NCBI GenBank assembly: GCA_964395745.1
Contig: CAYNAX010000001.1
Span: 3,568 to 29,925 of the forward strand
Direction: 5' to 3'
DNA: 26,358 bases
DNA from: an uncultured Candidatus Saccharibacteria bacterium
Lineage (GTDB): Bacteria; Patescibacteriota; Minisyncoccia; Minisyncoccales; PEYH01
Part shown: positions 1 to 26,358 of the stretch, piece after piece
How positions within the stretch are numbered: the stretch's first letter is position 1
Layout: the number at the start of each line of letters is the position of its first letter
Notes under the pieces: generated by a model
What the model was told of the DNA's origin: nothing
Database searches by the model: none
Seen by the model: only the letters and a program-made list of their open reading frames with translations
Program-made: the position numbers and the translations under genes

Positions 1-28
1 GAGCAATTTCTTTCTGAAGAAATTGCTC
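1..28 (-). terminator. Perfect 12-bp inverted repeat downstream of tyrS, probable intrinsic terminator
   Basis: gagcaatttctt (1-12) is the reverse complement of aagaaattgctc (17-28), with a 4-nt loop. It lies ~30 nt past the tyrS stop. Any U-tract would be outside the window. Confidence 0.55.
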
Positions 29-55
29 AGTTTATAGTTTATAGTTTATAGTTTA
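29..55. repeat. Heptamer tandem repeat (AGTTTAT)x~3.9
   Basis: agtttat at 29-35, 36-42 and 43-49, plus agttta at 50-55, between the tyrS stop and the hairpin. Confidence 0.9.
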
Positions 56-58
56 AGA

Positions 59-1273
59 TCAATCCGGGTAGTCATTGAAGGTCATTTTGGCAAACTTTAA
101 CTTACCAACCTGAACAATCATTCCTTCTTTTACCTTCACAATCTTTTTCCAATCTTTTTGCACCTTACCATCTATTTTTACCCCTCCTTGAGTTATCAAT
201 CTTTTGGCTTCACTTTTAGATTTAGCAAAACCCAACCCCACTAAAAGATCAACTATTGAATATTCCTTTTGGGGAGCAAAAAATTTTTTCATCTTTTCTG
301 GCTCTCTCTTCTCTCTAAAAACTCTAATAAATTCTTTCTCTGCTTGACGGGCTTTATTTTTGCCATAATAAAACGAAACTATCTCAAAAGCCAAACGGGC
401 TTTCACATCTCTGGGATTTATCTTACCCTCTTTTAATTTTTCTTCAACTTCTTTTATTTCTTTAAGAGGAAGGGTGGTGCATAGTTCAAAATACAGAGGA
501 ATCAATTCATCTCGCATAGACATTATCTTGCCATACATAGTATGAGGATCTTCAACAATACTTATCATATTATCCCAACTTGTAGACATCTTACGCCCGT
601 CCAGGCCGGGTAGCATTTTTAGAGTAATAATGTCTTGGGGTTCTTGATTATAAATTTCTTGTAAAATTCTGCCCATTTTTAAATTAAACAGTTGATCATA
701 TCCTCCCAATTCTATGTCTGCTTCAACCATCACTGAATCATAACCCTGAAGTATTGGGTAAATAATTTCCGGTAAATAAATTGGTTGCTTTTTTGTCCAT
801 CTCTGTTTAAAGTTCCTTCGATGCACCAATTGTTGAACAGAAAAATTATTGGCCATCTTAAGAAAATCTTCTAGTTTCATTTTTGAAAACCACTCCGAAT
901 TATATCTAATCTCTGCCTTCTTTATATCTAAAATCTTGGAAAATTGCTTTAGATAATTACTCATATTTGCTTTGATTTCCTCCGACGTTAGCCCTTTTCT
1001 GCCCTCCGGTTTGTCAGAAGGATCGCCAATACGGGCGGTAAAATCACCAATAATTATAACCACTTTGTGGCCCAAGTCTTGAAATGCTCTCAATTTTAAA
1101 AGTTGAGCCGCTCTTCCTAAATGAATATTTGGCCCTGTGGGATCAACTCCGTGCTTAACTCTTAAAGGTTTTTGGGAGAGAAGTTTTTTTGCAAGATGTT
1201 CTCTGTCAATAATTTTTTCTACTCCTTTTTCTAAAATTTCTTTTATTTTATCGTCTTTGATTTTTGTCTTCAT
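59..1273 (-). CDS. tyrS: Tyrosine--tRNA ligase
   Basis: Class I synthetase motifs GVDPTGPNIHLG (HIGH-like) and KMSTS (KMSKS-like), YPILQGYD and GGYDQLFN, and a C-terminal S4-like domain (SKSEAKRLITQGGVKIDG). Confidence 0.97.
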   Translation of the reverse strand: MKTKIKDDKIKEILEKGVEKIIDREHLAKKLLSQKPLRVKHGVDPTGPNIHLGRAAQLLKLRAFQDLGHKVVIIIGDFTARIGDPSDKPEGRKGLTSEEIKANMSNYLKQFSKILDIKKAEIRYNSEWFSKMKLEDFLKMANNFSVQQLVHRRNFKQRWTKKQPIYLPEIIYPILQGYDSVMVEADIELGGYDQLFNLKMGRILQEIYNQEPQDIITLKMLPGLDGRKMSTSWDNMISIVEDPHTMYGKIMSMRDELIPLYFELCTTLPLKEIKEVEEKLKEGKINPRDVKARLAFEIVSFYYGKNKARQAEKEFIRVFREKREPEKMKKFFAPQKEYSIVDLLVGLGFAKSKSEAKRLITQGGVKIDGKVQKDWKKIVKVKEGMIVQVGKLKFAKMTFNDYPD

Positions 1274-1297
1274 AGAAATTTATATATAAACGATGAG

Positions 1298-1370
1298 TGC
1301 CCCCACCAGGACTCGAACCTGGATCCCAGGCTTAGAAGGCCCGTGCTCTATCCAGTTGAGCTATGGGGGC
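1298..1370 (-). tRNA. tRNA-Arg (anticodon UCU); CCA not encoded
   Basis: The reverse complement folds into a cloverleaf: acceptor GCCCCCA/TGGGGGC, D-arm GCTC-AACTGGATA-GAGC, anticodon arm CGGGC-CTTCTAA-GCCTG, T-arm CCAGG-TTCGAGT-CCTGG, discriminator A followed by CTC rather than CCA. Confidence 0.96.
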
Positions 1371-1391
1371 AAAGTGATTTCAAACTAGTTT

Positions 1392-1420
1392 ATACTACTT
1401 AAAAAGAAACTATTAATCAA
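1392..1420 (-). promoter_or_regulatory. Putative sigma70 promoter for tRNA-Arg/tyrS
   Basis: Minus strand TTGATT (1420-1415), N17, TAGTAT (1397-1392), ~21 nt upstream of the tRNA 5' end. Confidence 0.55.
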
Positions 1421-1742
1421 GGGGGTGGGGAGGCAGAGGAGCAAAAACCTCTTTATATTCTTCTTGTTCGGCTCTCCAAAATTCTTCTTGCCGCTTTCTC
1501 GAATATTCTAAAAATTTACTATACTCTTTTTCATTTATCTTCGCCGTAGGGACAATTATGGATTTATTTTCTTTTTCTGTAATTTCAATATAGCGCCAAA
1601 GATAAAGACAAATAAACCCTGTAAGCAAAATGGAAAGCAGAGCAAAAATCAAAAAATCATGCCTAGCGACAAAATATGCTGCCTGACTCAAAATTTTCTT
1701 TGCTTTTTGTTTATTGAAAGAAATTTTTTTTCTAAAAAACAT
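1413..1742 (-). CDS. Small single-pass membrane protein, last gene of the pilus operon (PilP position)
   Basis: One hydrophobic segment (FLIFALLSILLTGFICLYLW), overlapping the pilO end. The ATG at 1742 is preferred over the TTG at 1769. No lipobox is seen. Confidence 0.65.
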   Translation of the reverse strand: MFFRKKISFNKQKAKKILSQAAYFVARHDFLIFALLSILLTGFICLYLWRYIEITEKENKSIIVPTAKINEKEYSKFLEYSRKRQEEFWRAEQEEYKEVFAPLPPHPLD

Positions 1743-2283
1743 AAACTTTAATAAAAATATCTTCCACAATATATGTTTCTTTCTCTTTTGTTTGTTCTAA
1801 AGACAAGGAAACAGTAGAAACATTAATTATCCACTGGCTGGTTTCTAATTTCCTTAAAAATTGAAGCAGGGGTGTTAATTTTTTGCTTCTTAACCGTATT
1901 TTATAGCCCACAAATTCCCTGAAATCTCTATCTGTTTTTTGAATTTTCGTTGGGGAAATCTCTATCTCAAGCCCTAAATTTTCGGCCCATTGTTCTAACG
2001 ATTGCGTAAAACTCAAGGGGATTTCTCTATCAATAAAAAGATTGTCACTAACTAATTTTTCCATTTTATCAAGATTCTCTTTATATTCACCATAACTTTT
2101 CTCCAGGGCATGAAAATTGCTTACTTTTTGTTCAATGGTCGATATCTCTGCTTTCGTTTTCATATACTCTTGAATAATTGATTTCAGTTCTGGAAAAGAA
2201 CGGCCTAGAGCATACCAAGAAACCGCAAACGCTATTGCTATAAAAAGGGTTATTATTAAATTGTTTTTTGTTCTATTTTCCAT
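1732..2283 (-). CDS. pilO: Type IV pilus assembly protein PilO-like
   Basis: N-terminal TM helix, then a coiled coil and a ferredoxin-like C-terminus (LLQFLRKLETSQWIINVSTVSL). It follows pilM-pilN. Confidence 0.75.
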   Translation of the reverse strand: MENRTKNNLIITLFIAIAFAVSWYALGRSFPELKSIIQEYMKTKAEISTIEQKVSNFHALEKSYGEYKENLDKMEKLVSDNLFIDREIPLSFTQSLEQWAENLGLEIEISPTKIQKTDRDFREFVGYKIRLRSKKLTPLLQFLRKLETSQWIINVSTVSLSLEQTKEKETYIVEDIFIKVYVF

Positions 2284-2806
2284 ACTTAAAATCTAAACGA
2301 AATGTTACATCCTTGGTTTTTAAAAATCCAAGGATTTCGATTTCTACCTTTTCAAAGATTGCGCTTTCCTTTAATTTATCTCTATATTTCTCCAAAGATT
2401 CTAGGTTTTTAGCGTATCCCAAAAGATACCCTTTTCCTGTCTCCGGACTAAAATTAAAACCTTGAACTGACATTCCGGGTTCAAAATAAAAAGTCAAAGT
2501 TTTGAAAATCTCTGTTGTAAATATTTGGTTCTGATAAAATCTGTTTATTTGTTTAAAGGTAGAGTTCAGTTTTGAAATTCTTTTCTCTAGTTGATTTACC
2601 TGAAAAAGATCTACTTTCTTTTCTGCAAGTTCTATTTTTGCTTCTTCTAAATAGCTATTGGCTTTTATTTCAAAGACGAAAATCAAAAGCAGGAGAAAAA
2701 TTAGCAAAAATAAACAGATGCTTCCAATCACCAAAATCAGGCGAAGTTTTTTTTCTTCGTTTCTCTGTTGTAATTCTATTTTGGGAAGTAAATTAATATA
2801 ATTCAT
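2273..2806 (-). CDS. pilN: Type IV pilus assembly protein PilN
   Basis: N-terminal INLLP PilM-binding motif, then a TM helix and a coiled coil. It overlaps the pilM end. Confidence 0.88.
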   Translation of the reverse strand: MNYINLLPKIELQQRNEEKKLRLILVIGSICLFLLIFLLLLIFVFEIKANSYLEEAKIELAEKKVDLFQVNQLEKRISKLNSTFKQINRFYQNQIFTTEIFKTLTFYFEPGMSVQGFNFSPETGKGYLLGYAKNLESLEKYRDKLKESAIFEKVEIEILGFLKTKDVTFRLDFKYGK

Positions 2807-3887
2807 TTTCCTGTGCTGCTCTTAATGCTAACCCGATGGCATTAGTGTATTCTAGGGCTTGGTCTTTGGGGAAATTGTTTAAAACTTCAACATTAACTAA
2901 AGGATCTGCTAAATATGTGGGCAAACCAAACTCCTCTTGAAAATATTCTTTTAAGCCCTTCATTTTTGCCCCACCACCGGTTAACAATATTTTTTCTATT
3001 TTAATTCCGTTTACAAAGCTTGGGTCTTTCTGGGCTCTTGTATGATAGTAATCTATGTATTTTTTAATCTGCTCTGTAAGATCAGTGAGTGGAGGAATAA
3101 TTGCTTCAAAAGTCTCTTGCGCCTTCTTTGTTTTTTTTAAAATACCATATTTAATTTTCATCTTCTCTGCTTCTTGAGGATCAACCTTAAGGACCTTGCT
3201 GATGGATTTTGTAAAACTTCCTGAGGAAACAGGAATAGAGGTAGTAAACCTTAAAGAAGTACCAGAAAATATCATAAAACCTGTTCGGGTAGTTCCTATA
3301 TCTAAAATGAGAGAGGGAGGAAACTTTTCTTTTTTTTGGTCGAAAATAGCCCTAACGGTTGACTGTGATTCTGTCTCTAACGATATGGGTTTTAGACCTG
3401 CCAACTTCAAAGATTTCACACACTTATCAACAACCTTTTTTGGTAAGGCAACAAGCAATATATATGTTTTGTCTTTTTGAGTGTTTTCTATTATTACCTC
3501 CTGACAATCAAGATACACATCTTCAACTGAATAAGGAATGTATTTTTCTGCCTCAAAACGAATTGCTTGCTTTGCCTCCCTTTCTGTCATTTTTGGTAAA
3601 ATAATTACCTGAGAAAAAGTTTTCTCCTCTGGCAAACAAGCAACAACATAAGGAGAGGATATTTTTTTTCCTTTAACATTTTTTATTAGTTTCTTTATTA
3701 AAAGAGAGAGTTTCTCCGGCTCTTTTATTTCACCTGCCTTAACAATACCCGGGGGAACATCAACACGACCAAAACTAACAAGCACATTTTTCTTTCTTCT
3801 TTTTTCAATTTGAACAAGCTTAAGAGACCTGTCTGAGATATCCAAGCCAAAACTTTTTATTTTAAGGTTTAGTATATTGACAAGCAT
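2793..3887 (-). CDS. pilM: Type IV pilus assembly protein PilM (actin-like fold)
   Basis: GLDISDRSLKLVQ, AIRFEAEKYIPY, LILDIG and ILLTGGGAKMKGL motifs. Confidence 0.95.
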   Translation of the reverse strand: MLVNILNLKIKSFGLDISDRSLKLVQIEKRRKKNVLVSFGRVDVPPGIVKAGEIKEPEKLSLLIKKLIKNVKGKKISSPYVVACLPEEKTFSQVIILPKMTEREAKQAIRFEAEKYIPYSVEDVYLDCQEVIIENTQKDKTYILLVALPKKVVDKCVKSLKLAGLKPISLETESQSTVRAIFDQKKEKFPPSLILDIGTTRTGFMIFSGTSLRFTTSIPVSSGSFTKSISKVLKVDPQEAEKMKIKYGILKKTKKAQETFEAIIPPLTDLTEQIKKYIDYYHTRAQKDPSFVNGIKIEKILLTGGGAKMKGLKEYFQEEFGLPTYLADPLVNVEVLNNFPKDQALEYTNAIGLALRAAQENELY

Positions 3888-3888
3888 T

Positions 3889-4854
3889 TTACTTAAAGAA
3901 ATTTTCTTTAATGGTTTGAATAACTGGTGTTAAGCCTATTCTTGTTGCTTCCTTTAGTAAAGAATTTCGAGCAATTTTTTCGGCTATCGGAGGGCTATAT
4001 TTATAATATAATTCTATCAACTCTTTCCCAAGAGGTGTTTTTTCTAAATATTCGTCTCGGAATTTTCGCAAAATTACCACATCTTGCTCTAATGGAGAAC
4101 CATAAGCAGCCGTGGCAATAAAACAACCTCTCCCACCACTACCACCTCCGCCACAACCTCCTCCGCACTTCTCTTCAACTATAAAACTGCAACTGGTGCT
4201 GGAGGGTAAATAATAACCATCTCCCAGAAATTCTGTTTTTAGAGTGTAGGTTCCCGGAGCAATATTAAGCTTTAAATTTTTACTTGCTGTCCCTGAAGAA
4301 TTGGTCGTAGCGCTGGTTTGAAGGGAACCTAATTTGAACCTTATACTTTTGCCAGAAAGGTTTCCAATTTCATCGTCAACTTCTGAAAGAGTAGCACTTA
4401 AGGTTATTGTAGAATCTTCTGTACCTGAAAGAGGACCGGTATAAGAAATAGAAGTATCTTCTTTCTTAACCTGAAACTGAACTGTATCAGAGGAACCATA
4501 ATAGACATCATCTCCTTCAAAAATAATCAAAAGATCATAATTGCCTGAATTTTGGCTAAGTTTAATATCGGCTTGGGCTATTCCCTGACTATTTGTTGTT
4601 GCGCTTACCTCTTGGGTGCCTAAAATAAACTTTATTGTTTTGCCTAATAAAGGGTTGCCGCTTTCTTGTTCTATCAACTGCCCGGAAAGAATAACATAAT
4701 CAGAATACTGACCCTCTGTTGCTCCTTGATATTGAATATCAGTGTTAATTCTTGTTTCTTGAACAGATGAGGGGGTCAAAAAATAAGAATAAATTATCAG
4801 TGGTAAAAAGATTGTTAGTCCAAAAAAGATGAGAAAAAAATGTTTTTTTGACAT
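3889..4854 (-). CDS. Exported protein: N-terminal TM/signal, two tandem Ig-like repeats, Gly/Cys linker, CFI-box-CTERM-like domain
   Basis: Hydrophobic aa 6-26. Repeats at aa ~36-130 and ~131-227 share T.I.Y.G, L.GK.I.F.LG, SATTNS.G.A and G.Y.L...F.GD..Y..SS. Then KCGGGCGGGGSGGRG and GCFIATAAYGS..V..LR.FRD.YL..T.LG...I..YY..SPPIA. Confidence 0.85.
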   Translation of the reverse strand: MSKKHFFLIFFGLTIFLPLIIYSYFLTPSSVQETRINTDIQYQGATEGQYSDYVILSGQLIEQESGNPLLGKTIKFILGTQEVSATTNSQGIAQADIKLSQNSGNYDLLIIFEGDDVYYGSSDTVQFQVKKEDTSISYTGPLSGTEDSTITLSATLSEVDDEIGNLSGKSIRFKLGSLQTSATTNSSGTASKNLKLNIAPGTYTLKTEFLGDGYYLPSSTSCSFIVEEKCGGGCGGGGSGGRGCFIATAAYGSPLEQDVVILRKFRDEYLEKTPLGKELIELYYKYSPPIAEKIARNSLLKEATRIGLTPVIQTIKENFFK

Positions 4855-4868
4855 AATCCCTAAAAAGT

Positions 4869-6245
4869 TTATTCACTTACTTTTACTTCTTCCCACTTCA
4901 CTATTCTATAATTACCTGTGGCAGGAAAATAAGGAGGTGGGTTATATGCAAGGTTTGGCCTATAAGACATCTCTGTGTTTTTGTAACCTGATATTATTTT
5001 CCCTGTTTCGTCAACCCAGGTAAAAGTCCAGGTTTTATTGGTAATAATAGATCCTTCTATCTTAATAGAATTTCTTAAATTATAGGGGGCGTACCACCAA
5101 GGATAATAATATCTAATAACTCTTCCGTTCTGTGCCATCATTGCTGCTTTAACTGTTAAATCGTCCGGGGCGTAAAGAGGAATAACGATATCTTTTTGTG
5201 CAATTAAACCCAAAACTGAGTTTATTCCTGCATAATCTATATTACCATTAATTATAATTTTTTTCATCGTATTTGGGGTTTCAGGAAGTTTAGCCGCTAC
5301 AACTGTTGCCCTGCCATTAATTGTTCCATCAATCCAAACATTGTCTTCCACAAATATAGGTCCACAGTTTGAGGGTAAACTGTAGGTTGCATAAAGTTCA
5401 ACTGTGTCAAAATCATTGCTTTCATGTACCCAATCCTCACCATTATATCCCCAAACCTTTTGTTTAAGTTTTTTTATTTTATAAACATCGAGGGTGCCAT
5501 CTGAATTAAAGTGTAGATAATAACCCAAACCAAGATTGGGAAGATAAATTCCTCTTGTTTTGGCTTCGTTTTTCAGGTACGCTAAATCGTTTGAAATGGA
5601 ATCAAAATCAATTGGGCTTACTGGAAATTCCCACAATCCTAAATCTTTCCCGGGTCCCTCTCCCCAAATTCCTGGCTTCTCTTGGGGAGGAGAACAACCA
5701 TGTTCTTCTCCGCAAAGATACGTATCTTTGGCTGAAGTAGAAAGAGCATTCTGACTGCCATCCATTCTTATTCCACCGTTTGAATGAGATGGCCCTTTTA
5801 CTGCTTCGTTTTCTCCAAACCAAATATTAGAATTGCTTAAAAACGCGTAAGAAGTTATACTGTTTTTCATTAAGGTAATCTTAACAGCCCTTTTTCTGTC
5901 AGGAAAATCATTGGTCCAGCCGGTAGAAATAATCTTAATTCCCGGGCTGCACGCTGTTTCTTCTTCTATTGATAATTGATAATACCCGATTATATCTCCT
6001 GAAGTATTTTTGTAGTTATAGATTCCTGAAAAAGAAAAATCGTTAGGCCAATGATTAATGTGCCACTTAGCGAAATCTATTCCTGCTTCCGCGATATGAA
6101 GACTTTCTTCATACGCTGCTTTTTCTAAAGAAAGTTTGTGTTGAAATAAAAGAAAACTTAATACTCCCCCAAAAGATATCAAAAACACTCCTCCAAAAAT
6201 GAGAACAAAAATAACCAAAGAACCCTTTTGAAAAATCTGTTTCAT
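4869..6245 (-). CDS. PilX-like minor pilin with a large C-terminal domain
   Basis: Class III-like signal QKG|SLVIFVLIF lacking Glu5 (typical of PilX/GspK), followed by A...AEAGIDFA. Located in the pilus operon. Confidence 0.8.
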   Translation of the reverse strand: MKQIFQKGSLVIFVLIFGGVFLISFGGVLSFLLFQHKLSLEKAAYEESLHIAEAGIDFAKWHINHWPNDFSFSGIYNYKNTSGDIIGYYQLSIEEETACSPGIKIISTGWTNDFPDRKRAVKITLMKNSITSYAFLSNSNIWFGENEAVKGPSHSNGGIRMDGSQNALSTSAKDTYLCGEEHGCSPPQEKPGIWGEGPGKDLGLWEFPVSPIDFDSISNDLAYLKNEAKTRGIYLPNLGLGYYLHFNSDGTLDVYKIKKLKQKVWGYNGEDWVHESNDFDTVELYATYSLPSNCGPIFVEDNVWIDGTINGRATVVAAKLPETPNTMKKIIINGNIDYAGINSVLGLIAQKDIVIPLYAPDDLTVKAAMMAQNGRVIRYYYPWWYAPYNLRNSIKIEGSIITNKTWTFTWVDETGKIISGYKNTEMSYRPNLAYNPPPYFPATGNYRIVKWEEVKVSE

Positions 6246-6249
6246 AAAA

Positions 6250-6840
6250 CTAATCTTCTTTTAGATTTCTTAATAAAACATCTGTTTCTAACACAAAATT
6301 TTGGGGTGGGCGAGCAGGATTTACATTTACTACTAAATACACTCTCATTCTTTTTGTGTTTTTAAGATTGGCAGGAGGACCAAGTTCGTTTCCGTCTTTA
6401 TCAAAATAACGAAATATTGGAGGAGCATTTCTAACATATTGAGTTAAAGTAATTACTCGCTCCGAACTACTTGGATAACTAACCGGACAACATTGCGGCT
6501 CAATAATCCCTTTTTTAAAATTAGTTCCTTCTAAAAAATATCTTATTTTTTCCGTCTCTCCATCGTTATCAATATCGGAAAAAAAAGAAAATTCAAACCC
6601 TTCGGCTCTAACAATTGGAAAAGATCCGTCCTCTCCGGCCCGAGCCTCTCTGATTTCCTTCGCCATTGTTTCAATACCTCTTTGTGCCTCCTCAATACTT
6701 AATGCTTGCTGAAAAGTATAATCCTTGCCAAAATATCCAAACTCAACCAAACTAAAAACTGTTGTTGCTCCTAAAAGAAATATTAAAACTGCCAAGCCTG
6801 CTTCAATTAAAGTAAAACCTTTTCTTTTTCTGTTAATCAT
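6250..6840 (-). CDS. Prepilin-type minor pilin (PilW/GspJ-like)
   Basis: KRKG|FTLIE prepilin cleavage/methylation motif, hydrophobic helix, AQRGIETMAKEIREA. Confidence 0.88.
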   Translation of the reverse strand: MINRKRKGFTLIEAGLAVLIFLLGATTVFSLVEFGYFGKDYTFQQALSIEEAQRGIETMAKEIREARAGEDGSFPIVRAEGFEFSFFSDIDNDGETEKIRYFLEGTNFKKGIIEPQCCPVSYPSSSERVITLTQYVRNAPPIFRYFDKDGNELGPPANLKNTKRMRVYLVVNVNPARPPQNFVLETDVLLRNLKED

Positions 6841-8171
6841 ATTGGGGCCAAATAAATCTCTTTTGTTATTTCTCCTGAAACATAGAAGGTTTCTGTGTAA
6901 GAATTATATCCCTCCATCTGAATTTCTAAAGTATAGTTTCCTTCTTCTAAGGGTATAAAAAGGCTTTCTCCTTGAGAGTTTGTGGGTATGGTCTGGTCGT
7001 ATCCTGTACTGTTATAAAGACGAGTTGAAACAGAAAAAACCGGATCGCCCGTCGAAGCATCATAAACTTTAACCAGGCAGGAGTTCTGCGCTCCTAAAAT
7101 AAGCCGCACATCTTTTGTTTCTCCAGGCAATAAATCTATAGGCTGTGTCGTAGGTGTCCCGGGGGGTGATTCTACTCCTATAAGTTGAAGGTCCTCGGGT
7201 GAAAGTATGGAAAAATTATAAGAGTCCCATTCTAAATTCGAGATTTCTAATAAACCTGAGCTGTCTGTTTGCAAAATTTCATCTGTCTTATATACGGGAT
7301 CTCCAGAAGCATCTGTGCCTATGATCTTTTCTCCTTGTAGACGAAATTCAACATTCCCAATAGGAGGATATCCGTTTTCTTCAGAGCCTACAGTGCTAAC
7401 ATTCATTATTCCCAATAAATCTATTTCAAAACCTATCTCTGTGGTTTGATTATTAAAAACACTTACATGGGGTTTAAGAGGATTAGCAATTTCATCTTCT
7501 CCATATGTTCGATCTGTACTGTAACCTGTCTTGGTAACAGTAATCTGATAACTTTCAGTGCTTTCAGGCAAACCCAAAAGCACTAAATTACCCTGGCTAT
7601 CAGTCAGATAGTTAGCATCTATAATAGGGTCTACCTGATCATTATATATGTGAACTTCGGCGTTGGAGACGCCCTGATTCTCTGCGTCTTTTACATTAAT
7701 AGAAAGAATTCCCCCTCCAACACTTTCTTCTACGGTGGCAGGAACAATATCTGTAGCAAACAATACTTCTCCTGAATTTTCCCCTGCCCATGATACTCTT
7801 ACTTCTGCTTTTTTATAATCTGTTGGAGTAGAATCATCAGGAGATAATCCATCAGAAGGATCATCTACATAAACTATAGTGGTTTTAACAGTAAACTCCC
7901 CACCATTATAAGTTTTGATTTCTTCTTGAGGCACTGGACCAGAAGGTACCCCGCCTGTCGTTCCTACATTTTCGTAAGATAGGCTTCTAATCTCTTCAAT
8001 TCTTTGGTTTGCCAAAAAAATTGCTGTTGATCTTAATTTAGATTGAGCAACTACTTTTACGCTCAAAATATACATCCCCACAATTCCCCAAAAAACAATC
8101 CCGATCAGACCAATCCCTATAATGCTTTCTACCAAACTCATCCCTTTTTGGCTGTAGTAAAGCTTTAACAT
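6837..8171 (-). CDS. Prepilin-type minor pilin (PilV-like) fused to three carboxypeptidase-regulatory-like beta-sandwich domains
   Basis: QKG|MSLVE motif and A..LANQRIEEIRSLSY. Three repeats of the V.D.....V..A.V / TDS.G / Y...I...GY pattern. The ATG at 8171 is preferred over the TTG at 8198. Confidence 0.82.
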   Translation of the reverse strand: MLKLYYSQKGMSLVESIIGIGLIGIVFWGIVGMYILSVKVVAQSKLRSTAIFLANQRIEEIRSLSYENVGTTGGVPSGPVPQEEIKTYNGGEFTVKTTIVYVDDPSDGLSPDDSTPTDYKKAEVRVSWAGENSGEVLFATDIVPATVEESVGGGILSINVKDAENQGVSNAEVHIYNDQVDPIIDANYLTDSQGNLVLLGLPESTESYQITVTKTGYSTDRTYGEDEIANPLKPHVSVFNNQTTEIGFEIDLLGIMNVSTVGSEENGYPPIGNVEFRLQGEKIIGTDASGDPVYKTDEILQTDSSGLLEISNLEWDSYNFSILSPEDLQLIGVESPPGTPTTQPIDLLPGETKDVRLILGAQNSCLVKVYDASTGDPVFSVSTRLYNSTGYDQTIPTNSQGESLFIPLEEGNYTLEIQMEGYNSYTETFYVSGEITKEIYLAPI

Positions 8172-8181
8172 TTTAGAGGTT

Positions 8182-9384
8182 TTAGTGCATTGTGCCAATC
8201 ATTGAATAGATTGGCTTTATCATTGAAACCGCAAACAAAGCAATAACTCCTCCAATAACAAGCAGGAGGATTGGCTCAATAATTGAAGCCAGATTTTGAG
8301 TTGTATTGGTTACTTCTTCGTCAAAAAATTCTGCTAACCTTAATAAAACTTCAGAGGTTTGACCCGTCTCCTCTCCTACCTCCAACATTTGAACAAATAC
8401 TGGAGGATAAATCTCTGGAAATTGAGCAATTATTGAAGAAAGTTTTTTTCCTTTTTTTACATCTTTTGAGGCTTTTATTAAAACCTCCTTAAATTTCTCA
8501 TTAGAGACTGTCTCTGAAGTAATTTGTAGGGCTTCTACGATAGGCACACCGCCAGAAATCAAAGAGCTCAAAGTTCTGGCGCTATATGCGGTATTAATTT
8601 TTTTGATTAAGGTTGAAACAAATGGTATCTTTAAAACAAAATTATCCCAACTATTTTTAAGTTTGCTATTTCTTTTTAGAAGAATAATAAAGGCAATAAT
8701 CGAAAGTGGAATAAGCAACAAAAGATACCAATAATCTTTAAAATAATTTCCCAAATTCATTATTATTCTTGTGGTTTTGGGAAGTTCTATGTTTAAAGAC
8801 TTAAACGCTTCGCTTAATTTTGGAACAACCAAAACCAACATCACAACTCCAATTAAAATCATTGCAATTACTACTATCATAGGATACATTAGCGCTCCCT
8901 TTACCTTTGATCTCAATCGAAAATCCTTCTCTAAATGAGAGGCGAGAGTATCTAAAACATCTGGCAAGCCTCCAGTTTTTTCTCCCACCTTTACCATGCT
9001 TGAGAAAATTTTTGGAAAAACCCTTGGATATTCGGCAAGGGTTTCTGAAAAAGAACTGCCTTGAATAATTTTTTCTTTGATTTCTTGAAGGATTTTTTGA
9101 AAATATTTGTTTCTGCTCTGGGAGGTTAAGACATCTAAAGATTTAGGAAGAGAAACGCCAGCCGCAAGCATCACCTGTAGGTTTCTAATAGCCATCATTT
9201 TCTCTTTTAAAGGAACTCTTTTTAAACTTAAAAAACTTTTCTTTTGTTTGTCTAAAGAAGCTGAAATTAATAAAAAGCCCTGAGCTGAAAGTTTCTGGGC
9301 TAAGTCCTTCACATTAGCCGCCTCTTCTTTTCCAGAAACAGTTTCGCCTGATTCATTTTTTGCTAAATAACGATAAATGGCCAT
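8182..9384 (-). CDS. pilC: Type IV pilus platform protein PilC / GspF family
   Basis: N-terminal YRYLAKNESG, two T2SSF repeats (VGEKTGGL; VGEETGQT), ALMYP and IIEP motifs. Confidence 0.95.
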   Translation of the reverse strand: MAIYRYLAKNESGETVSGKEEAANVKDLAQKLSAQGFLLISASLDKQKKSFLSLKRVPLKEKMMAIRNLQVMLAAGVSLPKSLDVLTSQSRNKYFQKILQEIKEKIIQGSSFSETLAEYPRVFPKIFSSMVKVGEKTGGLPDVLDTLASHLEKDFRLRSKVKGALMYPMIVVIAMILIGVVMLVLVVPKLSEAFKSLNIELPKTTRIIMNLGNYFKDYWYLLLLIPLSIIAFIILLKRNSKLKNSWDNFVLKIPFVSTLIKKINTAYSARTLSSLISGGVPIVEALQITSETVSNEKFKEVLIKASKDVKKGKKLSSIIAQFPEIYPPVFVQMLEVGEETGQTSEVLLRLAEFFDEEVTNTTQNLASIIEPILLLVIGGVIALFAVSMIKPIYSMIGTMH

Positions 9385-9387
9385 AAT

Positions 9388-11133
9388 TTATTCAATTATT
9401 ACCCTCAAAACTTCTTCTATAGAAGTAATTCCTTGGGCTGCTTTTACAAACCCATCCTCTACCATCGTTCTCATTCCTTCTTTTAATGCCTGTTTTTGAA
9501 TTTCTTCATCGCTTACCTCTTGAGTGATTAATTTCTTTATTGTTTCTGTAACTGATAAAACCTCAAAAATACCGATTCTACCTTTATACCCTTCTTCGCA
9601 AGTTTTAGTGGGTTTTGGTCTGTAAAATTTAATATCGCGAATTGTTTTATTGCGCCCCTTTATTAATCCTTCTTCTTTTAAGATTTTTGTAATCCTTTCT
9701 AAGTCACAATATTTTGAAATTCTTTTTATGGCCGCGTCATCTAAATAATACTCTTCTTTATCTTCGCAAAGCCTCCTTACCAATCTCTGGGCTATAACTA
9801 TATTAAGGGTTGAGGCAATTAAAAAAGGTTCTACTTTCATATCTATCAATCTTGGAATTGCTCCAGCGGCGCTATTGGTGTGAAGAGTAGAAAGAACAAG
9901 ATGTCCGGTAAGGGCAGCATTTACTGCTAAAGAGGCGGTTTCATTATCTCTTATCTCTCCGACCATAATAATATCAGGGTCCTGCCTTAAAAGAGATCTT
10001 AAACCATTTGCAAAAGTTAAGCCAATCTCGGGTTTCACTTGGGTCTGATTAACCCGGGGCATTCTATACTCTACCGGATCTTCAATAGTAGAAATATTTA
10101 CCTCAGGTGTATTAAGAATTTCTATCATTGAATACAAAGTAGTTGTTTTTCCTGAACCAGTAGGACCGGTAACTAAAATCATTCCTGTAGGTTTTCGCAA
10201 AGCCATTTGAACTTCTTCTAGGTCTCTACCTCTTAATCCCAATGTCTCTAAGTTATAACCCTTTGATTCTTCTGGAAGGATTCGCATTACTACTTTTTCG
10301 CCGTTGATAACAGGCAGCACGGATACTCTCACAGAAAATTTGTTACCCCCGCTTTCAAATCTAAATCGTCCGTCTTGAGGTAGTCTGTGTTCATCTAGTT
10401 TTAGGTCTGAAAGCACTTTAATTCTCGCCACAATACCCGGAGCAATATTTTTAGGGAGAGTCATTACTTCTCTTAAAATTCCATCTATTCTATACCTTAC
10501 TAAAACCTCTTTCTCTGTCGGTTCTATATGAATATCAGAGGCGCGATCTAGAACCGCATGCTGAAGCAGAGTGTCAACTATTTTAATTATTGGAACTTCC
10601 TGAGCAATTTTTTCTAAATTGTCCTGTTTTTCTGCTTTTGTTTCGATTGTTTTTATGCCCTGCGCCTCTTTTTGAATAATTCTGCCAAACTCTGCACTGA
10701 GGGTTTTTTTGTATTGAGCAAGAGCATTTTTGATACTTTCTGGATCAGTAAGTCGGGGCAAAATTTTAAGATTAGTTTTCTTTTTTATAAAATCAATTGT
10801 CTGAAGGTCTTCTGGGTCAAGCATAGCCACTTCCAAATTTCTACCTTTTTTCCGAAAAGCAACAATATTATGAGCCCTAGCAATCGGTTCTGGAATAATC
10901 TCCAAAATTTCCTTGGGAATAATCTCGTCTTTTAAACTGATAAAAGGAATCCCAAGGATATATGCTTTTAAACGAATGAGTTCCTCGGGTGAAATTAATT
11001 TATCCAAAATTAAAACATCTTCCAGTTTTTTACCTGTTTTTTTTGCTTTCTCCTCTGCCTTTTTTAAATCTTTTTCTTTAACAAGGTTTGTGTCTAGAAG
11101 AAAAAGTTTGAGTTGTTGATCCTCAACCTTCAT
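9388..11133 (-). CDS. pilB: Type IV pilus extension ATPase PilB / GspE family (operon copy)
   Basis: Walker A GPTGSGKTT, Asp box TIEDPVE, Walker B RQDPDIIMVGEIRD, His box TGHLVLSTLH, and a long N-terminal domain. Confidence 0.95.
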   Translation of the reverse strand: MKVEDQQLKLFLLDTNLVKEKDLKKAEEKAKKTGKKLEDVLILDKLISPEELIRLKAYILGIPFISLKDEIIPKEILEIIPEPIARAHNIVAFRKKGRNLEVAMLDPEDLQTIDFIKKKTNLKILPRLTDPESIKNALAQYKKTLSAEFGRIIQKEAQGIKTIETKAEKQDNLEKIAQEVPIIKIVDTLLQHAVLDRASDIHIEPTEKEVLVRYRIDGILREVMTLPKNIAPGIVARIKVLSDLKLDEHRLPQDGRFRFESGGNKFSVRVSVLPVINGEKVVMRILPEESKGYNLETLGLRGRDLEEVQMALRKPTGMILVTGPTGSGKTTTLYSMIEILNTPEVNISTIEDPVEYRMPRVNQTQVKPEIGLTFANGLRSLLRQDPDIIMVGEIRDNETASLAVNAALTGHLVLSTLHTNSAAGAIPRLIDMKVEPFLIASTLNIVIAQRLVRRLCEDKEEYYLDDAAIKRISKYCDLERITKILKEEGLIKGRNKTIRDIKFYRPKPTKTCEEGYKGRIGIFEVLSVTETIKKLITQEVSDEEIQKQALKEGMRTMVEDGFVKAAQGITSIEEVLRVIIE

Positions 11134-11159
11134 ATCTAATAAATCTCTTTGGTAAAATT

Positions 11160-11525
11160 TTATTGAATGGTTTCTTTTATCTTTTTGATAACTTCGTCCA
11201 GTTTATAATCTGATTTTACCAGGTATGCTCGCGCGCCTAAACTGACGGCTTTCTCTATTCCTTGGGGGTTCTCTATATTGGTGAGAACTATTACTGGAAT
11301 ATCTTTTGTTTTCTCATCCTCTCTTAATTTTGCCAAGAGATCTAATCCGTGCATTTTGGGCAGAATAAGGTCAAGAAGAATTAAATCTGGAAGTTCCTGC
11401 TGCGCCAATCTTAAACCCGTCTCTCCATCAAGAGCGCTGAGAACCTTGTATCCTTCTTTTCTCAGAGTCTCCCCTATGGTTTTTTGAAGCGTTGCTTCAT
11501 CTTCTATAAATAATATTTTTTTCAT
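11160..11525 (-). CDS. Single-domain response regulator (REC only)
   Basis: KILFIEDE, LILLDLILP phospho-Asp, VIVLT and YLVK conserved. No output domain. Confidence 0.93.
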   Translation of the reverse strand: MKKILFIEDEATLQKTIGETLRKEGYKVLSALDGETGLRLAQQELPDLILLDLILPKMHGLDLLAKLREDEKTKDIPVIVLTNIENPQGIEKAVSLGARAYLVKSDYKLDEVIKKIKETIQ

Positions 11526-11535
11526 AAAACCAGGG

Positions 11536-12465
11536 TTAATTCTTAGGTAGGATTATTGTAAAAATGGTTCCTTTGCTAAGTTTTGAAGAAAAATATATTT
11601 TACCCCCTAGACGCTCAACAATAGTTTTTACAATAAAAAGGCCAAGTCCTGAACCGCAAGGATCTTTCTCCATAGCATTGCTTGCTCTAAAAAATTTTTG
11701 AAAAAGAAATTGTTTTGATTTGTCAGGTATACCTATGCCTGTATCCTGAATTTTCAAGATAACTTTTTTTCTCCCCTTATTTCTTGTTATTATTCTCACC
11801 CTTCCTTTAGGTTTATTGTATCTAATTGCATTATCTAAAAGATTTTCAACAACAGTTTTTAGCAAATCCTCTGGCTGAGTTATCTCAATTTTGTCAGGAT
11901 TACAATCAAGCTCTACTTTTATATTGGAGGCCCTTATTAAGGGAGAGAAATTTTTTACCACTTCTCTTATTATTTTGTTAAGGTCGAAGGGGTGTTTAGA
12001 AAAAACTCTTGGGTTTTTAATTTTGGCAACGATTACCAGATCATTAACTAAATTGTCCATTCTTTGAATGTTTTCTTCAATAAGGTCGAAATATTCTTTA
12101 TAAGAAGGAGGGAGTTGCTTGATTTCTTTTTCTTTTTGGACACTCTCCAGCAACCATTTAAGGTTGGTAATTGGGGCCCGAAGTTGATGAGAAACAATAT
12201 TGGAAAAATCCTCTTTGAGTTTGTTTATTTCTACTAGATCTTCCAAACTTCGGGTGATAACATAAGCAATAACAAACAGGATTGCAGAAATAGCAGAAAC
12301 TATTAAAGCAACGATACGCGGATCATCAATATATCTTTGGCCCAGAAAATAGAAAAAGATAGTTGAGACAATGTTAATAACGCCCATCACCAAGAACAAG
12401 AACTGAGGACACTGCCACAGAGGAAGGCCTAAACTTTTACAGTTTGAGATAAATTTTAGTCTCAT
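11536..12465 (-). CDS. Membrane sensor histidine kinase (2 TM, HisKA, HATPase_c)
   Basis: Two hydrophobic helices, H-box SHQLRAP, N-box NLLDNAIRY, G1 DTGIGIP, G2 GSGLGL. Confidence 0.93.
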   Translation of the reverse strand: MRLKFISNCKSLGLPLWQCPQFLFLVMGVINIVSTIFFYFLGQRYIDDPRIVALIVSAISAILFVIAYVITRSLEDLVEINKLKEDFSNIVSHQLRAPITNLKWLLESVQKEKEIKQLPPSYKEYFDLIEENIQRMDNLVNDLVIVAKIKNPRVFSKHPFDLNKIIREVVKNFSPLIRASNIKVELDCNPDKIEITQPEDLLKTVVENLLDNAIRYNKPKGRVRIITRNKGRKKVILKIQDTGIGIPDKSKQFLFQKFFRASNAMEKDPCGSGLGLFIVKTIVERLGGKIYFSSKLSKGTIFTIILPKN

Positions 12466-12471
12466 AGTTTT

Positions 12472-12501
12472 ATTCTATCATATTGTTTCAACCTCTGTCG
12501 A
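12472..12501 (-). promoter_or_regulatory. Putative extended -10 promoter of the HK-REC-pilus operon (leaderless geometry)
   Basis: Minus strand TCGACA (12501-12496), N18, TGA-TAGAAT (12477-12472), then 6 nt to the ATG at 12465. Confidence 0.55.
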
Positions 12502-12504
12502 CCT

Positions 12505-12528
12505 TTCGATATTTCGATATCTCGATAT
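12505..12528. repeat. Octamer direct repeat x3 (TTCGATAT TTCGATAT CTCGATAT)
   Basis: Read directly at 12505-12512, 12513-12520 and 12521-12528 in the divergent HK/rpsT intergenic region. Confidence 0.85.
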
Positions 12529-12541
12529 TTTTAATTCCTGC

Positions 12542-12570
12542 TTGAAATTATCATCATTTTCTGATAACCT
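12542..12570 (+). promoter_or_regulatory. Putative sigma70 promoter of rpsT
   Basis: TTGAAA (12542-12547), N17, TAACCT (12565-12570). Confidence 0.4.
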
Positions 12571-12601
12571 TGTGTATATAACAAAATTATTAAAAATTAA
12601 T

Positions 12602-12856
12602 ATGCCTATCAGCAAATCTGCCAAAAAAGCCCTTCGGCAAAGCATCAAAAGAAAAAAAAGGAACCTCTGGTACAAAAAAAGGATGAAATCCTTGATCAAG
12701 GAATTTCATTCTTTGCTTGGCGCAAACAAAAAAGAAGAAGCCAAAAAACTTCTTCCTAGCATTTACAAAATAATCGATAAATCAGCCAAGGTTGGAGTTT
12801 TGAAAAAGGGGGCTGCGGCAAGAAAAAAATCAAAAATTGCCAAGAAAGCAATCTAA
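12602..12856 (+). CDS. rpsT: 30S ribosomal protein S20
   Basis: MPISKSAKKALRQS..R...N and IDKSAKVGVLKKGAAARKKS match S20. Start corrected to the ATG at 12602. Confidence 0.96.
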   Translation: MPISKSAKKALRQSIKRKKRNLWYKKRMKSLIKEFHSLLGANKKEEAKKLLPSIYKIIDKSAKVGVLKKGAAARKKSKIAKKAI

Positions 12857-12858
12857 TT

Positions 12859-13770
12859 TTAGGTTTCCAAGATTAATAGCTCAAGCGCCTCTAATGAATC
12901 CATCTTTCCCGTTTTCACGGCTAAATCTATTTTAAATAATTTTTGATAGATTTGTTTTAACTTTTTAAGATCAAAAAAACGGCTCAATTCTTGGATTTTT
13001 TTTATTTGGAAAAAAGACATTCCAGACTCCTCAATAAAACGAGGGGAGTTTTTTCCTTCTTGATATACAATAAGATTCCTGAACTGAAAATTAATCATTG
13101 CTAAAAGATAAAGAGGTGAATCTCCTTTTTGAAGATGTTGATTAATAAGATTAAGCGCTGTTTTTTTATGTCTTTTGGCAATTGCTTCTATCATTCTAAA
13201 AACATCTAAATCAATCTCTGGCTTAACAAGTTTTAACACATCCTGGGTGTCTATTTTTCTCTCAAAGAATTTATAGGCCTTTAATTTTGCCAGTTCGCTA
13301 GCAAAACGCTCAGGATGAGAGCCTAAAAATTCAACAAGGGTATCCAGAGCGATATCGTCTATAGTAAAATTCTCTTCTTTGAGGTCATTTTTAATAATTT
13401 TTTTTATCTCTGCCTTACCTAATAAAGAAAATTGAAAAACCTTTCCTATTTTTTGAATTTCTTTTAAAAGTTTATCTTTTGAAGAAATTTCTTTACTTTC
13501 AAAAATAATAATCTCTTGATCCTGGAGTTTCTTTATTCCTTTTTGAAATTCCTCTTTTAAAGTTTTTCTTTCCCACAAAGAGTTTATTACAAAAAACTTT
13601 TTCTCTCCAAAAAGAGATTGCGACCTAAACTCCTCTAAAAATTGCCTAACATCTGCATAATCTTTATCAAGAAATTCCGGAGTAAAACCTCTTTTTTTAT
13701 AATCCTCTATCAATTCTTGCTTTTTTTTCTTAGACAAATATATGTTTTTTCCGTAGATTAAATAAATCAT
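12859..13770 (-). CDS. holA: DNA polymerase III subunit delta
   Basis: MIYLIYG start, SQSLFGEKK, ELAKLKAY, and C-terminal DLAVKTG. The ATG at 13770 overlaps the mutM stop (ATGA). Convergent with rpsT. Confidence 0.9.
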   Translation of the reverse strand: MIYLIYGKNIYLSKKKKQELIEDYKKRGFTPEFLDKDYADVRQFLEEFRSQSLFGEKKFFVINSLWERKTLKEEFQKGIKKLQDQEIIIFESKEISSKDKLLKEIQKIGKVFQFSLLGKAEIKKIIKNDLKEENFTIDDIALDTLVEFLGSHPERFASELAKLKAYKFFERKIDTQDVLKLVKPEIDLDVFRMIEAIAKRHKKTALNLINQHLQKGDSPLYLLAMINFQFRNLIVYQEGKNSPRFIEESGMSFFQIKKIQELSRFFDLKKLKQIYQKLFKIDLAVKTGKMDSLEALELLILET

Positions 13771-14639
13771 AGTTTTTGACATTTTGGACAAAAATAAGTA
13801 GAACGTGATCCTATTTTTCTTCGTTCTATTTTTGTACCACAAACATAACAAGGCATTCCTTCTCGTCTATAAACTTTTCTTTCTTTATCAAACCCTCCTT
13901 TCCTACCATCAGGCCTTCGATAATCAGAAATACTTTCTCCTCCCAACTTAATTGCTTTTTTTAACACGCTCTTGATGCTTTTATAAATTCTTTCTGATTC
14001 TTTTACCTTAAGGGTGTTGGCTGGTTTAAAAGGGTGAACTCTTGCCCGAAAGAGAATTTCGTCAGAATAAATATTGCCTATGCCTGAAATTATTTTTTGA
14101 TCCATCAAAACTGCTTTGATTTTTCTTTTTTGGTTTTGTATTATCTCTTTAAATTTATCAAAGGTGAAATTTTTATCTAAAGGATCGGGGCCTAATTGTT
14201 TTAAATCTTTTAGGTTCTCTAATTCTCTTGCTGTTAAAAGTTCTATTCTTCCAAATTTTCTTAAATCAGAAAAAGCAATCATTAACCCATTGTCTAAAAA
14301 AAATATAAGATGTATAAACCTATTCATTGGATCTTCTAAAGGGCCTTTTTTAACAGAAACCCATTCTCCTTTTTCTTTTTTCCATTGGCCCACAAGCAAA
14401 TGTCCTGTAAGTTTTTGATGAATTAAGAGTCGCTTGTCTCCTGACAAATAGAAAATGATAAATTTACCCTTTCTTTTAATGTCTTGTATTTTTCTTCCTT
14501 TTATTTCTCTCTTGAATTTTGCTAGGTTCGGTTTCTTGATAAGTTTGGGAGTGTCTGTCCATATATCAAGAAAAGTCCTTTGAAGGACTTTTCTTTTCAA
14601 ATCCAAAACCGTTGTTTCTACTTCTGGAAGTTCTGGCAT
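13767..14639 (-). CDS. mutM: Formamidopyrimidine-DNA glycosylase / AP lyase
   Basis: N-terminal MPELPEVET, RKGK, H2TH GIGNIYSDEILF, and zinc finger CYVC...CPKCQ. Confidence 0.98.
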   Translation of the reverse strand: MPELPEVETTVLDLKRKVLQRTFLDIWTDTPKLIKKPNLAKFKREIKGRKIQDIKRKGKFIIFYLSGDKRLLIHQKLTGHLLVGQWKKEKGEWVSVKKGPLEDPMNRFIHLIFFLDNGLMIAFSDLRKFGRIELLTARELENLKDLKQLGPDPLDKNFTFDKFKEIIQNQKRKIKAVLMDQKIISGIGNIYSDEILFRARVHPFKPANTLKVKESERIYKSIKSVLKKAIKLGGESISDYRRPDGRKGGFDKERKVYRREGMPCYVCGTKIERRKIGSRSTYFCPKCQKL

Positions 14640-14644
14640 AATAT

Positions 14645-15019
14645 CTATTTGTTTTTTGCTAAAACAAGTTTGATCTTTTCTACAATCTCCTCTGGAGTAA
14701 AGTGGGCTTTAATAAGAAAATCTACCGCTCCCAGATTAAGCCCTTTCTCTATTTCATCTTTCTGTCCTAAGTTTGAAAGAATAACCACCGGAATAGAAGC
14801 TGTCTTTTCGTCCTCCTTTATTCTTTTTAAAACCTCAAACCCATCAATACCTGGTAAAATTAAATCAAGAAGAATTAAATCGGGCATTATCTTTTTTGCC
14901 TTTCTCACACCATCTTCACCATCTATTGCTTCTTCTACTTCATACCCTTCTTTGATAAGCTTCTTGGCTATAAGCTCTCTTAAGAATTTATCATCTTCAA
15001 CTATTAAAATTTGTGCCAT
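14645..15019 (-). CDS. Single-domain response regulator (REC only)
   Basis: ILIVEDD, LILLDLILP, VVILS and FLIK. No output domain. Confidence 0.93.
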   Translation of the reverse strand: MAQILIVEDDKFLRELIAKKLIKEGYEVEEAIDGEDGVRKAKKIMPDLILLDLILPGIDGFEVLKRIKEDEKTASIPVVILSNLGQKDEIEKGLNLGAVDFLIKAHFTPEEIVEKIKLVLAKNK

Positions 15020-15058
15020 ATATAAGTTTTAATTTTATACAGCAATTTAAAGTGTTTG

Positions 15059-15436
15059 TTATTCTGGTTCTCCTAACACTGCTTTCACCTTTTGCAAAAC
15101 CTCTGCTGGGTCAAACTCTGTTTTAATAAGCCAATCCTTAGCTCCAAGTTGCTTTGCCTTATCTAACTCTACGGGTTGTCCTGAATTAGAAATAATAATG
15201 ACAGGAATATCCTTGATTGATGGATCTTTTTGCATTGCCTCCATTACTTCAAAGCCGCTTATCTTTGGCATTATTATATCCAATAATACCAAATCAGGGA
15301 CAATATCGCGAATAGCCTTCAATCCTTTTTCTCCGTCTAGGGCACAGTAAACATCATATCCCAAACCTTCTAGTTTGTCTTTTAGAAGGTCTAGTAAAAT
15401 TTCTTCATCTTCAATAATAAGTATTTTTTTTGCCAT
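15059..15436 (-). CDS. Single-domain response regulator (REC only)
   Basis: ILIIEDE, LVLLDIIMP, VIIIS and WLIK. No output domain. Confidence 0.93.
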   Translation of the reverse strand: MAKKILIIEDEEILLDLLKDKLEGLGYDVYCALDGEKGLKAIRDIVPDLVLLDIIMPKISGFEVMEAMQKDPSIKDIPVIIISNSGQPVELDKAKQLGAKDWLIKTEFDPAEVLQKVKAVLGEPE

Positions 15437-15465
15437 AAATTTTCTTTAATATTAACCCTTTTAAT

Positions 15466-15493
15466 ATTATATCATTTAAAATGCTAATGGCAA
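15466..15493 (-). promoter_or_regulatory. Putative internal promoter for the two receiver genes
   Basis: Minus strand TTGCCA (15493-15488), N16, with TGA-TATAAT extended -10 (15471-15466). Confidence 0.6.
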
Positions 15494-17053
15494 AGTAAAA
15501 TAAAAAGTTGTTCCTTTATTCTCTTGAGATTTAAACCAAATTTTGCCCCCATGCGCTTCTATAATATTTTTTGTGATAAAAAGCCCCAAGCCCGTTCCCT
15601 CTGTTTGCATTCTAACAACATTTGCTCCTCTAAAAAATTTTGTAAAGATTCTCTCTTGTTGATCTTTAGGAATTCCTACTCCAGTATCCTTAACAGAAAA
15701 AACAAGTTCACGCCTCTTTTTTCTCTCCTTAACAGAAACTTCTACCTTTCCTTTTTCCGGCGTATATTTAAGCGCGTTTTCTATTAGGTTCTTCACCGCC
15801 AAACTTATCTTTTCTACATCTACCTTTACTATTTTTTTGCCTTCAGAAATTTCCAGCTTAAATTCAATTTTCTTTTGTTTAGCATACTCTTTTAACGAAT
15901 TATATACCGATTCTACAATTTCTGAGAACTCTACAATTTTGGGCTCATAAACAAACCTGCCCTCTTCTATTCTGGCAACATTTAGAAGATCGTTCACTAA
16001 GTCAATCATTCTTTCATTTGTCTGATATGCTTTTAAAACAAGATCTTTGTCTTCTTTGCTTAATCTTTTTCCCTCTCTTAAAAGACTTAAACTCCATTTA
16101 ATAATTGAGAGGGGCGTTCTTAGTTGGTGAGCAGCAACAGATACAAATTGACTCTTCATCTGTTCTATCAATTTTTCTCTTGAAACATCGTGTAAAATAA
16201 CCAAAATAAGTTTTTCCTTCCCTTGTAATTCAACTATGCTGATGGTTATTTCCAAGAAAAATGATTTACTTATTGCCATCTCCTTTCTAAAAACCTCTTT
16301 TGTTTCCTCTCCCGCTATTTTAAAAATTTGGGCCCACCTTCTGTTTTTTCTCTTTAATGTTTTAGCATCTTTCCCTAAAACCTCTTCTGCTTTTGTTTTT
16401 AGAAATTCTTCGGCTTTAGGATTAATTAAAATTAATTTCTTTGTTTTGTTGAAAACCAAAATCCCATCTACAAAATTCTTAATAATAGCCTCTGTCTTTT
16501 TTCTTTCTTCTTCAGCCCGCCGACGGGCTTCTTCTGTGTCTTCTAATATATTTAAAAGGGCTTTTCGCGACTCCTCTAATTCTTTTGTCCTTTGAATAAC
16601 CTTCTGTTCAATTTCTTCTTGGATTCTTTTTAAGCCGCTAATATCAGTTATTGCGACAAAAAACCCCACAATGTCACCCTCCACATCTTTTCTTGCAGCA
16701 AAAGAAACCTTAACAGCAATCTTTTTTTTCTCTTTTGTTAGTAAGGTCAATTGTATGTTTTCTGTCTCCCCTGATTCTAATAGGTGCTTCTGAATTTTTT
16801 TAACTTTCTCTTTTTCTAAGAAAATCTTTTCTAACCTTTCTCCAACAATCTCTATTTGGTTGTATCCTGTTAGTTTTTCAAAAGATTTATTTGTATTGCT
16901 TATCACTCCCAAAGGATTTAAATCACAAATCGCTATGGGCAGAAAAGAAAAAAGATCGTTTAAATACGAAGAAACATTTAACAGTTCTTCTTTTGTTTCT
17001 TTGACTTCTTCTCTGAGTTTTAAAAATCTCTTTTTAGACAAAAAACAAAACAT
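15476..17053 (-). CDS. Cytoplasmic PAS-PAS histidine kinase
   Basis: No TM. PAS1 (NKSFEKLTGY..EIVG), coiled coil (VIQRTKEL), PAS2 (DGILVF..INPKAEEFL), H-box AHQLRTP, NLIENALKY, DTGVGIP and GTGLGL. Confidence 0.93.
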   Translation of the reverse strand: MFCFLSKKRFLKLREEVKETKEELLNVSSYLNDLFSFLPIAICDLNPLGVISNTNKSFEKLTGYNQIEIVGERLEKIFLEKEKVKKIQKHLLESGETENIQLTLLTKEKKKIAVKVSFAARKDVEGDIVGFFVAITDISGLKRIQEEIEQKVIQRTKELEESRKALLNILEDTEEARRRAEEERKKTEAIIKNFVDGILVFNKTKKLILINPKAEEFLKTKAEEVLGKDAKTLKRKNRRWAQIFKIAGEETKEVFRKEMAISKSFFLEITISIVELQGKEKLILVILHDVSREKLIEQMKSQFVSVAAHQLRTPLSIIKWSLSLLREGKRLSKEDKDLVLKAYQTNERMIDLVNDLLNVARIEEGRFVYEPKIVEFSEIVESVYNSLKEYAKQKKIEFKLEISEGKKIVKVDVEKISLAVKNLIENALKYTPEKGKVEVSVKERKKRRELVFSVKDTGVGIPKDQQERIFTKFFRGANVVRMQTEGTGLGLFITKNIIEAHGGKIWFKSQENKGTTFYFTLPLAF

Positions 17054-17056
17054 ATC

Positions 17057-17665
17057 CTATTTCCAACTTATTACATATTCGTGATAGGGATCATTTCTAA
17101 ACACGCACTTTGTTTCTTCTATTGAAACTTCTTTATCTCCTCCTAAAGCCAGACGGGCTATTTCTGAGAAATAGCCTTTATGATATTGACACATTATCGG
17201 GTGAAACTTATAACCTTTAACTCTTATCACTGTATATTTTTCAATTTCATTAAACTCAACTGGCTCAACTTCGCCAAAATCAAAATGTTTTGCCCAATAC
17301 CGAGGACTTTCTTCGAAACATCTTTTTGGAGAAATAAAATACTTTGTCAAAATTTTAAGAAAAAAAGAAAGTTTCACTGCCGATCTTCCCATTTCAAAAA
17401 TCCCTTCTTTGTTTAATCCCAAAATCTCTTTTGCTAAAAGAACAATTATCACGCTAATTGCCTCAGGATACATCTCCATGGGCTTTATCTCCTCTAAAGT
17501 AAGTTCTATACCAAGTTCTTTCATTCTCTTTTTTAATTGCTCTACCGCCTTCTCTCCTCCTTTAATTTTAATATAATCTATATCTGCTAAAATTACGCCC
17601 CCTTTTACATTTCCTGGAATTTTCATTAAACGTTTTACCTCTTTTGGGCTAAGTTTATCTTCCAT
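17057..17665 (-). CDS. Stand-alone V4R / H-NOX-like (DUF2378-like) putative ligand-binding protein
   Basis: N-terminus VKGGVI...G...V..I.P.E.YP..I..EMGR resembles the H-NOX/V4R fold pattern. The C-terminus has C159, E184, C187 and H195 in V4R-type metal-site spacing. The family is assigned from recalled motifs, not from a search. Confidence 0.65.
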   Translation of the reverse strand: MEDKLSPKEVKRLMKIPGNVKGGVILADIDYIKIKGGEKAVEQLKKRMKELGIELTLEEIKPMEMYPEAISVIIVLLAKEILGLNKEGIFEMGRSAVKLSFFLKILTKYFISPKRCFEESPRYWAKHFDFGEVEPVEFNEIEKYTVIRVKGYKFHPIMCQYHKGYFSEIARLALGGDKEVSIEETKCVFRNDPYHEYVISWK

Positions 17666-17687
17666 TTTAAGATTAATGTTTTACGGG

Positions 17688-18353
17688 TTAATTTTTCGAC
17701 CTATATTTTTCCAGTTCTTTCTCAAGTTGACGAATTCTCTGTTTTAATTCTATCATTTTTGTTTCTCTTCCTACTGTAAGTTTATGGAATCTTTCCAGTT
17801 GCTTTATCCTCTCTTGTAGTTCTTTTGTTCTTTCTTTTACTTGAGCGTCTAAATTCTTTGCCATTTCCTCAAGTTCTCTGGTTCTTGCTTTTACCCTAAC
17901 TTCTAAAACTTTTTTCTCTTCTTCTAGTTGATCTTTGGTTTCTTTGAGTTGGCCTATCATAAAATTGAATTCTTTTCCAAGTTGGGCTAATTCGTCATTC
18001 CCTTTAACTTCCACTCTTGTGTTTAAATCGCCGGCTGCAGCTCTTTTAACCACTTTCACCAACTCTCTAATAGGAGCAACAATCCTCTGGGTAAAGATTA
18101 CTGCAAAAAACATTGTCATTAATACCACAAAAACAAAAGTAGAGGCTGCCACAATCCATGTGTTAAATATATTTGCCTCCACATTACTAAACTCTTCAAG
18201 CGGAAGCATCTCTTTTAAAGGGTCTATTGCTGTTTCGTATCCGCGATTAATGATGTATGCGAAAATTAAGTTTGAAAAAATAGTAATTGCCAGAATACCA
18301 TAAAAAATTCTGAAAAAGATACTCCCTTGTTTTGCTCTTTGGAGTGGCTTCAT
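17688..18353 (-). CDS. 2-TM HAMP-domain protein with a C-terminal coiled coil and no catalytic output domain
   Basis: Two TM helices, HAMP (IVAPIRELVKVVKRAAAGDL...GNDELAQLGKEFNFM), then VKARTREL/VKERTKEL heptads to the stop. Confidence 0.9.
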   Translation of the reverse strand: MKPLQRAKQGSIFFRIFYGILAITIFSNLIFAYIINRGYETAIDPLKEMLPLEEFSNVEANIFNTWIVAASTFVFVVLMTMFFAVIFTQRIVAPIRELVKVVKRAAAGDLNTRVEVKGNDELAQLGKEFNFMIGQLKETKDQLEEEKKVLEVRVKARTRELEEMAKNLDAQVKERTKELQERIKQLERFHKLTVGRETKMIELKQRIRQLEKELEKYRSKN

Positions 18354-18360
18354 TATTCTA

Positions 18361-18369
18361 ATGATACCA
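18361..18369 (-). promoter_or_regulatory. Putative extended -10 promoter of the HAMP-V4R-HK operon (leaderless geometry)
   Basis: Minus strand TGG-TATCAT (18369-18361), then 7 nt to the ATG at 18353. Confidence 0.5.
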
Positions 18370-18398
18370 AATGTTTTAATTTTTTAAAATAAAGAGGG

Positions 18399-19364
18399 TT
18401 AAATAAGTTTTTGTTGAGTTGGTTCTTGGTTGTTGGATAATTGCTCTTTTTTGCTTTCGGGATTAAAAATCTCGGGCAGTCTTTTGACTAAACTGAAAAA
18501 TTCAAACTCTTCTAAAATCTTTTTTGCCTTAGATAAGTTCTCCTTATTAATTGCACATTCTTTCAAATTAAAATTTATCGGCGCATCTTTTTTAATCTCA
18601 ACAAGTTTTCTTGAAAAGAAAGCCTCTTCTTTTGAACGAATTAACTGCTCCCTTAATCTTGGAGATATTTTTTTTGTAATGTCGTGATTTTCTTCTATCT
18701 CTTTGTAAAGATTTTCTAAAGAACCAAACTGTTTAATTAAATTAATGGCTGTTTTTTCTCCTATACCTGAAACTCCAGGAACGTTGTCTGAAGGATCTCC
18801 CCTTAGGGCTTTAAAATCAATCAATTGTTCTGGCTCTATTTGATATCTTTCTTTTACTTTTTCCTTGTCGTATAAAACTGCCTCCTTAATACCTCTTTTT
18901 AGAAGAAGAACTTTTGTGTAATTATCAACTAACTGAAGTGCATCTAGGTCTCCTGTTGTAATGATCGCCTCAATTTTGGGAAAAATTTGTTTTCTCTCTA
19001 CCAATTTTACAATTGTTCCTATAAGATCGTCTGCTTCAAAGCCCTTAAGTTCAAAAAATTTAATTCCAAAAGCCTTAAGAATTTTTTTTACCTCTGGAAT
19101 TTGCTCATACAATTCATCAGGGGCTTTCTTTCTTTTGGCTTTGTATTCTTTATAAATATTGTCTCTAAAAGTTGGGGCAGGAAAATCAAAAGCAACAATT
19201 ACAAAATCTGGTTTTAAATCCTTAAATACTCTAAACAAGATTAAAAGAAAACCATAAACAGCATTAACAACCTTGCCTGATTTTGTAGTAAGTTTTGGCA
19301 ATGCATGATAGGCGCGATGAACTATCGCATTGCCATCTATAATAACTATCTTTTTCTTCTCCAT
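18399..19364 (-). CDS. Stand-alone 5'-3' exonuclease/flap endonuclease (PolA N-terminal domain only)
   Basis: IIDGNAIVHRAYHA, YKAKR, GFEADDLIGT, TGDLDALQL and GDPSDNVPGVSGIGEKTA. No polymerase domain follows. The ATG at 19364 is preferred. Confidence 0.92.
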   Translation of the reverse strand: MEKKKIVIIDGNAIVHRAYHALPKLTTKSGKVVNAVYGFLLILFRVFKDLKPDFVIVAFDFPAPTFRDNIYKEYKAKRKKAPDELYEQIPEVKKILKAFGIKFFELKGFEADDLIGTIVKLVERKQIFPKIEAIITTGDLDALQLVDNYTKVLLLKRGIKEAVLYDKEKVKERYQIEPEQLIDFKALRGDPSDNVPGVSGIGEKTAINLIKQFGSLENLYKEIEENHDITKKISPRLREQLIRSKEEAFFSRKLVEIKKDAPINFNLKECAINKENLSKAKKILEEFEFFSLVKRLPEIFNPESKKEQLSNNQEPTQQKLI

Positions 19365-19375
19365 AAAAGAGAATA

Positions 19376-19876
19376 TTAATTTTCCCCGCACCAAGAACTA
19401 TAAATTCTTCTCTTTTTTAAATCTACAAACTCGAAACGAATCCAAATGGTATCTTTGGGAAGTATTTCTCTAATTTTTTCAGCCCATTCAACAATGATAA
19501 TATTTCTTGGGTCTTTTATTAATCTTTTTATTCCTATGCTTTTAAGGTCTTTTGAAGATTTAATTCGATAACAATCTATGTGGCAGAAATAGCCACCCTT
19601 CGCTGCCGGAATTGAGTATTTTTTCATAATCACAAATGTGGGGCTTAAAATTTTTCTTTCAATGCCCAATCCTTTAGCAAATCCTTGAGTAAAAGTTGTC
19701 TTTCCGCCTCCTAAATCTCCCTCTAGGCCTATAACTGTTGCCTGTTTTCTCGGATGTTTGTTTGAGAAAAAATAATCTAAAACTTTGCGGGCAAAAGTTT
19801 TACCTATTTTGCGGGTTTCTCGCGCTGAAAGAGAAGCGCATAATAATTTTTTCTTATTTTTTTCTTTAGGCCTCAT
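19376..19876 (-). CDS. tsaE: tRNA threonylcarbamoyladenosine biosynthesis ATPase TsaE
   Basis: GDLGGGKTTFTQG, SPTFVI, HIDCYRI and IVEWAE motifs. Confidence 0.96.
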   Translation of the reverse strand: MRPKEKNKKKLLCASLSARETRKIGKTFARKVLDYFFSNKHPRKQATVIGLEGDLGGGKTTFTQGFAKGLGIERKILSPTFVIMKKYSIPAAKGGYFCHIDCYRIKSSKDLKSIGIKRLIKDPRNIIIVEWAEKIREILPKDTIWIRFEFVDLKKRRIYSSWCGEN

Positions 19877-19891
19877 TTAGAGTTTACAAAA

Positions 19892-19920
19892 TTGACTTTT
19901 GGAATTTTTAGAATTAAATT
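19892..19920 (+). promoter_or_regulatory. Putative sigma70 promoter of the DHH-like/pilB2 operon
   Basis: TTGACT (19892-19897), N17, TAAATT (19915-19920). The ATG at 19931 is 10 nt further on. Confidence 0.55.
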
Positions 19921-19930
19921 AAGAAAGATT

Positions 19931-21013
19931 ATGGACGAACTTCAAGAAATCAGACAAAAAATACTCCATTCTCAATCTGTGCTTTTAGTTACCAAAGATG
20001 ACAAGCCCATCTTAGATTTAATATCTGCATTTTTTTGCCTTTTTTACACTCTAAAAAGGATTGGCAAAAAAGTAAACATTTACCCGGAAACAATCAAGGA
20101 TAAATTTTCTCTTTTGCCTCATTGTATTGATAACCTCAACTCCTATATTTTGGAAATCTCGCCCCCGAATGACATCTCTGAATTGTACTATCAAAAAAAC
20201 TCCGAATCTTTCCGACTGCTAATTACTTTATCAAAAAAACCCGCCTCTTCTAACAACATTCGTCTTTTTTCTTTAGAAGACGATCCTCTAAATTCAAATG
20301 TTGATTTAATTATTTCTCTTGGAGTGAGAAATTTAGAAGAGTTAGGAGAATATTATGAAAAAAACTTTAAAACATTTTTTGAGGGCTTTATCTTGAACAT
20401 AGACAACCAAAAAGATAATCTTGATTTTGGACAAATAAATTGGGTAGAAGAGAATATCGCTCTCTCGGAAATGATTCATCAACTGGCCATAAATCTTTTG
20501 CCAAAAACAGAAGATAAAATTTTGCTAGAAAATCTTTCTGTAGGAATAATTGACTATTACAAAAAAGATCCCGAAAAAATATTACAGGTTTTCACCCTTG
20601 CCCAAAGAAATGCTTTAGAAATAAAAAATATTCTAAGGCCCTTTTTGAAAAATTCTGAACCCGAAATTTTGACTTTTTTCGAAAAAGTATTAAAAAGAAT
20701 TAAGATAATAGGCAAAAGCAATATTCCTTTAGCGATTTTAACCAAAAAGGAGTTTGGCAATATAGATCGTCAAAAAATTATTTACCTTATTAAGATGCTT
20801 CGTACTCAAGTATTCAAATTCCCCTCTTTGCTAATTTTATGGGAACCCCATAATAACTTATCATCTTTTAGAGGGGTTTTTTATTTTCCAGAAAAAGAAA
20901 AATTGGTTCATCTTGCCTCCAAGGTAAGAGGACAAACTAATGGAAAAGTCCTTCTTTTTCAAATACCAAAAGAAAACAAGGAACAGTTAATACAAGAAAT
21001 TTCAAGTTATTAA
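19931..21013 (+). CDS. Degenerate DHH-family (NrnA-like) protein lacking catalytic motifs
   Basis: The order and spacing of DHH blocks are recognisable, but the residues are altered: PILDLISA (vs PDGDAxGS), DLIISLG (vs DLIITVD), LNIDNQKDN..FGQIN (vs INIDHH..N..FG.IN). Start taken as the ATG at 19931. Confidence 0.6.
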   Translation: MDELQEIRQKILHSQSVLLVTKDDKPILDLISAFFCLFYTLKRIGKKVNIYPETIKDKFSLLPHCIDNLNSYILEISPPNDISELYYQKNSESFRLLITLSKKPASSNNIRLFSLEDDPLNSNVDLIISLGVRNLEELGEYYEKNFKTFFEGFILNIDNQKDNLDFGQINWVEENIALSEMIHQLAINLLPKTEDKILLENLSVGIIDYYKKDPEKILQVFTLAQRNALEIKNILRPFLKNSEPEILTFFEKVLKRIKIIGKSNIPLAILTKKEFGNIDRQKIIYLIKMLRTQVFKFPSLLILWEPHNNLSSFRGVFYFPEKEKLVHLASKVRGQTNGKVLLFQIPKENKEQLIQEISSY

Positions 21014-21018
21014 ATTTT

Positions 21019-22317
21019 ATGGTGAAAATAACCGACAAAATTGTTATACCTTCAAACATCCAGAAATTGGTTCAAGAAAAAGTTGAAAGTGTGTCTGATT
21101 TTGCCAAAGAAATTGAAAATTTTTTAAATAAAGATATTAGCGAACTTCTCAGTTTAATTTTGGCTGGCGCAATCCATTTGTTTGCCTCAGATATCCACTT
21201 AGAACCCCAGGAAGAAAACGTTCGTTTAAGAATCAGGTTAGACGGAATGCTTCAAGATGTCTTTTCTTTTCAGCCAGAAGCATATCGTCTTTTGCTCTCA
21301 AGAATAAAATTATTGGCCGGATTAAAATTAAACATCCATGATAGAGCCCAAGATGGAAGTTTTTCTGTTGCATTACCAAATTTAGAAATAGAAATAAGAA
21401 CTTCTGCCCTGCCCGCAGATTATGGCGAATCTATTGTAATGAGAATTTTAAATCCTCAAACCTTAAAAAACATTGAAGAATTGGGGTTAAGAAAAGATCT
21501 TTTAGAATTATTTAAAAGTGAAATCCAGAAACCAAACGGAATGATTATTGTGACTGGTCCTACCGGCTCAGGAAAAACTACTACCCTGTATGCTTTCCTG
21601 CGCTTTCTTCAAAAACCCGAAATCAAAATTATTACTATTGAAGATCCAATTGAGTACAGATTGGAAGGAATCTCACAAACAGAAGTTCATCCAGAAAAAG
21701 GATATGATTTTGCAAATGGTTTAAGATCCATTGTTCGCCAAGACCCAGATGTGATTCTCGTAGGAGAAATAAGAGATAAAGAAACCGCTGAAATTGCTTT
21801 GCAGGCGGCTCTCACCGGCCATTTGGTTTTTTCCACTCTTCATACAAACGATGCTCCGGGCGCTATTCCAAGACTGGCATCTTTGGGAGCAAATCCTATT
21901 AATATTGCACCGGCAATTAATATGATTATTGCTCAGAGATTGGTAAGAAAAGTGTGCCAAAAATGCGCTCTCCCAAGAAAAATTACTCCCGAAGAATTTC
22001 AAATGCTAAAATCAGAATTCTCTAATCTGCCCAAAGATATTAAAATCCCCAAAATTTCTCAGGATTTAGAAGTTGTGGAAGCAAAAGGTTGTAAATACTG
22101 CAATTTTACTGGTTATAAAGGAAGAGTGGGTATTTTTGAAGCTTTTTTAGTAGATTCTGAAATGGAAGATTTAATTCTTAGAAAGCCTTCTGTCTCTGAA
22201 ATGAGAAAAATAGCAGAGAAAAAAGGAATGGTTTCTATGTATAAAGATGGTTTAATAAAGGTTATAGAGAAAATTACCACTATAGAAGAGGTAAAAAGAG
22301 TGGCTATGGAAAGGTGA
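21019..22317 (+). CDS. pilB: Second PilB/GspE-family secretion ATPase (short N-terminus)
   Basis: ASDIHLEP, GPTGSGKTT, TIEDPIEY, RQDPDVILVGEIRD, TGHLVFSTLH, intact CQKC...CKYC and GYKGR. No PilT AIRNLIRE motif. Confidence 0.88.
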   Translation: MVKITDKIVIPSNIQKLVQEKVESVSDFAKEIENFLNKDISELLSLILAGAIHLFASDIHLEPQEENVRLRIRLDGMLQDVFSFQPEAYRLLLSRIKLLAGLKLNIHDRAQDGSFSVALPNLEIEIRTSALPADYGESIVMRILNPQTLKNIEELGLRKDLLELFKSEIQKPNGMIIVTGPTGSGKTTTLYAFLRFLQKPEIKIITIEDPIEYRLEGISQTEVHPEKGYDFANGLRSIVRQDPDVILVGEIRDKETAEIALQAALTGHLVFSTLHTNDAPGAIPRLASLGANPINIAPAINMIIAQRLVRKVCQKCALPRKITPEEFQMLKSEFSNLPKDIKIPKISQDLEVVEAKGCKYCNFTGYKGRVGIFEAFLVDSEMEDLILRKPSVSEMRKIAEKKGMVSMYKDGLIKVIEKITTIEEVKRVAMER

Positions 22318-22332
22318 TTAGTTAAAAATTTA

Positions 22333-22449
22333 AAATCCCTGACTGGAAATCTTGGAAAGCAACCAAAACCAGGATTTTTCCGAGGCATAGCCCAGCCGGA
22401 GCCAGGCTACCCAGTAGCTAAGAAAAATCCCTCTTCCAGTCAGGGACTT
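22333..22449 (-). ncRNA. Putative ~117-nt structured non-coding RNA (unassigned; 6S-like rod is one hypothesis)
   Basis: 16-bp terminal stem, 10-bp inner stem, 9-bp apical hairpin with a C(UCCG)G loop and a 6-bp side hairpin. Five G-U pairs exist only on the minus strand. A consensus promoter lies directly upstream and a T-rich run downstream. Confidence 0.75.
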
Positions 22450-22454
22450 AATAT

Positions 22455-22483
22455 ATTATAGCAAACATCAAAATGTCTGTCAA
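22455..22483 (-). promoter_or_regulatory. Perfect consensus sigma70 promoter driving the putative ncRNA
   Basis: Minus strand TTGACA (22483-22478), exactly 17 nt, TATAAT (22460-22455). The predicted +1 at ~22449/22448 coincides with the first base of the terminal stem. Confidence 0.85.
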
Positions 22484-23480
22484 GAGAAAAGACACCCGTG
22501 CAACCGAAGAGACAATAGATGCTGTTTTACGACCCCAAAAATGGGAGGAGTATGTTGGGCAAGAAAGGGTTAAAAAAAACCTGAAAGTTATTATTGAGGC
22601 GGCAAAAAAAAGAAAAGAAAATCCTGATCATCTTCTCTTTTATGGCGCCCCAGGCCTAGGCAAAACCACACTTGCTTATCTCGTTGCCAAAGAACTAAAG
22701 GCAAATATAAGAATTACAGCCGGGCCCATAATTGAAAGACCTGGCGATTTAGCTGCTCTTCTTACCAATCTTTCTGATGGAGACATTCTTTTTATAGACG
22801 AAATCCATAGATTAAGTAAAACATGCGAGGAACTGATATATCCTGCAATGGAGGATTTTAAACTACATCTTGTAACCGGCAAGGGGGCTATGGCACAAAC
22901 CTTAGAACTTCAACTCCCTAAATTTACCCTGATAGGAGCAACAACAAGAATAGCCCTCTTGTCTTCCCCTTTAAGAAGTCGCTTTGGAGCCACTTTTCAA
23001 TTAAATTTCTATACAAAAGAAGATATCAAAAAAATTATCAGGCGCTCTGCTAATATCCTTGGGGTTGAAGTAACCGAGCAAGCAATCGACTTAATTTCAG
23101 AAAGAAGTCGCTTTACTCCCCGAATAGCAAACAGGCTTTTAAAACGTCTTCGTGATTTCGCTCAAATTGAAGGAAATGGCGTCATTGATAAGAACATTGC
23201 CCAAACTGGATTTGAAGCTATGGGTATTGATAATTTGGGGTTAGAAGAATCTGATCGAAAAATCCTGAGAACAATAATCCAGAAATTTAATGGCGGGCCT
23301 GTAGGAATTCAAGCATTAGCGGCAACCCTTGGAGAAGAAATCGATACTATCTTAGAAATATATGAGCCCTACCTTCTTCAACTGGGACTTCTAAAAAGAA
23401 CTCATCGGGGAAGAATAGCAACTGATCTTGCTTATTCTCATTTAGGTTTTACTTCCAAAAGCAAACAAATATCTTTTTAA
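22473..23480 (+). CDS. ruvB: Holliday junction branch-migration ATPase RuvB
   Basis: LRPQKWEEYVGQ, GAPGLGKTT, FIDEIHRL, LIGATTR, PLRSRFG, TPRIANRLL and YEPYLLQ..LKRTHRGR. Confidence 0.98.
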   Translation: MSVKRKDTRATEETIDAVLRPQKWEEYVGQERVKKNLKVIIEAAKKRKENPDHLLFYGAPGLGKTTLAYLVAKELKANIRITAGPIIERPGDLAALLTNLSDGDILFIDEIHRLSKTCEELIYPAMEDFKLHLVTGKGAMAQTLELQLPKFTLIGATTRIALLSSPLRSRFGATFQLNFYTKEDIKKIIRRSANILGVEVTEQAIDLISERSRFTPRIANRLLKRLRDFAQIEGNGVIDKNIAQTGFEAMGIDNLGLEESDRKILRTIIQKFNGGPVGIQALAATLGEEIDTILEIYEPYLLQLGLLKRTHRGRIATDLAYSHLGFTSKSKQISF

Positions 23481-23495
23481 AATTATTTTGGCAAG

Positions 23496-24203
23496 GTGAA
23501 AAAGATCTTGGCTAAAATTTTGCTTTCTTTTATCATTATTTTCTTTTGGGGTAAAGCAACCTGCTATGCTTGGGAAAATTCTATAGTAATCAATGAAATT
23601 GCCTGGACGGGAACTCAAGATGGTTTTACAAAAGAATGGATAGAACTTTATAATCCTTCTGATAGGAATATAAACATAAATGGTTGGCGTCTTATAGATA
23701 AACTTGGAAAAATAGACATTACCTTAAAGGGAGAAATTCCTCCTTTTTCTTTTTTTGTTTTAGAGAGATCGTCAGACAAAACTCTTCCTGATATTAAGGC
23801 AGATATTGTTTATAGTGGGGCTTTGAAAAATAGCGGAGGCGATCTTGTATTAATCAATAAAGAAGGTAAAATAATAGACCAAGTTTCTTGTAAAAGCGGT
23901 TGGTTTGCAGGAGATAATAAGACAAAGAGAACTATGGAAAGAAGGAGCGCTTATGTATCTGGATCAGATCCTAACAACTGGCAAACAAGTATTTATCCTG
24001 GTGGAACCCCCAAAAAGAAAAATTTGATTCTTGTGTCTAAAAAAGAGGCAGAAAATGCTTCAAATCAGGAAAGGGTAAATCTAGAGAATTTTTCTCGTAA
24101 AAACTCTTTTTTCTCTAAATTTCTCTTGGCAAGTATTTCTTCTTTTTCTTTGACTTTTCTTGTTTCTAAATTTAAATTTAATAAAGAGAAGCAAAATTAT
24201 TAA
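23496..24203 (+). CDS. Exported lamin-tail-domain (LTD) protein with a C-terminal hydrophobic segment
   Basis: Signal-like N-terminus (GTG start), IVINEIAW..EWIELYNPSD..ININGWRLID and LKNSGGDLVL..IDQV LTD pattern, hydrophobic C-terminus FLLASISSFSLTFLV. Confidence 0.8.
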   Translation: MKKILAKILLSFIIIFFWGKATCYAWENSIVINEIAWTGTQDGFTKEWIELYNPSDRNININGWRLIDKLGKIDITLKGEIPPFSFFVLERSSDKTLPDIKADIVYSGALKNSGGDLVLINKEGKIIDQVSCKSGWFAGDNKTKRTMERRSAYVSGSDPNNWQTSIYPGGTPKKKNLILVSKKEAENASNQERVNLENFSRKNSFFSKFLLASISSFSLTFLVSKFKFNKEKQNY

Positions 24204-24213
24204 TTTTGAGCAT

Positions 24214-24933
24214 ATGTCTGGTCACAGCCATTGGCATGGCATAAGACACAAAAAAGAACTTGAAGATAAAAAAAGAGCCCAAATTTTCTCAAAATTGACT
24301 CGGGTTATAAGCGTTGCTGCAAGAGAAGGTACAGATCCAGAAACCAATCCCCGATTGAGAATGGCTATTGAGCGAGCAAAAGAATTTAGAATGCCAAACG
24401 AAAACATTGAAAGGGCTATTCAAAGAGGGGCTGGACAGATTGAAGGCGAAAGTTTAGAAGAATTTACCTTTGAAGCTATTGGCCCGGGAAAAATCGCAAT
24501 AATTATTGAAGGTATTACCAACAATAAAAACCGAACTCTTAATGAAATCAAAAATATTTTAGCAAAACATAACGGAAAACTTGCTCAGGAAGGATCTCAA
24601 CGGTGGATGTTCCAAAAATTAGGAATTATTACTGTTAACGCTCAAAATAAAAAAAGGGATGATGTTGAATTAGAGGCGATAGAGGCGGGAGCAGAGGATT
24701 TAAAATGGCAAGATTCGGTCTTAGAGGTTTATACTAAGCCAGATCAATTAGAAAAAGTAAAAGATAATTTAAAAAACCTCGGTCTAAAAATAGAATCGGC
24801 AACGCTTGGCTGGGTGCCAAATGAAGAAATAGAAGTTCCAGAAGAAATTAAAAAACAGGCAGAAAAACTATTTGAGGCATTGGACGAAAACGATGATGTA
24901 CAAGAAATTTACTCTAATATTAAACTTCCTTAA
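24214..24933 (+). CDS. yebC: YebC/PmpR family protein
   Basis: MSGHSHW..IRHKK, NPRLR, MPNENIERAI, EAIGPG, TNNKNRT and DDVQEIYSN. Start corrected to the ATG at 24214. Confidence 0.97.
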   Translation: MSGHSHWHGIRHKKELEDKKRAQIFSKLTRVISVAAREGTDPETNPRLRMAIERAKEFRMPNENIERAIQRGAGQIEGESLEEFTFEAIGPGKIAIIIEGITNNKNRTLNEIKNILAKHNGKLAQEGSQRWMFQKLGIITVNAQNKKRDDVELEAIEAGAEDLKWQDSVLEVYTKPDQLEKVKDNLKNLGLKIESATLGWVPNEEIEVPEEIKKQAEKLFEALDENDDVQEIYSNIKLP

Positions 24934-24936
24934 GTT

Positions 24937-25437
24937 ATGATCATCTTAGGCATAGACCCGGGAACAGCCACCACAGGTTACGGACTAATAAAGTTTTATA
25001 AAAGATCAGGCAGAATAGATTTAATAGATTACGGCTGCATCTTTACTACCCCAGAATTTTCTGATGCTCAGCGACTCAATCAAACATATAAAAAATTAAA
25101 TCAGGTGGTTAAAAAAAATAAGCCGGATATTTTGGCAATAGAAAGTATTTTCTTTTTTAAAAATTCAAAAACAGCCATAAAAGTAAGCCAAACAAAAGGA
25201 GTTATTTTATTTTGGGCAGCAAAAAACAAAATTCCTGTTTACGAACTTACCCCTCTTCAGGTAAAATTAGGAATTGTAGGTTATGGCCGCGCCAAAAAAA
25301 AGCAGGTACAAAGAATGATTAAAGAATTGCTTCAATTAAAAGAAATTCCAAAACCCGACGATGCTGCTGATGCTTTGGCTGTTGCTATTTGCTGCTCAAC
25401 AGCAATCAAAAACCAAAAATGTGAAAAAAGTTCTTGA
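24937..25437 (+). CDS. ruvC: Holliday junction resolvase RuvC
   Basis: IILGIDPGTATTGYG, AIESIFF, GYGRAKKKQV and PDDAADALAVA. Confidence 0.98.
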   Translation: MIILGIDPGTATTGYGLIKFYKRSGRIDLIDYGCIFTTPEFSDAQRLNQTYKKLNQVVKKNKPDILAIESIFFFKNSKTAIKVSQTKGVILFWAAKNKIPVYELTPLQVKLGIVGYGRAKKKQVQRMIKELLQLKEIPKPDDAADALAVAICCSTAIKNQKCEKSS

Positions 25438-25461
25438 CAGGTTCTTTTCAAAAAATATAAT
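25434..25461 (+). promoter_or_regulatory. Consensus sigma70 promoter of the acidic mini-protein
   Basis: TTGACA (25434-25439, overlapping the ruvC stop), N16, TATAAT (25456-25461). Confidence 0.75.
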
Positions 25462-25517
25462 TACCTTATAGGCCACAAAGGTCGCCCCTAAATTAAAAAA
25501 TAAATAATTTTAAATTT

Positions 25518-25700
25518 ATGGAATATAAATCAGAATTATTCCTTGTAAGCCAAGAAGAATTAGACGAAAACGAAGAAGAAATGCCCGAGGAAGAAGAGGA
25601 GACCACAGAAGAAGAAAGTTGGGATGAGGAAGGCGAAGAAGAATTAGGAGGAGATGAAGAAGAAGAGGAATTGGGAGAGGAAGAGGAAGAAGAAGTATAA
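25518..25700 (+). CDS. 60-aa hyper-acidic, probably disordered protein
   Basis: 32 Glu + 3 Asp in 60 aa with a single Lys. Mixed GAA/GAG codons rather than a simple repeat. Flanked by its own promoter and terminator. Confidence 0.75.
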   Translation: MEYKSELFLVSQEELDENEEEMPEEEEETTEEESWDEEGEEELGGDEEEEELGEEEEEEV

Positions 25701-25710
25701 TACTTTTTTC

Positions 25711-25743
25711 AAAAACCCCCTCGCTTGAAGCGAGGGGGTTTTT
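25711..25743. terminator. Strong intrinsic terminator (bidirectional geometry)
   Basis: aaaaaccccctcgct-tga-agcgagggggttttt: a 15-bp inverted repeat with a GC core and flanking A/T tracts, 11 nt after the acidic ORF stop. Confidence 0.92.
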
Positions 25744-25752
25744 GCTTATAAT
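25725..25752 (+). promoter_or_regulatory. Putative promoter of the PBP gene, with -35 in the terminator loop
   Basis: TTGAAG (25725-25730), N16, TATAAT (25747-25752), then 8 nt to the ATG at 25761. Confidence 0.55.
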
Positions 25753-25760
25753 ATATAAAT

Positions 25761-26358
25761 ATGCTTACTCAAAAGAAAGATAAAAAAATTATCGTAACTA
25801 AAAAAAGATTCTTTTTAACAATCTTCAAATTCTTTCTTATTTGTGTCGTTTTTTTTATTGTTGCGGGTTTGGGTATTTTTATCTATTACGCTAAAGATCT
25901 TCCTCGCCCCGAGGTTTTTGAAGAAAGACAACTGGCTTTGCCCACAAAAATATATGATCGCACTGGTCAAGTGCTTCTTTATACAATTTATGGAGAAGAG
26001 CGAAGAGAGCCAGTGAAATTAAACGAGGTTTCTCCTTATTTGATCAAGGCTGTCCTTGCCGCAGAAGACAAAAATTTTTACAATCACCACGGTATAGATT
26101 TCCAGGGCATTATTAGGTCTGTTTTAATTAATCTAAGAATTAAAAAGCCTGTCTATGGAGGATCAACTATTTCCCAACAACTAATTCGTTCCACCTTTCT
26201 TACTCCTCAAAAAACCATTTCCCGAAAAATAAAAGAAATAATTCTAACCTTAGAACTAGAAAGACGATATTCCAAGGACCAAATTTTAGAATGGTATCTT
26301 AACCAAATACCTTTTGGTCCTAATATTTATGGAGTTGAAGAAGCAGCCCGATCTTACT
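25761..26358 (+). CDS. Class A penicillin-binding protein (transglycosylase domain), partial, runs off the window; absent from the ORF track
   Basis: My translation: MLTQKKDKK..TM..YAKDLPRP..PTKIYDRTG..AAEDKNFYNHHGID..GGSTISQQL..RKIKE..LEWYLNQIPFG, which gives the GT51 motifs EDxxFxxHxG, GxSTxxQQL, RKxxE and LExYLN. Confidence 0.95.
   Translation, partial: MLTQKKDKKIIVTKKRFFLTIFKFFLICVVFFIVAGLGIFIYYAKDLPRPEVFEERQLALPTKIYDRTGQVLLYTIYGEERREPVKLNEVSPYLIKAVLAAEDKNFYNHHGIDFQGIIRSVLINLRIKKPVYGGSTISQQLIRSTFLTPQKTISRKIKEIILTLELERRYSKDQILEWYLNQIPFGPNIYGVEEAARSY

Follow-up and report, generated by a model that had tools for sequence, protein, structure and literature searches.

The window analysed here, a stretch of 26,358 nt, carries a type IV pilus (T4P) operon in which an additional gene, encoding an exported protein of 321 aa, lies between the genes for a PilX-like minor pilin and PilM (Table 1). 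The protein ends in a CFI-box-CTERM domain, and its gene is called the CFI gene below. The genes downstream of it, from pilM to that of the 118-aa membrane protein, overlap or abut, and a secretin gene is absent from this operon and from all related operons read. To judge from sequence, the operon family is of the CPR/Patescibacteria type, which is consistent with the earlier suggestion of an episymbiont, and the named relatives of the PilX-like gene belong to Nealsonbacteria, Pacebacteria, Gribaldobacteria and the 'Patescibacteria group'.

Table 1. Position of genes and protein domains in the pilus operon of the window.
Feature	Position	Strand	Basis
Membrane protein, 118 aa	1413-1769	-	Downstream block 1413..3887
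PilO-like	1732-2283	-	Weak PilO match
PilN-like	2273-2806	-	Downstream block 1413..3887
PilM	2793-3887	-	TIGR01175 182 bits, PF11104 153 bits
CFI gene, whole; 321-aa exported protein, two Ig-like domains and CFI-box	3889..4854	-	ORF with ATG, family matches, structure model, 15+ full-length orthologues
CFI-box-CTERM, HMM match to residues 244-312, helices to 319; four-helix module with no TM helix after it	3892..4125	-	NF041770 99.4 bits
Gly-rich flexible linker, residues 230-243, 64% GC	4126..4167	-	pLDDT < 50 for residues 232-242
Ig-like domain 2 (Big_3_5), residues 132-229	4168..4461	-	Best Big_3_5 stretch 145-224, beta-sandwich
Ig-like domain 1, residues 36-131	4462..4749	-	Beta-sandwich, pLDDT ~98; Big_1/Big_3_5-type matches; 40% identical to domain 2
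N-terminal hydrophobic helix, residues 3-26; Sec signal anchor or cleavable signal peptide	4777..4848	-	Predicted helix, no prepilin motif
PilX-like large minor pilin, 458 aa, upstream neighbour	4869..6245	-	2,865 homologues, some with PF14341 (PilX_N)
Minor pilin, 196 aa	6250-6840	-	Pilin-like; weak N_methyl, PilV and ComG matches, given jointly for the pair 6250..8198
Modular pilin with CarboxypepD_reg domains, 453 aa	6837-8198	-	CarboxypepD_reg 56 bits
PilC	8182-9384	-	Operon head (8182..12465); gene order common to all related operons
PilB	9388-11133	-	Operon head; gene order common to all related operons
Response regulator	11160-11525	-	Operon head; gene order common to all related operons
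Histidine kinase	11536-12465	-	Operon head; gene order common to all related operons

On re-reading, the spacing of the CFI gene was the same as originally reported, with 14 nt (ACTTTTTAGGGATT) between the stop codon of the PilX-like gene and the ATG, and a single nucleotide between the TAA and the ATG of pilM, a gap suggestive of translational coupling. Around the gene no promoter or terminator signal stands above chance, and the best promoter-like site of the operon is at 12501-12472. Given these gaps, and a spacing kept in orthologues down to 43% identity although the genes flanking the operon differ, the CFI gene is likely to be co-transcribed with the pilus genes, as had been proposed. 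The locus was found in none of the RNA sequencing runs. Both GC and GC3 match those of the neighbouring genes, indicating that the gene is a long-standing resident, and bacteria account for every one of the top 80 genome hits; recent horizontal transfer, or the archaeal donor raised earlier, is therefore unsupported.

Domain architecture of the CFI gene product

The AlphaFold2 model of the protein (mean pLDDT 90.7) consists of an N-terminal helix (residues 3-26), two beta-sandwiches (38-130 and 134-227, pLDDT 97-98), a disordered stretch (232-242) and four helices (245-319). The N-terminal hydrophobic stretch spans 21 residues and is modelled as one continuous helix. A prepilin reading of this end was ruled out, as there is no G(-1)/E(+5) and no match to N_methyl or TIGR02532, and the orthologues that are not fused to a pilin likewise lack G(-1)/E(+5). 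All of these non-fused orthologues carry a Pro and, six residues on, the motif [ILV]-x-[SA]|[YW]; this Pro(-6)/[ILV]-x-[SA] pattern resembles a signal-peptidase I site, and the N-terminal segment may be cleaved.

That the two central domains are homologous Ig-like repeats, as originally recognized, is well supported. Pfam Big_3_5 matches two stretches with 51.1 bits, above its curated gathering cutoff of 35.5, and the beta-sandwich fold is present. Residues 36-131 and 132-229 share 39 of 97 positions (about 40% identity), with an alignment score of 153 against 30 +/- 5.8 in 500 shuffles (z = 21), and the motifs SATTNSQG and SATTNSSG are found at 84-91 and 181-188. Foldseek returned just generic tandem Ig/macroglobulin matches for this part. 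An origin by duplication from the neighbouring 453-aa modular pilin was rejected, the only similarity being a weak, generic motif match (E 0.02). Among orthologues, the Ig domains and the CFI-box are alike in mean identity (0.52, 0.55 and 0.54); the Ig domains are no less conserved than the remainder, unlike host-binding adhesins, in which diversification is typical.

The linker (KCGGGCGGGGSGGRG, residues 229-243) runs into the CFI-box motif GCFIATAAYGS (243-253), which is followed by LRKFRD (262-267) and YYKYSPP (283-289), and a poly-Gly run ahead of the CFI Cys is seen in most members of the family. Three clustered cysteines (230, 234 and 244) had been proposed to mediate disulfide or covalent attachment. 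The protein holds four (222, 230, 234 and 244), of which Cys244 alone is invariant, while Cys230 and Cys234 are confined to the window protein and its 81%-identical relative; their non-conservation rules out such a role for these two residues.

The original assignment of the C-terminal domain to CFI-box-CTERM is confirmed by a match to the whole NCBIfam model NF041770 (positions 1-69 of 69) at 99.4 bits, where the curated cutoff is 40 (E 7e-29). The protein shares with the family the full signature, C-F-I-A at the start (CFIATAAYGS), then LRxFRD and YYxxSPP (here YYxYSPP), placed after poly-Gly at the C-terminus of an exported protein. Residues C244, F245, I246, A247, R266, G276, Y283 and P288 are invariant in an alignment of 82 sequences, with no invariant His, Lys or Ser. 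Modelled separately, the domain gave a pLDDT of 93.2 and a pTM of 0.79. It has no Pfam model and no sequence match in the PDB, and a fold search against the PDB gave nothing significant (best E = 4.4).

A feature that the original prediction did not mention is the absence, throughout the subfamily, of the C-terminal TM helix and basic tail. Only nine residues follow the CFI-box in the window protein, and its hydrophobic segment is N-terminal, whereas a hydrophobic 15-mer comes after the domain in 95 of 117 family hits and in 113 of 138 representatives (~80%). The lack of a C-terminal TM anchor is what a module leaving the membrane with the pilus would require. Generic, non-pilus CFI-boxes (up to 64% identity) are nevertheless no further from the CFI-box of this subfamily than are its own distant orthologues, so no specialization for a pilus partner is visible. 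A tree of the 70-residue domain left the branching unresolved.

Orthologues and the CFI-box family at large

Orthologues at 83, 81, 64, 61, 49 and 43% identity all lie between a PilX-like gene and pilM at a spacing of 1-40 nt, while the genes outside the operon vary among these loci (TyrRS, PheT, FtsH, HtrA). In the orthologous loci read, the gene before the CFI gene is always PilX-like, and every full-length orthologue that is not pilin-fused and has a readable context (43-83% identity) occupies this slot. One orthologue (P0004) is already named a CFI-box-CTERM domain-containing protein in NCBI. The taxon labels of the orthologous contigs conflict (Omnitrophota, Saccharibacteria, Flavobacteriaceae, 'bacterium'); the carrier lineage is small, comes from hydrothermal vents, and probably consists of ultra-small (CPR) bacteria.

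The original prediction had advised a check of presence and absence in related genomes. Metagenome loci selected by PilX gave 74 informative cases, of which six hold the CFI gene and about 68 (~90%) lack it with the same gene order. In the PilX-like tree most carriers fall into a single clade, within which one loss is nested. Kept in its slot by carriers but missing from about 68 of the 74 sisters, the gene is an insertion that is conserved yet confined to one lineage, rather than a core part of the pilus. This agrees with the prediction that the protein is not a standard T4P component, as does a search of the window protein with pilus-family HMMs, which gave no match. It also does not group with the alignment proteins (PilM/N/O/P), there being no family HMM match and the gene not being in all operons of the type. 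The pilX-pilM junction is empty in most operons (gap 3-215 nt). In a sister clade, five junctions (L092, L095, L097, L110 and L113) contain unrelated ORFs of 147-212 aa that run against the operon and encode a signal peptide, a linker rich in Gly/Pro and a small domain, and at a further locus (L155) the junction has a co-directional ORF of 194 aa, likewise unrelated.

Outside pilus operons a single full-length relative was found (P0015), a pilin carrying the Ig-Ig-CFI module, in which its own prepilin N-terminus replaces the signal (TIGR02532 17.2 bits, cutoff 16.3; GspG-like over residues 7-101); it is a singleton on a 2.7-kb contig with an artefact-like 3' end. No further pilin-CFI fusion was present among the 120 + 138 + 120 hits inspected.

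The CFI-box itself is very common: clustering at 50% identity leaves about 19,900 representatives, and in many phyla the domain is joined to a wide range of unrelated passengers; genomes of Dehalococcoidia and Nitrospirota have several copies each. In most members the domain is followed by a TM helix and an Arg/Lys tail, the signature lying ~70 residues upstream of the helix. The residue before the Cys varies widely (G, H, R, E, T, W, V, K, N or P), too much for a cut at G|C by Lsp at a lipobox or by prepilin peptidase, and both were ruled out. Phages also carry CFI-boxes on zinc-ribbon, TPR and HNH proteins that have neither signal peptide nor TM helix, and one is part of a 994-aa podovirus protein whose gene is located between those for the portal and capsid. 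Their presence on such proteins argues against an export-dependent sorting signal, and the variety of contexts makes a disulfide role unlikely. Apparently 'internal' CFI-boxes in giant proteins were discounted, as two cases read closely proved to be tandem genes fused by gene calling, and P0259 shows the signal peptide of the next protein. Across 75 loci of generic CFI-box genes there was no conserved neighbour gene or processing enzyme, the only recurrent cluster being antisense ORFs over the domain itself. A general linkage to T4P was likewise ruled out, PilB/PilC occurring within the flank at 3 of ~75 loci, so the T4P-embedded window gene differs from generic members in this respect. A search of the literature for the CFI-box or its signature found nothing.

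Comparison with known systems and possible roles

In the classical T4aP order, fimU-pilVWXY1E, the PilY1 gene is in the minor-pilin block directly after pilX. Proteins of the PilY1/PilC type are non-pilin pilus-tip adhesins of T4aP, for example in Pseudomonas and Myxococcus (see PMC7541494). The CFI gene product resembles them as a Sec-exported non-pilin encoded in the minor-pilin block after pilX, and both may be read as accessories of the fibre rather than of the motor. However, it is about one-third of their size and has no sequence or HMM similarity to them. Neither a vWA domain nor the beta-propeller of PilY1/Neisseria PilC was detected with Pfam and NCBIfam (E <= 0.1), and the model contains Ig domains and helices only.

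A second comparison is with the modular type IV pilins that have C-terminal accessory domains, such as PilB and PilC of Streptococcus sanguinis. The Saccharibacteria PilX1 and PilX2 are of this design (PMC11623550). In CPR bacteria, type IV pili are needed for host attachment, and minor pilins with accessory domains mediate host binding (PMC11623550). The extra beta-rich domains of the CFI gene product are a shared trait, as is the occurrence of its Ig-Ig-CFI module on a pilin in P0015, and the operon of the window encodes a modular pilin of 453 aa; on the other hand, the window protein lacks the prepilin motif for cleavage/methylation and is not a pilin.

The reading we favour, still tentatively and as somewhat short of probable, is that the CFI gene encodes an exported, lineage-specific accessory or adhesin-like protein of a CPR-type type IV pilus, in keeping with the original idea of an adhesin or surface anchor. 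The gene would have entered the minor-pilin block at the junction of the PilX-like gene and pilM, and the protein would be made in amounts tied to those of the minor pilins and PilM. Once exported by Sec, it would stay at the cell surface, beside or on the pilus. There its N-terminal helix would retain it, or the CFI-box as a module for docking or self-association, or both, and the two Ig domains would form an arm of roughly 8 nm for attachment or spacing. Since most sister operons work without the gene, it would modulate pilus function, for example attachment to a host or surface, and not build the pilus. The tight packing with the pilus genes, the slot kept among orthologues, the confinement to one lineage, the pilin fusion, the missing C-terminal anchor, the neighbour-like composition and the accessory-domain minor pilins published for CPR pili speak for this reading. 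The even conservation of the Ig domains and CFI-box, the lack of CFI-box specialization, the missing T4P linkage of generic CFI-box genes, the doubtful standing of the singleton pilin fusion and the absence of the gene from ~90% of sister operons count against a pilus accessory.

Two alternatives concern the slot. The junction may simply be a permissive, well-expressed site in which a surface protein hitch-hikes with no pilus-related function, in which case the finding would be an ordinary one. The unrelated small ORFs at sister-clade junctions, the empty junction of most operons and the many unrelated passengers of CFI-boxes in many phyla all fit this, but the CFI gene has been kept co-directional and tightly spaced at the exact slot in operons that have diverged to 43-48% identity and changed their flanks, and the one relative outside a pilus operon is itself pilin-fused, all the non-fused orthologues with a readable context being inside; we regard hitch-hiking as unlikely. 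The protein could also be an accessory that belongs structurally to the envelope part of the pilus machine, as a membrane protein (N-in, C-out) made together with PilM/N/O. In an envelope without a secretin, its Ig stalk and the CFI-box would then serve the fibre as a collar or guide where it crosses the cell wall or S-layer, a functional analogue of PilP or secretin-associated parts. With ~90% of closely related operons having the same machinery and no CFI gene, it cannot be a required structural part, and it shows no similarity to PilP, TsaP or other alignment or secretin-associated families. The possible N-terminal cleavage suggested by the Pro(-6)/[ILV]-x-[SA] pattern also speaks against a membrane protein of this kind, whereas the continuous 21-residue helix predicted at the N-terminus, the 1-nt gap to pilM, the lack of a secretin gene in any operon, the even conservation along the protein (similar to that of PilM/N/O) and the adjoining of the CFI-box to the membrane in most family members speak for it. 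This role, too, seems improbable.

Two others concern the domain. The 'CTERM' name recalls PEP-CTERM/exosortase, LPXTG/sortase and PGF-CTERM/archaeosortase, and most CFI-box proteins have the corresponding C-terminal signature, TM helix and cluster of basic residues (Arg/Lys), with several copies per genome in Dehalococcoidia and Nitrospirota, so the CFI-box could be a sorting signal for a dedicated, sortase-like membrane enzyme that attaches proteins covalently to the envelope. Yet it is a folded, helical domain of 70 residues with its signature well upstream of the TM helix and not adjoining it, the window subfamily has neither helix nor tail, and no partner enzyme is encoded nearby in the 75 loci. 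Together with its presence on proteins lacking a signal peptide or TM helix, and a -1 residue too variable for Lsp or prepilin peptidase, these features make a sorting signal very improbable. Alternatively, the CFI-box may be a self-processing and/or oligomerizing module with a Cys nucleophile, which would fold or multimerize the upstream Ig part before cleaving at X|Cys, so that the Ig-Ig arm would be set free or transferred, for example onto the pilus. An invariant first Cys directly after a flexible linker and a variable residue, in contexts as different as phage proteins without signal peptide or TM helix, is what such a module might look like. The top-ranked BFVD fold match belongs to a phage protein carrying the annotation 'intramolecular chaperone auto-processing domain' (24% identity over 72 columns, TM 0.61, rmsd 2.6 A), with a non-significant E of 1.0 and the aligned part of the 492-aa protein not located. 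As in the Peptidase_S74 chaperone domain of phages, the CFI-box is C-terminal, follows a linker and starts with a nucleophile-type residue; this residue is a Cys and not part of a Ser-Lys dyad. The non-significant BFVD and PDB matches, the absence of any invariant His, Lys or Ser partner and the failure of the Peptidase_S74 and Hint HMMs to match even at E <= 10 leave self-processing a rather slim prospect.

The preferred reading, a lineage-specific pilus accessory, would make a non-pilin insert conserved in the minor-pilin block a candidate lineage-specific attachment factor in CPR bacteria. A more far-reaching proposal, which we consider quite unlikely, is that the CFI-box, which occurs in at least 10 bacterial phyla and in phages, is a self-contained, Cys-dependent module of self-processing and/or oligomerization, a cysteine analogue of the phage tail-spike intramolecular chaperone. 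In most proteins it would release exported passengers from the membrane anchor or multimerize them and, in the anchor-less CPR subfamily, load or present the Ig-Ig adhesive arm on the pilus. If so, nature would offer no simpler system for studying the chemistry of the family than the TM-less, pilus-linked form together with its pilin-fused relative. Taken with the phage-borne CFI-boxes, the locus narrows the hypotheses towards an autonomous module and away from an export-dependent sorting tag. The T4P operon is also the first consistent genomic association for the CFI-box, and offers a handle on a very large family.

Pilus operon of the window

The Ig-Ig-CFI-box gene is coupled to the pilus genes in an operon, within one long, closely packed gene string on the minus strand of the window (Table), and starts 14 nt after the stop codon of the PilX-like gene and ends 1 nt before the ATG of pilM. 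Consensus scans of the operon found no excess of promoters or terminators, and the best promoter-like site was upstream of the histidine kinase gene. Directly before pilB, in the window (11160-12465, minus strand) and at loci L004, L005 and L090-L092, are the genes of a histidine kinase and of a response regulator with a single domain. Their presence ahead of pilB in all operons of the window type examined suggests that the pilus operon may be under two-component control. Neither a secretin (PilQ) nor a prepilin peptidase gene was found in window positions 1413-12465 or in the related operons examined (L001-L008, L090-L092); in all of these, the last gene after the PilO-like gene encodes a membrane protein of 94-118 aa.

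Elsewhere in the window, the second PilB/GspE-family ATPase is on the opposite strand to the operon and, unlike the PilB encoded there, has no MshEN-type region at its N-terminus; the ORF ahead of it had no family match. The Lamin Tail Domain protein has a signal-like N-terminal segment and a hydrophobic C-terminal stretch, and is a putative further small surface protein of the organism.

Table. Features of the window, of sister-clade pilX-pilM junctions and of phage-borne CFI-box loci
Feature	Location	Strand	Remark
Histidine kinase	11536-12465	-	operon head
Response regulator	11160-11525	-	after histidine kinase
PilB	9388-11133	-	
PilC	8182-9384	-	
Modular pilin, 453 aa	6837-8198	-	CarboxypepD_reg domains
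Minor pilin, 196 aa	6250-6840	-	
PilX-like protein, 458 aa	4869-6245	-	
Ig-Ig-CFI-box gene	3889-4854	-	between PilX-like gene and PilM
PilM	2793-3887	-	
PilN-like gene	2273-2806	-	
PilO-like gene	1732-2283	-	
Membrane protein, 118 aa	1413-1769	-	after PilO-like gene
tRNA-Arg and TyrRS	after 118-aa membrane protein gene	-	end of gene string
Second signalling block	14645-18353		two response regulators, PAS histidine kinase, weak V4R-like protein, HAMP protein
ORF, 373 aa	19892-21013	+	ahead of second ATPase
Second PilB/GspE-family ATPase, 432 aa	21019-22317	+	matches PilB model positions 173-563
Protein, 235 aa	23496-24203	+	Lamin Tail Domain, 51 bits (cutoff 34.3)
Opposite-strand junction ORFs, 147-212 aa	L092 8387-8875, L095 2059-2502, L097 7400-7975, L110 7411-7971, L113 3527-3970	-	
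Co-directional junction ORF, 194 aa	L155 7435-8019	+	
Zinc-ribbon protein	Clostridioides phage pCD1602_4, CP069348.1, L173 5182-6237		CFI-box 85 bits
994-aa protein	podovirus MW202701.1, L174 2412-5396		between portal and major capsid; CFI-box 52 bits
TPR proteins and HNH_3 endonuclease-domain protein	IMG/VR contigs, L175-L182		CFI-box

Distribution of the gene at the pilX-pilM junction

Full-length orthologues share 43-83% identity with the window protein. Every non-fused orthologue with a readable context (L001-L008, L010-L014, L093, L094, L123 and L154, with partial views at L105 and L138) lies in the pilX-pilM junction, co-directional with the two genes there and separated from them by 1-40 nt. 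The genes bordering the operon vary among these loci (TyrRS, PheT, FtsH, HtrA). Relatives of the PilX-like protein number about 2,865; those that carry a name are from Patescibacteria (Nealsonbacteria, Pacebacteria, Gribaldobacteria), and three operons of these relatives have an identical gene order with no co-directional gene in the junction. When 80 metagenome loci were sampled solely by PilX similarity, the gene was present in 6 of the 74 informative loci and absent from 68, where the gaps were mostly 3-215 nt, in agreement with the proposal that it is not a standard T4P component. In a neighbour-joining tree built from the PilX-like proteins, most carriers group in a single clade that also contains a nested non-carrier, and a further pair of carriers stands apart. 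The GC and GC3 of the gene are those of its neighbours. The retained slot, the many absences, the carrier clade and the matching composition indicate, at the level of sequence comparison, that the gene was inserted long ago into a conserved T4P operon of CPR type and has been inherited vertically within a restricted lineage; it is neither a core pilus part nor a transient passenger.

In a sister clade, unrelated genes for small exported proteins are found at the same junction, five on the opposite strand and one co-directional, each encoding a protein in which a signal peptide is followed by a linker rich in Gly and Pro and by a small domain without a Pfam match. The junction therefore serves as a slot that different lineages fill with exported proteins of their own.

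The contigs with orthologous operons at L010-L014 carry conflicting labels ('bacterium', Candidatus Omnitrophota, Candidatus Saccharibacteria and Flavobacteriaceae). The PilX-like family, however, is named from Patescibacteria lineages, and probably not all of these MAG labels or bins are correct. The organism is most likely a member of Patescibacteria from hydrothermal-vent sediments.

Anatomy of the protein and the CFI-box family

The protein carries an export signal and a clear domain anatomy, and all elements listed in the original prediction were located where it had placed them. The C-terminal region matched NF041770 end to end (99.4 bits, cutoff 40 bits), an HMM match that places the protein in the CFI-box-CTERM family, a name that one orthologue already carries. 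Big_3_5 scored above the Pfam cutoff, and the two Ig-like repeats are homologous (39 of 97 residues identical, z = 21 against shuffles). The cysteines number four (222, 230, 234 and 244) rather than the three proposed, and only Cys244 is conserved. The AlphaFold2 model (36-sequence alignment, mean pLDDT 90.7) begins with a helix (3-26), followed by two beta-sandwiches (38-130, 134-227); a disordered Gly hinge (232-242) then leads to four helices (245-319). A Pro six residues ahead of an [ILV]-x-[SA]|[YW] site is kept in all non-fused orthologues, and the N-terminal segment may be either an anchor or cleaved. Conservation is even (Ig1 0.52, Ig2 0.55, CFI-box 0.54) and the CFI-box of the pilus-operon subfamily is close to the family consensus, which favours a conserved partner over a fast-evolving host ligand.

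A search of 1.84 billion representatives with the CFI-box alone returned 19,942 representative clusters at E <= 1e-3 and 6,212 at E <= 1e-10. Genome matches, often with several copies per genome, came from Dehalococcoidia/Chloroflexota, Nitrospirota, Desulfobacterota, Omnitrophota, Brocadiia, Aminicenantes, Armatimonadota, Actinomycetota and some Proteobacteria; an archaeal affinity, raised earlier, was not borne out, none of the best 80 genome matches being archaeal. The passengers are highly diverse (GDSL lipases, subtilisins, FN3, PKD, VCBS, beta-propellers, InlB-type repeats), poly-Gly usually precedes the CFI-box, and in about 80% of the proteins the chain continues beyond it into a hydrophobic helix and a tail of Arg/Lys, so that the CFI-box is a module close to the membrane in exported proteins with a C-terminal anchor. 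No recurrent neighbour gene and no T4P linkage were found at generic CFI-box loci. By contrast, the pilus-operon subfamily is the only one found with a consistent operon context, and is without the usual TM helix and tail: the chain ends 9 residues past the CFI-box and the sole hydrophobic segment is N-terminal, so that, as read from the sequences, the C-terminal anchor has been lost. Tandem arrays of CFI-box genes also occur (L040, L043, L056, L074, L083, L089), and the giant proteins P0259, P0260, P0261 and P0267, with two CFI-box matches each, are apparently tandem genes that gene calling has joined into one; in P0259 the first TM helix and tail are followed by the signal peptide of the next protein.

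The domain-only model is confident (82-sequence alignment, pLDDT 93.2, pTM 0.79) and forms four helices, with no significant PDB fold match (best E 4.4), no PDB sequence relative and no Pfam model. A tblastn search and a scan of viral contigs, in which the curated cutoff was exceeded where tested, found the CFI-box on phage-borne proteins that have neither signal peptide nor TM helix (Table), where the motif variants CYIATAV and CFLTTAA are tolerated. The CFI-box is an autonomous domain. These carriers rule out an export-dependent sorting tag and imply that the invariant Cys does not serve solely for a disulfide. Cleavage before the Cys by Lsp or prepilin peptidase was rejected, as the -1 residue is too variable.

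Possible role at the pilus

The protein would be exported by Sec and stay on the cell surface, on the pilus or close to it. Its Ig pair would form a rigid arm and its CFI-box the docking or self-association end; it would modulate attachment and would not build the fibre. Only one full-length relative was found outside a T4P operon, P0015 (446 aa, L009 843-2183), in which Ig1-Ig2-CFI aligns with the orthologues (46% identity) and a prepilin N-terminus (MRKNKFG/FTLPQ...; TIGR02532, 17.2 bits against 16.3), with a GspG-like region at residues 7-101, replaces the signal. This fits a module acting on or with the fibre, but P0015 is a singleton, the 3' end of its short contig (...SEEHTSELQSQVYISR) looks like an assembly artefact, and the case is given little weight.

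Other roles can be envisaged. The protein might form a structural envelope collar of the pilus machine, which seems unlikely, or it might be a surface protein that merely hitch-hikes in a permissive junction, an idea kept alive by the insertions that the sister clade tolerates there and judged improbable. That the CFI-box processes itself is more doubtful still. The best BFVD fold matches to its model (window 3892-4137) were the phage proteins A0A6J5QZ65 and A0A6J7X5H9 (TM 0.59-0.61, rmsd 2.6-2.7 A, 24-25% identity, non-significant E = 1.0-2.6), and the best of these (TM 0.61, rmsd 2.6 A, 24%, E = 1.0) is annotated 'intramolecular chaperone auto-processing domain'; this modelled likeness may serve as a lead only. 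A sortase-type signal is highly improbable given the signal-less, TM-less phage proteins and the lack of a recurrent neighbour gene.

Among known systems, the protein resembles PilY1-type proteins in gene position, and its closest functional counterparts are the accessory domains of modular CPR pilins; it has the defining features of neither. It is of value mainly as a way into a very large domain family that is uncharacterised and as a candidate CPR attachment factor.

Follow-up and report, generated by a model that had tools for sequence, protein, structure and literature searches.

The five genes at positions 14645-18353 of the window (the whole 26,358-nucleotide stretch of DNA analysed, from an uncultured Candidatus Saccharibacteria bacterium) are read here, with moderate confidence and from sequence comparison, as encoding a modular two-component system that would be assembled in trans and is conserved at one chromosomal site. 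Kinase-less sensors encoded beside the kinase share a conserved tail, a previously undescribed, highly conserved module of predicted helical structure, and this suggests that many sensors plug into one kinase; gene structure, domain content, fold, conservation, synteny and the split kinase forms are what was observed, while the physical interactions, the ligand and the output of the system we infer. ORF calls on the window returned all five reading frames intact, on the minus strand and with unchanged coordinates (Table 1), so the co-directional arrangement given in the preliminary description was borne out, and it was also conserved in relatives. The region was recovered in independent metagenome assemblies, and one contig spans 14600-18450 with 1 mismatch and no indels inside genes. 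The bacterium carrying the cassette is a tiny, uncultured vent organism.

Table 1. Genes and modules of the cassette, in window coordinates
Feature	Coordinates	Strand	Length or residues	Composition or remark	Model match
Kinase-less membrane sensor (HAMP protein)	18353..17688	minus	221 aa	TM1-short loop-TM2-HAMP-long coiled coil and conserved tail	
HAMP domain	17943..18095	minus	residues 87-137		PF00672, 60.5 bits, 1.9e-16
Tail module	17712..17912	minus	~67 aa, residues 148-214	S-helix units VKARTRELEE and VKERTKELQE plus LERFHKLTVGRETKMIELKQRI	
Stand-alone soluble H-NOX-fold / V4R-like protein	17665..17057	minus	202 aa		
Soluble histidine kinase	17053..15476	minus	525 aa	N-helix-PAS1 1-140; S-helix and ALLNILED linker 141-190; PAS2; HisKA 299-365; HATPase_c 412-523	Pfam
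Kinase N-helix and PAS1 module	16634..17053	minus		co-occurs with H-NOX-like gene	
Kinase S-helix VIQRTKELEE and ALLNILEDTEEARRRAEEERKKT linker	16484..16633	minus		split point in relatives	
REC-only response regulator 1 (REC1)	15436..15059	minus	125 aa		PF00072, 1.1e-21
REC-only response regulator 2 (REC2)	15019..14645	minus	124 aa		PF00072, 1.6e-26

The HAMP protein was found to contain two TM segments by hydropathy (16-34 and 67-85, with a loop of about 30 residues between them), the HAMP model match sits directly after the second segment, and residues 121-220 form a single unbroken helix in the AF2 model (pLDDT 80.6). The earlier claim of a TM and HAMP protein that ends after a coiled coil is upheld, with no kinase domain detected. 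It could be supposed that the gene is a truncated or frameshifted membrane-kinase fragment or an assembly artefact, as the HAMP protein and the kinase appear, from their NCBIfam matches, jointly to tile a WalK-like membrane kinase (HAMP protein 64-151 on WalK 174-261, kinase 156-523 on WalK 229-594) and one relative, L089, possesses a membrane-fused kinase. This explanation is regarded as already refuted: 165 homologues were recovered at E ≤ 1e-5, of which the best 120 are all short (126-382 aa) and devoid of HisKA or HATPase, the C-terminal tail is strongly conserved, all three stop codons occur at normal frequencies in tail genes with the following gene in another frame, independent assemblies are concordant without intragenic indels, and the gene that follows in the window is not a kinase. 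The HAMP gene is consequently a genuine stand-alone gene, but its place in the cassette is facultative, being vacant in 4 species-level loci and taken by 1-TM, 6-7-TM, flavodoxin-TM or Cache sensors in others. Several relatives of the HAMP protein are named 'methyl-accepting chemotaxis protein' by JGI.

The tail comprises two S-helix units plus ELERFHKLTVGRELKMIELKKEI, the diagnostic element of the kinase-less sensors, and shows the strongest conservation within the HAMP protein (0.82, against 0.46-0.56 elsewhere). The tail profile A2, with a mean column identity of 76%, retrieved at least 1,404 representative clusters at E ≤ 1e-10, and among the best 150 of the tail-bearing representatives the tail lies almost always at the extreme C-terminus, where it caps HAMP, 7TM, dCache, PAS, GAF and flavodoxin sensors. 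The sensor parts of 138 representatives included HAMP (44), HisKA_7TM (11), PAS (11), dCache_1 (10), GAF, flavodoxin and others, and a transmitter domain was detected in none of the 138; neither a Pfam family over the tail nor a PDB relative of it was found. The S-helix ERT signature occurs twice in the HAMP protein (K-A-R-T-R-E-L and K-E-R-T-K-E-L) and once in the kinase (Q-R-T-K-E-L). The heptad pointed out previously (VKARTREL/VKERTKEL in the former, VIQRTKEL in the latter) is thus present in both proteins, but its use as a sign of pairing falls away, since 'ERT' is the generic S-helix signature (PMC1592074) and the RTKEL heptad therefore offers no specific evidence that these two proteins pair. 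The hhalign alignment of the tail with the kinase linker was likewise limited to this heptad. What is specifically conserved is the part of the tail that follows the RTKEL heptad.

The kinase displays two PAS domains, HisKA and HATPase_c in Pfam and no convincing TM segment by hydropathy, in agreement with the PAS-PAS-HisKA-HATPase kinase without membrane anchor that had been described. Its boxes are intact, with H309 in HQLRTP, the N-box at 412, and the G1, F and G2 boxes as DTGVG 456, FTKF 470 and GTGLGL 486, and its most conserved segments are DHp (0.78) and the ALLNILED linker (0.71). Fission of the kinase after PAS1 and the S-helix was observed in the loci L042/L043, L045, L046, L097 and L115. 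In the split window-type kinases the tail closes the N-terminal half and 'ALMNILED' opens the kinase half, the kinase halves of L042, L045 and L046 beginning at or just before the ALLNILEDTEEARRRAEEERKKT motif, and the PAS1 module was also found as separate PAS-tail proteins. Because relatives split the kinase and the detached half bears the same tail, a receptor assembled in trans, as first proposed, stands as the best reading. The tail is not just a stand-in for a missing anchor, as the membrane-fused kinase of L089 occurs alongside tail genes. Both receivers match Response_reg only, over the whole protein, and retain the acidic pocket, the phospho-acceptor Asp and the conserved Lys, read from the sequence as ED9-10, D53 and K104 in REC1 and DD9-10, D52 and K103 in REC2. 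REC1 always leads the pair in relatives, and REC2 is 69-97% identical across relatives whose kinases are about 50% identical.

The cassette proved to be conserved when its synteny was followed across Patescibacteria, with the order tsaE, 5'-3' exonuclease, inputs, kinase, REC, REC, fpg/holA and rpsT in Paceibacteria-type Patescibacteria. Searching with the 202-aa protein led to 36 species-representative genomes, about 21 of which carry the cassette, and so do most metagenome loci that are centred on a tail gene and have sufficient flanks. Four species-level cassettes are without a tail gene. In the interval from the 5'-3' exonuclease gene to fpg/holA, tail genes cluster 5' of the common kinase-REC-REC core; a kinase lies within 6 kb on the same strand for 40 of the 65 tail genes with ≥3 kb of downstream DNA examined, and every kinase found near tail genes carries the ALLNILED-PAS2 part. 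Synteny alone is weak evidence, since the cassette sits in a housekeeping block of likewise conserved order. A rather improbable alternative is that the HAMP-tail protein and its relatives act autonomously, with the tail serving as an output or scaffold for partners other than the kinase, such as REC proteins, pilus ATPases or further tail proteins in a membrane lattice, and that adjacency to the kinase reflects the frozen gene order of reduced genomes. In its favour, the neighbours tsaE, the exonuclease gene, fpg, holA and rpsT are equally syntenic, some tail genes (those of L044 and L047) lie far from any kinase, no kinase was found in the downstream DNA examined for 25 of the 65 tail genes, and no sequence complementarity between tail and kinase was found by hhalign past the S-helix. 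However, the variable region consists almost exclusively of signalling genes, with the same kinase-REC-REC core at its end in every case, the tail is carried by the PAS1 half of split kinases, and a tail gene often shares 4-29 nt with the kinase gene, the two being read in different frames and the tail genes closed by ordinary stop codons.

The 202-aa protein, whose stop codon is separated by 3 nt from the kinase start, adopts a full-length H-NOX fold in its AF2 model (pLDDT 92.6). Foldseek matched the model to Nostoc H-NOX (E 5e-8, TM 0.71/0.78, 192 columns), each of its 45 top PDB hits is an H-NOX domain (TM 0.6-0.78, ~192 columns), and MopR sensor domains are weak fold matches (TM 0.47-0.49). 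The fold and gene position of the ligand-fold protein that had been described are therefore supported, but its membership of the H-NOX family by sequence is not, as Pfam HNOB (PF07700) matches only 2 of 34 family members (best E 0.017) and hhalign against Tt H-NOX gave no match (probability 0.1%). Pfam V4R is sub-threshold on the protein itself (E 0.0073, 16.8 bits, cut-off 31) and matches 28 of the 34 members at E ≤ 10 (best 1.6e-7), and the nearest named sequence family is TIGR02265/DUF2378, a Myxococcus paralogous family, at 22.3 bits (under its cut-off of 25), with residues 24-202 covering profile positions 14-184 of 184. In alignment A1, W124, R148 and H155 are invariant, and Y144, C159, H162, E184 and C187 are near-invariant. 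The conserved residues C159, E184, C187 and H195 form a candidate metal site with spacing 25, 3, 8, a pattern that resembles the V4R/H-NOX metal sites C139-H161-C164-C172 of Shewanella H-NOX (PMC7108781) and C151/E172/C177/C185 of DmpR, which binds Zn (PMC7264223).

That the protein is a canonical haem H-NOX sensor of NO/O2 regulating the kinase, as in Shewanella/Vibrio HnoX/HnoK, agrees with the fold (TM about 0.7-0.78), with the position of its gene just 5' of a soluble kinase, and with Y144 (≥90% conserved) and invariant R148 placed i/i+4 on a β-strand as in YxSxR. It is nevertheless considered unlikely: the proximal haem-ligating His is absolutely conserved in H-NOX (PMC7108781), whereas the helix 113-127 before the β-sheet, equated by secondary structure rather than superposed coordinates, has no invariant His in this family (H127 is not conserved, C116 varies, and the invariant H155 follows strand 2), the middle Ser of YxSxR is replaced by Val or Ile, and the HNOB and hhalign results point the same way. 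We also judge improbable that the protein is an adaptor or output element acting downstream of or parallel to the kinase, rather than an input. MetOD1, a superfamily relative, is an archaeal response-regulator output domain with HNOB-like secondary structure and a V4R-like Cys cluster, fused to REC domains (PMC5847659); two members of the 202-aa family match it weakly, and tandem arrays of 5-8 H-NOX-like paralogues exist with no PAS or kinase neighbour. Against this, the gene is tightly linked upstream of PAS1 input modules and not to REC genes, and no REC fusion was seen in the 61 clusters of relatives found. The H-NOX-like gene lies immediately 5' of 21 of 30 PAS1-bearing genes and of 0 of 20 PAS1-less kinases, counts that ignore phylogeny, and two-gene modules of H-NOX-like and PAS-tail genes also occur outside the cassette, so that by gene neighbourhood the steady partner of this gene is the PAS1 module and not the HAMP protein.

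Under the trans-assembled reading, the invariant core is the soluble kinase (ALLNILED linker, PAS2, DHp and CA) with two CheY-like receivers, and variable kinase-less input proteins are encoded just 5' of it. The first input class, represented in the window by the TM-HAMP-tail protein, ends in the S-helix tail; this protein is predicted to dimerise as a coiled coil into a long stalk, the conserved end of which would dock on the kinase dimer and modulate its autophosphorylation, the likeliest docking site being the ALLNILED linker, PAS2 or DHp region because it is the sole part present in all partner kinases. The second class comprises soluble sensors, here the H-NOX-fold/V4R-like protein, whose probable role is to bind a small ligand or to sense redox state through its putative Cys/Glu/Cys/His metal site and which may act on the kinase through the PAS1 module, in a manner likened to the action of H-NOX on HnoK kinases and to soluble guanylate cyclase, in which H-NOX packs on PAS and coiled coil. 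Phosphoryl groups would pass to the two REC-only proteins, and such outputs must act by protein-protein contacts. The window also encodes a second small membrane kinase (11536-12465), a third REC-only gene (11160-11525), a PilB gene (9388-11133) and a 432-aa PilB/GspE-like ATPase (21019-22317), which accounts for the two kinases, three RECs and two PilB motors counted originally; a possible control of pili is suggested only by this gene neighbourhood. A wider and more speculative proposal is a chemoreceptor-like plug-in network in Paceibacteria-type Patescibacteria, in which the tails of many sensors might be transmitter modules that dock in trans on one shared soluble kinase, H-NOX/V4R-fold and FIST proteins might add detachable ligand sensing to particular modules, and the summed signal might reach two CheY-like proteins steering host-contact type IV pili.

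Patescibacteria are host-dependent organisms with tiny genomes, and their environmental sensing is almost entirely uncharacterised. Should the tail be a trans-acting transmitter, one kinase would be shared economically by many interchangeable sensors, which would represent a new wiring principle for two-component systems and would break the rule that an S-helix joins two domains of a single chain. The tail module and the H-NOX-fold protein, which lacks haem ligands, are defined here as two families so far without annotation and are given concrete candidate partners, and as every component is a small soluble protein or fragment expressible in E. coli, the signalling of uncultured CPR bacteria becomes directly testable.

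The parallel drawn at the outset with stand-alone H-NOX/kinase pairs holds for fold and gene order: as in Shewanella/Vibrio H-NOX/HnoK (PMC7108781), an H-NOX-fold gene lies directly 5' of a cytoplasmic kinase with more than one response regulator, and a Cys-rich metal site with x-3-8 spacing, here a sequence pattern, is found in both; in haem-free Vc H-NOX this site can serve as a redox switch on the kinase (PMC7108781). The parallel fails for the conserved proximal His and the HNOB signature, the 202-aa family being closer to V4R, TIGR02265/DUF2378 and MetOD1, and the window system differs further in its PAS-PAS kinase, whose PAS1 module the H-NOX-like gene tracks, its REC-only outputs and its extra kinase-less membrane sensors. 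With soluble guanylate cyclase it shares the module order H-NOX-like, PAS and S-helix with ERT signature, but the modules reside on separate polypeptides, the output is a histidine kinase and not a cyclase, and haem binding by the 202-aa protein is unlikely. Like the chemoreceptor/CheA/CheY system, it would combine many variable sensors having one highly conserved coiled-coil signalling end with one soluble kinase and single-domain REC outputs; unlike chemoreceptors, neither the HAMP protein nor the 138 tail representatives gave a Pfam MCPsignal match, the tail is predicted as a continuous helix and not a hairpin, no CheW/CheA homologues were found among the window ORFs scanned, and the kinase is of the ordinary HisKA type. 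Co-sensor or 'three-component' systems and split kinases are represented by UhpC/UhpB and by WalK with the accessory proteins YycH/YycI. The proposed control of a separate kinase by a kinase-less membrane protein, and the joint tiling of WalK-type models, recall these systems, but the window-type kinase is soluble and is accompanied by a repertoire of unrelated sensors with one dedicated docking-type tail, which to our knowledge no described accessory protein carries. The tail finally agrees with the described S-helix (PMC1592074) in the ERT signature and heptad pattern, and differs in that here the S-helix, plus its conserved extension, terminates both the HAMP protein and nearly all of the best 150 representatives, instead of lying between two signalling domains.

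The five co-directional, tightly spaced open reading frames of the cassette were recovered by ORF calling and Pfam in an AT-rich window (G+C ~33%), in agreement with the preliminary description, whose quoted heptads and 3-nt gap before the kinase start are likewise correct in the sequence. The 221-aa protein matches HAMP (1.9e-16) and carries two TM segments (residues 16-34 and 67-85) with a loop of ~30 residues between them; the 525-aa kinase contains two PAS domains, HisKA and HATPase_c, keeps the full set of catalytic boxes and, as had been proposed, is unanchored, with no TM segment found; and the 125-aa and 124-aa proteins (REC1 and REC2) match Response_reg alone, both with intact phospho-acceptor sites. 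The cassette is flanked upstream by tsaE and a 5'-3' exonuclease gene and downstream by fpg, holA and rpsT, while farther along, the window encodes another, minimal membrane kinase, one more REC, PilB, PilC and PilM and, on the opposite strand, a 432-aa PilB/GspE-like ATPase. The best sigma-70-like match of the region (11/12, extended -10 TG) falls where the kinase gene ends, shortly before REC1, so both REC genes may also be transcribed apart from the kinase; the matching data found in a search for transcript evidence were DNA metagenomes only.

Coordinates of features in the window and in the loci of relatives (L numbers)
Locus	Position	Strand	Feature
Window	14645-18353	minus	Five closely packed ORFs
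Window	15466-15493	minus	Sigma-70-like match
Window	8182-12465	minus	Second two-component pair, PilB and PilC
Window	11536-12465	minus	Minimal kinase, 309 aa, 2 TM segments, no sensor domain
Window	11160-11525	minus	Third REC-only protein
Window	9388-11133	minus	PilB
Window	2793-8198		Pilus cluster
Window	19892-22317	plus	373-aa protein and 432-aa ATPase
Window	23496-24203		Lamin-tail-domain protein
L003	3541-5996		FIST and HAMP-tail
L046	3621-8462		FIST and HAMP-tail
L047	4538-6990		FIST and HAMP-tail
L042	6001-8055		FIST and HAMP-tail
L003	12262-12603		bAvd gene
L025	4926-9204		Tandem ~200-aa paralogues
L033	3186-8162		Tandem ~200-aa paralogues
L039	3956-6943		Tandem ~200-aa paralogues
L089	4933-9920		Tail genes and SBP_bac_3 protein
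L112	5278-6213		311-aa membrane protein

The possibility that the HAMP gene is a truncated or frameshifted kinase was rejected, since the best 120 of its 165 homologues (E <= 1e-5) are short proteins of 126-382 aa with HAMP, PAS or no Pfam domain and none contains HisKA or HATPase, which makes it a genuine stand-alone gene. The conserved part of these homologues is a C-terminal module and not the sensor, a tail of ~67 residues with the consensus xVLEIKVKARTRELEELAxxLEExVKERTKELQERxxELERFHKLTVGRELKMIELKKEI, a mean column identity of 76% in its profile and, within the HAMP subfamily, a column identity of 0.82 as against 0.46-0.56 for TM, loop and HAMP; G195, R196, E197 and M200 of the tail are invariant. 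Residues 121-220 of the HAMP protein were modelled by AF2 as a single unbroken helix continuing HAMP AS2, in a monomer model that carries no information on oligomeric state. Searched against 1.84 billion representative proteins, the tail profile recovered 1,404 clusters at E <= 1e-10, and the best 150 of these, proteins of 69-558 aa, carry the module at their extreme C-terminus. Among 138 tail representatives, Pfam found HAMP (44), HisKA_7TM (11), PAS (11) and dCache_1 (10), together with GAF, flavodoxin, Cache_3-Cache_2, 5TMR-LYT, sCache and 4HB_MCP, and no transmitter domain; no Pfam family covers the tail, and it has no relatives in the PDB. Readthrough, recoding or frameshifting as the origin of the tail genes was also rejected, as independent assemblies from the hydrothermal-vent metagenomes that are the source of the sequence agree without an in-gene indel and the tail genes end in TAA, TAG and TGA at ordinary frequencies; with frequent tail/kinase overlaps of 4-29 nt in different frames, they are real, translationally coupled genes. 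The RTKEL heptads, from which receptor assembly in trans had been proposed, are present in both proteins, but their ERT signature is a generic mark of the S-helix (PMC1592074). S-helices lie "almost always" between two signalling domains (PMC1592074), whereas the large tail family ends in an S-helix plus conserved extension and departs from the rule. Mimicry of the kinase's ALLNILED helix by the tail was dropped, as hhalign aligns only a 14-column S-helix heptad (probability 42%), the sole element common to tail and kinase linker. A 311-aa membrane protein in L112, matched by the tail profile in tblastn, has two RTxEL units, fails the strict tail regex and weakly matches the PilS-like 6TM domain (PF25323, E 0.0041), a hint that sensors of this type could in some cases monitor pilin in the membrane.

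Synteny was followed across Patescibacteria in 36 loci collected through the 202-aa protein, all from species-representative genomes and all but one from Patescibacteria MAGs labelled Nealsonbacteria, Wildermuthbacteria, Paceibacterota or generically, e.g. "uncultured Candidatus Saccharibacteria". The order tsaE, exonuclease, tail protein, H-NOX-like gene (one to three copies), kinase, REC1, REC2, (fpg), holA, rpsT is kept in ~21 of them, in reduced genomes where synteny takes in unrelated housekeeping genes too. The upstream tail protein is interchangeable and varies by genome, being of the TM-HAMP type in the window and elsewhere a 330-aa protein with a periplasmic domain and HAMP, a protein with 6-7 TM segments without HAMP, a flavodoxin fused to multiple TM segments (~440 aa), or a single-TM protein of 108-157 aa; it is absent from the cassette in four genomes, one of which has a FIST and HAMP-tail pair elsewhere on the same contig. 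A second, tail-centred sample was drawn from metagenome contigs without reference to the H-NOX-like gene; from at least 600 pattern matches, 80 loci were kept, and these fall mostly in the same cassette. Downstream sequence extends for at least 3 kb beyond 65 of the tail genes; 40 of these have a same-strand kinase within 6 kb, and all these kinases contain the part formed by PAS2 and the preceding ALLNILED linker; some tail genes lie far from kinases. L003 also encodes bAvd, an accessory variability determinant of diversity-generating retroelements, some kb downstream of its cassette.

Natural split variants occur at the same chromosomal site in L042/L043, L045, L046, L097 and L115, with the order HAMP-tail, FIST, PAS-tail, kinase of 379-433 aa, REC, REC. 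The short kinases start at "GRDALMNILEDVENAR…", the point where the window kinase resumes after its S-helix ("SRKALLNILEDTEEAR…"), and the detached N-helix-PAS1 half carries the tail at its end, so that the tail would stand in for the covalent connection to the ALLNILED-PAS2-DHp-CA kinase. No other argument for signalling by tail proteins in trans to the ALLNILED kinase is as strong as this gene fission. The HAMP protein (WalK 174-261) and the kinase (WalK 229-594) together tile NCBIfam models of WalK. In L089, an amino-acid-type periplasmic solute-binding protein (SBP_bac_3, 9.5e-41) lies between two tail genes, and the kinase carries six fused TM segments. In the L075 kinase, the N-terminal domain was considered as a fused H-NOX-like domain; it gave only a weak DUF2507/YslB match (E 0.027) and no hhalign match, and was kept as no more than a lead.

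The 202-aa protein, previously described as a V4R/H-NOX-like sensor, belongs to a family of stand-alone ~200-aa proteins (61 clusters, down to 45% identity) in which W124, R148 and H155 are invariant and Y144, C159, H162, E184 and C187 nearly so. Its AF2 model from the family alignment (pLDDT 92.6) matches H-NOX domains over the full length in the best 45 PDB structures, led by Nostoc H-NOX (E 5e-8, TM 0.71/0.78) and followed by sGC β1, Tt, So and others, with V4R sensor domains (MopR) and YslB ranking only ~48-50. By sequence, Pfam gave the protein itself a V4R match below threshold and nothing else, TIGR02265/DUF2378 fell just under the NCBIfam cut-off, and V4R was matched in 28 of 34 family members and HNOB in 2 of 34. 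No sequence homology to PDB chains was found, and homology to Tt H-NOX was dropped, as hhalign detected no profile similarity to a Tt query whose sequence was checked only by the residue numbering of PDB titles. True H-NOX proteins conserve the proximal His absolutely (PMC7108781); it has no conserved counterpart in this family, in which C159/E184/C187/H195 (spacing 25-3-8) form a putative metal site parallel to the Zn sites of Shewanella H-NOX (C139/H161/C164/C172; PMC7108781) and DmpR (C151/E172/C177/C185; PMC7264223). For the archaeal MetOD1 domain, too, a V4R Cys cluster combined with HNOB-like secondary structure has been described (PMC5847659). From the predicted fold, the V4R-like sequence, the missing proximal His and the Cys/Glu/Cys/His pattern, the protein is classed as an H-NOX-fold member of the V4R/H-NOX superfamily, most likely binding metal and not haem; the earlier description holds for the fold, and membership of the H-NOX family is not borne out by sequence. 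Within 5 kb of the tandem arrays of 5-8 H-NOX-like/V4R-like paralogues in L025, L033 and L039, genes for PAS proteins, kinases and tail proteins are all absent.

In the tail-centred sample, an H-NOX-like gene lies immediately upstream (<200 nt) of 21 of 30 genes with the PAS1 module, whether fused to the kinase or in a PAS-tail protein, as against 0 of 20 PAS1-less kinases (Fisher 2e-7, uncorrected for phylogeny). Pairs of an H-NOX-like gene and a PAS-tail gene recur beyond the cassette in L016, L019 and L028, and twice in L046; together these adjacencies support the view that the H-NOX-like protein is coupled to PAS1. A parallel recurring pair joins FIST genes to ~330-aa HAMP-tail proteins with a periplasmic domain, four FIST genes being present in one L046 cassette, and may represent a second kind of detachable sensor pair.

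In a mechanism that is mostly inferred, a soluble kinase dimer would integrate several detachable inputs. A membrane HAMP-tail dimer would transmit through a ~100-residue coiled coil whose conserved end docks on the kinase, most plausibly at the ALLNILED linker, PAS2 or DHp, because all partner kinases share this part and no other; the linker, DHp and tail are the most conserved segments of their proteins. The H-NOX-like protein would inform PAS1 of a small ligand or of redox state, and the kinase would phosphorylate REC1 and REC2, which, having no output domains, would act by protein contacts. The observation behind the preliminary description is borne out and its reading supported in part, the focus having moved from the heptad to the conserved tail. 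A link to the type IV pilus is speculative and is drawn from neighbourhood alone, namely the PilB-like ATPase divergently upstream and a separate HK2-REC3-PilB cluster. This second pair is immediately upstream of PilB and PilC, an order shared by L001 and L030; PilB has an N-terminal MshEN domain and matches the MshE-type c-di-GMP-binding motif NF053729 below threshold (26.6 bits, cut-off 38), and no cyclase was seen in the window. The 432-aa ATPase has no N-terminal domain, is not PilT-like (434 vs 187 bits) and adjoins, in a conserved pairing, a 373-aa protein without Pfam or NCBIfam match; in many relatives the two genes are oriented divergently to tsaE. The PilM-containing pilus cluster encodes large proteins with Ig-like, CarboxypepD_reg and SpaA-like domains, which, like the lamin-tail-domain protein encoded after ruvB, are possible surface or adhesion components.

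Three features appear noteworthy on these comparisons: a highly conserved C-terminal tail common to many kinase-less sensors, an H-NOX-fold protein predicted to lack the haem ligand and tied to a PAS module, and natural split and fused variants connecting both to one conserved kinase-REC-REC core. Literature searches on the tail, kinase-less HAMP proteins and CPR signalling returned nothing specific, and no description of such a tail, H-NOX-fold or split-kinase system was found in the literature searched. The underlying kind is probably a known one, a two-component system with trans-acting co-sensors; the H-NOX-like/PAS1 arrangement resembles the module order of soluble guanylate cyclase (H-NOX, PAS, coiled coil), and the proposed coupling resembles the control of HnoK by H-NOX.

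Follow-up and report, generated by a model that had tools for sequence, protein, structure and literature searches.

What is encoded in the short interval that separates a gene for a PilB-type ATPase from ruvB in the stretch of Patescibacteria DNA analysed here (the window, 26,358 nucleotides long), and what might its product do? The first-pass annotation had placed a structured RNA in this interval, on the strand opposite to both genes, and had proposed for it a minus-strand TTGACA-N17-TATAAT promoter whose -35 box lies over codons 2-4 of ruvB. Both claims are borne out: every element lies where it had been placed, the promoter scores 12/12 and has a TG extension, and the ATG of ruvB is found at 22473. 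The features of the locus, in their order along the window, are the following.

21019-22317, plus strand: T2SSE/PilB-type ATPase gene, flanking the RNA gene on one side
22325-22449, minus strand: predicted transcript (structured body and U-rich tail), both ends inferred from sequence
22333-22348, minus strand: 3' arm of helix P1 (UUCCAGUCAGGGAUUU), with a U run directly 3' of it
22349-22369, minus strand: side hairpin P4, 7 bp with a 7-nt loop
22371-22431, minus strand: P2-P3 arm, comprising the next three features
22431-22421 with 22381-22371, minus strand: helix P2, 11 bp
22420-22411 and 22386-22382, minus strand: internal loop of the P2-P3 arm, with a 5-nt bulge
22410-22401 with 22396-22387, minus strand: helix P3, 10 bp, capped by a UCCG loop (22400-22397)
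22434-22449, minus strand: 5' arm of helix P1 (AAGUCCCUGACUGGAA), pairing with 22333-22348 over 16 bp
22455-22463, minus strand: extended -10 box TGcTATAAT (TG 22463-22462, TATAAT 22460-22455) of the promoter scoring 12/12
22473-22475, plus strand: ruvB start codon, inside the RNA promoter and 23 nt from the first base of the RNA
22473-23480, plus strand: RuvB gene, flanking the RNA gene on the other side
22478-22483, minus strand: -35 hexamer TTGACA, overlapping ruvB codons 2-4 of the opposite strand

The 17-nt spacer between TTGACA and TATAAT ends in TGc on the minus strand. A promoter scan of the entire 26-kb window revealed a single sigma-70 promoter with a score of 12/12, namely that of the RNA gene, and matches with at most one mismatch are expected only 0.24 times per shuffled window. 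The structured RNA extends from A22449, located 5 nt after the -10 box, to 22332 (118 nt) and is followed on the minus strand by UUUUAAAUUUUU; its body opens with AAGUCCCUGACUGGAA and closes with UUCCAGUCAGGGAUUUU at 22332, after which comes AAAUUUUU. Since the U run stands directly after the 3' arm of P1, this arm probably doubles as a terminator stem. The locus is most likely an independently transcribed gene, the product of which is predicted to be a small, almost fully paired RNA of about 118-125 nt, read on the minus strand from 22449 to approximately 22325.

The 128-nt stretch containing this RNA has a minimum free energy of -61.5 kcal/mol (z = -6.25), and none of 200 shuffled sequences was equally stable; the fold of the plus strand is weaker (-43 kcal/mol) and its ensemble diffuse. 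In the minimum free energy structure, P1, the P2-P3 arm and P4 form a tight three-way junction in which the linkers measure 2, 1 and 0-1 nt. The four helices originally proposed are reproduced, but three of them are longer by one pair in both the minimum free energy and consensus folds (P2 has 11 bp instead of 10, P3 has 10 instead of 9, and P4 has 7 instead of 6), and the five G-U pairs first counted become eight. The G+C content at the RNA gene is 45-47%, compared with about 30-38% in much of the flanks. The sole open reading frame touching the RNA (22113-22388, minus strand, 91 aa) starts inside it, and was rejected because its ATG is lost in the relatives L084 and L085; the earlier view that no ORF accounts for the RNA is thus upheld.

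Contigs sharing the gene order of the window were reached through RuvB homologues of 79-97% identity. In an alignment of the intergenic regions of these close relatives, the promoter and the RNA are near-invariant, whereas the flanks on both sides have diverged; the -35 hexamer is unchanged in all seven (7/7). The few substitutions within the P2-P3 arm include three compensatory pairs, two of them in P2 (G-C to A-U and U-A to C-G) and one in P3 (G-C to A-U), and the apical loop keeps to the UNCG pattern (UCCG, UCUG or UUCG). In L084 a different sequence has been substituted in P4, with retention of the hairpin.

A covariance model built from five close-relative sequences (R1) was used to search 80 RuvB loci from GTDB species representatives. 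Full-length matches were confined to contigs of Patescibacteria, where they lie immediately before ruvB and are read from the other strand, and in these matches the sequence of P1 is wholly changed yet still paired. The window RNA itself scores 136.8 bits with R1 and 117.2 bits with a second model, R2. Independently of gene context, metagenomes were scanned with a fixed-length pattern derived from the RNA core (TGG-N7-GGYTYYGGCT-N8-CCTCGR); approximately 40 of the 120 pattern loci match the covariance model at E <= 1, most of them as clear members, although the weakest few may be chance; the model E-values are rough. The five pattern matches in viral contigs all failed the covariance model and thus give no hint that the RNA came from phages. 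By the covariance model and the separate context-free pattern, about 60 homologues were identified in Patescibacteria (organism names as given by the MAG records), from lineages with as little as 55-65% identity between their RuvB proteins. Such counts are lower bounds, as the default model filters missed a clear member of the long form, distinct in its apical loop (L033:3605-3751, minus strand), which was recovered only when the filters were off. The same setting, applied to a 530-nt gap upstream of ruvB in L014, gave weak and unconvincing matches only.

The promoter is shared by most of the family. TTGACA, a 17-nt spacer and TAnnnT are present exactly in 38 of 43 members, mostly with the TG extension, and promoter scores of at least 11/12 were obtained 18 times on the RNA strand and not once on the reverse-strand control. 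A run of at least five T residues lies within 45 nt downstream of the RNA in 24 of the 43 members, and several (e.g. L005 and L010) have a textbook terminator.

Covariation across the family shows that it is the RNA structure that is maintained. In alignment A4 (21 sequences), 91.2% of cells are paired, compared with 35-57% in slid controls, 40 of 47 pairs show compensatory changes, and none of 500 shuffles reached the observed value; because A4 was aligned to the structure of the model, its pairing counts are inflated. Alignment A5 (27 long-form sequences) was produced with MAFFT only and is unfitted. It gave 92.7% paired cells against 41-47% in slid controls, with compensatory changes at 36 of 55 pairs and again 0/500 shuffles. 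All helices are supported in both alignments; in A4, every pair of P1 has compensatory changes across the family, as do 9/13 pairs of P2, 8/11 of P3 and 7/7 of P4. The transcribed strand is fixed by the great excess of G-U cells (139) over A-C cells (31) across the family. Thus, the strand-specific selection on RNA structure that had been deduced from a single sequence is confirmed, and so is the expectation that homologues with covarying helices would be found upstream of ruvB in other Patescibacteria. We are almost certain that this is a real RNA gene, belonging to a family that is absent from Rfam.

Two architectures can be distinguished within the family. The compact form, to which the window RNA belongs, is a three-way junction of about 118-127 nt. 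The long form is a four-way junction with a core of ~165 nt, an extra helix (H5) often carrying the loop CUAUCUUUUG, a longer P1 that includes the conserved segment CUGUAGRC/GYCUACAG, and a leader hairpin at the 5' end. Three loci (L106, L136 and L148) appear to be intermediate. In both alignments, conservation at the nucleotide level centres on the P2-P3 arm, although in the metagenome set this conservation is partly imposed by the search pattern (TGG, GGYTYYGGCT and CCTCG). The conserved positions comprise an A-U/G-C step and a bulge of 3-5 nt (of greater length in a few members), followed by a G-C pair and a mismatch, and lastly a helix that ends in G-U/G-C/C-G beneath the tetraloop. The pairs G48-C156, G58-C155 and G68-C145 (columns of A4) are invariant, and the wobble pair G67-U146 occurs in 17 of 21 sequences. 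A pseudoknot between the H5 loop of the long form (CUAUCUUUU) and the AGAYAUGG bulge was considered and dropped, as C/U variation in the bulge is uncompensated in the loop. When the collected loci were searched for sequences complementary to the H5 loop, as possible targets in trans, only the antisense of the RNA itself and a coincidence in coding sequence were returned.

Is this a known RNA in an unfamiliar form? With gathering thresholds applied, a tRNA-Arg was the sole match of the 4227 Rfam 15 models to the window, and the 15 homologous loci searched had none. At E <= 10 (the window region and those of L010 and L025) only chance matches and no relevant family were obtained, the best being a model of a human lncRNA and IS128, whose 27.7 bits on the plus strand fall far short of its gathering score (80). 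ARAGORN predicted nothing at the RNA site, the sole tRNA of the window being the tRNA-Arg at 1297-1370. The comparison with Rfam proposed at the outset (6S, SRP and 5S) therefore gave no match, either in the window or in its homologues. In the literature on 6S RNA, non-coding RNAs, RNA motifs and ruvB in Patescibacteria, CPR and Parcubacteria, no description of this RNA was found.

That a known RNA (SRP/4.5S RNA, 5S rRNA, Y RNA, a tRNA-like RNA or a ribozyme) has diverged so far as to be missed by these models is very unlikely. CPR RNAs are often divergent, the length of ~118 nt resembles that of 4.5S and 5S RNAs, and the long form is cloverleaf-like; against this stand the absence of any match at gathering thresholds in the window and 15 loci, of any relevant match at E <= 10, and of any ARAGORN prediction, as well as the anatomy of the molecule. 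Domain IV of SRP RNA is a hairpin with a GNRA tetraloop and with conserved loops of both the symmetric and the asymmetric kind. The RNA described here has a UNCG apical loop, different loop sequences and a three-way junction in place of a single hairpin, the loop motifs of SRP RNA are absent, and no bacterial SRP model of Rfam matched it. 5S rRNA was likewise rejected (no match to RF00001; arms of 62 and 21 nt, hence not of similar lengths), and so were tRNA and tmRNA, for which neither ARAGORN nor Rfam gave a match at the RNA site. Bacterial Y RNAs (YrlA/Yrn), which act via protein binding, are similar in general shape only: a length of about 100-120 nt, a long stem formed by the two ends of the molecule, and a branched distal module. 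Unlike them, the new RNA has no match to an Rfam Y RNA model, no rsr (Ro) gene nearby and no recognisable Ro-binding helix motif.

The resemblance to 6S RNA (SsrS) deserves separate treatment, since the first-pass annotation had suggested a minimal 6S-like molecule, i.e. a closed rod with an internal bubble, which would bind the sigma-70 holoenzyme as a mimic of an open promoter. Like 6S RNA, the RNA is small, stable and mostly double-stranded, and is encoded by one copy with a strong sigma-70 promoter of the housekeeping type in conserved synteny; in its long-form relatives, a ~165-nt core plus leader brings the length into the 6S range, the closing stem and the distal arm are both long, and a small hairpin occupies each of the two positions that the strands of a central bubble would take. 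We know of no other 6S candidate for Patescibacteria, and a search of the literature also found none for the phylum. However, the large two-strand central bubble of 6S RNA is absent. The junction is tight (linkers of 2, 1 and 0-1 nt), the strand on the 5' side of the bubble is replaced by a linker of only 2 nt, and the 3' side is a covarying hairpin, both P4 and the H5 of the long form being supported by compensatory changes. Neither RF00013 nor a related model matched the window region or those of L010 and L025 even at E <= 10, or any of the 15 loci at the gathering threshold, and the 118 nt of the window RNA are well below the usual size of 6S RNA (about 150-200 nt). These data do not support the closed rod, and we consider a 6S-like role quite improbable. 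The other suggestion, a new class of CPR non-coding RNA, is favoured by the lack of an Rfam family and by the covarying homologues.

The perfect terminal inverted repeats (16 bp in the window) might also recall a DNA palindrome, a MITE/REP-like repeat or a mere terminator, and a transposase gene adjoins the RNA in two loci (L042 and L143). Within the window, however, the sequence of the P1 arm matches only the two arms of the RNA itself, and the RNA is present in a single copy both here and in every locus examined in relatives, where it keeps its syntenic position; many near-identical copies, which were named in advance as the finding that would mark it as a repeat, were not found in the window or in these loci. 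The compensatory changes and the excess of G-U pairs are those of an RNA, and the promoter is dedicated and conserved. An origin as a repeat element is scarcely credible.

The genomic position of the gene is unusually fixed. The window RNA represents the compact form of a family that is present in many Patescibacteria of the Parcubacteria/Paceibacteria type, and that is nearly always placed between a gene for a PilB-type ATPase and ruvB. An adjacent, divergent ruvB homologue was found in 17 of the 24 context-free matches checked; in three of the seven that have no ruvB (L109, L141 and L154) the RNA lies near the end of the contig, facing the side where ruvB is expected. Across the RNA from ruvB stands a gene for a T2SSE ATPase, which is a single protein of about 430-460 aa in some loci and a fused double protein of 827-1015 aa in others. 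Fused proteins, with two full T2SSE domains in one polypeptide, are encoded upstream in the long-form loci L025 (577-3594), L010 (797-3499), L094 (115-2598), L014 (370-3402) and L033 (205-3252). Exceptions to the common order include a locus with pilB, the RNA and then genes for LTD and YebC proteins (L114), one with a T2SSE gene, the RNA and an oxidoreductase gene (L094), and one in which the RNA adjoins an rve-type transposase gene (L143, 1491-2564), all three without ruvB, and also a locus in which a TPR gene replaces pilB (L013). The RNA is intact in all four of these loci, and is therefore independent of either neighbour. We also noted a gene of the 23S_rRNA_IVP family inserted between pilB and the RNA in L084 (2350-2811), and a weak match to an IS200-like Y1 transposase beside the RNA in L042 (2985-3563).

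Further features of the window were also noted. Downstream of ruvB are genes for an LTD protein and YebC (both by Pfam) and a 166-aa ORF matching the RuvC genes of relatives. Two paralogous PilB-type T2SSE ATPase genes (9388-11133, minus strand, and 21019-22317, plus strand) are visible as inverted repeats with 73-75% identity, and together with genes for PilM, T2SSF (PilC-type) and Ig-like surface proteins they form a type IV pilus gene cluster. A dense signalling cluster (11160-18353, minus strand) comprises genes for two histidine kinases, of which one has PAS domains, for a HAMP protein and for three receiver-domain proteins of the stand-alone type, which is notable for so small a genome. 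At 25607-25697 there is a GAA/GAG-rich near-tandem repeat with a copy spacing of 24-27 nt, which probably codes for a glutamate-rich stretch.

The contact between the RNA promoter and ruvB is closer than mere adjacency. Because the -35 box shares bases with the start of ruvB, the promoter element and the first codons of ruvB constrain each other. Outright fusion of the -35 box with the ruvB ATG is frequent among short-form loci and was recorded in L004, L005, L006, L089, L106 and L148, where the plus strand reads ATGTCAA, the reverse complement of TTGACAT. In nine long-form loci (L010, L028, L040, L146, L150, L155, L162, L163 and L198) a plus-strand extended -10 box (TGnTAAAAT-like) stands exactly 7 nt beyond the -35 box, which suggests that the promoters of the RNA and of ruvB overlap back to back there. 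Since the RNA promoter overlaps the start of ruvB (and apparently the ruvB promoter in long forms), a polymerase bound to this strong promoter should compete with transcription of ruvB and with read-through from pilB, as a secondary effect in cis. The interference with ruvB expression that the first-pass annotation had suggested is plausible on this geometry, which recurs in other lineages. The overlap would also explain passively why the gene order has remained frozen.

Could such an effect in cis be the primary function? In that case the strong promoter, directed head-on against read-through from pilB to ruvB or against an overlapping ruvB promoter, would set the expression of ruvB by transcriptional interference or through a long antisense duplex. 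As in systems of cis-antisense RNAs and overlapping divergent promoters, a strong promoter opposes a co-directional operon from within the start of a neighbouring gene (the -35 box over codons 2-4 in the window, the ATGTCAA fusion in six loci), no plus-strand terminator is predicted after pilB, and a transcript reading through from pilB into ruvB would be complementary to the RNA over its full length; the -10 boxes of the long form and the retention of a divergent ruvB in 17/24 matches agree with this. The RNA overlaps no ORF, its presumed overlap with pilB-ruvB read-through or with the ruvB 5' UTR being deduced from the absence of a terminator and from promoter geometry. Unlike in such systems, there is no coding overlap beyond the promoter, and the structure and the loop nucleotides are conserved phylum-wide; selection on the fold and on specific loop nucleotides over phylum-level distances is not needed for pure interference. 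Furthermore, the RNA and ruvB transcripts need not overlap in long-form loci, and loci that lack ruvB (L114, L094 and L143) still carry an RNA that scores high with the model, just as L013 retains the RNA without pilB, so that dependence on a partner gene is not observed. A primarily cis-acting role is therefore unlikely. A riboswitch or 5' leader was rejected because, in the window and most relatives, the minus strand downstream is antisense to pilB and the RNA has its own terminator.

A functional link to the Ruv proteins has also been considered, for instance as a mimic of a branched junction encoded at the usual position of ruvA. No RuvA-like gene was found within the ~4-5 kb flanks of about 60 RNA-bearing loci, or among the window ORFs scanned, whereas ruvA is present in the flanks of 37 RuvB loci that have no RNA, usually directly upstream of ruvB, including loci of Saccharimonadia and Woesebacteria. 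The three- or four-way junction RNA is itself encoded directly upstream of ruvB. It lies on the opposite strand, however, and persists without ruvB (L114 and L094), and the substrate on which RuvA and RuvB act is B-form DNA, all of which makes this an extremely doubtful explanation. It is notable in itself that RuvA and the RNA never occur together close to ruvB within the flanks examined (the ruvA-bearing loci that have no RNA are L047, L069, L077 and 34 others).

The reading that we favour is a function in trans. No conserved single-stranded stretch is usable as a base-pairing seed, and the invariant nucleotides are situated in the bulged internal loop and in the G-U-bearing apical hairpin of the P2-P3 arm. 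With no accessible single strand conserved, and with the conserved positions paired or bulged, the molecule is probably a stable protein-binding RNA. We put the probability that it acts in trans in this manner, as a component of a ribonucleoprotein or as a decoy, and not by pairing with mRNA, at roughly 0.5; the case for this is drawn from the anatomy of the RNA, and the stable synteny and the overlap of the promoter with the start codon are compatible with a primarily cis-acting role as well. The existence of a compact form devoid of H5 suggests that the ribonucleoprotein is modular, with the P2-P3 arm as its essential module.

The RNA can also be compared with orphan classes such as the raiA motif RNA and the various "motif" RNAs of Rfam, which are also defined by covariation, restricted to one lineage, endowed with conserved internal-loop nucleotides and without a known function. 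It differs from them in that it comes with a near-perfect promoter and a terminator of its own, in the unusual constancy of its position, in its modular three- and four-way forms, and in matching none of the 4227 Rfam 15 models. It is new at the level of the RNA family, lying outside every catalogued RNA family that could be tested; the claim is one of a new RNA class and not of a new mechanism.

Bacteria of the CPR/Patescibacteria represent a large share of bacterial diversity and have tiny genomes, and to our knowledge almost nothing is known of their non-coding RNAs. The RNA gene has been kept in these reduced genomes, has the best promoter of the window, and its structure is conserved among lineages with ~55-65% RuvB identity; for these reasons it is probably important to the cell. 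More tentatively, CPR bacteria of the Parcubacteria/Paceibacteria type may possess a stable RNA specific to their lineage, of which this would be the founding example; it would be abundant, form a ribonucleoprotein, and be unrelated to rRNA, tRNA, tmRNA, RNase P, SRP and 6S RNAs, with modular three- and four-way forms and a role possibly linked to its neighbours pilB, ruvB, yebC, ruvC and the LTD gene, i.e. to genes of DNA uptake and recombination.

Two alignments and the two covariance models now define the family, along with a search pattern and the fixed address in the genome, which makes the RNA annotatable in thousands of MAGs and searchable in existing metatranscriptomes. Moreover, the -35 box welded to the start of ruvB constitutes a clean natural case of overlapping signals for transcription and translation that constrain gene order.

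Follow-up and report, generated by a model that had tools for sequence, protein, structure and literature searches.

The question raised by this locus is whether the extremely acidic open reading frame that lies immediately behind the Holliday-junction resolvase gene ruvC is a gene at all and, if so, what its product might do. In the window (the whole stretch of DNA analysed here, 26,358 nucleotides), this ORF occupies positions 25518-25700 of the forward strand, with its TAA stop codon at 25698-25700, and its 60-aa product is MEYKSELFLVSQEELDENEEEMPEEEEETTEEESWDEEGEEELGGDEEEEELGEEEEEEV. As the original prediction had stated for a 60-aa Glu/Asp ORF, 35 of the residues are Asp or Glu (58%) and only one is Lys, giving a net charge of -34. 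Such a composition is far beyond chance: the six frames of the assembly (512 kb, 93 contigs, about 85% complete, 35% G+C) contain 2023 ORFs that start with ATG and reach 25 aa or more, none of the others attains 40% D/E, and the acidic gene encodes the sole polyanion of the genome. The upstream gene, ruvC (24937-25437, forward strand), is identified by Pfam PF02075 (E 3.7e-47), yebC (PF01709) is another neighbour, and the gene that follows encodes a PBP1A-type transglycosylase (PF00912) whose ATG is at 25761.

The acidic ORF is framed by strong signals of its own, in agreement with the original prediction. Its sigma-70 consensus promoter (25434-25461, forward strand) consists of TTGACA at 25434-25439, a 16-nt spacer and TATAAT at 25456-25461, that is, 12/12 consensus matches, and it is the only perfect site within the 2.4 kb scanned; the ruvC stop codon TGA (25435-25437) falls within its -35 hexamer. 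Beyond the stop codon of the acidic ORF, the intrinsic terminator hairpin (25711-25743, forward strand) has the form AAAAACCCCCTCGC-TTGAA-GCGAGGGGGTTTTT, with TTGAA as the loop. It folds with a 16-pair stem (the stem being put at about 14-16 bp) and is the sole strong structure in the fold of the transcript (z -2.6); a simple terminator scan did not pick it up, probably because the T-run is taken as part of the stem. The promoter of the PBP1A-type gene (25725-25752, forward strand; 10/12 matches) overlaps this hairpin, its -35 hexamer TTGAAG being placed in the loop and the 3' arm of the terminator. The claim that the acidic gene is monocistronic is valid for the transcript that the strong internal promoter drives but probably not for all transcription of the locus: no terminator was found between ruvC and the acidic ORF in the window sequence, so that read-through from yebC-ruvC probably covers the ORF too. 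Both signals recur among the 38 orthologous loci, with an exact TTGACA-N16-18-TATAAT in 29 and a terminator 0-35 nt past the stop codon in 32; in most loci the stop codon lies 0-12 nt from the terminator stem.

A third signal, which the original prediction had missed, lies in the 5' leader. This is an exact AAAGGTCG box on the sense strand (25477-25484, forward strand), set 15 nt past the -10 hexamer, with 33 nt between it and the ATG. The octamer is unchanged in 32/38 orthologous acidic-gene leaders while the flanking sequence diverges, and it keeps its place: its distance from the -10 hexamer is 12-19 nt (about 30 nt in one genus), and in most loci 23-41 nt separate it from the ATG (100 nt at most). 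In this genome, AAAGGTCG occurs 20 times for 10.7 expected, and at least 12 of the copies are in sense orientation within 5' leaders. These other leaders include those of HU, GroES (where the copy sits within a CIRCE-like repeat), Hsp20, type IV pilin, dodecin, a KhpA-like KH protein, several secreted proteins and the histidine-kinase gene at 11536-12465 of the window; one further copy is found 42 nt before ssb, within the upstream coding sequence. Among relatives, the box is present upstream of HU in 16/17 and after ruvC in 29/29. HU, GroES, Hsp20, pilin and SSB are typically abundant products, and we read the box as a probable mark of the acidic-gene mRNA as one of a class of strongly expressed messages. 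Pairing of the box with 16S rRNA is unsupported, its exact complement being absent from the 16S loci of two relatives (L142 and L144). The leader connects the acidic gene to the AAAGGUCG box, which looks like a lineage-specific expression signal in bacteria whose 16S rRNA is without the usual anti-Shine-Dalgarno sequence.

The position behind ruvC is conserved well beyond this genome. RuvC was located in 37/41 related genomes and an acidic ORF was directly downstream of ruvC in 29/29 relatives searched; a conserved acidic ORF at this syntenic position, which the original prediction had proposed to look for, was thus present in every relative examined. Two genomes of the same genus share the start of the protein and differ in their tails by in-frame indels (76 and 68 aa), and outside this genus a small acidic ORF also follows ruvC, in all the other genera of the family as well as in further families of the order. 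When all loci were read together, 37 full members of 25-84 aa were obtained, with net charges from -12 to -47. Scanning metagenome contigs with the pattern '-10, AAAGGTCG, ATGGARTAY' gave 108 matches, 22 of which are family members of up to 101 aa, with ruvC upstream in 20 of the 22; most of the other 86 represent one and the same transposase-like ORF of gut metagenomes, which is unrelated to the family and fits the pattern fortuitously. The size range over all members is therefore 25-101 aa. Among named RuvC loci, 12/80 carry the acidic gene and all 12 belong to CPR/Paceibacterota-type MAGs; 10 of these 12 passed a 38% D/E screen, and in L041 and L053 the box and the N-terminal motif are present with a less acidic tail. 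By the same screen no acidic gene follows ruvC in the non-CPR control loci, nor was one found in the sampled loci of Falkowbacteria, Uhrbacteria, Peregrinibacteria and true Saccharibacteria. Altogether, ruvC is directly upstream in 57 of the 59 members seen and the gene that follows is a PBP gene in 46 and a convergent tyrS in 9, these locus counts including some duplicates (the same MAG obtained via two collections); one member unlinked to ruvC adjoins a gene for a XerD-like recombinase. A large Paceibacterota/Parcubacteria clade keeps the acidic gene immediately after ruvC. The original prediction had also remarked that the ORF sits where ruvA usually follows ruvC, but the acidic gene as a replacement for RuvA can be discarded: ruvA is present at another place in 30/41 related genomes, and its absence from this assembly fits a completeness of 85%.

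The pattern of substitutions tells what is being conserved. The ATG, the frame and the stop codon are kept in 37/38 loci, and codons for conserved residues vary at the third position: Tyr TAC/TAT 16:8, Asp GAT/GAC 11:6, Asn AAT/AAC 8:8 and Gln CAA/CAG 11:6. At one hydrophobic codon, the T in second position is invariant and positions 1 and 3 vary. The tails are acidic through different codons, some genera using GAT/GAC-rich tails or Asp/Thr-rich, GGA-poor ones, so that charge is what is conserved and not a GAA repeat or an RNA sequence. In members of the same genus, some of them near-identical, the differing tails give proteins of 60, 65, 67 and 76 aa, a sign that the repeats expand and contract rapidly. 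Judged by these comparisons, the acidic ORF is a genuine protein-coding gene under purifying selection, and the earlier view of a real gene with strong signals of its own is supported by the conserved ORF, promoter and terminator.

This family is new to Pfam, NCBIfam and PHROGs. Profile searches with 14 members against these libraries and against PDB sequences assigned them to no family, and Rfam, at gathering as well as permissive thresholds, returned only weak matches, all over the terminator region. A word-indexed search of 5.8 billion proteins, overwhelmed by poly-E words, yielded no match, an HMM searched against 1.84 billion representative proteins gave 0 matches, and none of 8 members looked up by exact sequence was present in a collection of 15 billion proteins. 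Since members are missing from such large protein collections, gene callers probably skip these acidic ORFs. An HMM built from three sequences of one genus retrieved that genus alone, and the family members were gathered by synteny and DNA patterns instead. Full-text literature searches and family libraries revealed no comparable family of free-standing bacterial polyanions.

The protein can be divided into three parts. The N-terminal segment (residues 1-17, MEYKSELFLVSQEELDE; 25518-25568, forward strand) is conserved in alignments and predicted to form an amphipathic helix; its family motif is M-E-Y-x-D-K-x-Φ-(xx)-Φ-Φ-N-Q-E-E, with variants such as MEEEFLTRLINxEDD and MTINPFLNQEE. The hydrophobic patch YKSELFLV singled out in the original prediction does belong to a conserved N-terminus, but the motif extends past that patch. 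AlphaFold2 places a helix at residues 3-17 only, with low confidence (mean pLDDT about 60, pTM 0.16), and no secondary structure is predicted past residue 17; the microprotein may fold on binding or on dimerisation. The second part, for which disorder is predicted, is a poly-Glu/Asp tail ending in Val (25569-25697, forward strand); across the family it differs in length and sequence while its composition is kept. The third part, not remarked upon before, is the C-terminus: 26/37 members end in a hydrophobic residue (V, L, I, F, M or A), against a tail background of 12.5% (binomial p about 1e-15, phylogeny being ignored). The typical ending is [DE][DE][DE]-hydrophobic, for example EEEEEV in this copy and EEEL, TDEF or DEEEI elsewhere; this preference could reflect a termination-context or degradation signal instead.

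The proteome in which this polyanion would act is strongly basic. It contains 10.2% K, 4.5% R, 4.1% D and 7.8% E, with a mean net charge of +7.5 per protein and 75% of the proteins positive, so that the description of a Lys-rich proteome holds good. In relatives, RpoD opens with about 45 Lys-rich residues ahead of sigma region 1.1; a sigma factor without region 1.1 was considered and rejected, as PF03979 is present and preceded by this polybasic extension. These genomes also encode a protein that combines sigma4 with HARE-HTH, the fold of the delta N-domain, without an acidic tail. Against this background, we tentatively propose, at rather less than an even chance, that the microprotein is an abundant disordered polyanion which attaches through its helix and acts on basic proteins as a mimic or competitor of nucleic acid. 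The original prediction had likewise put forward a nucleic-acid mimic, next to a prothymosin-like chaperone, a delta-tail-like factor and a cation buffer, as conceivable functions. The N-terminal amphipathic helix of about 15 residues would be the docking element and, perhaps together with the C-terminal tip, would anchor the microprotein to its partner. The Glu/Asp tail, conserved in charge rather than in sequence or length, would be the effector, occupying or shielding the basic surfaces by which proteins of recombination, the nucleoid or transcription bind DNA or RNA. As a result, basic proteins would be kept off non-specific nucleic acid, or nucleic acid would be displaced from them. This proposal is supported in that a docking-type helix, charge-only conservation of the tail and strong expression signals all fit it, and it suits its context because of the net basic proteome, the polybasic tails and the DNA-recombination neighbours. 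The comparisons show the gene itself, purifying selection on its product, the conservation of its expression signals, its composition, its predicted disorder and its synteny; we infer from them that the microprotein would be highly abundant and would bind a partner, and which partner that might be and with what effect are matters of conjecture. Several points temper the proposal: synteny in streamlined CPR genomes can last without functional coupling, and the DNA mimics known so far are mostly folded, whereas this microprotein is predicted to be disordered (pLDDT about 60). Moreover, ribosomes that translate acidic runs close to the N-terminus are reportedly destabilised (PMC9718836, 10.1101/2021.02.02.429294), which makes the protein yield of the acidic ORF uncertain.

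The fixed position behind ruvC invites a more specific explanation, namely that the microprotein is a dedicated modulator of RuvC, its N-terminal helix docking on the resolvase and its tail mimicking DNA in the basic cleft of the dimer so as to restrain or time Holliday-junction cleavage. Synteny favours RuvC as the partner, since ruvC is immediately upstream in 57/59 members while the following gene changes (PBP1A-type or convergent tyrS); no terminator intervenes between ruvC and the acidic ORF, the C-termini of RuvC are short and basic, and one unlinked member stands beside a XerD-like recombinase. A perfect promoter and a box of the HU/GroES type nevertheless imply expression far beyond the needs of a low-abundance resolvase, none of 132 RuvC loci contains a fusion of RuvC to an acidic segment (Rosetta stone), two members lie away from ruvC, and many CPR lineages with very similar RuvC are without the acidic gene. 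The expression signals, the lack of fusions and the many RuvC without such a neighbour argue against this explanation, which we regard as unlikely. RNA polymerase or its sigma factor is another attractive partner: the microprotein would then supply a polyanionic tail in trans, like delta or an acidic sigma region 1.1, either to strip nucleic acid off RNAP or to neutralise the polybasic extension at the N-terminus of the primary sigma factor. The roughly 45 Lys-rich residues at the start of RpoD in relatives, the sigma4+HARE-HTH protein devoid of an acidic tail, and the resemblance of a short helix plus acidic disorder to SutA (10.1101/423384) and to the delta C-terminal region (PMC7749165) all speak for it. 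However, it is without phyletic support: the sigma4+HARE-HTH protein occurs in 30/30 Patescibacteria genomes tested, whether the acidic gene is present or not, which leaves no specific co-occurrence and led us to reject a 'split delta subunit' on that ground. As there is also no sequence similarity to delta or SutA and no genomic link with rpo genes, we consider an RNAP-associated factor quite unlikely.

Two further explanations do without partner binding. Bulk charge or the act of translation itself may be what matters, the ORF serving as a Mg2+/polyamine buffer or as a Mg2+-sensing, hard-to-translate frame in which, much as in mgtL, destabilised ribosomes would tune how often transcription passes the terminator into the next gene. 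Such a role is possible in view of reports that ribosomes are destabilised by acidic runs, and runs with Pro like those found here (MPEEEE, EPEE) match the sequences concerned (10.1101/2021.02.02.429294, PMC9718836, PMC11162784); the stop codon is so close to the stem (0-12 nt) that a terminating ribosome could hinder the hairpin, and the tail length varies freely. It leaves the conserved termini and the variable downstream gene unexplained, however. A pure buffer or sensor would not require protein-level conservation at either end (N-terminal motif, hydrophobic C-terminus); in the several lineages with a convergent tyrS no downstream gene is available for attenuation, and the PBP gene has its own promoter. 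An MgtL-type leader peptide was likewise rejected, the acidic gene having its own terminator and the next gene having its own promoter or being convergent elsewhere, and we give translation sensing or cation buffering only a slim chance. A non-protein explanation would make the transcript a GA-rich small RNA acting as a sponge for RNA-binding proteins or ribosomes, or the ORF a chance frame in a conserved promoter-terminator cassette. The transcript is indeed short and purine-rich, with SD-like GGAGG strings, GAA-type repeat indels come in threes even without coding constraint, and the ORF is apparently passed over by gene callers. The kept start, frame and stop, the synonymous third-position variation at conserved residues, the Asp-rich, GGA-poor tails that retain charge and not RNA sequence, the lack of an Rfam match and a fold in which only the terminator hairpin is strong together make a non-coding reading of the acidic ORF very unlikely, and we leave it a barely appreciable share of probability.

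Should the preferred reading of a helix-docked polyanion competing with nucleic acid be true, this would be a rare bacterial case of charge-driven regulation by a disordered protein, set in unusually basic proteomes. The gene in itself enlarges the very small gene sets of Parcubacteria-type CPR bacteria (about 500-700 genes) by a conserved protein that is probably abundant, and as standard gene calling and family databases appear to pass it over, inventories of the core CPR proteome may lack other short, low-complexity genes. The fixed post-ruvC position is a lead towards recombination, nucleoid organisation or transcription. A bolder version, for which we see little likelihood, is a free-standing, abundant 'bacterial prothymosin' that is the counter-ion partner of polybasic tails on the core nucleic-acid machinery. 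Its candidate partners would be RuvC, HU and the Lys-rich extension at the N-terminus of the primary sigma factor, and a helix-docked, disordered, high-affinity electrostatic complex would gate the access of these proteins to DNA. Such a protein would be a member of the AAAGGUCG-box expression class, which may replace Shine-Dalgarno-based control where the 16S rRNA has lost its anti-SD sequence. Prothymosin-alpha itself is a eukaryotic protein of about 110 aa with an extreme negative charge that pairs with polybasic partners. The microprotein shares with it the extreme negative charge, the absence of a hydrophobic core and a function that would depend on charge rather than on sequence, but it is bacterial and shows no homology to it.

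Delta, SutA, SPO1 Gp44 and DMP12 serve as bacterial precedents for the proposed polyanion mechanism. The C-terminal region of the RNAP delta subunit is a disordered Glu/Asp polyanion thought to displace DNA or RNA as a nucleic-acid mimic (PMC7749165). Delta (RpoE of Firmicutes and Mollicutes; PMC7749165) and the microprotein both present a long disordered polyanion in a monoderm-type, small-genome bacterium. Unlike delta, the microprotein is without the N-terminal HARE-HTH domain (PF05066), 14 members having no Pfam or NCBIfam match, and only about 15 non-acidic residues precede its tail. SutA of Pseudomonas aeruginosa (105 aa) binds RNAP beta1 by a central helix and its disordered acidic parts carry out its function (10.1101/423384); it is, like the microprotein, a small acidic protein with one helix and a disordered region (10.1101/423384). 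In contrast to SutA, the helix of the microprotein is N-terminal, its composition is far more acidic and its gene is linked to ruvC, and no significant similarity to SutA was detected in Pfam, NCBIfam, PDB or 1.84 billion representative proteins. Proteins that imitate DNA offer another comparison: DMP12 is an HU-binding DNA mimic (PMC3643605), T7 gp5.9 blocks RecBCD (PMC9836394) and a flexible acidic domain of SPO1 Gp44 can serve as a DNA mimic (PMC8208478). The microprotein resembles all three in being small and strongly negative (-12 to -47 in 37 members). It differs from most DNA mimics, which are folded, have a defined charge pattern and are in many cases phage weapons, in being chromosomal, vertically conserved and mostly disordered, with a variable tail. 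Mimics of the Ocr, ArdA, DMP12 and gp5.9 type have a defined fold on which carboxylates are spaced as in DNA, and the microprotein may take up a fold when it binds or dimerises. Finally, the acidic tips of SSB and T7 gp2.5 (…DDDIPF) act both as docking peptides and as internal mimics of ssDNA, and they too combine an acidic run with a hydrophobic last residue bearing a free carboxylate. Unlike the SSB tip (D-D-D-[IL]-P-F), 0/37 microproteins end in IPF, an ending that is found in the genome's own SSB, which terminates in …VDEIPF.

The octamer AAAGGTCG, which lies at window 25477-25484 in the leader of the gene for the 60-aa hyper-acidic microprotein directly 3' of ruvC (window 25518-25700, plus strand), recurs as exact copies elsewhere in the source genome: at window 12499-12506 on the minus strand, and on contigs C2, C7, C12, C14, C16, C24, C39 and C74. 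Altogether, this genome holds 20 copies against 10.7 expected, at least 12 of which are located in leaders. The 5' leaders carrying the exact octamer in sense orientation precede genes for HU, GroES, Hsp20, a type IV pilin, a KhpA-like protein, dodecin, secreted proteins and a histidine kinase, and one additional copy is found 42 nt upstream of ssb. Upstream of the HU genes, the box has been kept in 16 of 17 relatives. In the groES leader (contig C24, about 4289-4315), the two arms of a CIRCE-like inverted repeat (TTAGCAGTT-N9-AATTGCTAA) are separated by the 9 nt AAAGGTCGG, which places the leader box inside the presumed HrcA operator of this gene. In one family of the order, represented by the relative G026 (locus L012, 1581-2038), ruvC is also followed by a AAAGGTCG box, and the gene behind it is not that of the microprotein: its product is a membrane-anchored protein of 136 aa whose tail is rich in Ser, Glu, Asp and Leu.

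Matches to the search pattern in metagenomes include a likely case of coincidence. A single near-identical 324-aa transposase-like ORF (MEYSNRKKKTKREEFLDAMEE…) makes up about 65 of them, on metagenome contigs (L146-L253) many of which are labelled as human gut. The arrangement TATAAT…AAAGGTCG…ATGGAATAT is present upstream of this ORF by chance, and this match probably has no relation to the CPR box.

At the other end of the acidic gene, its terminator embeds the promoter of the following PBP1A-type transglycosylase gene (TTGAAG-16-TATAAT; window 25725-25761 from promoter to ATG). Only 8 nt separate the -10 hexamer from the ATG, and the PBP1A mRNA would therefore be leaderless or nearly so. The sequence spanning the acidic-gene terminator and the PBP1A promoter is near-identical in the two genomes from the same genus as the source.

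The source assembly lacks a 16S rRNA gene, and the 3' end of this rRNA was compared using the genes of relatives. In three related genera (L141, 3166-3230; L142, 2925-2980; L145, 1549-1490, minus strand), the segment past helix 45 reads AGACTATTTCATT, AGATCATTTAATT or AGATCATACAATA in place of GGATCACCTCCTT; the CCUCC anti-Shine-Dalgarno is thus absent from these loci. Nor did CACCTCCTT turn up in the 16S loci that were retrieved, one of which, L141, was read for about 500 nt beyond the 3' end of the gene. Yet, in the source genome, AAGGAGGTG is positioned 5-9 nt before ATGs in 19 copies, compared with 6 for the reversed control. In the 16S gene of the relative G006 (L144, 3019-3110), the canonical sequence is interrupted close to its 3' end, just past GAAGTCGT. 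The insertion contains CGACCTAT as a repeat in two copies and is possibly an intervening sequence.

As for the transcription machinery, the primary sigma factors RpoD of the relatives G006 (L138, 1024-2223) and G005 (L137, 1024-2220) begin with about 45 Lys-rich residues (MAKKTIKKKKVSKKKTPAKKK…), followed by a recognisable region 1.1. The source genome also encodes a protein of about 340 aa (contig C15, 6596-7619, minus strand) in which sigma-70 region 4 is followed by one or more HARE-HTH domains. This protein has no acidic tail, and a full or partial homologue was detected in each of the 30 other genomes of Patescibacteria that were tested.
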